Source: Bellilinea caldifistulae (GTDB taxonomy: Bacteria; Chloroflexota; Anaerolineae; Anaerolineales; Anaerolineaceae). Taken from it: a stretch of 32,000 nt of DNA. The notes beneath the pieces were generated by a model, which was not told where the DNA came from, did not search any database, and saw only the letters and a program-made list of their open reading frames with translations. The translations under genes and the position numbers were made by a program. Below are positions 1 through 32,000 of this stretch, piece after piece. Within the stretch, counting starts at the first letter, position 1; the number at the start of each line of letters is the position of its first letter. The stretch is taken from positions 4,044 to 36,043 of the forward strand of contig NZ_LGHJ01000027.1 in the NCBI RefSeq assembly GCF_001306055.1. The letters run 5' to 3'.

Positions 1-35
1 TCATCAACTCCTTTCAACTTCAATTTCCGGTTTTC

Positions 36-602
36 ATGAATTTACCCTATGCTGGAACAATCAACCTCAACGAGATCACGTTTGGGTTATGCGGCGGAAT
101 GTGTTTTGCAGCGCTGGATTATTTTCACGCCAACCAGTTACCCCCTCCATTCCAAACCCCGCAAGAAATTGATCCCCAATTGTTCGGATTCCTTTGTGAT
201 CGCCAGTTAGACAGTTTGAAAGTTTTTACAGTACTTAAATTCATGGAATGGATGATTATTGATGAAAAACAAATTGTAACCCGCATTAAGAGGTATGAAA
301 TCCCTAAAATGAAGCGTCTCCTTCAAAAGGGTGAACCGGCCGTACTGGGTTTGGTACGCGTGCGCGGCGTGCAAAGCCCAACCCAAAATCATCAGGTACT
401 TGCCACCGGTTATGAGCTTGATCCGGCGTTTGAGCAAATCTCAATCTCCCTTTATGACCCAAATCATCCACACCTGAATCCTGTCATCCGTTTTTTCATG
501 GGTAAAAACGCAACCGCCCCGCTTTTCATCCAATCCACCGGTGAACCGCTGTTTGGTTTTTTTGTAATACCTTACCGTTTTCAAAAACCGCCCCAAATCT
601 AG
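36..602 (+). CDS. hypothetical protein, possible papain-fold Cys/His peptidase (true start may lie upstream of the window)
   Basis: 188-codon ORF. The same frame has no stop back to position 3, so the 5' end may be outside the window. The Cys in GLCGGMCFAALDYF, the His in NHQVLATGYE and the later DPNH resemble a Cys/His/Asp triad. No family assignment is possible by eye. Confidence 0.45.
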   Translation: MNLPYAGTINLNEITFGLCGGMCFAALDYFHANQLPPPFQTPQEIDPQLFGFLCDRQLDSLKVFTVLKFMEWMIIDEKQIVTRIKRYEIPKMKRLLQKGEPAVLGLVRVRGVQSPTQNHQVLATGYELDPAFEQISISLYDPNHPHLNPVIRFFMGKNATAPLFIQSTGEPLFGFFVIPYRFQKPPQI

Positions 603-831
603 ATCGTTCATCCTGACAAGTTGATAAGGGCAACTTTTTGCATTTTCCCCTTTTTCTCTATAAAGCTGAAAGAAGAGGGTTTTATCAAAAGTTACGGTAT
701 TTTTGAAGAAAAACTCCAAACCGCGAGAATCCCCTTGATTAGCGCGATCATCAAATTGTTTTATCCCTCGATGGGAGAACCACCGACACATAAAAAAAGA
801 GGATGTCGGGTTCATTCTCATCTGATTTCTG

Positions 832-878
832 TCGGGGCGGGCGGATTTGAACCGCCGACCTCACGGACCCGAACCGTG
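832..878 (-). tRNA. 3' fragment (positions ~27-73) of tRNA-Pro(CGG); probable att-site remnant, not a functional tRNA
   Basis: The minus strand reads CACGG-TTCGGGT-CCGTG (anticodon arm, anticodon CGG), AGGTC (variable loop), GGCGG-TTCAAAT-CCGCC (T arm) and CGCCCCG-A (3' acceptor plus discriminator). There is no D arm and no complementary 5' acceptor CGGGGCG in the ~60 nt upstream (879-940). Confidence 0.7.
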
Positions 879-905
879 AAATCAGCGGCATTTTCCAATT
901 GGTTA

Positions 906-1778
906 CTATGCTAAGTGCCAGCACTTGACGGGTGACGCAATCGCATGGTCATGGTCTAAATCGCTTTGGACAATCATCAAATACCGCTTAACCATATCCA
1001 GGGTTGAATGTCACAAGATTTTTTGAAGCGAATAAATATTTCCTCCATTTCTCAGAAATTTGATGGCAAATGTATGTCTGAATCGGTGAGGAAAAACGTG
1101 ACTGATATTGCTTTTATCCCCAATCTCTGACAAAATCTTTCTCAATTTACATCGCTCCATTGGTTTTCCACTCTTTAAAGCAAATAATGGGGAAGAAGAG
1201 GAACTCTCTTTTCGATTGGCAAGATATTCATCAATCACCCCTATGGTCTCCCTGGAAATGGGGACCAAACGCTCTTTTTTCCCTTTCCCAATAACTCTAA
1301 TATGCCCTGTAACACGATTCAAATCTTTGATTCGCAAATTGCACAATTCTGTTGCTCTAATCCCAGTATCCAACAGGGTGAGAATGATGGCTCGATCACG
1401 TAAAGGATAATGAGATTGAGAAGCGCTCTCCAATAAAGCACAGATTTCCTTTTTCGAAATAGGGATAATAGTTTTCTTTTCGGCAACCGGGGCTTTAATT
1501 TGACGGACAGGATTCTCCTTACACACCCCCTGCTGAACTGCCCACTGCCACAATGCTGATAAATCTGCATGATGATTTCGGAGCGTTTTTGCCGACACAT
1601 TCGATTGTGTAGCCATGAATTGAATGATGTGTTGCTTACTGATAGTCTCAAACTCCAAATCACCAAAGAAGGCAAGGAACTTTCTGAAGGTGACACCATA
1701 ATCCCGGATGGTATGCGGTGAGTATCGCATAGCAATCCGTTCTTCGATAAATTGTTTGACCGCAGTGCTAAACAACAT
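906..1778 (-). pseudogene. tyrosine recombinase/integrase (XerC/D-like) interrupted by one in-frame TGA
   Basis: The 255-aa ORF 1011..1778 has SAM-like N-terminal and catalytic motifs (LLDTGIRATEL, HRFRHTFA). It stops at TGA 1011-1013, where the Gly of the conserved LGH motif is expected (LQKIL*HSTLDMVKRYL). The same frame continues through the catalytic Tyr codon (981-983) to TAG 906-908. GGAGG (1784-1788) lies 5 nt upstream of the ATG at 1778. Confidence 0.8.
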
Positions 1779-1857
1779 AGCATCCTCCGTTAATTGGTGG
1801 TAATTTTTTGGTATTCCGATTCTGCCACCTCAAAACGGTCTTGAAAATATAAATTTT

Positions 1858-1866
1858 TGCTATACT
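1858..1866 (+). promoter_or_regulatory. candidate extended -10 promoter (TGcTATACT) facing a hairpin-rich untranslated stretch
   Basis: TGCTATACT matches the extended -10 consensus TGnTATAAT at 8 of 9 positions. The nearest TTGAAA (1841-1846) is only 14 nt away, so there is no good -35. Confidence 0.3.
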
Positions 1867-2208
1867 ATTGGGAAAGACAAATTCAGCCCCACCGCTGGTA
1901 TCGGCGAGGCTGAGACGGCAACGCGGTGAAGGCGCGTTGCGGCAAAAACAAGCATAGCAAACTTTTGCCGCCCGCGCAAGTGAACCGCTAGGGAGTACAA
2001 CAGATTCTTTGCGCAGTAATTTTATCTTTTCTGTACCTACTTAGTTGGTTTCCGCGTACAGACAGTGATTTGTCAGAAAGCAGGGGGCTGTTCTTTCAAC
2101 ATAGTGACTTTATCCATGAAATCTCCTATTCCCCCAACTCTACTCTCACAAGTTTTACAGCTTAACAAGGTATAAAAAATGCTCGGATTTCAACAAAATA
2201 TGTAGTTT

Positions 2209-2246
2209 GTTGCAGTACTTGCAACATCTATTCTGTAAGATATAGA
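2209..2246 (+). promoter_or_regulatory. candidate cas operon promoter with an overlapping inverted repeat
   Basis: -35 TTGCAA (2219-2224), 16-nt spacer, -10 TATAGA (2241-2246), ~110 nt upstream of the cas3 ATG. The inverted repeat GTTGCA(2209-2214)/TGCAAC(2220-2225) overlaps the -35. Confidence 0.3.
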
Positions 2247-2360
2247 TAAGTCTGTAACGCCTTCTCTATTTTGATTAATCAAATGATATGGATTTCAAAG
2301 ACTTCTTGATTTGAAAGCACAAACGTCAAAAAAATTCATAAATGATAATAGGATGCAAAG

Positions 2361-3335
2361 ATGAGTGGACTGACCAAATCCGAACGATTGGAAGAAATGA
2401 AACGATTATACATTCAACGGGCATATTCCGATAAGGAACTGGCTGAACGGTTGGGAGTAAACAGAACACAAATTTATCGGGATCGAATCGAACTTTCCCG
2501 TGAATATCCGATAGAAAAAGATCAAAATGGACGGTATCACATTCCTCGCTCAAAACTGCTTTCAGAAATCAAGGTCAACCTTCTCGAAGCACTTACCCTC
2601 TATCTGGCTGCCAGCAAAATAGCCCGCCAAACCCGAGTTTATCACCCCCCCGCTGCCAACGCCGTCGAAAAACTGGCTGCGGTCTTACGCCAGCCAATGA
2701 CGGAACAACTGCTGAACTCTGCCAACCGTCTCTTGAATCAAGAGAAAAAACCGGAAAAGATCAAAATCCTTGAAACCATTGCTCAGGCATGGGTGGAGCA
2801 GCGCAAAGTCCGAATGGAATATCAACGTCTGGGGCATGATGAAATTACGCGGCACACTATCAGTCCCTATCTGATCGAACCTTCTATCTGGAGTGACAGT
2901 GTCTATGTCATTGCTCAAAGCGACTTCAACGATAAAATTTATCCCTTCAAAATAGACCGAATCCTTTCCGCCTTCCTGACCAGCGAAACTTTTGCAATTC
3001 CCTCATCTTTTAGCTCAGAGGACTTGTTGAAACATGCCTGGGGAATCTGGTATGCCGACCGCGAACCGGTTACCGTAAAACTGCGGTTTTTCCCCTCTCC
3101 AACCGTCATTCAACGGTTAGAGGAAAGTATCTGGCATCCGTTAGAGCGCGTCGAGAAAACCGAAGATGGCGGTCGAATCTGGAGCGTGGAAATTGCCGAT
3201 TGGCGCGAGATGCTCCCCTGGATACGAGGATGGGGCGCCGATGTGGAAGTGCTGGAACCGCCAGATCTGCGCTCCGCGTTGGAAAAAGAAGCCAGAAGAA
3301 TGGCAAAATTGTATGGGATGGGAGATCTTAATACG
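2361..3335 (+). other. HTH-WYL-WCX transcription-factor-like module forming residues ~1-325 of the Cas3 ORF
   Basis: wHTH: YSDKELAERLGVNRTQIYRDRIEL...NGRYHI. WYL-like: RHTISPYLIEP..SVYVIAQSDFNDKIYPFKIDRILSAF. WCX-like: VTVKLRFFPS...WGADVEVLEPPDLRSAL. The canonical Cas3 N terminus (FFAHRRED..NWQPLIEHL) begins only at ~aa 330. Confidence 0.75.
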
Positions 3336-5582
3336 GTGCGCCCTCGTTTCTTTGCCCACCGTCGTGAGGATGAAGATTCTGAAAACTGGCAGCCCCTTAT
3401 TGAGCATTTGAGGAACACAGCAGCAATGGCGCGCGACTTTGGCAAGGACGCCAACGTTGCGGATTTTGCTTACATCACTGGGCTGCTCCACGATTTAGGC
3501 AAATACTCAGATGAATTTCAAAAGCGGCTTGTAGGCAGTGGGAGGCGTGTTGATCACTCTACTGCTGGCGCGAAAGAACTTATTAGCCTTTTCAAAGATA
3601 AGCCACAGCGACCCTTTGCTTATCTTCTAGCATATCCCATCTTGGGGCATCATGCCGGCTTGCCCGATTACGGTAGCGAAACTGATTTGGAAGGAGGCAC
3701 CCTCTGTGCACGGCTAAAGAATGTCATTCCCGATTACAGTGCGTATAAAAACGAATTAGATGTTACGGAGTTGTCGCTTCCGCTAAATTTACCTTTTCGT
3801 CCATTGCACCTGCCAATTATCCCTCAAAAGCCACCCAAAAATTATTTTGGGTTCTCACTCTCTTTTATGGCGCGTATGATTTATTCTGCCCTGGTTGATG
3901 CCGATTTTCAGGAAACGGAAACCTATATGAGGGGTAAAAAACCTCGCGGCGAGTATGACAAGATCCCTGAATTGCGGGGAAAACTGGATCAGCACTTAAG
4001 GCAATTTGAGAAACCGACCAGCGAAATCAACCAAAAGCGCAACGAAATACTTCACGCCTGTATCGAAAAAGCAAAAACTGAAAAACCCGGCTTCTTCTCG
4101 CTTACTGTGCCAACAGGCGGAGGGAAGACGCTCGCTTCAATGGCGTTTGCACTTCATCATGCTGCTGAATACGGCTTAAGACGTGTCATCTATGTGATCC
4201 CCTTCACGACCATCATCGAGCAAAACGCCGGGGTTTTCAAGAATATTTTCGGTGAAGAGCAGGTACTGGAACATCACTCCAATTTCGATTGGGAAGGTAA
4301 AAACCGTGAGGATGCCGACAACCGTACCAACAGTGTTCTTGCCAAACTCAAACTAGCGGCGGAGAACTGGGAGATTCCAATTGTGGTCACAACCAATGTG
4401 CAGTTTTTCGAATCGCTGTTTGCTAACAAGTCATCGCGCTGCCGAAAGCTACATAACATTGCAAAAAGCGTGATTATTTTTGATGAAGCCCAAATGTTAC
4501 CGCGGGAGTACATGCGCCCAGCAATGGCGGCGGTATGGGAATTGGTCACCAATTACGGCGTAAGCGCCCTCTTTTGTACTGCTACCCAGCCCCGCTTGGA
4601 ACGTTTCCTACCCTTGGGGACCGAAGTTAAAGAACTCGCACCCAACCCGCAGGAATTATTCGATTTTTATAAGCGAGTGGATGTGCAGAATCTTGGGACG
4701 CTCACCGACGTGGAATTGTTAGATCGTCTGAATCGGCATGACCAGGTTCTGTGCATTGTCAACACCCGCCGCCACGCTAGCGGATTATTCAAGGGCTTAC
4801 AGGGCGATGGAAATTTCCACCTTTCGACTCTAATGTGCCCGGTGCACCGCCGCGCCAAATTGGAGGAAATCAAAAAGAGATTGTCGAGCGGAAAATCCTG
4901 CCGCGTGGTCTCAACCACGGTAATGGAAGCAGGGATTGATCTGGATTTTCCCATCGGCTATCGCGCCCTTTCAGGGCTGGATTCCATCAACCAGGCGGCA
5001 GGACGCGTCAACCGCGAGATGCGGCAACCGTCAGGCTATCTGTTTGTTTTCGAGCCAAAGTCGGAATTCATCAATAAGACGCCTTCTTTTATCAAACAGG
5101 CGGCGGAAGTTGCTCGCATGGTCTTGCGTGATCATGCCAAAGCGCCGATTTCCATCCCCGCTATTCAAGCATTTTTCGGACATTTGTATAACTTGCAAGA
5201 CCCTCTGGCATTTGACTTCAAACGTATTATGGATTGCTTTGAGGATGACGAGGGCAGGTTCAAATTTGAGACGGCGTCGCGGGCGTTCCAAATCATCGAA
5301 GACCCAACCGTAACGGTCATTATTCCCTTTAACGAGGAGGCTAAAAAACTGATTGAAGAATTGAAATATACCAAGTATCCATTCTCTACCTTGCGGAAAC
5401 TTCAGCCCTACACAGTTTCTATTTATAAGAGCGAGTTCGATAAACTCAGTTCGAAAGGAGTCGTTTTGACTATTGAAGATACCTATCATTTCCTGAACCC
5501 CGACAACCTGCAAGCGTACTATGACCCGCATTGCGGTCTTCTTATCCCCGAAAACGGTGGCGGGGATGGGTTACTGTTCTAA
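2361..5582 (+). CDS. cas3: Cas3 HD nuclease/SF2 helicase (type I-C) with an N-terminal HTH-WYL-WCX regulator fusion, 1073 aa
   Basis: Single uninterrupted ORF. HD motifs: HDLGK, DHSTAGA, LGHHAGLPDY, ALVDADF. Helicase motifs: VPTGGGKT (Walker A), FDEAQ (motif II), TATQP, VSTTVMEAGIDLDF, QAAGRVNR. It is the first gene of the cas3-cas5-cas8c-cas7-cas4-cas1-cas2 order. Confidence 0.92.
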   Translation: MSGLTKSERLEEMKRLYIQRAYSDKELAERLGVNRTQIYRDRIELSREYPIEKDQNGRYHIPRSKLLSEIKVNLLEALTLYLAASKIARQTRVYHPPAANAVEKLAAVLRQPMTEQLLNSANRLLNQEKKPEKIKILETIAQAWVEQRKVRMEYQRLGHDEITRHTISPYLIEPSIWSDSVYVIAQSDFNDKIYPFKIDRILSAFLTSETFAIPSSFSSEDLLKHAWGIWYADREPVTVKLRFFPSPTVIQRLEESIWHPLERVEKTEDGGRIWSVEIADWREMLPWIRGWGADVEVLEPPDLRSALEKEARRMAKLYGMGDLNTVRPRFFAHRREDEDSENWQPLIEHLRNTAAMARDFGKDANVADFAYITGLLHDLGKYSDEFQKRLVGSGRRVDHSTAGAKELISLFKDKPQRPFAYLLAYPILGHHAGLPDYGSETDLEGGTLCARLKNVIPDYSAYKNELDVTELSLPLNLPFRPLHLPIIPQKPPKNYFGFSLSFMARMIYSALVDADFQETETYMRGKKPRGEYDKIPELRGKLDQHLRQFEKPTSEINQKRNEILHACIEKAKTEKPGFFSLTVPTGGGKTLASMAFALHHAAEYGLRRVIYVIPFTTIIEQNAGVFKNIFGEEQVLEHHSNFDWEGKNREDADNRTNSVLAKLKLAAENWEIPIVVTTNVQFFESLFANKSSRCRKLHNIAKSVIIFDEAQMLPREYMRPAMAAVWELVTNYGVSALFCTATQPRLERFLPLGTEVKELAPNPQELFDFYKRVDVQNLGTLTDVELLDRLNRHDQVLCIVNTRRHASGLFKGLQGDGNFHLSTLMCPVHRRAKLEEIKKRLSSGKSCRVVSTTVMEAGIDLDFPIGYRALSGLDSINQAAGRVNREMRQPSGYLFVFEPKSEFINKTPSFIKQAAEVARMVLRDHAKAPISIPAIQAFFGHLYNLQDPLAFDFKRIMDCFEDDEGRFKFETASRAFQIIEDPTVTVIIPFNEEAKKLIEELKYTKYPFSTLRKLQPYTVSIYKSEFDKLSSKGVVLTIEDTYHFLNPDNLQAYYDPHCGLLIPENGGGDGLLF

Positions 5583-5693
5583 TTCAACCACTGCGAGGAG
5601 AGTGAAGTCTACCGCAGCCATTTCCCTGCAGAAGCGGAAGATCTCTCGTTATTTTACACCTCGCATTGACAATCACGAAAGGAGGTTCAAATT

Positions 5694-6359
5694 ATGGGAT
5701 ACGGCATCATCATCCGCGTTGAAGGCTCTTATGCCCTGTTCACTCGCCCCGAAATGAAAGTGGAGCGCGTCAGTTACGATGTCATCACGCCCTCGGCGGC
5801 ACGCGGGATTATCGAGGCGGTTTATTGGAAACCCGCTATCCGTTGGGTAATTGATAAAATCCATGTCCTGCGCGAAATTCAATTTACCAACATTCGTCGC
5901 AACGAGGTGAGCAGTAAAGCATCGGTGGACAATGCCTTGCAAGTGATGAAGGGCGCGCAAAAACCGCTCTACATCGCTGCTACCGAAACTCGTCAACAGC
6001 GCGCTGCAATGGTTTTAAAAGATGTGGATTATGTCATCGAGGCGCATTTCGATTTGACAGACAAGGCCGGCCCGGACGATACACAGGAGAAGCATTACAA
6101 CGTGGTTTTGCGCCGTCTGCGTAACGGTCAGCGCTTTCACACCCCCTGCCTGGGGACTCGTGAGTTTCCTGCCAAGGTAACGCTCATCGAGGATAAAGAC
6201 GACATCCCCAAAAGCCCGCTTGTGGGCAAGCGTGACCTGGGTTACATGCTTTACGACCTGGATTTCTCCAACCCTCGCGACATTCAGCCAATGTTCTTCC
6301 GAGCGGTTATGGAAAATGGCGTTATTGTTGTGCCGAAGCCTGAGGAGGTGCGGCGATGA
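5694..6359 (+). CDS. cas5: Cas5c (Cas5d) pre-crRNA endoribonuclease/Cascade subunit
   Basis: N terminus GYGIIIRVEGSYALFTRPEMKVERVSYDVITPSAARGIIEAVYWKP is typical of Cas5 in I-C. AGGAGG SD lies upstream. The stop overlaps the cas8c start (ATGA). Confidence 0.92.
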   Translation: MGYGIIIRVEGSYALFTRPEMKVERVSYDVITPSAARGIIEAVYWKPAIRWVIDKIHVLREIQFTNIRRNEVSSKASVDNALQVMKGAQKPLYIAATETRQQRAAMVLKDVDYVIEAHFDLTDKAGPDDTQEKHYNVVLRRLRNGQRFHTPCLGTREFPAKVTLIEDKDDIPKSPLVGKRDLGYMLYDLDFSNPRDIQPMFFRAVMENGVIVVPKPEEVRR

Positions 6360-8269
6360 TCTTGCAATCGCTCTATAACTACTACCAGATTTTGCGCGAA
6401 GACCCCGACGTAGAGATTGCCGAGCCCGGCTATAGCAATGCCCCTGTCAGTTATGCTCTCAATTTATCTGAAAACGGTGATCTGCTAGACATCGTACCGC
6501 TGTTTGTCCCTGTTCAATCCGGGAAAAAGACAGTGGAGAGACCCCGCCGAATGAATGTACCAGAGCAAGTCAAGCGTAGTGTCAACGTTGCGGCAAATTT
6601 CCTGTGTGATAACGCTGCTTATGTCCTTGGGCTCACCGGAAAAGAAGCAAAAGACCCGGAGTATTCCCAAAAGCGATTTGAGGCTTTTCGGAAACTAAAT
6701 GTAGAAATTCTTTCTGGAGTTAATACCCCTTTAGCTCGTGCAGTGATTTCTTTCTTGCAAAAATACGATCCCTCAACCGCTTTACAGAATCCCGTAATTT
6801 CACGCCATCTGGAAGGATTGATGGAAGGTGGTAATCTTATCTTTCAGGTTGAAGGCAAGAATGTGCTGGACGACCCTCAAGTCAGGAGCGTTTGGGAGGA
6901 GTATAAAACCGGGCAAAAAGCGGCTGTCATGCAATGTCTGGTCACTGGTGAAATTGAGCCGGTTGAACGTCTGCATCCAGACATAAAAGGAGTTCGAGAT
7001 GCCCAAAGCAAAGGCGCTTCTCTGGTTAGCTTCAACCTGGATGCATTTACATCTTATGGCAGAGAACAAGGCTCGAATGCGCCCGTGAGCAAGCGGGTCG
7101 CATCAGGATATGGTGTGGCGCTCAATTATCTGCTTTCCAACCAAAACCCGAATCGCAAAATTTACTTTGGTGATACCACCGTGGTCTATTGGGCGGATGC
7201 GCCCGAAAAACGTTACGCAAGCGCTTTCTACTCTTTCCTGAATCCAGAATTCCAACAGGGGCAGGGGGAAGAAGAAACCGAAGAAACCAAAAGTGAGGAA
7301 AAACGGAAACGTGCCAAACAAGCAGAAAGAACGCTTGGCGAAGTAGCCGAATCTGTATGGCAGGTAAAAGCCATTGACCTTGCCGAGTTACACAAACAAA
7401 TTGAAAAAGAATTGGACAAAAACACGCGATTCAATATTTTGGGATTAGCCCCGAGCGCAGCGCGTTTGTCTGTGCGCTTCTTTCTCACCCAGCCGTTTGG
7501 CGTGTTCGCCGAACGCATCATGCAGCACTATGAAGACCTGCAAATCGAGAAGGAATATGTCAACCAGCCGACATATATCTCGCCCTATCGCATCCTTGCC
7601 GAATGTGTTTCGCCCAAAGTGACCTCACGCGATGAAGAAGTAAAAAAATCCTGGTCACTGTTAGGCGGTGCATTCATCCGTTCGATTCTCACGGGAACGC
7701 CTTACCCCGAAGGTTTGTACGCAGCCATTCTGAATCGTATTCGCCATGATACCGATGAATCCAGTGAAGGAGGAAGACAAAGAAGTATCAAAATCAACTA
7801 TATCCGCGCTGCCTATCTCAAGGCGCATCTCATCCGAAAGTATCGCCGTCAAGGCAATAATCCCTATCAGGAGGCTTTGCATATGTCACTCAATGAATCC
7901 TACACTCACCCGGCCTACGTGCTGGGCCGTCTGTTCGCTGTACTGGAAAAAGTACAGAGAGAATCTATTGGGACAACCATAAATGCCACCATCAAGGACC
8001 GCTACTTCACCTCTGCCTGCGCATCACCTGCCAGTGTTTTCCCAACGCTGCTACGGCTTGCCCATCATTGGACGGCGAAAGCCGAATATGGCAGCGTATC
8101 GGACAGAAAAATCCAGGACTTACTGGGCATGCTCGAGGCAAAACCCTTTCCATCGCGATTCTCGTTGGATGAGCAGGGCATTTTTGTTCTGGGCTACTAT
8201 CACCAGCGGGCTGCCTTCTACACCAAGAAGGATAATCATGCTGAGGAAACAAGTCAACCCGATGATTAA
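6356..8269 (+). CDS. cas8c: Cas8c (Csd1) large subunit
   Basis: 637 aa with the N terminus MILQSLYNYYQIL typical of Csd1. Sits between cas5 and cas7 and is translationally coupled to cas5. Confidence 0.9.
   Translation: MILQSLYNYYQILREDPDVEIAEPGYSNAPVSYALNLSENGDLLDIVPLFVPVQSGKKTVERPRRMNVPEQVKRSVNVAANFLCDNAAYVLGLTGKEAKDPEYSQKRFEAFRKLNVEILSGVNTPLARAVISFLQKYDPSTALQNPVISRHLEGLMEGGNLIFQVEGKNVLDDPQVRSVWEEYKTGQKAAVMQCLVTGEIEPVERLHPDIKGVRDAQSKGASLVSFNLDAFTSYGREQGSNAPVSKRVASGYGVALNYLLSNQNPNRKIYFGDTTVVYWADAPEKRYASAFYSFLNPEFQQGQGEEETEETKSEEKRKRAKQAERTLGEVAESVWQVKAIDLAELHKQIEKELDKNTRFNILGLAPSAARLSVRFFLTQPFGVFAERIMQHYEDLQIEKEYVNQPTYISPYRILAECVSPKVTSRDEEVKKSWSLLGGAFIRSILTGTPYPEGLYAAILNRIRHDTDESSEGGRQRSIKINYIRAAYLKAHLIRKYRRQGNNPYQEALHMSLNESYTHPAYVLGRLFAVLEKVQRESIGTTINATIKDRYFTSACASPASVFPTLLRLAHHWTAKAEYGSVSDRKIQDLLGMLEAKPFPSRFSLDEQGIFVLGYYHQRAAFYTKKDNHAEETSQPDD
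7883..8269 (+). CDS. cas11: probable Cas11c small subunit translated from an internal start within cas8c
   Basis: In-frame ATG at 7883 preceded by AGGAGG (7869-7874, 8-nt spacing). It would give a 128-aa product, MSLNESYTHPAYVLGRLFAVLEKVQ.... This matches published internal translation of Cas11 from I-C cas8c. Confidence 0.55.
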   Translation: MSLNESYTHPAYVLGRLFAVLEKVQRESIGTTINATIKDRYFTSACASPASVFPTLLRLAHHWTAKAEYGSVSDRKIQDLLGMLEAKPFPSRFSLDEQGIFVLGYYHQRAAFYTKKDNHAEETSQPDD

Positions 8270-8420
8270 TGTCATCGCAAGTGGTAAAGCGGCGAATCAA
8301 TTTACTTTCAAAGAGAGCGCTACCCTCGTATTCAAAACAAGTGAATTGGCCATCTTCCTCGGCAAGACGGAAAATTGTAAAGTTTTTTCAAAAAACCAAA
8401 ATAACAAAGGAGAATAACTC

Positions 8421-9287
8421 ATGACTACCCTTTCCAACCGCTATGAATTTGTTTTGCTCTACGACGTAGAGAACGGCAATCCGAACGGCGATCCTGATGC
8501 AGGAAATATGCCACGCATTGATCCTGAAACAGGCTACGGAATTGTCACCGACGTGTGCCTGAAGCGAAAAATTCGCAATTACGTGGAGATGATTAAGGGA
8601 GATACACCCGGTTACCGAATCTATGTCAAGGAAGGCATCCCGCTGAATGCCAATCACAGAGAAGCCTATCTTGCCGTTGGTTTAGAACCCGGCAAGAAAG
8701 CTTCAGTAGAAGGGGTAAACAAAGCCCGCGAGTGGATGTGCAAGAACTTTTATGACATCCGCACCTTTGGCGCCGTTTTGAGCGTTGGAGATAACTGCGG
8801 TCAGGTGCGCGGGCCAGTGCAATTGAACTTCTCCCGGAGCATTGACCCTATCGTTCAACAAGAAGTGACCATCACTCGCCTGACAGTCACAAGAGAGGAA
8901 GAAGCAGACAAAGAGCGCACGATTGGGCGCAAACACATCATCCCCTATGCCTTATACCGTGTTGAGGGGTATGTTTCTGCCAAATTAGCCAATGACCCGA
9001 CCAAAGGAACCGGTTTCTCTGAAGAAGATCTGCAACTGTTTTGGGAGGCGTTAATCAACATGTTTGAACATGACCGTTCGGCGGCGCGCGGAAAAATGGC
9101 AACCCGCAGATTGTTTGTTTTCAAACACGAGAGTGATTTGGGAAATGCACCCGCTCATCGGTTGTTTGAACTGATTCGGGTCAATAAAAAAGAGGGCGCC
9201 AACCCACCGCGCAGTTTTGATGATTATGAGGTGAGTGTTAACAAAGATGACCTACCCTCTGGAGTCACCCTAATTCCCATGCTCTAA
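8421..9287 (+). CDS. cas7: Cas7c (Csd2) backbone subunit
   Basis: N terminus YEFVLLYDVENGNPNGDPDAGNMPRIDPETGYGIVTDVCLKRKIRNYV is the characteristic Csd2/DevR-family sequence. AAGGAG SD lies 8 nt upstream. Confidence 0.92.
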   Translation: MTTLSNRYEFVLLYDVENGNPNGDPDAGNMPRIDPETGYGIVTDVCLKRKIRNYVEMIKGDTPGYRIYVKEGIPLNANHREAYLAVGLEPGKKASVEGVNKAREWMCKNFYDIRTFGAVLSVGDNCGQVRGPVQLNFSRSIDPIVQQEVTITRLTVTREEEADKERTIGRKHIIPYALYRVEGYVSAKLANDPTKGTGFSEEDLQLFWEALINMFEHDRSAARGKMATRRLFVFKHESDLGNAPAHRLFELIRVNKKEGANPPRSFDDYEVSVNKDDLPSGVTLIPML

Positions 9288-9301
9288 GCCAATTTCGAAA
9301 A

Positions 9302-9332
9302 CCCGGCTCCCACGTGGGGGGTGGGAGCCGGG
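9302..9332 (+). terminator. perfect 12-bp GC-rich hairpin between cas7 and cas4 (possible attenuator or RNA-stability element)
   Basis: CCCGGCTCCCAC (9302-9313) pairs with GTGGGAGCCGGG (9321-9332) around a 7-nt loop GTGGGGG. It is followed by GAATTTCCTTTT, only a weak T tract. Confidence 0.4.
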
Positions 9333-9356
9333 GAATTTCCTTTTAGGGAACTAGAT

Positions 9357-10025
9357 ATGCCCCGCGAATATACCTCCGATGACCTTTTGCCCCTTTCCGG
9401 CATCCAGCACTTCATGTTTTGCCGTCGGCAGTGGGCACTGATTCATGTCGAACAACAATGGAGAGAAAATACCTTCACCGCTGAGGGCAGGCTCTTACAC
9501 CAACGGGTAGATGATCCTTTCTTTACCGAAACCCGAAATGGAGTCATCATTGCTCGCTCGGTACCGGTTGCTTCTTACCGTTTGGGGCTTTCGGGTATAT
9601 GCGATGTGGTCGAATTCAGCGAGTCGGAAGTGGGTGTAAATCTGCCTGGCAGGCAAGGCACTTTCTTACCGGTGCCGGTGGAATACAAGCGTGGCCGCCC
9701 AAAATCCACCCCTGTGGACGAAGTTCAATTATGCGCTCAGGCAATCTGTCTGGAAGAAATGCTCTCGGTAGCCATTCCGGTTGGCTATCTATACTATGCA
9801 AAAACTCGCCACCGCACACCGGTAGAATTGACCGATAAGCTGCGTCAGCTGGTTGATAAGATCAGTGCTGAAATGCATGCCTACTACGAACGCGGATACA
9901 CTCCCAGAGTAAGAACTTCACGCGCCTGCCGTTCCTGTTCCCTGGCAGAAATTTGTCTGCCGCGCTTGCAAGAAAAATCCATGCCCGTTTCCCGCTATAT
10001 TCATCAGTGGATTGACCATGACTAA
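9357..10025 (+). CDS. cas4: Cas4 RecB-like nuclease with Fe-S cluster cysteines
   Basis: LSGIQHFMFCRRQWALIHVEQQW, DVVEF, VEYKRG and the C-terminal CRSCSLAEIC. I chose the ATG at 9357, because the GTG at 9321 lies inside the upstream hairpin. Confidence 0.9.
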   Translation: MPREYTSDDLLPLSGIQHFMFCRRQWALIHVEQQWRENTFTAEGRLLHQRVDDPFFTETRNGVIIARSVPVASYRLGLSGICDVVEFSESEVGVNLPGRQGTFLPVPVEYKRGRPKSTPVDEVQLCAQAICLEEMLSVAIPVGYLYYAKTRHRTPVELTDKLRQLVDKISAEMHAYYERGYTPRVRTSRACRSCSLAEICLPRLQEKSMPVSRYIHQWIDHD

Positions 10026-10028
10026 CCG

Positions 10029-11060
10029 ATGAAAACCCTTGCCAATGTCCTGTATATAACCACACCCGATACTTACCTCTCTCTGGATGGGGAGAACATT
10101 GTCATCAAGAAAGATGAGCATACCTCAACGCGGCTGCCCCTTCATAACTTGGAAAATATTGTCTGCTTCAACTGGCAGGGCGCCAGTCCGGCTTTGATGG
10201 GCGCCTGCGCGGAAAGAGGAATCGGATTGGCATTCCTCTCGCCGAATGGACGTTTTCTTGGGAGGGTGAGCGGCAAGATTAAGGGCAATGTTCTGCTTCG
10301 GAAGAAGCAATATCGAATTTCCGAAGAAGAGACCCCCAGTGTGCCAATTGCCTCATCATTTTTGGTTGGCAAAGTTTATAACAGCCGCAAAGTCATTGAA
10401 CGCGCCTTGCGAGACCATGCACTGCTGGTGGACAAGGTTGCCCTCTCCAAAGCTTCTTCATTCCTAAAGGAAATTTTGAGCGCATTGGTCACCTGCAAAC
10501 ACATTGCAGAATTGATGGCATTTGAAGGGAGCGCAGCAAAGATCTATTTTGGGGTCTTCGATCAGTTGATCTTGCAACAGAAAGATGATTTTCACTTTGT
10601 CGAAAGATCGCGCCGCCCGCCGTTAGATAATATGAACAGCCTGCTTTCGTTCCTTTACACCTTGCTGACTAATGAAGTGGTTTCTGCCTTGGAAGCAGTT
10701 GGACTGGATCCATACGTGGGGTTTCTTCATACCGAGCGTCCAGGTCGGCCTTCGCTTGCTCTGGATATGATGGAAGAACTGCGTCCCGTGTTTGCCGACC
10801 GATTGGCGCTTTCGCTGGTAAACCGCCGGCAAATCACTGCCAAAGGATTTACTCAAAAAGAAAGTGGCGGGATTTTGATGGATGATGAAACCCGGAAAAC
10901 GGTCATCACTGCCTGGCAGGAACGTAAAAAGGAAGAAATCGAACATCCCTACCTGAAAGAACGCATTCCCTTTGGTTTGATCCCGCATGTGCAAGCCCTG
11001 TTACTGGCTCGTCACCTGCGCGGCGATTTGGATGCCTATCCTCCTTTTTTCTGGAGCTGA
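10029..11060 (+). CDS. cas1: Cas1 integrase (I-C type)
   Basis: 343 aa with typical motifs: LYITTPDTYLSLDGENIV, RRPPLDNMNSLLSFLYTLL, LDPYVGFLH. Follows cas4 by 3 nt. Confidence 0.95.
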   Translation: MKTLANVLYITTPDTYLSLDGENIVIKKDEHTSTRLPLHNLENIVCFNWQGASPALMGACAERGIGLAFLSPNGRFLGRVSGKIKGNVLLRKKQYRISEEETPSVPIASSFLVGKVYNSRKVIERALRDHALLVDKVALSKASSFLKEILSALVTCKHIAELMAFEGSAAKIYFGVFDQLILQQKDDFHFVERSRRPPLDNMNSLLSFLYTLLTNEVVSALEAVGLDPYVGFLHTERPGRPSLALDMMEELRPVFADRLALSLVNRRQITAKGFTQKESGGILMDDETRKTVITAWQERKKEEIEHPYLKERIPFGLIPHVQALLLARHLRGDLDAYPPFFWS

Positions 11061-11093
11061 TGCGTAATTTGGTGATTATGGAAGAGGTATGAA

Positions 11094-11384
11094 ATGTTCG
11101 TTCTCATTACCTATGATGTCAACACCGAAACCGAAGCGGGAAAAAAGCGTTTGAGAAAAGTGGCCAAAGCCTGTCAGGATTACGGTCAACGGGTGCAGAA
11201 TTCGGTTTTTGAATGTGTTATTGACCCGACCCGTTTTCGGTTTTTGCGAGCCAGGCTTGAGAAATTGATTGATAAGGAAAAGGACAGCCTCCGATTTTAT
11301 TTTTTGGGCGATGAGTGGAAAAATCGGATCGAGCATATTGGAGCTAAGCCAAGCCTTGACATTACCGGAACTCTGATAACCTGA
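11094..11384 (+). CDS. cas2: Cas2
   Basis: 96 aa, MFVLITYDV...RLRKVAKACQDYGQRVQNSVFEC. Last cas gene before the array. Confidence 0.93.
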   Translation: MFVLITYDVNTETEAGKKRLRKVAKACQDYGQRVQNSVFECVIDPTRFRFLRARLEKLIDKEKDSLRFYFLGDEWKNRIEHIGAKPSLDITGTLIT

Positions 11385-11567
11385 GTATAGGGCAAGTGGT
11401 TGCGAACCTGAAGTGCACACGAAAATTCAGGGAGGTTCGCAGGAAAAACAGCACCTTAACAACAGAATATGGTAAAAGATTGATCGTTTTTCGGTAATTA
11501 TCGGGAAACCGAAAAAGAACGAAGCCAACATCTGGCGTTTTGGGGATTAAAACCGCCAGATGTTGCT
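11385..11567 (+). promoter_or_regulatory. CRISPR leader (183 bp) containing three hairpins
   Basis: Lies between the cas2 stop and repeat 1, upstream of the array in the repeat-defined transcription direction. The hairpins are at 11401-11441, 11487-11516 and 11526-11565. Confidence 0.6.
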
Positions 11568-14500
11568 GTCGCTCCCCCCACGGGGAGCGTGGATTGAAAC
11601 ATTGAAGCGTTGGAACAAGCAGAGGAAACTAGCCATGGTCGCTCCCCCCACGGGGAGCGTGGATTGAAACGCCTCTGGTGCGGAATTATCGAGATTGATG
11701 ACAGGTCGCTCCCCCCACGGGGAGCGTGGATTGAAACTCGGTGGGAGGGTATTTGTAGACTTTGCTCCTCCGTCGCTCCCCCCACGGGGAGCGTGGATTG
11801 AAACACTGAGTGGCTCGGCCATTGGTCAACCGCTGGAGTCGCTCCCCCCACGGGGAGCGTGGATTGAAACAGGTGGTTGGCGAATTTGAGCGCATGTCTG
11901 CGACTCGTCGCTCCCCCCACGGGGAGCGTGGATTGAAACTCCTCAAAGACCTTGGACGGAGACCGGATGCCCAAGGTCGCTCCCCCCACGGGGAGCGTGG
12001 ATTGAAACTACATGGCTGATACTCAAGCGGAGTTGGACGCGGGTCGCTCCCCCCACGGGGAGCGTGGATTGAAACTCAATATATTTGTGACAAAAATAGA
12101 GATATTGTCAGTCGCTCCCCCCACGGGGAGCGTGGATTGAAACGGGGTGACGAAGGGCGGAACAGGGTAAATCTGTAACGTCGCTCCCCCCACGGGGAGC
12201 GTGGATTGAAACTTACATGTCCGCTAGATGCGGACGGTTTCGTAGCGTCGCTCCCCCCACGGGGAGCGTGGATTGAAACAAAGAACAATCACTTTGAACC
12301 CGAACGGTGCTTTGTCGCTCCCCCCACGGGGAGCGTGGATTGAAACCAGGCTGCGAGCCGGTCGCGCCAACTGTCTTGGCGCGTCGCTCCCCCCACGGGG
12401 AGCGTGGATTGAAACACGTGTTCTAGCCATGGTTTTACCTCTTTTGGATGTCGCTCCCCCCACGGGGAGCGTGGATTGAAACTCAACGAGAGTAGCGGTG
12501 TCGCTTTCCGCCAGCGATCGTCGCTCCCCCCACGGGGAGCGTGGATTGAAACCAGGCTGCGAGCCGGTCGCGCCAACTGTCTTGGCGGTCGCTCCCCCCA
12601 CGGGGAGCGTGGATTGAAACTCAGCTGTAGTTGCGACTACCGTTAGGTTTTCCGGGTCGCTCCCCCCACGGGGAGCGTGGATTGAAACTACTCTAGCGTG
12701 CTTCCTACCTATATGCCTCCGGGTCGCTCCCCCCACGGGGAGCGTGGATTGAAACAATAATTATATGGTTGAAAGTGTTTACGGTTATTTGTCGCTCCCC
12801 CCACGGGGAGCGTGGATTGAAACTTGGAGCAAACCGACCCAGCCATAAGAGCCGCTCAAGTCGCTCCCCCCACGGGGAGCGTGGATTGAAACCCAGAAGT
12901 AGATTTTGGGATCTCCAACTTTACCTCGTCGCTCCCCCCACGGGGAGCGTGGATTGAAACAGAAGTTTCTCTTCAATTCTTTCGATGAACCCCAGTCGCT
13001 CCCCCCACGGGGAGCGTGGATTGAAACACTCCATTAGCCGTTGTAAAATTACCGCCAGCGTGTCGCTCCCCCCACGGGGAGCGTGGATTGAAACTCGAGG
13101 CTTGCAAACGACTTGAAAAGAGGTTGAAATGGTCGCTCCCCCCACGGGGAGCGTGGATTGAAACACTTCTTAAACCGCTTTGCCCACTTGCCCTCTTTGT
13201 CGCTCCCCCCACGGGGAGCGTGGATTGAAACCGTGCTGTCAAGTACTTTCTGCAACTTTTTAACTTGTCGCTCCCCCCACGGGGAGCGTGGATTGAAACA
13301 GGTGTGAGCAAATAATTCGCTCAACTTCCATCAGTCGCTCCCCCCACGGGGAGCGTGGATTGAAACCATGACGTGGTCGCTCACCGATAAAAATGCACTG
13401 TCGCTCCCCCCACGGGGAGCGTGGATTGAAACCCAAACGTCAACGCCGATCGTGGTTTTAGATAAGTGTCGCTCCCCCCACGGGGAGCGTGGATTGAAAC
13501 TTGTTCTGCGGTCGTATCCGGTTGTTCGCCTTTGGTCGCTCCCCCCACGGGGAGCGTGGATTGAAACACGAGTAATACCAGCACGGAGGATGCAGGGAAA
13601 GTCGCTCCCCCCACGGGGAGCGTGGATTGAAACGATTTGCTCTGGCGTAACAACCTCTCCCGTGCTTGTCGCTCCCCCCACGGGGAGCGTGGATTGAAAC
13701 CGGGAAGGAAGGCAAACTCGATTTTATTGGCGGCTTGTCGCTCCCCCCACGGGGAGCGTGGATTGAAACGCCTGCCTCCAATTCCCACACACCACCTGCA
13801 ACGTGTCGCTCCCCCCACGGGGAGCGTGGATTGAAACAGACGCTGTGAGGTATGAGATGGCTATCAAACTAGTCGCTCCCCCCACGGGGAGCGTGGATTG
13901 AAACTGCTTACAACGACCTGGTTGCTGAGAGCCGTGTCGGTCGCTCCCCCCACGGGGAGCGTGGATTGAAACTGGGTTCAATAGTACTGTCAGGTCTCTC
14001 GCAGTCGGTCGCTCCCCCCACGGGGAGCGTGGATTGAAACATCAATTAATACGATCGTCTCTACAGCCGAATATTGTCGCTCCCCCCACGGGGAGCGTGG
14101 ATTGAAACTGTCACAAATATATTGAAAAGTGTATACTAATAATCGTCGCTCCCCCCACGGGGAGCGTGGATTGAAACTGAGGGGATACTACCGGAATCGG
14201 AGGAAAGAACGGTGTCGCTCCCCCCACGGGGAGCGTGGATTGAAACTGTCGCCCCGCTGCCGGAGGACGGCGAGCGGTGGGTCGCTCCCCCCCACGGGGA
14301 GCGTGGATTGAAACGAGAAAATCAAAGCCGGACTGGTCGGCTCGTCAGAGTCGCTCCCCCCCACGGGGAGCGTGGATTGAAACGTGTAGAACGGCTCGAA
14401 CTCAGCGATGTAATGGCGGTCGCTCCCCCCCACGGGGAGCGTGGATTGAAACTTTGAGAAGAACTTTTGCTACAAGACTTTTGACCGCCGTCGCTCCCCC

Positions 14501-17500
14501 CCACGGGGAGCGTGGATTGAAACCTGATGCCCGTGCGCGTACTGTGGAGCGCGCGGGGTCGCTCCCCCCCACGGGGAGCGTGGATTGAAACTTTCTTGCG
14601 TTTGCGTACACGCCCGATGCCGGGCGGTCGCTCCCCCCCACGGGGAGCGTGGATTGAAACAAACTTTTGCGCGAGATAACTACTGGAAAAGCGAGTCGCT
14701 CCCCCCCACGGGGAGCGTGGATTGAAACTTCTTGCGTTTGCGTACACGCCCGATGCCGGGCGGTCGCTCCCCCCCACGGGGAGCGTGGATTGAAACCCGG
14801 AAGTTGATCTCAACGAGTACTGGGATTATGTCGCTCCCCCCCACGGGGAGCGTGGATTGAAACGCCCGTGTCGTGGGGCAGGCGTTCGGCCTGTGCGGTC
14901 GCTCCCCCCCACGGGGAGCGTGGATTGAAACGTCATTGTCATGGCGTTCGTGGTCATCCCGCTGGGGTCGCTCCCCCCCACGGGGAGCGTGGATTGAAAC
15001 ACCGCACGCTCACGGTTATCGCCCATCGCCCAAGGTCGCTCCCCCCCACGGGGAGCGTGGATTGAAACGTCAGAAAAGGAACGCTATGCGTTCCTCATGC
15101 CGGTCGCTCCCCCCCACGGGGAGCGTGGATTGAAACTGAATTACCGGAGGAATTACTGCAAACACGAAGGGTCGCTCCCCCCCACGGGGAGCGTGGATTG
15201 AAACCGTAAACTCGCGGCTGCTCATGCGCGCCAGTCCGGGTCGCTCCCCCCCACGGGGAGCGTGGATTGAAACGCTCATTGCTTGCGCTCGCGGTAACCT
15301 CTGCGCGCGGTCGCTCCCCCCCACGGGGAGCGTGGATTGAAACTTCCGAAAGTCGCCAGACGGTCGTATCTCGTGCCGGGTCGCTCCCCCCCACGGGGAG
15401 CGTGGATTGAAACGCATTGATGCAGTGTCCATACCTCGATCCGCGACCGTCGCTCCCCCCCACGGGGAGCGTGGATTGAAACACGGTAGACCGGGTGGAC
15501 ATCGTTGGTGTGGTCAGTCGCTCCCCCCCACGGGGAGCGTGGATTGAAACGGTTGCGGGTGGCGTCACAACACGGACGTTCATTGTCGCTCCCCCCCACG
15601 GGGAGCGTGGATTGAAACACTAGACCCTCCCGCGATAAAACATAGCCCTCGCGTCGCTCCCCCCCACGGGGAGCGTGGATTGAAACGGATGGATAGATAC
15701 CCATTGTCGTATTCCAATGCGTCGCTCCCCCCCACGGGGAGCGTGGATTGAAACACGTCAAATCAGGAAAGCGAGGCCAGATGCGATGTCGCTCCCCCCC
15801 ACGGGGAGCGTGGATTGAAACGAGCCGCTGGGTCGCGATACGGACAGCCTGGACGTCGCTCCCCCCCACGGGGAGCGTGGATTGAAACGGCGATATAAAA
15901 CGACTTGCGGACATAATCCCAGTGTCGCTCCCCCCCACGGGGAGCGTGGATTGAAACTGCGCACTGCGTTAATCGTTTTTTTGCGCACGGTTGTCGCTCC
16001 CCCCCACGGGGAGCGTGGATTGAAACCACCCAATGGGTGGTGCATGACGGATATTCGCGGGTGTCGCTCCCCCCCACGGGGAGCGTGGATTGAAACATCC
16101 TCCTGCTGTGCCGCAGCCAGTAGCAGCGACCGTCGCTCCCCCCCACGGGGAGCGTGGATTGAAACTGGATCGTCATCTACTGCCTCGTCAATCTCGCGGG
16201 TCGCTCCCCCCCACGGGGAGCGTGGATTGAAACGTAGGAGTCTATCATTGATAAGGCTTCAACGGCGGTTTGTCGCTCCCCCCCACGGGGAGCGTGGATT
16301 GAAACTTCGTAGTACCGCCGCGCGTCATCGTAGATTTTCGTCGCTCCCCCCCACGGGGAGCGTGGATTGAAACCCCGCCGGATCAACCGCCGCGACCAGG
16401 TTGTCCGGTCGCTCCCCCCCACGGGGAGCGTGGATTGAAACGTCCAAGGCCAGGTTGGTGGCCATCACGGTCAGCGTCGCTCCCCCCCACGGGGAGCGTG
16501 GATTGAAACAATTTGATATTGAATCAGACTTTACCCCCCAAATGTCGCTCCCCCCCACGGGGAGCGTGGATTGAAACTACGAAAAGAACATTTAACAATT
16601 TCGAGTCATCGGTCGCTCCCCCCCACGGGGAGCGTGGATTGAAACCCGTTGTCGCGAAGCAAGATGAGCATGGTCTCGTCGCTCCCCCCCACGGGGAGCG
16701 TGGATTGAAACGGAAACGGCGCGAGGCGCACGGCGTCAGCCGCTCGTCGCTCCCCCCCACGGGGAGCGTGGATTGAAACTGGATGGTAATCGTAATAATC
16801 CATCGCCTCGTAAAGTCGCTCCCCCCACGGGGAGCGTGGATTGAAACGGAACGTTGTAATCGAGCATGATTACAACTTCCACGTCGCTCCCCCCACGGGG
16901 AGCGTGGATTGAAACAGGTATAGCGGTTCGTTGTATTCAATCTTTGTTCGTGTCGCTCCCCCCACGGGGAGCGTGGATTGAAACGAATCCGAACGGCGCT
17001 TTGGCCGCCGGTTCTTTGTCGCTCCCCCCACGGGGAGCGTGGATTGAAACCAACCTATCCCGCCAGGACAGGCGGGACGCCTGGGTCGCTCCCCCCACGG
17101 GGAGCGTGGATTGAAACACATCGTTGCTGGTGACTGACGTCACCGAATCGCGTCGCTCCCCCCACGGGGAGCGTGGATTGAAACTTTTAACTATATTTTT
17201 ATATCTTTCTGGCAAACGGGTCGCTCCCCCCACGGGGAGCGTGGATTGAAACAGCCATTGCCAGTCTCCAAGTCAACTTCGTCCAGCGTCGCTCCCCCCA
17301 TGGGGAGCGTGGATTGAAACCATAATGCAAGAAGTTTTACCCGAAAATCTTTTGTCGCTCCCCCCACGGGGAGCGTGGATTGAAACGTTTCGGTCCCGCT
17401 TTGTTGTTCCGGAGATGTCCGTCGCTCCCCCCACGGGGAGCGTGGATTGAAACTTCGGCAATCTAAAAGAAATGCTTTGGCCAACCCTGTCGCTCCCCCC

Positions 17501-19953
17501 ACGGGGAGCGTGGATTGAAACGCGAATATGAGAAGATGTATCTCATGCGCTGGGAGTCGCTCCCCCCACGGGGAGCGTGGATTGAAACGGTCACGAAATA
17601 GAAGAGTTTATGACACTCATTGCAGTCGCTCCCCCCACGGGGAGCGTGGATTGAAACAAGACCTAAACGAACTTGGTCTTATTGGCTCTTATGTCGCTCC
17701 CCCCACGGGGAGCGTGGATTGAAACAATCTCGAAGTTGGACAGCAGGAAATGTACACCTGTCGCTCCCCCCACGGGGAGCGTGGATTGAAACAAGTCGCT
17801 GAAAGTTGTCGCCGACTTGTATCTTGGGTCGCTCCCCCCACGGGGAGCGTGGATTGAAACCTCCACCTCACCGAATTCCTCGATCAATTCGGGTGTCGCT
17901 CCCCCCACGGGGAGCGTGGATTGAAACGCTCCCCAATGCTCTTGCGTCAGGCGTCCCGCCAGGTCGCTCCCCCCACGGGGAGCGTGGATTGAAACCCAGT
18001 GGTAGCGAAAACTATAACGAAATTATTACCGGCGTCGCTCCCCCCACGGGGAGCGTGGATTGAAACAGGATTGCGGCGATGTTGGACGATTGTAGTTTGG
18101 TCGCTCCCCCCACGGGGAGCGTGGATTGAAACGCCTTCGAGCCTTTCCGCGATTGACGACAGGCTGGTCGCTCCCCCCACGGGGAGCGTGGATTGAAACC
18201 AAGATCACGCTGCCCCAGAATCTCACAATTACGTCGCTCCCCCCACGGGGAGCGTGGATTGAAACACAAATAGAACGCTTATAATTGTACTGTAAAATAG
18301 GTCGCTCCCCCCACGGGGAGCGTGGATTGAAACGGTGTTTCGGGCAGTAAGACCGCAGAGGCCCAAAAGTCGCTCCCCCCACGGGGAGCGTGGATTGAAA
18401 CCGGCATACTGGTCGGCATACTGGTACTGGTCGGCGGTCGCTCCCCCCACGGGGAGCGTGGATTGAAACTCCCGCTTTTCGGCAACCTGCATGAGATACC
18501 AGTCGTCGCTCCCCCCACGGGGAGCGTGGATTGAAACATTGAAAAACCACATTAAAATATCAGATAACTTAGTCGCTCCCCCCACGGGGAGCGTGGATTG
18601 AAACACCTCACTCAACTCCTCTATCACGAAGGATTCTTGGCGCTCCCCCCACGGGGAGCGTGGATTGAAACTCTGTCTGTCTGTCTGGCTGGCTTGCCTG
18701 TTGCCGTCGCTCCCCCCACGGGGAGCGTGGATTGAAACACTTTCGCTCAGCACGCGGATACACGCGAATACGTCGCTCCCCCCACGGGGAGCGTGGATTG
18801 AAACCAGTAGGGGTTTTTGTTCCAGTTAAAAATCTCAAGTCGCTCCCCCCACGGGGAGCGTGGATTGAAACTCCGTTTTCGGCAAAACAGCTTTTTCTCG
18901 CGGCGTCGCTCCCCCCACGGGGAGCGTGGATTGAAACACTTTCGCTCAGCACGCGGATACACGCGAATACGTCGCTCCCCCCACGGGGAGCGTGGATTGA
19001 AACCAGTAGGGGTTTTTGTTCCAGTTAAAAATCTCAAGTCGCTCCCCCCACGGGGAGCGTGGATTGAAACTTCGAGATTGCCAAATTTCAGTTTATCGTA
19101 GCTGTGTCGCTCCCCCCACGGGGAGCGTGGATTGAAACTCATCCTCATTGATGGCAACCAAGCGGCGCGCTGTCGCTCCCCCCACGGGGAGCGTGGATTG
19201 AAACGCTACGCTCATTTATCCTCAAGTCCAGACTGCTTGTCGCTCCCCCCACGGGGAGCGTGGATTGAAACGAGTAATCTAAGTTTAGATCATTGCAGAC
19301 TCTACGTCGCTCCCCCCACGGGGAGCGTGGATTGAAACGCTCGTAATCGTATGCTCCGCGTCCAGCCGAATGGTCGCTCCCCCCACGGGGAGCGTGGATT
19401 GAAACTTATTTGCTTGTTAAAAATATTGGGCTTAATGATGGTCGCTCCCCCCACGGGGAGCGTGGATTGAAACTGTTAAGGGGATTCTCACCCCTTTAAC
19501 ATATATTTGTCGCTCCCCCCACGGGGAGCGTGGATTGAAACTATTTTGTTAATAGTAAAACCTTACAAAACCCTAGTCGCTCCCCCCACGGGGAGCGTGG
19601 ATTGAAACCCATATATTTGAAATTACGTGTATCGGGTTGGGGCGTCGCTCCCCCCACGGGGAGCGTGGATTGAAACAATCATCTTTACGATTATACACCT
19701 AGTACACGTTTATCGTCGCTCCCCCCACGGGGAGCGTGGATTGAAACATCCCCTCTATCCTTTTTGTAATTCTTTCAATCAGTGTCGCTCCCCCCACGGG
19801 GAGCGTGGATTGAAACGGGCTTGCAGACGCTGGAAATCTCTTTTTCGATGGTCGCTCCCCCCACGGGGAGCGTGGATTGAAACCCCCCTCTGATACTGAA
19901 AATTGTAATCATGCTCAACAGTCGCTCCCCCCACGGGGAGCGTGGATTGAAAC
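11568..19953 (+). CRISPR. type I-C CRISPR array, 124 repeats / 123 spacers
   Basis: The repeat is GTCGCTCCCCCCACGGGGAGCGTGGATTGAAAC (33 nt), with a 7-bp stem GCTCCCC/GGGGAGC and the ATTGAAAC 3' tail typical of I-C. Spacers are 32-38 nt. All units were located by hand. Orientation follows the repeat 3' tail and the cas2-proximal leader. Confidence 0.99.
14281..16779 (+). repeat. internal block of 37 consecutive variant repeats (repeats 41-77) with 7 instead of 6 C (34 nt)
   Basis: GTCGCTCCCCCCCACGGGGAGCGTGGATTGAAAC. The first copy is at 14281 and the last at 16746-16779. It is flanked by 40 (leader side) and 47 (trailer side) 6-C repeats. The extra C falls in the hairpin loop. Confidence 0.95.
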
Positions 19954-19966
19954 GGGTTTCAAAAAC

Positions 19967-20618
19967 TCTAGGGCCTGTATGCAAACCAATTTATCATTGG
20001 TCTCATGGTATATAGATGTGAACTAATGAACGAACAATGGGAACGAATTGAACCATTACTGCCACCGCAGAAACCAAAAGCCAGGTGACCGGCACACGAG
20101 CATCGAACTGTTCTCCATGGGATACTCTGGATTGTACGGACTGGAGCGCCCTGGCGAGATTTCCCAGAACGATATGGGAAATGGATAACAGTGTACAGCC
20201 GCTTTCAGCGCTGGCGTAAAAAGGGAGTAGGGAAGAAAGTTCTGGCTGAACCGCAAACTCTGGCAGATCAACAGGGTGAACTGAGTTGGCAAATCCATCT
20301 GGAACAAGGTGCAGTTTTTCCTAGAACAACTGGACGGAAACCTTTGTATCCCAAACGATTAATTTCCGATAAAGGATACACCAGCCGTAAGTTCCGTTCA
20401 TCATTTGGGAAAACACCATATTGCAGTGACCATCCCGCACAAGGAAAAAGAGCGCCATAAAGGTGTCTTCGACAAAGCATTGTATCAAACACGAAACCGG
20501 GGAGAAGGATTATTTGAACGTTTAAAGCAGTTGCATCGAATTGCTACACGGTAGAAAAAAAGAGGAGAAAACTTCGCTGCTATTTTCCTTTGGTCACAAT
20601 TTGCATACAGACCCTCGA
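19967..20618 (+). mobile_element. decayed IS5-family insertion sequence with imperfect terminal inverted repeats
   Basis: Left IR TCTAGGGCCTGTATGCAAA (19967-19985) matches the reverse complement of 20600-20618 (TCGAGGGTCTGTATGCAAA) at 17 of 19 positions. The element is ~650 bp, shorter than an intact element would need to be to encode a full transposase. Confidence 0.7.
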
Positions 20619-20620
20619 CT
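20026..20620 (+). pseudogene. IS5-family (DUF4096/DDE_Tnp_1-like) transposase pseudogene
   Basis: MNEQWERIEPLLPPQKPKAR*PAHEHRTVLHGILWIVRTGAPWRDFPERYGKWITVYSRFQRWRKKG... has an in-frame TGA at 20086-20088. The catalytic core between ~aa 80 and the LISDKGY motif is missing. There is a frameshift near 20400-20460 (then ...FDKALYQTRNRGEGLFERLKQLHRIATR) and a TAG at 20552-20554 replacing the Tyr of RYEK. Confidence 0.75.
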
Positions 20621-20899
20621 ATCCCTCAGGGACACGTTGGAATGCTTGTTTTACCAAATCCAAGTTTACACCAAGGAGCCCCTTATTCCAAACTCACGTT
20701 ACTTAAGTTTATCCGCTGCAAGTATATAAAGATTATGTCAAAACCCGCTCTCACTTGCAGGACTAACAGCAGAAGATTGGCAGGTTGTAGAACAGTAAAG
20801 AAACGAGTTTGGGATAAAAAGATATCCCTTTGGGCTCATGGCAAAAATGACTTTCTACTGCCCTCGCAGTCCTAATTAAGTTTGGATGAATTAAACTGC

Positions 20900-21640
20900 C
20901 TACGCAACCAGCGTTAATCGGTACTGATAGCGGTCGGCGCGATAAATGAACTGAACATACTCCACGCAGACATTGCGCATGTCGTACGTAACCCGGTCTG
21001 CCACAAGAAGCGGACGGCCGGTTTTGATGTTCAATAATTCCGCTTCCCGTTTGGTGGCGTTTCTGGCAATCAACAACTCGCTGGCGTGGGCCAGTTTAAT
21101 CCCTTTGCGGCTTAACAACTCGTAATACGATTGCAGTTTGATCAATTCTTCGGGGTCAACTTTCAGCCAGGGAGGGATGTAAAGATATTGCAGCCCAATC
21201 GGTTCGTTATTGGCAAAACGCAATCGCCGAACACACCAGACCGGCACTTTTGCCGATAGCCCAAGATGATTCATAACCTGCGCATCTGGCAGAATATTTT
21301 CAACCTCTAAAGTTTTAGAACCGGGTTTCAAGCCCCTTGACCGCATATCCTCGCTGAAACTGGTCAGCTTGATGATCTCCGGCTCGATCTTTTTTGCCTT
21401 GACAAAAGTGCCCACCCCCTGCCTGCGTTCAATCAGTCCTTCCATTTCCAACTCACCCAGCGCTTGCCGAATGGTTGCCCGGCTTACGTTGAACATTTGC
21501 ATCAGTGCATATTCAGAAGGCAGTAATTCACCGCTAGCCAATCTGCCTTCCCGAATTTGCTCCGCAATCACATTTTTGATCTGAAAATACAAAGGCACAT
21601 GATCAGATTGATTGAGAGGGGGAAGCAATGAGTTAAGCAT
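20900..21640 (-). CDS. GntR/HutC-family transcriptional regulator (wHTH + UTRA domain)
   Basis: PLYFQIKNVIAEQIREGRLASGELLPSEYALMQMFNVSRATIRQALGELEMEGLIERRQGVGTFV, followed by a UTRA-like C-terminal domain. I chose the ATG at 21640 (MLNSLLPP...), because the longer ORF to 21802 would overlap the divergent kinase gene. Confidence 0.85.
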   Translation of the reverse strand: MLNSLLPPLNQSDHVPLYFQIKNVIAEQIREGRLASGELLPSEYALMQMFNVSRATIRQALGELEMEGLIERRQGVGTFVKAKKIEPEIIKLTSFSEDMRSRGLKPGSKTLEVENILPDAQVMNHLGLSAKVPVWCVRRLRFANNEPIGLQYLYIPPWLKVDPEELIKLQSYYELLSRKGIKLAHASELLIARNATKREAELLNIKTGRPLLVADRVTYDMRNVCVEYVQFIYRADRYQYRLTLVA

Positions 21641-21661
21641 ACAAGTTGTCCTGTTGTCCGG

Positions 21662-21690
21662 TTGACCGTATAAGTTGAACTCCTTAAAAT
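21662..21690 (+). promoter_or_regulatory. candidate sigma70 promoter of the kinase/ABC operon with GTTGA(C/A) repeats
   Basis: -35 TTGACC (21662-21667), 17-nt spacer, -10 TAAAAT (21685-21690). GTTGAC (21661-66), GTTGAAC (21674-80) and the inverted GTCAAC (21713-18) are possible operator half-sites. Confidence 0.4.
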
Positions 21691-21742
21691 CATAACTAAC
21701 TCGTATCGATTCGTCAACACAATTCCGCGGACCAATTTTTTT

Positions 21743-22684
21743 ATGAATAAAGTCGTTGTTGTTGGAAGTTTGAACATTGACCTGATTGCAAAGACATCCC
21801 ACGCCCCGGCCGCTGGTGAAACGGTAAATGCCGAGGAATTTTTCATTGTTCCCGGTGGTAAAGGCGCAAATCAGGCTGTGGCAATGGCGCGTCTGGGGTT
21901 GAATGTAAGCCTGATCGGCCGGGTTGGAAAGGATTATTTCGGGAATTTTTTGATTCGGGAATTGGAAAAGGAAAAACTCAACACAGATTATGTTTCCAAG
22001 GATGAGGAAGAACTAACCAGCATTGCAATGATCATTCTCGAAGAGTCGGGGGAAAACCGGATTGTGGTTGCTCAAGGGTCAAATTATCGCATTAATCCAA
22101 CCGATATTGACCGGGCAGAGTCGGTAATCGAAGAGGCCGATATTGTTGTCTGTCACTTCGGACGAGATCACCCCGTTTTGGGTTATGTTATAAAACTGGC
22201 AAAAAGCAAATGTAAAAGGGTTTTAGTTAACCCTGCGCCTGCCTTTCCGATAAGCCGCGAACTTTTGAAATCCATTGATTATTTAGTAGTAAATCAAGGG
22301 GAAGCTGAATTCATCAGCGGTCTACCAGTTACCGACTTGACCAGCGCATATCAGGCCGCAAAGCAACTCCACCATCGTGGAAGCGCTGAAGTCATCATTA
22401 CATTAGGCCCAGGAGGCGCAATCCTCAGTGAACCGAATCAAAAATATCACATTCCCGCCTATCCGATTACAGTGGTTGATACAACTGCGGCGGGAGATGC
22501 ATTCATTGCCGGGTTGGTTTATGGGATCTTAAAAGATTGGACACCCAGAGAAAGAATCCGATTCGCAAATGCCTGCGGTGCTTTAGCCAGTACAAAAATT
22601 GGAGCTATCTCATCCTTACCCCGGCAAGTTGAAGTTGAACAATTTTTATCCACGAGAAAGGAGGCAGAAGAAGTATCCAATTAG
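21743..22684 (+). CDS. rbsK: ribokinase-like PfkB-family sugar kinase
   Basis: MNKVVVVGSLNIDL, GGKGANQAVA and DTTAAGDAFIAG are ribokinase signature regions. The actual substrate is not determinable from sequence. Confidence 0.8.
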   Translation: MNKVVVVGSLNIDLIAKTSHAPAAGETVNAEEFFIVPGGKGANQAVAMARLGLNVSLIGRVGKDYFGNFLIRELEKEKLNTDYVSKDEEELTSIAMIILEESGENRIVVAQGSNYRINPTDIDRAESVIEEADIVVCHFGRDHPVLGYVIKLAKSKCKRVLVNPAPAFPISRELLKSIDYLVVNQGEAEFISGLPVTDLTSAYQAAKQLHHRGSAEVIITLGPGGAILSEPNQKYHIPAYPITVVDTTAAGDAFIAGLVYGILKDWTPRERIRFANACGALASTKIGAISSLPRQVEVEQFLSTRKEAEEVSN

Positions 22685-22754
22685 TCATGAAAAACCGGTT
22701 AGAAAACCAGATTATGACACCCGTTTAGAACAGTAAATTCCTGAGGAGGAAAAA

Positions 22755-23837
22755 ATGAAAAGTCTGCGCGTTTGGATTATCTTGATGCTGATCGCTGTCG
22801 TTGTATTGGGGTGTACTTCACCAACCTCTGCGCCCACAAATACCAGTGCACCTCCACCGCCCGCTCAAGACACCCAGGCCCCCCAAAGTGGTGCTGAACA
22901 ACCGCAAGAGGGCAAAGCTTCCAAAAATTGGAAAATCGCCTTCATTCCCCAACTGATCGGTATTCCGTACTTCACTGCCATGGAAGAAGGCGGCAATGAC
23001 GCTGCCAAAGCCTTTGGAGTAACCTACCTCAACGTTGGTTCCCCCACTGCCAATGCAGCCGAACAAGTCCGTTTAATGGAAAATCTCATCCAGCAGCGGG
23101 TAGATGCCATTTCCATCTCGGTACTGGATTCCGCCTCTCTTAATCCGGTTATGGAACGAGCCGAACAGGCAGGGATTGTGGTGTACACTTCGGATTCCGA
23201 CAGCCCAACTAGCGTTCGGAGAGTATATGTTGCTCAGGCTTTGGATAAAGATCTGGGATACACCCTGATTGACCGATTGGCAATGCAAATTGGTGAAGCC
23301 GGACAAATTGGGATCATCTCCGGCGAATCCACGGCGACCAATCTGAATACCTGGATTGATTTCATGAAGGAAGCCGTAGCAACCAAATATCCCAATATTG
23401 AAATTGTGGATATTCGTTACACCCAGGGTGGTTCTTCAGAGGATGCACTGCGACAAGCCGAGGAGTTGATGACCCGCTATCCGGATATTAAAGGTTTGAT
23501 TGCCGTGGCTTCCACCACCGTGCCCGGCGTAGCCAAAGCAGTCGAGAATGCCGGAAAGACAGGCCAGGTTGCCGTGATCGGTTATGGTTCCCCCAACACT
23601 GTCAGACCGTTTATTAAAAGCGGTGTGATGAAAGAATCGGTTTTGTGGAATCCTAGGGCACTGGGCTATCTGAATGTTTGGGCAGGTATCCAGTTACTCG
23701 AAGGAAAACCATTCCAAGAAGAAAATATTGTGCCGGGCCTGTCGGATCCTGTCAAATACTTCCCGGACACCAAAATTTTACTTCTGGGGCCGCCTTTGGT
23801 CATTGATGCCAACAACGTTGACAATTTCGACTTCTAA
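22755..23837 (+). CDS. ABC transporter periplasmic sugar-binding lipoprotein (type I PBP fold)
   Basis: Signal peptide with lipobox VVLGC, then a Pro/Ala/Gln-rich linker and an RbsB/LsrB-like body. GAGGAGG SD upstream. Confidence 0.85.
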   Translation: MKSLRVWIILMLIAVVVLGCTSPTSAPTNTSAPPPPAQDTQAPQSGAEQPQEGKASKNWKIAFIPQLIGIPYFTAMEEGGNDAAKAFGVTYLNVGSPTANAAEQVRLMENLIQQRVDAISISVLDSASLNPVMERAEQAGIVVYTSDSDSPTSVRRVYVAQALDKDLGYTLIDRLAMQIGEAGQIGIISGESTATNLNTWIDFMKEAVATKYPNIEIVDIRYTQGGSSEDALRQAEELMTRYPDIKGLIAVASTTVPGVAKAVENAGKTGQVAVIGYGSPNTVRPFIKSGVMKESVLWNPRALGYLNVWAGIQLLEGKPFQEENIVPGLSDPVKYFPDTKILLLGPPLVIDANNVDNFDF

Positions 23838-23869
23838 AATTCACTGATACCACGGGACGGAGACCCCAC

Positions 23870-25435
23870 ATGGAAAGCACACCCCTGCTGCAATTGACCA
23901 ATATTTACAAATCTTTTGGTGGCGTAAAAGCTCTCTCCGGTGTGAGCCTGACCGCTAACAGCGGTGAAGTCCATGCAGTTGTTGGAGAGAATGGTGCAGG
24001 AAAATCAACTTTGATGAAAATTATTTCTGGGGCTCTCCGTCCCGATTCCGGTCAAATTGTGTGGAATGGTACCGAATACACATTTCAAGAACCCAGGGAT
24101 GCATCGAAACTGGGAATAGCCATCGTTTATCAAGAACCTTTGTATTTCAACGATTTATCGGTGGTAGAAAACCTGTTTCTGGGAGAAGAAATCAAAAGAC
24201 CGAATGGCACGTTGGACTGGAAAAGTATGACCGAACAGGGAGTGGATGCGCTCAGCCGCATCGGTCTCCCCCCTGAAATCATTCGAAAGCCAATGAGCGA
24301 GCTTTCCTTAGGAGTGAAGCAGCTGGTTCTAATCGCCAGAGCAGTTCAGCGAAATGCTCGATTATTAATACTCGATGAACCAACCGCAATCTTAAGCCAA
24401 CGCGAAACAGAGGTTTTATTTCAAACCATTCACACCTTGAAAGAAAATAACGTATCAATTTTATATATCTCCCACCGACTAGCGGAAATATTTGAGATTG
24501 CGGATTACGTTACCGTTTTGCGGGACGGTCATGTTGTAATGGATTCAAAAGTCACCGATACGAATGAAAATGATTTGATCAATGCCATGACTGGCCGCAA
24601 AATTTCAACAGAAATCTACATACCAAGAAATTTTCAACAACAGGATCCCTTGCTATCTGTCCATAACTTAACTTGTGATGGCTATTACAGCAACATCAGT
24701 TTTTCTATTAAGCCCAAACAAATACTCGCCTTTTATGGCCTGGTTGGAGCCGGTCGCTCTGAGGTTGCCAGAACCATCATTGGGGAAATGCAAGCCGATT
24801 TCGGAGAAATTATTTACCAGGGCCGTCCGATCAGGCCAAGGAGTAGTCGCGAGTCCATCGGTCTGGGCATTGTCTACTTGCCAGAGGATCGAAGATCACA
24901 AGGGCTTTTCTTCATTCGCTCCATTAAAGACAACATAAGTGCTTCTATTTTGCAAAATATTTCTTCCAGGATTGGAAAGATAAATTCAAATCTTGAAAAT
25001 TCAGTTGTATCCCAAATTTTCCAAAAGCTGGCTATAAAAGCACCAACTATAGAGATACCCGTATCGAGTCTCAGCGGTGGAAATCAACAAAAAGTTGTTT
25101 TGGGACGAAATCTTACCCTCAAACCGAAATTATTAATTCTGGACGAACCAACCCACGGTATTGATGTGGGTACAAAAAACGAAATCCACAAACTAATTTT
25201 TGAATTGGCTAATCAAGAAATTGCCATTATTTTGATTACCTCCGACCTGCCGGAAGCATTAGCCATTGCAGATACTTTCGTGGTTATGCATGAAGGTCGT
25301 CTGATGGGAATTTTAGATAGACAGGAAGCCAACGAAGAATTAATCCTCCGGCTTGCATTGGGTATCAACGGAAATAACAGGAGACAAGATGAACACCTTA
25401 TCCTCAGAGCCCCCCTCCAAACCCACAATGAATGA
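23870..25435 (+). CDS. sugar ABC transporter ATP-binding protein with two fused NBDs (RbsA-like)
   Basis: First NBD: GENGAGKST, LSLGVKQ, LLILDEPT. Second NBD: GLVGAGRSE, LSGGNQQK, LLILDEPTHGID. Confidence 0.9.
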   Translation: MESTPLLQLTNIYKSFGGVKALSGVSLTANSGEVHAVVGENGAGKSTLMKIISGALRPDSGQIVWNGTEYTFQEPRDASKLGIAIVYQEPLYFNDLSVVENLFLGEEIKRPNGTLDWKSMTEQGVDALSRIGLPPEIIRKPMSELSLGVKQLVLIARAVQRNARLLILDEPTAILSQRETEVLFQTIHTLKENNVSILYISHRLAEIFEIADYVTVLRDGHVVMDSKVTDTNENDLINAMTGRKISTEIYIPRNFQQQDPLLSVHNLTCDGYYSNISFSIKPKQILAFYGLVGAGRSEVARTIIGEMQADFGEIIYQGRPIRPRSSRESIGLGIVYLPEDRRSQGLFFIRSIKDNISASILQNISSRIGKINSNLENSVVSQIFQKLAIKAPTIEIPVSSLSGGNQQKVVLGRNLTLKPKLLILDEPTHGIDVGTKNEIHKLIFELANQEIAIILITSDLPEALAIADTFVVMHEGRLMGILDRQEANEELILRLALGINGNNRRQDEHLILRAPLQTHNE

Positions 25436-26744
25436 TATTTCCCAAGTTTTTTCATGGATTGATAACCATCGGGAAGAAGTTATTGACTTATTGCAAAGGC
25501 TGGTTCGAGTTCCCAGTGTCAATCCTTGGTTTCTGGAAGAGCCGGGACAAAGGTACGAGGAACAGGTACAAGATTTGATTGCCGAAGAATTAAGATTTTT
25601 CGGAGCTGTGATTGACCGGTGGCAACCAGATCCTCAAGATCTTTCTAAATATCAGGGCAAACCGGGTTATTACCCAGACCATAAATTTAACGGAAGACCC
25701 AATCAGGCAGGTCTCATAAGAGGAGTGGGTAAAGGCAAATCAATTTTGCTAACGGGCCATGTGGATGTGGTTAAAGCCGGTTCGGATTGGAGCGTTGATC
25801 CATTTAGTGCCGTTCGTAAAGACGGAAAGGTTATTGGGCGAGGGGTGGTGGATATGAAAGGCGGAATAACCGCTATGATTTCTGCTATCAAGGCAATTTA
25901 CTCCGTGGGTTTCAAGAACGCTGGAGATATTTGTATCGGTACGGTTGTTGATGAAGAAGCAGGAGGAATGGGCACATTAGCCTTTGTAGACCGCGGTTAC
26001 AGAGCCGATGGTTGCATTCTCACAGAGCCGACCGATTTGACCATTGCCCCCCTCTGCAGAGGTATATTGTGGGGAAAGCTCACCATAAAAGGCCGCAGTG
26101 GTCATATCGAATTACCTCAGTCAGATTGGCGTAATGGGGGAGCCGTTGATGCTATCCGCCTTTCCCGTTATTTTCTTGACCAGTTTGATGTTTTGAATGC
26201 AGATTGGGCTAACCGGAAAACTCATCCACTGTTACCCATGCCCTGTCAGGTATATGTCGCCCAACTCAATGCAGGCGATTATCCAACCACTTTCGCCGGT
26301 CAAGCAGAGCTTGTTTTCAATGCCCAATATCTGCCCGCCGAAAGAGACCATAACTTCCTTGGCGGAAAAGTAAAGAAGGAGATTGAAGATTTCATCACTA
26401 GCGTATCTCAAAAAGATGAGTGGTTGATCCACAATCCGCCAAAAGTTGAATGGCTAATTGATGCTGATTGTGCCGAGACACCCATCAATCATCCTTTTGT
26501 GGAGACATGTAAGGCTTCCCTCTTGCAGGTTACGGATAAGGCAGTAATCGAGGGTATTGGTAGTCACACGGATATGGGTTGGTTTGTAAATGTCGGTATT
26601 CCAACCATAAATTTCGGTCCCGGAAAGCCTTCTGTTGCCCACCAAAGCGACGAATCTCTTAACGAAGAAGATCTTATTATCGCCACCAAAGTTCTGGCTG
26701 TCATTGTTATGAATTGGTGCGGCATAACAAAATTATCCCAATGA
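25389..26744 (+). CDS. M20-family metallo-amidohydrolase (ArgE/DapE/ACY1-like)
   Basis: LLTGHVDVV, GRGVVDMKGG, VVDEEAGGMG and GRSGH are typical M20 metal-binding and catalytic motifs. I chose the ATG at 25389, which is preceded by AGGAGA. It overlaps the end of the ATPase gene. Confidence 0.8.
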   Translation: MNTLSSEPPSKPTMNDISQVFSWIDNHREEVIDLLQRLVRVPSVNPWFLEEPGQRYEEQVQDLIAEELRFFGAVIDRWQPDPQDLSKYQGKPGYYPDHKFNGRPNQAGLIRGVGKGKSILLTGHVDVVKAGSDWSVDPFSAVRKDGKVIGRGVVDMKGGITAMISAIKAIYSVGFKNAGDICIGTVVDEEAGGMGTLAFVDRGYRADGCILTEPTDLTIAPLCRGILWGKLTIKGRSGHIELPQSDWRNGGAVDAIRLSRYFLDQFDVLNADWANRKTHPLLPMPCQVYVAQLNAGDYPTTFAGQAELVFNAQYLPAERDHNFLGGKVKKEIEDFITSVSQKDEWLIHNPPKVEWLIDADCAETPINHPFVETCKASLLQVTDKAVIEGIGSHTDMGWFVNVGIPTINFGPGKPSVAHQSDESLNEEDLIIATKVLAVIVMNWCGITKLSQ

Positions 26745-27757
26745 GAAATAGGAGTGGTCCGGTGAAAACTTTCATTCCTGGATTGAGTCGTCGGGACTTG
26801 TTCACAATTGGTTTGGTGATTCTTGAGGTTGTAATATTTTCCATAGTTTCAGAAAATTTTCTCAACAGTTCTAACCTCCGATCCGTGCTCCGTAATGCGA
26901 CGGAGTTGTCATTGGTAAGCATTGGCATGACGATTGTTATATTAATGGGAGGGATCGATATTTCGGTTGGTTCCGCCTTGGGTGTTGTAGCAATTATTGT
27001 TGGCTGGTTAATACAAGCGGAAGTTCATCCGCTGATCATTGGCCTTGTTGCTATTCTCGTTGGTACCACCATTGGTTTTGTCAACGGCTCTTTGATTACC
27101 TTCGGCAGAATACCAGACATTATCGCAACACTGGGAATGTCAAATATCCTCCGAGCGGCTGTTTTCGGTATGCTTGGTGGCCGGTGGATAACCGGTCTCC
27201 CCCCTGTGTTTAGTCCTTTGGTACAGGGACAATATTTTGGAATACCCGCTTCAATTTTTGTAATTTTCATATTTTATTTTGTTTTTTGGGCTCTTTTGAC
27301 ATTTTTACCAATTGGCAGGCATATTTACGCAACAGGTAACAATGTGGAAGCAGCCAAGCTTTCGGGTATAGATGTAAGGAAAACAAGAATTGTTGGTTAC
27401 ATGCTGCTTGGTTCTCTAGTGGGTTTTTCCTCGTTACTTTATGTGGGCAGGCTAGGAAGCGTTGAAATTACTGTTGGCATTGATTTACCAATCTCTGCAA
27501 TTGCTGCAGTCGTCATTGGGGGAGCTTCGGTGTTTGGTGGACGCGGTTCGATTGTTGGAACCCTGGCTGGTGTCTTTTTCATGGCATTCATGAAAAATGG
27601 CCTGTTGTTGTTGGGTATTCCTTCTTTATGGGAACGTGCAGTGATCGGATTTTTGATCATTTTCTCGGTTGGCATTGATTTGCTAATTAACAAGCATCAG
27701 GCTATTGCAAAATTCCTTCACCTCAAAACGAGACAATCGCGTGTAGGAGAGGCATAA
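26741..27757 (+). CDS. sugar ABC transporter permease (RbsC/BPD_transp_2-like)
   Basis: Multi-pass hydrophobic protein with GGIDISVGS and ATGNNVEAAKLSGI motifs. The ATG at 26741 overlaps the M20 stop (ATGA), suggesting translational coupling. Confidence 0.85.
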   Translation: MRNRSGPVKTFIPGLSRRDLFTIGLVILEVVIFSIVSENFLNSSNLRSVLRNATELSLVSIGMTIVILMGGIDISVGSALGVVAIIVGWLIQAEVHPLIIGLVAILVGTTIGFVNGSLITFGRIPDIIATLGMSNILRAAVFGMLGGRWITGLPPVFSPLVQGQYFGIPASIFVIFIFYFVFWALLTFLPIGRHIYATGNNVEAAKLSGIDVRKTRIVGYMLLGSLVGFSSLLYVGRLGSVEITVGIDLPISAIAAVVIGGASVFGGRGSIVGTLAGVFFMAFMKNGLLLLGIPSLWERAVIGFLIIFSVGIDLLINKHQAIAKFLHLKTRQSRVGEA

Positions 27758-27761
27758 GATC

Positions 27762-28754
27762 ATGATAGAAAGGTTTTTTAAGCAGTCTTTACCTGCCCTA
27801 TTAAGCAATCGAGTTTATTTTTTGATTGCCTTATTGATCATCGTACTGATTTTCCTTTCCCTAATCAGTCCGTATTTTCTCAACACCAGAACAATTCTCG
27901 ATATCTTACGAATGGGAACTGTGCTGCTCTTGCTTTCAATTGGTCAAACCCTAGTCATTCTTGCAGGTGGAGCAGGTATTGATCTCTCTGTGGGAGCAAT
28001 GTTAAGTCTTTCAGGAGTATTCCTGGGAATCCTCTCACGCACGGGGGTTGACATATGGGTTGCAGCCTTACTGACCATCCTGTTTGGAGGTTTACTTGGT
28101 TCGATAAATGGTTTTACGGTAGCAATTTGGGGCCTTCCTCCGTTAATTGGCACCCTTGGATCAATGTGGGCTTTCGGTGCTTTAGCCCTGGTTATCACGA
28201 ACGGTGTTCCAATCTCTAATTTTCCAAGAGAATTTGCTTTCATAGGGGATGGAAGAATTTTAGGTATACCAACACAAATTTTGTTAGTTGCATTACCTGT
28301 TTTTGTAATCATTTATTTCTTTTTGAATTGGTCATTTCTTGGCCGCTGGGTTTACCTGATTGGCGTAAATGAAACTGCGGCTAAATTTTCTGGCATTCCT
28401 GTCACCAGAGTACGATTTTCTCTTTATACACTCAATGGGATATTAGCGGGTATTGGAGCCGTCGTAATGGCATCGTGGTTGATGGCAGCCAGACCAGATG
28501 TTGGAAGCGGAATGGAACTCCAATCGATCACTGTAACTGTACTGGGTGGTACCAATATATTTGGTGGGTTTGGTAGTCTGTTGGGCACTTTATTGGCGGT
28601 GTTAATCGTGACACTTGTAGCATCTGGACTTCAATTGGCTGGGATAAATGCCATTTGGCAATTAGCCGTGCTGGGTTTTATTCTGCTCGGCGCAGTATCA
28701 ATTAACCAGCTAATATATTCTCTAAAAGCCAAGCAGTCTGGATTGTCCGCATGA
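27762..28754 (+). CDS. sugar ABC transporter permease (second RbsC-like subunit)
   Basis: GGAGIDLSVGA and GVNETAAKFSGI motifs. GGAGAGG SD upstream. Confidence 0.88.
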   Translation: MIERFFKQSLPALLSNRVYFLIALLIIVLIFLSLISPYFLNTRTILDILRMGTVLLLLSIGQTLVILAGGAGIDLSVGAMLSLSGVFLGILSRTGVDIWVAALLTILFGGLLGSINGFTVAIWGLPPLIGTLGSMWAFGALALVITNGVPISNFPREFAFIGDGRILGIPTQILLVALPVFVIIYFFLNWSFLGRWVYLIGVNETAAKFSGIPVTRVRFSLYTLNGILAGIGAVVMASWLMAARPDVGSGMELQSITVTVLGGTNIFGGFGSLLGTLLAVLIVTLVASGLQLAGINAIWQLAVLGFILLGAVSINQLIYSLKAKQSGLSA

Positions 28755-28777
28755 ATGTACTAAAAAAGGAGGTAAAA

Positions 28778-29545
28778 ATGAACGATAAGATCCGGGTGTT
28801 ACTTGCTGGAGAATCATGGGTTTCAAGCAGCACTCATTACAAAGGCTGGGACTTCTTTTCCAGTACCGTTTACGAAGTTGGAATTCAATACCTCAAGGAG
28901 TCACTCGAAGGTACAAATATTGAATTAATTCACCTACCCGGTCATCTTGTTGCAGATCATTTTCCTTCAACTCTTGATGAATTGAATTCATACCACGTCT
29001 TAATTTTCAGTGATATCGGTGCAAACACCTTGCTTTTACCTTCTGACGTGTGGCTCAGAGGGAAAAGATCAATCAATCGGTTGCAGCTAATAAAAGAGTG
29101 GGTTTCGCAGGGGGGTGGTTTTGCAATGTGTGGTGGATATTATTCCTTTGCCGGTATTTACGCCAGTGCAAAATATTACCGAACCCCAATTGAAGAAATC
29201 TTACCTGTTAATATTCTCACTTTCGATGATCGAGTTGAGTGTCCTCAGGGAACTAATCCGGTCATTGTTGACTCCACCCATTCAATAGTCAAGAATATTC
29301 CAGAACCCTGGCCTTATTTATTGGGGTATAACGATCTATCATTGAAACCAGACTCCCATCTAATTGCAATGGTCGAGGATAAACCTCTCCTTGCAATTTC
29401 AAGATATGGAAAAGGAAGAACATTGGCATGGGCTTCTGACATAGGACCTCATTGGTGTCCAGAGGAATTTGTAAAATGGGAAGGTTATCGTTTGCTTTGG
29501 AAGCAAATTATTACATGGCTAACAAAAGGAGAAACTAATGAATAA
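28778..29545 (+). CDS. cytoplasmic class I glutamine-amidotransferase-like fold protein of unknown function
   Basis: Starts IRVLLAGESW..., has the nucleophile-elbow-like GGGFAMCGG, and ends ..GKGRTLAWASDIGPHW. I chose the ATG at 28778, preceded by AGGAGG at 6-nt spacing. The family call is tentative. Confidence 0.6.
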   Translation: MNDKIRVLLAGESWVSSSTHYKGWDFFSSTVYEVGIQYLKESLEGTNIELIHLPGHLVADHFPSTLDELNSYHVLIFSDIGANTLLLPSDVWLRGKRSINRLQLIKEWVSQGGGFAMCGGYYSFAGIYASAKYYRTPIEEILPVNILTFDDRVECPQGTNPVIVDSTHSIVKNIPEPWPYLLGYNDLSLKPDSHLIAMVEDKPLLAISRYGKGRTLAWASDIGPHWCPEEFVKWEGYRLLWKQIITWLTKGETNE

Positions 29546-30590
29546 AGAATTTTTATTCAATCATATTCTTGGTGGTCTTGCTGGAGCCTTAATAGGCGAT
29601 GCAATGGGTAGTGCCACCGAAACCTTGACGCTTGAAGAGATAAATTCACGTTTTGGTGGAAGAGTTACCGACTTTTATAGTCCTGGTGAAGGGACTTTTG
29701 CCTCAGGGAGAAAAGCGGGTCAAATCACGGATGACACCTCCCAAATGTTGAAAATAATTCATGCAATCATCGAAAATAATGGAAAAATCTCAGTTGAACT
29801 GGTTTCCAATCAACTTCTGGAATGGGCAAAACAAGATGAATTGTTTAGCCGATTTGCTGGACCAACAACTAAAAAGGCAATTGAGCTACTTAGAGCTGGT
29901 CATGATCCCTATAAGACTGGCATTGCAGAAAAAATGGGTATGGGAATTTCCAACGGTGCGGCGATGAAAATTGCCCCTGCTGGCTGGCTCAACCCCGGTG
30001 ATTTAGACAAAGCCGTTGAAGATGCGGTCATTTTGTGTATTCCCACCCACAATGCTGATGTGGCTTTTGCAGGTGCCGGTGCAGTCGCTGCTGCAATTGC
30101 TGAAAGTTTGAAACCGAATTCAAATATTCTCACCGTTCTTGATGCTTCGGTTTATGGTGCAAAGAAAGGCTACGAAATTGGAAAGAAACAATCAATTGTA
30201 TTAAGAAGCCCCTCGATGGTCTCAAGAATCACTCTGGCTGCTGAAATTGCGATTAGTAACGAAGATTTTTTTACTGCCTGTGAGAAACTCGCCAGTGTGA
30301 TTGGTTGCGGTTTGCCTCTAATTGAAGCAGTGCCGTTTGCTATCGGAGTTTTTTTAGCTTCAAGGGGAGATCCAAACCTTGCCATTATTGGCTCTGTCAA
30401 CATGGGCGGAGACGCTGACACTACCTCAACGATCACTGGAGCGATTACGGGAACTTTTGCTGGCATAGCAAAATTCAACCCTGAAACTTATCGAAAAGTT
30501 GTCAAGGCAAACGACTTTGATCCAGAAAAGATCGCAAGCGACCTGGCCGAAATTGCTTTGAGAAAAGAGGTCAAAATTCATTTGGATTGA
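29538..30590 (+). CDS. ADP-ribosylglycohydrolase-family (DraG/ARH-like) hydrolase
   Basis: LAGALIGDAMGSATE, GQITDDTSQML and GGDADTTSTITGAITG are the family metal-binding motifs. AGGAGA SD upstream. Confidence 0.85.
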   Translation: MNKEFLFNHILGGLAGALIGDAMGSATETLTLEEINSRFGGRVTDFYSPGEGTFASGRKAGQITDDTSQMLKIIHAIIENNGKISVELVSNQLLEWAKQDELFSRFAGPTTKKAIELLRAGHDPYKTGIAEKMGMGISNGAAMKIAPAGWLNPGDLDKAVEDAVILCIPTHNADVAFAGAGAVAAAIAESLKPNSNILTVLDASVYGAKKGYEIGKKQSIVLRSPSMVSRITLAAEIAISNEDFFTACEKLASVIGCGLPLIEAVPFAIGVFLASRGDPNLAIIGSVNMGGDADTTSTITGAITGTFAGIAKFNPETYRKVVKANDFDPEKIASDLAEIALRKEVKIHLD

Positions 30591-30848
30591 AGTAAAAGTA
30601 CAATGCCAGGTATTTGCAAGATTGGCGTTACTCCATTGCTTGTGCTTTGCATGATAAGAAGATTCCCTATTCTAACATCTTCGAATTTTATACCGCTCAT
30701 TCAAGTTAAAGGGTCATTTGCCAGTAAAAACTCTTTTCTTCATAGGGATAAACATCCCAAGGGAGAGGTTGAAGAAATAATCAGGCGTATAAAACTCGTT
30801 AGTCTGCCTTTCGATTATACCCATGGGATTACCATCCTTTTATGCAAC

Positions 30849-30872
30849 GAGCCGGACTGGGTAGTCCGGCTC
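30849..30872. other. perfect 10-bp hairpin at the G+C-composition boundary
   Basis: GAGCCGGACT-GGGT-AGTCCGGCTC. There is no T/A tract on either side, so this is not a classical terminator. Confidence 0.35.
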
Positions 30873-30949
30873 AATTCCCGCAGGGGTTAGCCCGCATAGG
30901 CGGATTGCAGGCTGAGGAACGCCCGCGCCATGCGCTGCAAGTGGATGCC

Positions 30950-31279
30950 TTAGGGCTTTCCTTGTGGGTCATAGCCCTTGCCATCCGTGTTTGCAGCCCA
31001 GCGCACCCATTCCTGCCCGGCGGGGCCAGACTTCCACACTTCGGCAATCGTTTTGTCTTTCATCTTGCCAAAGTGGATGATGGTCTGACCCGGATCGGCC
31101 AGTTCCACTTCCCGTACACATCCCTCCGGATAGAGGGACGCCTGTTCATACTGCCCTGCCAAACCCGCCCTGCCGGAGTTACACCAGCGGGACTGCGAGG
31201 GCGGTTTGGCAAAGATTTGTTTTTGAAGGTACTGCGCCCCTTCGGGCAGGTCAGTCCTGCGGGATTTACACCCACACAC
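30950..31279 (-). CDS. hypothetical protein (start uncertain)
   Basis: 109-codon ORF with a GTG start and no obvious SD. The C-terminal IIHFGKMKDKTIAEVW...WVRW resembles the FGKxKGKT..W motif of small phage-associated proteins. It lies in the GC-rich insert, where spurious ORFs are common. Confidence 0.35.
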   Translation of the reverse strand: MCGCKSRRTDLPEGAQYLQKQIFAKPPSQSRWCNSGRAGLAGQYEQASLYPEGCVREVELADPGQTIIHFGKMKDKTIAEVWKSGPAGQEWVRWAANTDGKGYDPQGKP

Positions 31280-31303
31280 GGCGCTCTGCGGAGCGGTAAA
31301 TTT

Positions 31304-31330
31304 GGAGAGGGGCTTTGTAAGCCGCTCTCC
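31304..31330 (-). repeat. hairpin motif copy 1
   Basis: + strand reads GGAGAG-G-GGC-TTTGTAA-GCC-G-CTCTCC. Located between the small ORF stop and the next ORF. Confidence 0.6.
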
Positions 31331-31344
31331 GGGGGGACGGGGAC

Positions 31345-31506
31345 TTACCGCCTGCGGGTCAAAAGCGTGATGATGACCTCGCGCTCATCCTTGTCTTTTG
31401 CCTGTTTTAGCATCCGAAGGATGAAGTATTTTTGCGCCAGGTCATACGCAATCAGCAACACGGCAAAGATGACCAGCAGGGGGATTGCTTGGAGCAGTTG
31501 GTTCAC
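31345..31506 (-). CDS. 53-aa small membrane peptide (one TM helix plus charged tail)
   Basis: GTG start at 31506 with GGAGGTG SD (31521-31515) at 8-nt spacing. Product: MNQLLQAIPLLVIFAVLLIAYDLAQKYFILRMLKQAKDKDEREVIITLLTRRR. The upstream part of the 164-aa track ORF is occupied by RNA hairpins. Confidence 0.5.
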   Translation of the reverse strand: MNQLLQAIPLLVIFAVLLIAYDLAQKYFILRMLKQAKDKDEREVIITLLTRRR

Positions 31507-31638
31507 ATTTGGCTCACCTCCTTTCGTTCCCCACGCCGAAGGGAGAGAGCAGCCCTCTCCCGCAGGAATGGAGAACGAAAGGGACTTGTCCCAGTGGACG
31601 CCGGTAAGCCGGTGAACCGCTCGCTTGTTAAAGTCCTG

Positions 31639-31661
31639 CCACGGGCTTTGTAAGCCGGTGG
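31639..31661 (-). repeat. hairpin motif copy 2
   Basis: + strand reads CCAC-G-GGC-TTTGTAA-GCC-G-GTGG. Confidence 0.6.
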
Positions 31662-31717
31662 AAAGTGGCTGTCCGGGAGTTGCACCCAGAAGGCGGCTTA
31701 TCCGCCAGCCGATAACC

Positions 31718-31758
31718 AAAAAACCCGTTGGCAAATGCTTTCGCATTCGTCCAACGGG
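31718..31758 (-). terminator. Rho-independent terminator
   Basis: The - strand reads CCCGTTGG-ACG-AATGC-GAAA-GCATT-TG-CCAACGGG followed by TTTTTT (A6 at 31718-31723 on the + strand). Confidence 0.65.
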
Positions 31759-31775
31759 CTTTGTTAGCCGGTTTG
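31751..31775 (-). repeat. hairpin motif copy 3 (overlaps the terminator 5' arm)
   Basis: + strand reads CCAAC-G-GGC-TTTGTTA-GCC-G-GTTTG, with one outer-stem mismatch. Positions 31751-31758 are shared with the terminator stem. Confidence 0.55.
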
Positions 31776-31799
31776 ACGCTTTGACGCTTTCAGTTAGGT

Positions 31800-31822
31800 G
31801 GAGGGGCTTTGTGAGCCGCTCC
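31800..31822 (-). repeat. hairpin motif copy 4 (at the predicted 5' end of the transcript)
   Basis: + strand reads GGAG-G-GGC-TTTGTGA-GCC-G-CTCC. Confidence 0.6.
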
Positions 31823-31829
31823 TGACCGT

Positions 31830-31858
31830 ATTCTAGCAAAAGAAAAGACAGAGTGCAA
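31830..31858 (-). promoter_or_regulatory. sigma70-type promoter with extended -10
   Basis: The - strand reads TTGCAC (31858-31853), a 17-nt spacer ending in TGC, and TAGAAT (31835-31830). Confidence 0.5.
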
Positions 31859-32000
31859 GTGGCTTTTCAAAATGAGATTGTTGAAAAACAAACAACTGGG
31901 ATTGACGAAAAGGGGAAAACCTTAATACAATCGAACCAAACCACTTTGGAGATCAGCGGGATGGAAAAGCAGCGTTTCGAAGAAACCGGCAAAGGATCAT

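What the first reader, a model, noticed from the sequence alone, without database searches (positions are those of the whole stretch)
2361..3335. Complete HTH-WYL-WCX transcription-factor module fused in frame to the N terminus of type I-C Cas3
This is one uninterrupted 1073-codon ORF.
- Residues ~1-60 form a winged HTH (YSDKELAERLGVNRTQIYRDRIEL ... NGRYHI).
- Residues ~145-210 form a WYL-like domain (RHTISPYLIEP..SVYVIAQSDFNDKIYPFKIDRILSAF).
- Residues ~225-318 form a WCX-like extension (VTVKLRFFPS...WGADVEVLEPPDLRSAL).

Together these give the full architecture of PafBC/BrxR/CapW/DriD-type regulators. Canonical Cas3 starts only at ~aa 330 (FFAHRRED..NWQPLIEHL, HDLGK, DHSTAGA, then VPTGGGKT and FDEAQ).

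Stand-alone WYL regulators are known neighbours of CRISPR-Cas and other defence loci, and several bind ssDNA or ssRNA. Covalent attachment to the interference nuclease-helicase is not part of the described I-C architecture. To my knowledge it has not been characterised functionally. It suggests one of two things:
- ligand control of Cas3, for example by ssDNA degradation products; or
- Cas3-tethered autoregulation of the cas operon through the palindromes at 2209-2316.

In-frame Met codons at 3300 and 3318 could additionally give an unfused Cas3.
Basis: partly seen in the sequence, partly recalled or inferred. Interest (0 to 1): 0.75.

Follow-up and report, generated by a model that had tools for sequence, protein, structure and literature searches.

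The report
Transcription-factor module fused to Cas3
The cas3 gene of this type I-C CRISPR locus really does begin with a complete DNA-damage-sensor-type transcription factor, an arrangement noted in 2014 and common in Chloroflexota but never studied, and a conserved binding site in its own promoter suggests it regulates the cas operon.

Summary
ORF 2361-5582 encodes a 1073-aa protein: wHTH, three-helix bundle, WYL and WCX (aa 1-319), a roughly 10-aa flexible linker, then an intact type I-C Cas3. It is followed by cas5c-cas8c-cas7c-cas4-cas1-cas2 and a 124-repeat array.

It is not an assembly artefact. The identical protein is on record for Bellilinea caldifistulae, at least 120 full-length homologues exist, and every subdomain of the module is under strong purifying selection.

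It is not new as an architecture. Makarova et al. (2014) state that WYL is fused to Cas3 in some type I systems. I found no functional study.

What I add:
- The same module is fused to I-C and I-E Cas3, or encoded as a separate gene directly upstream of I-C, I-E or I-G-like cas3, with many switches between these states.
- 113 of 143 related loci carry a TGTTGC-based operator in fixed register with a -10 hexamer, over the -35 position, as at DriD-activated promoters.
- In the window this is TGTTGCAGTACTTGCAACA (2208-2226) plus TAAGAT (2236-2241).

Best reading: an ssDNA-responsive autoregulator of the cas operon tethered to Cas3, where the tether is probably dispensable. Activation versus repression is unresolved.

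The parts
2208..2226 (+). Predicted operator: perfect inverted repeat TGTTGCAGTACTTGCAACA (GTTGC-N7-GCAAC). It lies over the position where a -35 element would sit.
   Evidence: The site is invariant in an alignment of 13 class-2 promoters from I-C and I-E loci, fused and split, whose flanks are unconserved. It is the only perfect site in the 32-kb window.
2236..2241 (+). Predicted -10 hexamer TAAGAT (TAnnnT). It lies exactly 9 nt after the 19-bp repeat (10 nt after its GCAAC core). The predicted transcription start is near 2248.
   Evidence: The same spacing holds in all 33 class-2 loci. The generic sigma-70 scan did not call it because no -35 is present.
2361..5582 (+). Fused gene: wHTH-3HB-WYL-WCX transcription-factor module plus type I-C Cas3, 1073 aa.
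2361..2570 (+). Winged helix-turn-helix, aa 1-70. The likely recognition helix is around RTQIYRDR (aa 35-42).
   Evidence: AF2 secondary structure and Foldseek / profile alignment to DriD. dN/dS 0.027 against L006.
2571..2765 (+). Helical linker / three-helix-bundle region, aa 71-135.
   Evidence: Helices at 74-90, 96-108 and 113-125 in the AF2 models, with low confidence. Aligns to the DriD 3HB. dN/dS 0.058.
2766..2972 (+). WYL domain, aa 136-204.
   Evidence: Pfam PF13280, E 3.3e-10. Five-strand beta unit in the AF2 model. dN/dS 0.10 over aa 136-224.
3063..3305 (+). WCX (WYL C-terminal extension, dimerisation) domain, aa 235-315.
   Evidence: Pfam PF25583, E 1e-17. dN/dS 0.071 over aa 225-319.
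3315..3347 (+). Junction linker, aa 319-329 (GMGDLNTVRPR). Contains Met320; Met314 lies just upstream at 3300.
   Evidence: pLDDT below 50 for aa 319-327 in the full-length model. Variable sequence in homologues. No SD-like motif before either ATG in this window.
3348..3980 (+). Cas3 HD nuclease domain, aa 330-540 (HDLGK 377-381, DHSTAG 398-403, GHHAGL 429-434, VDADF 512-516).
4026..5579 (+). Cas3 SF2 helicase and C-terminal domain, aa 556-1073 (PTGGGKT 584-590, DEAQ 708-711, QAAGR 878-882).
   Evidence: The motifs match solved I-C Cas3 8zns_A.
5694..11384 (+). cas5c (5694-6359), cas8c (6356-8269), cas7c (8421-9287), cas4 (9321-10025), cas1 (10029-11060), cas2 (11094-11384).
   Evidence: Pfam matches.
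11568..19953 (+). CRISPR array: 124 repeats of GTCGCTCCCCCCACGGGGAGCGTGGATTGAAAC and 123 spacers.

Best explanation
The first 319 codons of cas3 encode a complete, functional DriD/PafBC-class transcription factor: a winged HTH, a helical bundle, a WYL domain and a WCX dimerisation domain. A flexible linker of about 10 residues ties it to a catalytically intact type I-C Cas3.

**Shown:** the architecture; its conservation; purifying selection on all parts; and a conserved operator-plus-(-10) composite in the gene's own promoter.

**Inferred:**
- The module binds, as a dimer, the inverted repeat TGTTGCAGTACTTGCAACA (2208-2226). This sits over the -35 position, 9 nt upstream of TAAGAT (2236-2241).
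- It thereby autoregulates transcription of cas3 and probably the downstream cas genes.
- Single-stranded DNA bound at the WYL/WCX pocket is the likely signal. Sources could be phage replication, DNA damage or Cas3's own degradation products.

The promoter lacks a -35 and has the site in a fixed register, as at DriD-activated promoters. This slightly favours ssDNA-triggered activation over CapW/BrxR-style repression, but the direction is not resolved.

The same module, with the same operator, occurs as a separate gene immediately upstream of I-C, I-E and I-G-like cas3. So the covalent link is probably not needed for regulation. It most likely arose repeatedly by fusion of tightly coupled neighbouring genes. 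At most it adds 1:1 stoichiometry and Cas3 dimerisation.
For: **Architecture**
- establish the domains and boundaries.

**Not an artefact**
- The identical protein is in independent assemblies, with at least 120 full-length homologues.
- dN/dS against L006: HTH 0.027, 3HB 0.058, WYL 0.10, WCX 0.071, Cas3 0.089.

**Operator**
- TGTTGC/GCAACA hexamers are 8.5-fold enriched in the 200 nt upstream of the module genes.
- 113 of 143 dereplicated upstream regions carry a TGTTGC-based site at a fixed distance from TAnnnT. The background rate is about 0.001 or less per 300 nt.
- An alignment of 13 class-2 promoters conserves only the repeat and the -10.
- The perfect site occurs once in the 32-kb window.
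- The site is shared by loci with fused or split genes and with I-C, I-E or I-G partners.

**Analogy with DriD**
- DriD binds ATACGAC-N7-GTCGTAT over the -35 position, at a fixed distance from the -10, at promoters lacking a -35 (PMC13004042).
- 7 of 11 DriD ssDNA-contact residues are kept or conservatively replaced: Y154, Y182, K192, F196, K197, W230, R282 (PMC9186387; alignment; numbering).

**Link dispensable**
- Split forms sit next to cas3.
- An NJ tree of 125 modules needs at least 23 fused/split changes.
- The linker has pLDDT below 50 and the full-length pTM is 0.49.
Against: - No experiment exists: DNA binding, the transcription start and the ligand are all inferred.
- The window's operator spacing (N7) differs from the commoner class-1 site (N8 with a degenerate right half). 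Class-1 loci also encode a small MarR-like wHTH protein that could be the binder there.
- Four DriD ssDNA contacts are not conserved: the counterparts of S172, R176, R178 and R204.
- Fused forms predominate with HD-first Cas3 (87 of 101), and none of 32 helicase-first (I-G-like) partners is fused. This hints that the link may matter after all, or that only an N-terminal HD tolerates it.
- The loci are phylogenetically related, so the counts are not independent events.
Confidence: 0.6

Rival explanations
1. The covalent link is the point. The WYL-WCX module is an in-cis sensor or accessory of the enzyme. It binds ssDNA, for example the strand emerging from the helicase or HD products. It allosterically gates or stimulates Cas3 nuclease-helicase activity, or dimerises Cas3. 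The WYL domain of Thermotoga Pif1 helicase acts in a comparable way as an accessory ssDNA-binding module.
For: - The WYL/WCX pocket residues are largely conserved.
- The module is always N-terminal, next to the HD domain.
- 87 of 101 HD-first partners are fused, against 0 of 32 helicase-first partners.
- There is a precedent for a helicase-attached WYL domain (bioRxiv 10.1101/163188).
Against: - The HTH is the most constrained part (dN/dS 0.027), and the promoter operator is conserved. An enzyme-only role does not explain either.
- Natural split versions exist next to closely related I-C and I-E Cas3.
- The linker is flexible and the full-length pTM is low.
- This reading can coexist with the regulatory role.
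Confidence: 0.2
2. The gene gives two products. Besides the fusion protein, internal initiation near the junction yields a free canonical Cas3. The full-length protein then serves mainly as the regulator.
For: - In 40 of 47 dereplicated fused I-C relatives, an SD-like motif plus ATG/GTG/TTG lies within the 17 codons before the Cas3 start. The figure is 7.8% for other 17-codon windows of the same genes.
- In-frame Met314 and Met320 exist in this window.
- A natural split variant (L099-L101) starts cas3 at the equivalent place.
Against: - In this window, and in its closest relative L006, neither ATG is preceded by an SD-like sequence.
- The Met columns are not conserved; they hold V, M, I or L.
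- The enrichment in relatives may be a by-product of the conserved peptide ..AELYxV.. (GCG GAG ... GTG) and of shared ancestry.
Confidence: 0.12
3. Artefact or decay: the single ORF results from an assembly error, or from recent loss of a stop codon between a regulator gene and cas3, with no selected function.
For: Split and fused forms differ by as little as one nucleotide of frame (L099-L101 against fused relatives), so such an error would be easy to make.
Against: - The identical protein is in NCBI and Logan assemblies, including a 3.7-Mb contig.
- At least 120 full-length homologues exist.
- 87 fused loci were found among 161 examined.
- 32 of the best 150 cluster representatives exceed 1000 aa.
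- The junction region lies within sequence under purifying selection.
Confidence: 0.02

Closest known systems
DriD (Caulobacter crescentus wHTH-3HB-WYL-WCX activator; PDB 8tp8, 9pfq)
   Same: - It is the best structural match (Foldseek E 6e-16, full length) and the best profile match (E 1.5e-14, residues 5-315 against 7-326).
- It has the same four-part architecture.
- Its operator is a palindrome with a 7-bp spacer over the -35 position, at a fixed distance from the -10, at promoters without a -35.
- Most of its ssDNA-contact residues are retained here.
   Different: - DriD is a free 327-aa protein controlling a DNA-damage regulon.
- Here the module is the N-terminus of Cas3 and its only detected site is its own promoter.
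- Sequence identity is about 19%.
- The half-site is TGTTGC rather than ATACGAC.
- Activation is not shown here.
CapW / BrxR (wHTH-WYL-WCX repressors of CBASS and BREX)
   Same: - Same domain family, with Foldseek E values of 6e-8 to 1e-6.
- They are encoded at the 5' end of a defence operon that they autoregulate.
- CapW senses ssDNA (PMC11662680, listed).
   Different: - They are shorter (~285 aa) and lack the long helical bundle.
- They are separate proteins and are repressors.
- They score lower against this module than DriD and PafBC do.
WYL-Cas3 fusion noted by Makarova, Anantharaman, Grishin, Koonin & Aravind 2014 (Front Genet 5:102)
   Same: This is the same thing. [quoted passage not shown]
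   Different: That paper gives one sentence and a table of architectures. It offers no subtype distribution, operator, comparison of split and fused forms, or function.
Stand-alone WYL regulators of CRISPR loci (Synechocystis sll7009 for I-D; WYL1 for Cas13d)
   Same: They are WYL proteins genetically linked to cas operons. WYL1 (PDB 6oaw) is a structural hit. The ~340-aa homologues found here lie directly upstream of cas3.
   Different: sll7009 and WYL1 belong to other subfamilies. WYL1 acts on the effector and binds ssRNA rather than acting as a promoter-binding factor. This last point rests on my recollection of the cited literature and was not tested here.
Canonical type I-C Cas3 (solved: 8zns_A, 8g9u_P)
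   Same: Residues 330-991 align at E about 1e-113 with all HD and helicase motifs, including the I-C-typical DEAQ. The operon order cas3-cas5c-cas8c-cas7c-cas4-cas1-cas2 is the same.
   Different: The canonical proteins start where residue 330 lies here. They have no N-terminal module.

Membership tests
wHTH-WYL-WCX transcription factors (PafBC/DriD/CapW/BrxR) | N-terminal winged helix-turn-helix | tested here: met
   AF2 shows helices 6-19, 24-31 and 35-48 plus a beta hairpin at 51-59. Full-length Foldseek and profile alignments to DriD include its wHTH. Pfam HTH_11 alone is sub-threshold at E 0.008.
wHTH-WYL-WCX transcription factors (PafBC/DriD/CapW/BrxR) | WYL domain (Sm/SH3-like beta barrel) | tested here: met
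   PF13280, 40.3 bits against a cutoff of 21.8, aa 136-204. Beta strands 148-210 in the model.
wHTH-WYL-WCX transcription factors (PafBC/DriD/CapW/BrxR) | WCX C-terminal extension / dimerisation domain | tested here: met
   PF25583, 64.7 bits against a cutoff of 23.9, aa 235-315.
wHTH-WYL-WCX transcription factors (PafBC/DriD/CapW/BrxR) | Binds a palindromic operator in a target promoter | tested here: inconclusive
   A conserved inverted repeat lies in fixed register with the -10 in 113 of 143 related promoters, and at 2208-2226 in the window. Binding itself was not tested.
wHTH-WYL-WCX transcription factors (PafBC/DriD/CapW/BrxR) | ssDNA (or other nucleic-acid) ligand bound at the WYL/WCX pocket | tested here: inconclusive
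   7 of 11 DriD contact residues are conserved or conservatively replaced; 4 are not.
wHTH-WYL-WCX transcription factors (PafBC/DriD/CapW/BrxR) | Homodimer through WCX | not testable with these tools
   No multimer prediction was available. The palindromic operator is consistent with a dimer.
Type I-C Cas3 | HD nuclease domain with metal-binding H/HD/H/D motifs | tested here: met
   TIGR01596, 95.1 bits against a cutoff of 43.45. HDLGK, DHSTAG, GHHAGL and VDADF align with 8zns_A.
Type I-C Cas3 | SF2 helicase core with motifs I and II | tested here: met
   TIGR01587, 121.5 bits against a cutoff of 102.45. PTGGGKT and DEAQ are identical to solved I-C Cas3.
Type I-C Cas3 | Encoded with cas5c-cas8c-cas7c, no cas6, and a I-C-type repeat array | tested here: met
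   Cas_Cas5d, Cas_Csd1, Cas_Cas7, Cas4, Cas1 and Cas2 directly downstream. 124-repeat array.
WYL-Cas3 fusion class (Makarova et al. 2014) | WYL domain and Cas3 HD + helicase in one polypeptide of a type I locus | tested here: met

The most novel reading that the evidence does not exclude
The tether creates a feedback circuit that a free regulator cannot. The Cas3-borne transcription factor sits on the cas promoter. It is switched, or pulled off, when Cas3 is recruited to Cascade R-loops or when its WYL pocket captures the ssDNA that its own HD/helicase generates. Ongoing interference would then directly re-programme cas operon transcription. WCX-mediated dimerisation would also make Cas3 an obligate dimer. 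The complete absence of fusions to helicase-first (I-G-like) Cas3 would reflect a need for the sensor to lie next to the HD active site.
Probability: 0.15. Interest if true: 0.7.

Novelty: already known. Interest (0 to 1): 0.4.

Why it matters
How type I CRISPR systems keep the toxic Cas3 nuclease-helicase low and then raise it on infection is only partly understood.

Here a DNA-damage/ssDNA-sensor class of transcription factor is built into Cas3 itself. Its predicted operator is defined to the base pair. Nature also supplies fused and split versions of the same module next to I-C, I-E and I-G-like cas3.

That makes three questions directly testable with simple assays:
- Is cas expression ssDNA-inducible?
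- Is the module an activator, like DriD and PafBC, or a repressor, like CapW and BrxR?
- Does tethering a regulator to its effector change the circuit?

As an annotation matter, these roughly 1070-1250-aa 'Cas3' proteins should be labelled as regulator-Cas3 fusions.

Tried and rejected
- **Assembly artefact or lost stop codon:** rejected.
- **Operator co-variation between the two module subtypes** (type A as here; type B as in Roseiflexus, Chloroflexus and Gracilinema). I expected different operators, but both subtypes use the same TGTTGC half-site, so no specificity-covariation test was possible.
- **'HD-first Cas3 is always fused':** rejected after the metagenome loci showed 14 split I-C and I-E cases. 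Only 'helicase-first is never fused' survives.
- **Generic sigma-70 scan:** found nothing at the cas3 promoter, which has no -35.
- **Rfam:** no known RNA family in the window or in six related loci, apart from one tRNA.
- **Remnant of the small upstream wHTH gene in the window:** none found.
- **Full-length AF2:** no confident inter-domain arrangement (pTM 0.49).
- **Literature:** no paper characterising a WYL-Cas3 fusion. The stored copy of the architecture table in Makarova's supplement is truncated and showed no Cas3 row.

Full report
**Observation**

The window carries one ATG-started ORF, 2361-5582 (+), of 1073 codons.

- Pfam gives WYL (aa 136-204, E 3.3e-10), WCX (235-315, E 1e-17), a sub-threshold HTH_11 (16-56, E 0.008), HD / Cas3_HD (343-442), DEAD / ResIII (556-745) and Cas3-like_C_2 (794-887).
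- NCBIfam cas3_HD and cas3_core both exceed their cutoffs.
- Downstream lie cas5c, cas8c, cas7c, cas4, cas1 and cas2, then a 124-repeat array at 11568-19953. This is a complete type I-C locus.
- Solved I-C Cas3 proteins (8zns_A, 8g9u_P) align from their residues 2-5 to residue 330 here. All HD and helicase motifs are present, including the I-C-typical DEAQ.

**The N-terminal module**

- An AF2 model of aa 1-320 has mean pLDDT 74.6. It shows a winged HTH, a helical region of low confidence, a beta-barrel and an alpha/beta C-terminal domain.
- Foldseek against the PDB returns DriD first (8tp8, E 6e-16, about 334 aligned columns). PafBC, CapW, BrxR and the Cas13d accessory protein WYL1 follow.
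- A 15-sequence family profile aligns to DriD residues 7-326 at E 1.5e-14.
- Through that alignment I mapped the DriD ssDNA contacts listed in PMC9186387. Seven of eleven are kept or conservatively replaced: Y154, Y182, K192, F196, K197, W230 and R282. The counterparts of S172, R176, R178 and R204 are not.

**Real, not an artefact**

- The identical 1073-aa protein is on record for Bellilinea caldifistulae, from NCBI and from independent Logan assemblies (8 member sequences, one contig of 3.7 Mb).
- The best 120 hits are all full-length fusions at 59-100% identity. They come from Anaerolinea, Roseiflexus and Chloroflexus, and from the spirochaetes Gracilinema caldarium and Treponema sp. J25.
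- Against the closest locus, L006, dN/dS is 0.027 for the HTH, 0.058 for the helical bundle, 0.10 for WYL, 0.071 for WCX and 0.089 for the Cas3 body. The module is at least as constrained as the enzyme.

**Already noted in the literature**

Makarova et al. [quoted passage not shown] Full-text searches found no paper that characterises such a fusion. The architecture is catalogued but functionally unexplored.

**Distribution**

- A scan of one genome per species found at least 535 relatives of the module. The best 80 are almost all from Chloroflexota.
- A metagenome scan with the second module subtype gave 80 more loci.
- Classification used ORF length, Pfam on representatives and tblastn with reference Cas proteins.

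| Context of the module | Loci |
|---|---|
| Fused to I-C Cas3 (two lineages, ~1065 and ~1150 aa) | 58 |
| Fused to I-E Cas3 (~1215-1245 aa, followed by cse1-cse2-cas7e-cas5e-cas6e) | 29 |
| Separate gene directly upstream of helicase-first, I-G-like cas3 | 32 |
| Separate gene upstream of I-E cas3 | 10 |
| Separate gene upstream of I-C cas3 | 4 |
| Separate gene, no cas3 detected | 9 |

- No helicase-first Cas3 is fused.
- The split forms are tightly coupled. Chloroflexus aggregans has a 2-nt gap. L005 has a 4-nt overlap and a module 72% identical to ours. L099-L101 differ from fused relatives by one frame, with a 17-nt overlap.
- Module similarity does not follow the Cas3 partner. Modules about 70% identical to ours sit on I-E Cas3.
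- Among I-C fusions, Cas3 bodies 75-82% identical to ours carry a module only 35-39% identical. Bodies 56-60% identical carry a module about 70% identical.
- An NJ tree of 125 distinct modules needs at least 23 fused/split changes and at least 36 partner-subtype changes.
- In an exhaustive search of 1.84 billion cluster representatives, the family has 282 members at E <= 1e-30. Thirty-two of the best 150 exceed 1000 aa, and the module is N-terminal in all of them.

**The promoter**

Upstream regions of these genes share a striking footprint.

- TGTTGC/GCAACA hexamers occur at 6.3 per kb in the 200 nt upstream, against 0.74 per kb elsewhere.
- Of 143 dereplicated upstream regions, 113 have one of two composites. 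Background for both is about 0.001 or less per 300 nt.
  - Class 1 is TGTTGC[AG]GAAT, then 15-19 nt, then TAnnnT. It occurs in 80 regions, often as GTTGC-N8-GCAAC; L024 has the perfect TTGCAGAATTCTGCAA.
  - Class 2 is GTTGC-N7-GCAAC, then 10 nt, then TAnnnT. It occurs in 33 regions.
- Class 1 mostly follows a small MarR-like wHTH gene of about 68 aa (62 of 80). Pure class 2 never does (0 of 26).
- The window is class 2. Its repeat is TGTTGCAGTACTTGCAACA at 2208-2226 and its -10 is TAAGAT at 2236-2241.
- The window has no small wHTH gene. This is the only perfect site in its 32 kb.
- An alignment of 13 class-2 promoters, from fused and split I-C and I-E loci, conserves only the repeat and the -10.
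- The repeat therefore spans about -40 to -22, over the place of a -35 element, which is absent.
- DriD promoters are described the same way. They have a palindrome with a 7-bp spacer (ATACGAC-N7-GTCGTAT) over the -35 position, at a constant distance from the -10, and no recognisable -35 (PMC13004042).

**Interpretation**

The best-supported reading is that the module is a working, ssDNA-responsive transcription factor that binds its own promoter and autoregulates the cas3-led operon.

- The evidence for DNA binding is indirect but strong. It rests on selection on the HTH, on the phylogenetic footprint, and on the footprint travelling with the module across Cas3 partners.
- The direction of regulation is open. 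The DriD-like promoter layout and the closer structural match to DriD and PafBC favour activation. A site inside the RNA polymerase footprint, and the CapW/BrxR precedent in defence loci, fit repression equally well.
- The covalent link is probably not essential. The same module and operator work with separate genes. The linker (aa 319-327) has pLDDT below 50, and the full-length model has pTM 0.49.
- Even so, fusion predominates with HD-first Cas3 and is absent with helicase-first Cas3. That leaves room for an in-cis role such as sensing Cas3's own ssDNA products or dimerising Cas3.

**Internal start**

- In 40 of 47 fused I-C relatives an SD-like motif plus a start codon lies within the 17 codons before the Cas3 start. 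The figure is 7.8% for other windows of the same genes.
- This could mark a real internal start or a relic of the ancestral gene boundary.
- In this window and in L006, neither Met314 (3300) nor Met320 (3318) has such a motif, and the Met columns are not conserved.
- A second, unfused product is therefore possible but unsupported here.

**Verdict**

- The architecture is already known and common in Chloroflexota, so novelty is low.
- The function is uncharacterised. The analysis yields a precise, testable regulatory model and natural fused/split controls.
- Interest is 0.4.

Noticed in passing
window 11568-19953: The CRISPR array has 124 repeats. One contiguous block of 37 repeats (14281-16779) carries an extra C (C7 instead of C6, 34 nt). 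It is flanked by 40 and 47 canonical 33-nt repeats. Two spacers occur twice.
   Followed up: partly
L008-L085 and L096-L165, 70-250 nt upstream of the module gene (e.g. L045:7657-7911): A conserved MarR-like winged-helix-only gene of about 68 aa, ending ..EDxKGGLWPF*, precedes the module gene in at least 72 of 161 related loci. It co-occurs with the class-1 promoter and never with pure class-2. It is absent from the window, L006 and L079. It could be a second regulator of these cas operons.
   Followed up: partly
related loci, 5' UTR of the module gene (e.g. L014, L020, L027, L037, L042, L044): A conserved hairpin GTCCCGCAGG...CCTGCGGGAC shows an apparent compensatory variant (CGAAGG/CCTTCG in L015 and L028). 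In some loci a T-run follows it, so it may be an attenuator. It has no Rfam match and is not present in the window.
   Followed up: partly
related loci, immediately 5' of the module gene's Shine-Dalgarno sequence (e.g. L108-L116, L122-L125, L144, L150): A third TGTTGC half-site abuts the SD (..CTGTTGCGGAG-N6-8-ATG), and a second follows the -10 (TATGCTGTTGCA). This suggests extra operator sites or an RNA-level role. The window lacks both.
   Followed up: no
L050, L057 (= protein P0068), L066: In these variants the module is fused only to the HD domain (Cas3''-like, 521-779 aa). In L050 and L057 a separate Cas3 helicase match follows downstream, in I-E contexts.
   Followed up: partly
window 1011-1778 (-) and L005:1554-2462 (-): A tyrosine recombinase / phage-integrase gene lies divergently upstream of the module gene in the window. 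The same is true at the locus of the 72%-identical stand-alone homologue. This may link the locus to mobile DNA or to the shuffling of the module.
   Followed up: no
window 2270-2283 and 2293-2316: A perfect palindrome TTTGATTAATCAAA and the inverted repeat TTTCAAA-N10-TTTGAAA lie in the predicted 5' UTR of about 112 nt. Both are absent from the much shorter upstream region of the closest relative, L006.
   Followed up: partly
window 2190-2195: An extra half-site-like TCAACA (within TTTCAACAAAAT) lies 12 nt upstream of the operator. It is conserved in L006 and forms a weaker 21-nt inverted repeat with the operator's left arm.
   Followed up: no
proteins P0167, P0171: Full-length fusions occur in the thermophilic spirochaetes Gracilinema caldarium and Treponema sp. 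J25. Their Cas3 bodies are about 76% identical to the Bellilinea protein, which suggests horizontal transfer of the whole locus out of Chloroflexota.
   Followed up: no
window 20900-31615: Downstream of the array is an ordinary GntR-regulated sugar-uptake cluster. It encodes a PfkB kinase, a periplasmic binding protein, an ABC ATPase, two permeases, an M20 peptidase, a GATase1-like protein and an ADP-ribosylglycohydrolase.
   Followed up: yes

Follow-up and report, generated by a model that had tools for sequence, protein, structure and literature searches.

A hairpin leader with boxA-like motifs in the relic of an Anaerolineae mobile-element operon: a candidate antitermination region

Towards the right-hand end of the 32,000-nt stretch of Bellilinea caldifistulae DNA analysed here (the window), a promoter, four hairpins with a shared core, an intrinsic terminator and a gene for a small membrane peptide lie together on the - strand. 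The locus raises the question of what the hairpins control, and by what means. A sequence-only reading had seen a self-contained module serving one peptide. Comparison with related loci shows instead the leader of a multi-gene operon. The operon is the right-hand one of a mobile element that carries an integrase and belongs to Anaerolineae (Chloroflexota), and the region is its 5' control region, predicted to be transcribed. The chances are judged about even that this leader is of a nut/rrn-like antitermination type, combined with a hairpin-versus-terminator attenuator, and that it governs the whole element operon and not the peptide alone.

The element and its relic

30849-31866, - strand: the operon relic in full, comprising promoter, leader and peptide gene, the truncated 3' RNA, and the Rad52-like gene tail with its hairpin; recognised by homology and GC
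31345-31506, - strand: 53-codon gene, GTG at 31506 to TAA at 31345, whose small product has a TM helix at the N-terminus and a charged tail ending in Arg; conserved frame
30950-31108, - strand: Rad52/Erf-like C-terminal fragment, last ~50 residues, by homology to the L001 and L008 proteins
30849-30872, - strand: post-ORF hairpin of the Rad52-like gene, GAGCCGGAC-UACCCA-GUCCGGCUC, the final element feature ahead of the G+C drop

The relic is ~1 kb long and internally deleted. Its G+C content is ~55% against ~43% in the flanking chromosome, and its homology with three related loci (L001, L002 and L009) begins at the -35 box and stops past the terminal hairpin. An intact version of 6.4 kb occupies the same chromosomal site in a close relative (L009), and the proteins of the relic's chromosomal neighbours are 86-90% identical to those flanking that intact element. 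The deletion junction lies at ~31102/31103, at G(Y)GGAAC microhomology, where the leader RNA is fused to the tail of the Rad52/Erf-like gene; the window DNA at this tail is continuous with positions 13785-13870 of L001. The fragment encoded there has 47-48% identity with the C-terminal ends of the proteins in L001 and L008 and gives a weak match to the ExoX-like_C domain. A 109-aa ORF at 30950-31279 was rejected as a gene, given that its homology is limited to the last ~50 codons (the Rad52-like C-terminus) and the remainder overlaps conserved non-coding RNA.

In the element, a tyrosine recombinase gene adjoins the module, and the genes past the peptide gene (DUF4942, RadC and Rad52-like) have the same hairpin and boxA architecture; the gene order of L001 differs from that of L009. 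A real tRNA gene forms the operon end in L001 and L011. All other loci covering the leader in full, which come from Anaerolineae metagenome-assembled genomes and metagenomes, have a module of ~770 nt with the four hairpins at the same positions. Comparisons were made among 11 distinct leaders from five clades, a set of modest diversity (76-94% identity), and the leader is more conserved than the peptide gene, in which pS reaches 0.84. A DUF4942-based scan of species-representative genomes led to loci L009 and L010, and a peptide-based scan of species-representative genomes gave no match. BLASTN of 30850-32000 against plasmids and phages was likewise without a match, and viral contigs, scanned for exact patterns of the hairpin pair, the 3' RNA and the SD region, had none of the three.

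The 53-codon frame, already proposed from the sequence alone, is supported as a real gene by its pattern of conservation. Its homologues, which form five clusters and two more distant ones, are proteins of 49-54 aa that keep frame and length, with pN/pS of 0.31-0.56. A peptide gene of Bellilinea caldifistulae is 98% identical to that of the window. Searches of Pfam and PHROG assigned the peptide to no family.

Promoter, hairpins and further RNA structures

31830-31858, - strand: promoter, with -35 TTGCAC (31858-31853), a 17-nt spacer ending in TGC and -10 TAGAAT (31835-31830), read from the sequence and conserved
31800-31822, - strand: hairpin 4, GGAG-C-GGCU-CACAA-AGCC-C-CUCC, at the predicted 5' end of the RNA; found by folding and by covariance model (37 bits, E 1e-6)
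31751-31775, - strand: hairpin 3, anti-terminator candidate; folding and covariance model
31718-31758, - strand: intrinsic terminator with a stem of 8 + 7 bp, GAAA loop and U6 (-26.7 kcal/mol, z -6.7)
31639-31661, - strand: hairpin 2, in the boxB position, CCAC-C-GGCU-UACAA-AGCC-C-GUGG; folding and covariance model
31304-31330, - strand: hairpin 1, post-ORF hairpin of the peptide gene, 14 nt past the stop codon; folding and covariance model

The coordinates first proposed for the promoter were confirmed. As its spacer ends in TGC, TGCTAGAAT constitutes an extended -10 element, and transcription is predicted to start at ~31823. The arrangement TTGCRC-17-(TGC)TARAAT is kept in all 11 leaders despite differing upstream DNA; a simple consensus scan does not report it because the -35 box agrees at only three of six positions.

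Each hairpin folds alone into an outer stem, a 1x1 C.C loop and a GGC(U)-loop-(A)GCC top, with energies of -9.6 to -17.1 kcal/mol and z-scores of -2.9 to -5.2. The core GGGCTTTGTNAGCCG occurs in four exact copies in the window against 0.2 expected (a fifth match at 365-379, with two mismatches, is unrelated), and a covariance model built from 21 variants finds these four copies only, all on the - strand, at E 1e-6 to 1e-5, the next match having E = 3. Over the 21 paralogous and orthologous variants, 97.3% of cells are paired against 73.5% in shuffles, of which 0/500 attain 97.3%, and against 21-54% in slid registers of the alignment; this covariation signal comes partly from the comparison of paralogous hairpins. 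The count was made on a register-fixed alignment with N as loop placeholder, since on the 11 leaders, in which the loops vary in length, RNAalifold chose the terminator over hairpin 3 and put hairpin 2 in a wrong register.

The original proposal of an invariant core with compensatory outer stems is thereby upheld. Among the observations that it had named as speaking against it were a lack of compensation in additional copies and a known repeat of REP or MITE type. The variants added since keep compensation, with both sides changed in four of seven pairs, and no dispersed copies were seen in the window or in eight other loci. The 31 kb of the window outside the module contain no copy, by which REP/BIME and MITE-type repeats were rejected, and the covariance-model search of the eight loci (~92 kb) gave no match below E 0.05 outside the module. 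Between clades, the inner stem of hairpin 4 covaries (GGCU/AGCC, GUCC/GGAC, GUC/GAC) and the outer stem of hairpin 1 changes from G-C to C-G; among the leaders, a C-G / U-G / U-A series is found on the sense strand. The C.C mismatch, claimed for all copies, is kept in the four of the window and in every intact copy of the other loci, bar a U.C in hairpin 4 of L008 and the hairpin 4 of L002 and L009, whose outer stem is degenerate. Taken at the level of sequence comparison, these data support the hairpins as a selected structure of the predicted - strand transcript.

A post-ORF hairpin is found at every ORF of the intact element, and hairpin 1 occupies that position. Its location past the peptide gene's stop codon was read correctly at first, without being specific to this module.

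The stem of the terminator runs from 31758 to 31724, with U6 at 31723-31718, and its first positions, 31751-31758, are common to hairpin 3, as had been claimed. Folding gives -26.7 kcal/mol for the terminator vs -9.6 kcal/mol for hairpin 3. The overlap is retained in 11 of 11 leaders, among which the terminator shows compensatory and U.G changes; in L008 its upper part is inverted and the structure preserved. Since the 3' arm of hairpin 3 is the 5' arm of the terminator, hairpin 3 is a candidate anti-terminator.

Three further structures flank the peptide gene or lie upstream of it:

31667-31710, - strand: first T-loop domain, with P1 GGCUG/CAGCC enclosing GGCGG-AUAAG-CCGCC and a T-arm-like hairpin, CUGGG-UGCAACU-CCCGG (31673-31689)
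31520-31582, - strand: SD-occluding helix of 14 bp including one U.G (31569-31582 with 31520-31533), seen by folding and covariation
31103-31303, - strand: truncated 3' structured RNA, with T-loop hairpins at 31259-31275 and 31172-31188 and a hairpin at 31121-31138; conserved, fold z -2.9

The closing pair of the T-hairpin in the first domain is C-G, U.G or U-A across loci. The Shine-Dalgarno sequence GGAGG (31517-31521) is partly occluded by the 14-bp helix, which encloses a hairpin GGGAGAG...CUCUCCC. Among homologues, one pair of this helix is changed on both sides (a compensatory G-C to U-A change in one homologue), six changes are one-sided between C-G and U-G, and no pair is broken. The helix had been described as 13 bp with one mismatch; its position and the occlusion stand, and its size is corrected. 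The ~200 nt of conserved structured RNA 3' of the peptide ORF had no place in the first account. Its homologues run ~350 nt further, to the next gene, the P1 stems of its T-loop units covary, and entire hairpin domains are inserted or deleted between loci. Kissing between hairpin loops and T-loop hairpins was considered and rejected, as UUACA and UGUAA are complementary in the window and show no covariation in L001 and L002. A search of the window against Rfam 15 yielded 0 matches at the gathering threshold and only noise-level or sub-threshold ones at E up to 10, in agreement with the earlier view that the motif is no described element; a sub-threshold Guanidine-II match was discarded for its wrong loops.

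The boxA-like motif and its known relatives

31625-31636, - strand: boxA-like GGACUUUAACAA, which begins 2 nt past hairpin 2 and is predicted to be single-stranded
11451-11462, + strand: host boxA-like GCACCTTAACAA in the CRISPR leader, a comparator outside the element with the same motif as the element spacers

The known cases of processive antitermination by boxA and Nus factors come almost entirely from Proteobacteria and comprise rRNA, lambdoid phages, CRISPR arrays and a small number of host genes. Of the 11 leaders compared here, 10 have a boxA-like GGACUUUAACA 2-3 nt past hairpin 2; L009 has GGACUUUUACA. Every intercistronic spacer of intact elements carries a post-ORF hairpin and then GCACCUUAACA, on the sense strand only, so that on the predicted RNA hairpin and motif are adjacent, 2 nt apart at hairpin 2 and within a few nt in the spacers. 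The pattern AC[CUA]UU[AU]ACA is observed four times in L001 against 0.13 expected and six times in L009 against 0.35, in all cases on the sense strand, inside the operon and a few nt past a hairpin. A minus-strand match at 5831 of L011, in AT-rich DNA, was put down to chance.

The leader copy, GGACTTTAACAA, agrees with E. coli boxA (GNTCTTTAANA / UGCUCUUUAACAA) at 8/9 specified positions and its core CUUUAACAA, which is the E. coli rrn boxA core (PMC2724277), at 9/9. It departs from GNTCTTTAANA, a gammaproteobacterial consensus set here against a host from Chloroflexota, at position 3, and from the stricter GYTCTTTAANA also at position 2. The spacer copies, GCACCTTAACA, agree at 7/9 consensus positions and differ at positions 3 and 5, where the cyanobacterial boxA GAACCTT agrees with them. 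The 5' half of the motif equals the cyanobacterial rrn boxA GAACCUU and its 3' half the E. coli UUAACAA (PMC2724277). No rrn boxA of Chloroflexi came up in a search of the literature.

The host supplies its own comparator. The CRISPR-leader motif lies 105 nt upstream of the first repeat of a type I-C-like array of 124 repeats, after a hairpin at 11402-11440, and its 12-mer GCACCUUAACAA, behind a hairpin as in the element, is identical to the element's intercistronic motif; the name host boxA is taken from this CRISPR-leader copy alone. The array itself accounts for the high-GC stretch at 11.5-19.9 kb, which had been considered as a second element copy. The host leader has a single copy before its array, whereas the element reiterates the motif between protein-coding cistrons. 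The presence of boxA in CRISPR leaders and rrn operons is established (PMC7862264; bioRxiv 10.64898/2026.07.09.737519; PMC2724277), the first two citing Stringer et al. (2020) for CRISPR leaders. In the host's CRISPR leader and in the element alike, the motif is placed ahead of long untranslated RNA.

The likeness to rrn antitermination extends to a hairpin followed by boxA, a linear, predicted single-stranded motif with CUUUAACAA identical to that of E. coli, and to a position early in a long, structured, poorly translated transcript with reiteration downstream, like the copies in rrn leader and spacer. The present system differs in forming part of a mobile-element mRNA operon with six to eight motif copies per 6 kb, in having positions 3 and 5 of the GNACCUU type, also cyanobacterial, and in embedding the motif in a T-loop domain, for which rrn operons have no known counterpart. 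A boxC was not identified.

Lambdoid nut sites (boxA, boxB and N) are also found in the early operon of a mobile element, at several sites per genome and ahead of terminators, and the CU-NACAA-AG top of the P22 boxB hairpin is identical or near-identical to that of the present hairpins. Hairpin 2 of L001 and L011, GGCUGACAAAGCC, shares GCUGACAAAGC with P22 boxB, GCGCUGACAAAGCGC, and the hairpin core agrees with it at 10-11 of 11 positions. In contrast to nut sites, boxB here precedes boxA, a C.C mismatch lies beneath a top stem of 3-4 bp, only one of the four hairpins has a boxA, and one overlaps a terminator, an arrangement that is no requirement of nut sites. The GACAA loop is limited to hairpin 2 of L001 and L011, and other copies have UACAA, CACAA, AACAA, ACCA or CACCC. 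As all four bases (U, C, A and G) are found at the first loop position, and the loop reads ACCA or CACCC in some clades, the GNRA-like fold of P22/lambda-type boxB is not conserved. Membership of the lambdoid N-boxB family was rejected for want of a conserved GNRA-like pentaloop (GAAAA / GACAA) and because neither inspection nor profile searches of the element recognised an N-like arginine-rich protein.

Proposed antitermination and the alternatives

Since the hairpins adjoin a copy of the host boxA, the system would most likely be an undescribed variant of antitermination of the phage-lambda/ribosomal-RNA type. Under the antitermination reading, the strong extended -10 promoter would start an RNA that folds into hairpin 4 over its first 25 nt. 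About 50 nt on, hairpin 3 would compete with the far more stable intrinsic terminator, the default being a stop that leaves an RNA of ~105 nt. Were hairpin 3 stabilised, presumably by a factor reading the C.C / GGCU-NACAA-AGCC core, RNA polymerase would pass. The T-loop domain, hairpin 2 and the boxA-like sequence may then act as a nut/rrn-type site that loads the host NusB-NusE/Nus complex for processive elongation, with GGACUUUAACAAG and GCACCUUAACAGG as candidate targets of NusB-NusE (S10). The small membrane protein would be the first cistron; with its SD and start codon in a conserved helix, we propose that it is poorly translated unless the leader is remodelled. The hairpin-then-boxA units in every long untranslated spacer of intact elements would keep polymerase moving through post-ORF hairpins and Rho-prone RNA to the final gene.

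In its fullest form the proposal is more tentative. It is possible, though we would not expect it, that each cistron has behind it a hairpin, a T-loop domain and a host-boxA copy that hijacks the antitermination of rRNA and CRISPR arrays, the C.C boxB-like hairpins being read by a new factor that switches the attenuator. This factor might come from the host, or might be the Arg-tailed membrane peptide that the element itself encodes.

The early terminator is the point at which boxA falls short. Complexes of the rrn type are reported to act on Rho-dependent and not on intrinsic terminators (PMC2724277), so boxA cannot account for passage of a terminator that lies upstream of the first boxA-like motif. 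Something else must handle it, which favours a purely RAT-like attenuation in which a protein stabilising hairpin 3, and possibly the others, is the sole control and boxA is incidental or part of a fold. The conserved overlap and the four hairpins with an invariant C.C core agree with this. As in the RAT systems of BglG, SacY and LicT, a strong terminator takes its 5' half from the 3' half of a weak, imperfect hairpin, and a stabilised hairpin would therefore give read-through. Here, however, there is no RAT sequence, no element copy has a CAT-PRD or other known antiterminator gene, and three further hairpin copies have no terminator overlap. Such attenuation as sole control also leaves unexplained why boxA recurs in the spacers on the sense strand only and why it is identical in the CRISPR leader, and we regard it as unlikely. 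The sequence-only reading had offered RAT- and nut-like antitermination together; the nut-like half has gained from boxA, the P22 boxB core and the CRISPR leader, and the RAT/BglG half lacks both consensus and CAT-PRD protein.

The regular placement of hairpins suggests RNA punctuation, in which they would be protective stem-loops or endonuclease sites, like T7 RNase III sites or REP hairpins, and the T-arm-like units would mimic tRNA for RNase P or RNase Z. In L009 a hairpin lies 0-15 nt past the stop at six of seven ends of ORFs or ORF blocks (33 nt at the seventh, Rad52-like), and hairpin 4 stands at the extreme 5' end. The T-loop hairpins stack on P1 as a T-arm does on its acceptor stem; the tRNA at the operon end of L001 and L011 fits as well. 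The stems are nevertheless too short for RNase III, P1 and T stem together make 9-10 bp and not 12, and there is no CCA-like tail. Punctuation, which explains neither terminator overlap nor boxA identity, is improbable as the whole account and compatible with the antitermination reading.

Type I toxin mRNAs such as hok and tisB also encode a small single-TM peptide behind a long structured leader in which SD and start codon are occluded. A cassette in which a long structured mRNA keeps a toxic 53-aa membrane peptide untranslated, as in hok, would suit the charged tail, the conserved helices over SD and start codon, and the survival of an intact peptide gene in the relic. No antisense promoter or conserved antisense RNA was found, the structural signals being on the sense strand only, and the likeness first drawn to type I toxins has no antisense partner to go with it. 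The peptide had no match in the toxin and defence-related libraries searched, and its gene heads a longer operon of uniform RNA architecture, in which hairpin and boxA continue before ordinary genes (DUF4942, RadC, Rad52-like). A toxin cassette is therefore considered very unlikely.

There is still less to expect from a role at the DNA level, with single-stranded folds for attC-like cassette shuffling by the tyrosine recombinase or for single-strand replication or transfer. The adjoining recombinase gene, the hairpin past each ORF, the differing gene order of L001 and L009 and the hairpin-centred inversion in L008 would fit. Against this, there are no RYYYAAC / GTTRRRY core sites and no R''/R' pair as in integron attC, the spacers of 120-420 nt hold SD-proximal RNA structures and their own RNA motifs, the hairpins are tied to promoter, U-tract terminator and SD, and the deletion junction of the window lies at microhomology and not at a hairpin. 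The faintest prospect is a large non-coding RNA or group II intron remnant: in L004 and L005, group-II-D1D4-2 reaches 31.2 bits (gathering 36) over hairpin 1 together with the T-loop hairpin that comes after it, and hairpin domains of the 3' RNA are inserted or deleted whole, but this sub-threshold match was rejected since no locus matches RF00029 (domain V/VI), there is no GUGYG 5' end, neither L009 nor the window matches, and the RNA is interleaved with protein genes under selection.

If the antitermination reading is true, a mobile element of a distant, little-studied phylum reiterates a host-type boxA between all its cistrons and combines it with a family of boxB-like hairpins and a hairpin-versus-terminator switch. 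ACCUUAACA is offered as a concrete candidate for the boxA sequence of Anaerolineae, along with a new structured RNA module (T-loop unit, hairpin and boxA) and a hairpin motif with a putative ligand. CRISPR spacers against the element family are present in the same window, which thus brings an invader, its relic and the memory of immunity together at one locus, as a compact example.

Leader, hairpins and peptide gene

The promoter proposed by the sequence-only reading was recovered on the - strand (-35 TTGCAC at 31858-31853, a 17-nt spacer and -10 TAGAAT at 31835-31830), and its -10 box is of the extended type (TGCTAGAAT). The four hairpins that it described, numbered 4 to 1 in transcript order, were likewise all found by reading of the sequence:

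31800-31822, - strand, hairpin 4
31751-31775, - strand, hairpin 3
31639-31661, - strand, hairpin 2
31304-31330, - strand, hairpin 1

The claimed terminator has a stem at 31758-31724 followed by U6 (31723-31718), has a predicted folding energy of -26.7 kcal/mol and shares 31751-31758 with hairpin 3. The helix said to occlude the Shine-Dalgarno (SD) sequence comprises 14 bp (31569-31582 with 31520-31533) and contains the first two SD G's, and the 327-nt leader folds with z = -8.6 relative to shuffles. The proposed 53-codon ORF runs from GTG 31506 to TAA 31345 (- strand). The window copy alone carries 11 inserted nt in the interval separating hairpin 4 from hairpin 3 (31777-31795, - strand), which give the tandem duplication AAAGCGTCAAAGCGTCAAAC and are absent from other loci. 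On the + strand, a sigma-70-like promoter match (31902-31931, TTGACG-18-TACAAT, 10/12) is directed away from the module; downstream, an ORF beginning ATGGAAAAGCAG (31973-32000) is cut off by the window end and has no homology to any fetched locus.

Homologues of the peptide form five clusters, among which that from Bellilinea caldifistulae (Anaerolineae) is the best, and two more distant clusters. Loci were gathered from homologue contigs and from a single scan each of metagenomes and genomes; the module is present, whole or partial, in 15 of them, and a sixteenth (L010) is the downstream part of an element alone. Loci spanning the leader share one order: promoter, hairpin 4, hairpin 3/terminator, T-loop domain, hairpin 2, SD-occluding helix, peptide gene, hairpin 1 and further structured RNA. 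Homology between loci starts at the -35 box, and the DNA upstream differs. Because non-coding leader identity to the window is 76-94%, and the peptide gene has pS up to 0.84 and pN/pS of 0.31-0.56 with frame and length preserved, the ORF is a real small-protein gene within RNA constrained at least as strongly.

The hairpin core GGGCTTTGTNAGCCG occurs exactly four times (0.2 expected), and each hairpin folds individually as an outer stem, a C.C 1x1 loop and GGC(U)-loop-(A)GCC (-9.6 to -17.1 kcal/mol). In a register-fixed alignment of 21 distinct variants, paralogous and orthologous together, 97.3% of cells are paired vs 73.5% in shuffles (0/500 as high), slid registers give 21-54%, and four of the seven pairs changed on both sides. 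Between orthologues, the outer stem of hairpin 1 shows a compensatory G-C to C-G change and the inner stem of hairpin 4 a compensatory series (GGCU/AGCC, GUCC/GGAC, GUC/GAC); the outer stem of hairpin 4 is degenerate in L002 and L009. The C.C mismatch is kept throughout the intact copies, bar one U.C. A covariance model detected no window copies besides the known four (E 1e-6 to 1e-5, against E = 3 for the next match) and four per module in every locus with the whole leader covered, always on the sense strand and restricted to the module; the hairpins are thus not the REP- or MITE-type dispersed repeat that the earlier reading had considered as a refutation. U.G intermediates (C-G, U.G, U-A) on the sense strand, seen in the T-hairpins, terminator and SD helix, identify it as the strand that folds.

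The Rfam scan returned no family matching the module. A sub-threshold group-II-D1D4-2 match spans hairpin 1 and the T-loop hairpin after it at L004 279-370 (31.2 bits) and L005 563-655 (25.8 bits), against a gathering score of 36; group II domain V/VI was found in none of the loci searched. At L008 9765-9795, the upper leader terminator reads as the exact reverse complement of its counterpart in L003, L005, L006 and L007, an inversion that leaves the hairpin intact.

Mobile-element context

Genes for a tyrosine recombinase and for a Holliday-junction-resolvase-like product (a small gene, PHROG 244) lie directly upstream in L001, L003, L005 and L014-L016, and one or two reverse-oriented genes separate integrase and module in L002, L008 and L011-L013. 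The upstream cargo of L009 is L002-like, its integrase lying beyond the fetched locus; the module promoter of L006 directly adjoins chromosomal genes, namely znuABC and one of DtxR-like type. Downstream co-oriented small genes encode DUF4942, RadC-like, SWIM, DksA/TraR-like zinc finger and Rad52/Erf-like annealing proteins. A 58-aa ORF (L009 5645-5821) weakly matches the DksA/TraR C4 zinc finger (E 5e-5, slightly below the Pfam cut-off), and its product is possibly an RNA polymerase secondary-channel binder. In some loci a tRNA gene, which could be cargo or integration site, closes the operon (tRNA-Val, L001 13940-14016, immediately preceded by a T-loop unit; tRNA-Asp, L011 11041-11118). Searches of phage, plasmid and viral-contig collections turned up nothing similar to the module.

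L009, from a Chloroflexota MAG, holds the operon intact (6.4 kb) at the chromosomal site that corresponds to the one in the window (flanking ADP-ribosylglycohydrolase 90% and GATase1-like protein 86% identical). The window copy is an internally deleted relic, because module homology ends at ~31103, the Rad52-like gene is represented after that by its final 50 codons and its hairpin, and G+C then falls at 30849; the deletion junction has G(Y)GGAAC microhomology. The idea of a self-contained single-peptide module is replaced: the unit of function is the leader of a mobile-element operon, of which the window keeps only a relic.

The window also contains a very long CRISPR array (11568-19953, + strand; 124 repeats GTCGCTCCCCCC(C)ACGGGGAGCGTGGATTGAAAC, with 123 spacers each 32-38 nt long), which accounts for its high-GC, ORF-poor stretch. 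The cas genes (2361-11385) precede it, from Cas3 fused to WYL/WCX domains through a likely cas2, in an order resembling type I-C. No spacer matches the module; six match the element family at 100% over 27-35 nt (L001 3019-6561, L002 792-4356):

14864-14897, spacer
14932-14966, spacer
15001-15034, spacer
18402-18436, spacer
18470-18504, spacer
19817-19850, spacer

Their targets lie in a Tad-pilin-like/Big-domain gene block directly upstream of the integrase, part of the mobile element family whose window relic bears the hairpins.

Hairpin and boxA-like units along the operon

Spacer architecture was mapped on L009 and L001. In L009, a hairpin (...GGC-YACC(C/A) or CACAA-GCC...) lies 0-15 nt past the stop at six of the seven ends of ORFs or ORF blocks; for the Rad52-like gene the distance is 33 nt. 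For the peptide gene, this post-ORF hairpin is hairpin 1. A T-loop unit, a candidate for a new RNA motif, occurs in many spacers: within stem P1 lie a variable joiner and a T-arm-like hairpin (GGUGCAAnUCC), and after them come UGAYYU, a second hairpin (GNRA or YACC) and the boxA-like motif. P1 covaries among copies (CUCC/GGAG, CCCC/GGGG, CCUG/CAGG, CCCUG/CAGGG). The T-arm-like hairpins recur at:

L009 2072-7930
L001 10229-13916
window 31172-31188, 31259-31275 and 31673-31689

Several element genes also have a conserved, covarying element (CCCCGCUGCACCGGGG...GGUGCAGAC-GGCGGGAGAAGGAGG) directly upstream of the SD, whose alternative pairings engage the SD-proximal G-run:

L009 3105-3180, 5185-5263, 5925-6003 and 7540-7615
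L001 10640-10720

The motif (G/A)NAC(C/U)UUAACA is present in every spacer of L009 and L001, a few nt past a hairpin; hairpin 2 serves as the second hairpin of the first unit, where the motif reads GGACUUUAACAA (31636-31625). AC[CTA]TT[AT]ACA has four occurrences in L001, where 0.13 would be expected per strand, and six in L009 (0.35 expected), confined to the element operon and the sense strand. The rrn boxA of E. coli reads UGCUCUUUA, or CACugcucuuuaacaauuua in extended form, in operons ordered boxB, boxA, boxC (PMC2724277; PMC6614801), and the consensus GYTCTTTAANA/GNTCTTTAANA is gammaproteobacterial (PMC5725501; bioRxiv 10.64898/2026.07.09.737519). In cyanobacterial rrn spacers, boxA (GAACCTTGAAAA) adjoins a boxB helix. 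The element motif shares CUUUAACAA with the E. coli and GNACCUU with the cyanobacterial boxA.

The CRISPR leader carries AGCACCTTAACAACAG (11450-11465, + strand), 105 nt ahead of the first repeat and preceded by a hairpin (11402-11440, + strand, GCGAACC...GGTTCGC); its first 13 nt, AGCACCTTAACAA, are identical to element spacer copies at L001 11573 and L010 3203. Promotion of full-length array transcription by CRISPR-leader boxA is established (Stringer et al., 2020, as cited in PMC7862264 and bioRxiv 10.64898/2026.07.09.737519); in the latter, the boxA of a type I-C array is identical to that of the same organism's rrn. Given this identity and this role, the motif is probably the boxA of this lineage.

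P22 boxB (GCGCUGACAAAGCGC; PMC11480772) is identical at 11/11 positions, over GCUGACAAAGC, to hairpin 2 of L001/L011 (CGGCUGACAAAGCCC), from which the window copies differ at the first loop base alone. That base is variable, some clades have ACCA or CACCC loops, and inspection and profile searches recognised no N-like protein in the element, so lambdoid N-boxB membership was rejected. The earlier nut-like guess is partly right; the likeness to boxB is one of form and position.

Proposed mechanism and alternatives

Sequence comparison establishes that the promoter is conserved, that a hairpin stands at the 5' end, that a weak hairpin and a predicted strong terminator exclude each other, that a hairpin-boxA site is present, that the SD and start codon are occluded, and that hairpin-boxA units are reiterated along the operon. 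By default, transcription would terminate at U6 to give an RNA of ~105 nt. A factor reading the shared C.C/GGCU-NACAA-AGCC core could stabilise hairpin 3 and permit read-through; Nus factors loaded at boxA, and reloaded per spacer, would then sustain processive elongation past the post-ORF hairpins and untranslated, Rho-prone spacers. Two control layers are proposed because rrn-type complexes are reported active on Rho-dependent terminators only (PMC2724277) and polymerase meets the early terminator before it reaches the first boxA.

RAT-like attenuation as the sole control, and hairpins as punctuation for RNA processing or stability, leave the sense-only reiteration of boxA and its CRISPR-leader identity jointly unexplained. 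The same holds for a cassette resembling a type I toxin, for attC-type ssDNA hairpins and for a group II intron remnant. The finding is real and is best read as boxA/nut-type antitermination combined with an attenuator, which would be a known mechanism in a new variant form.
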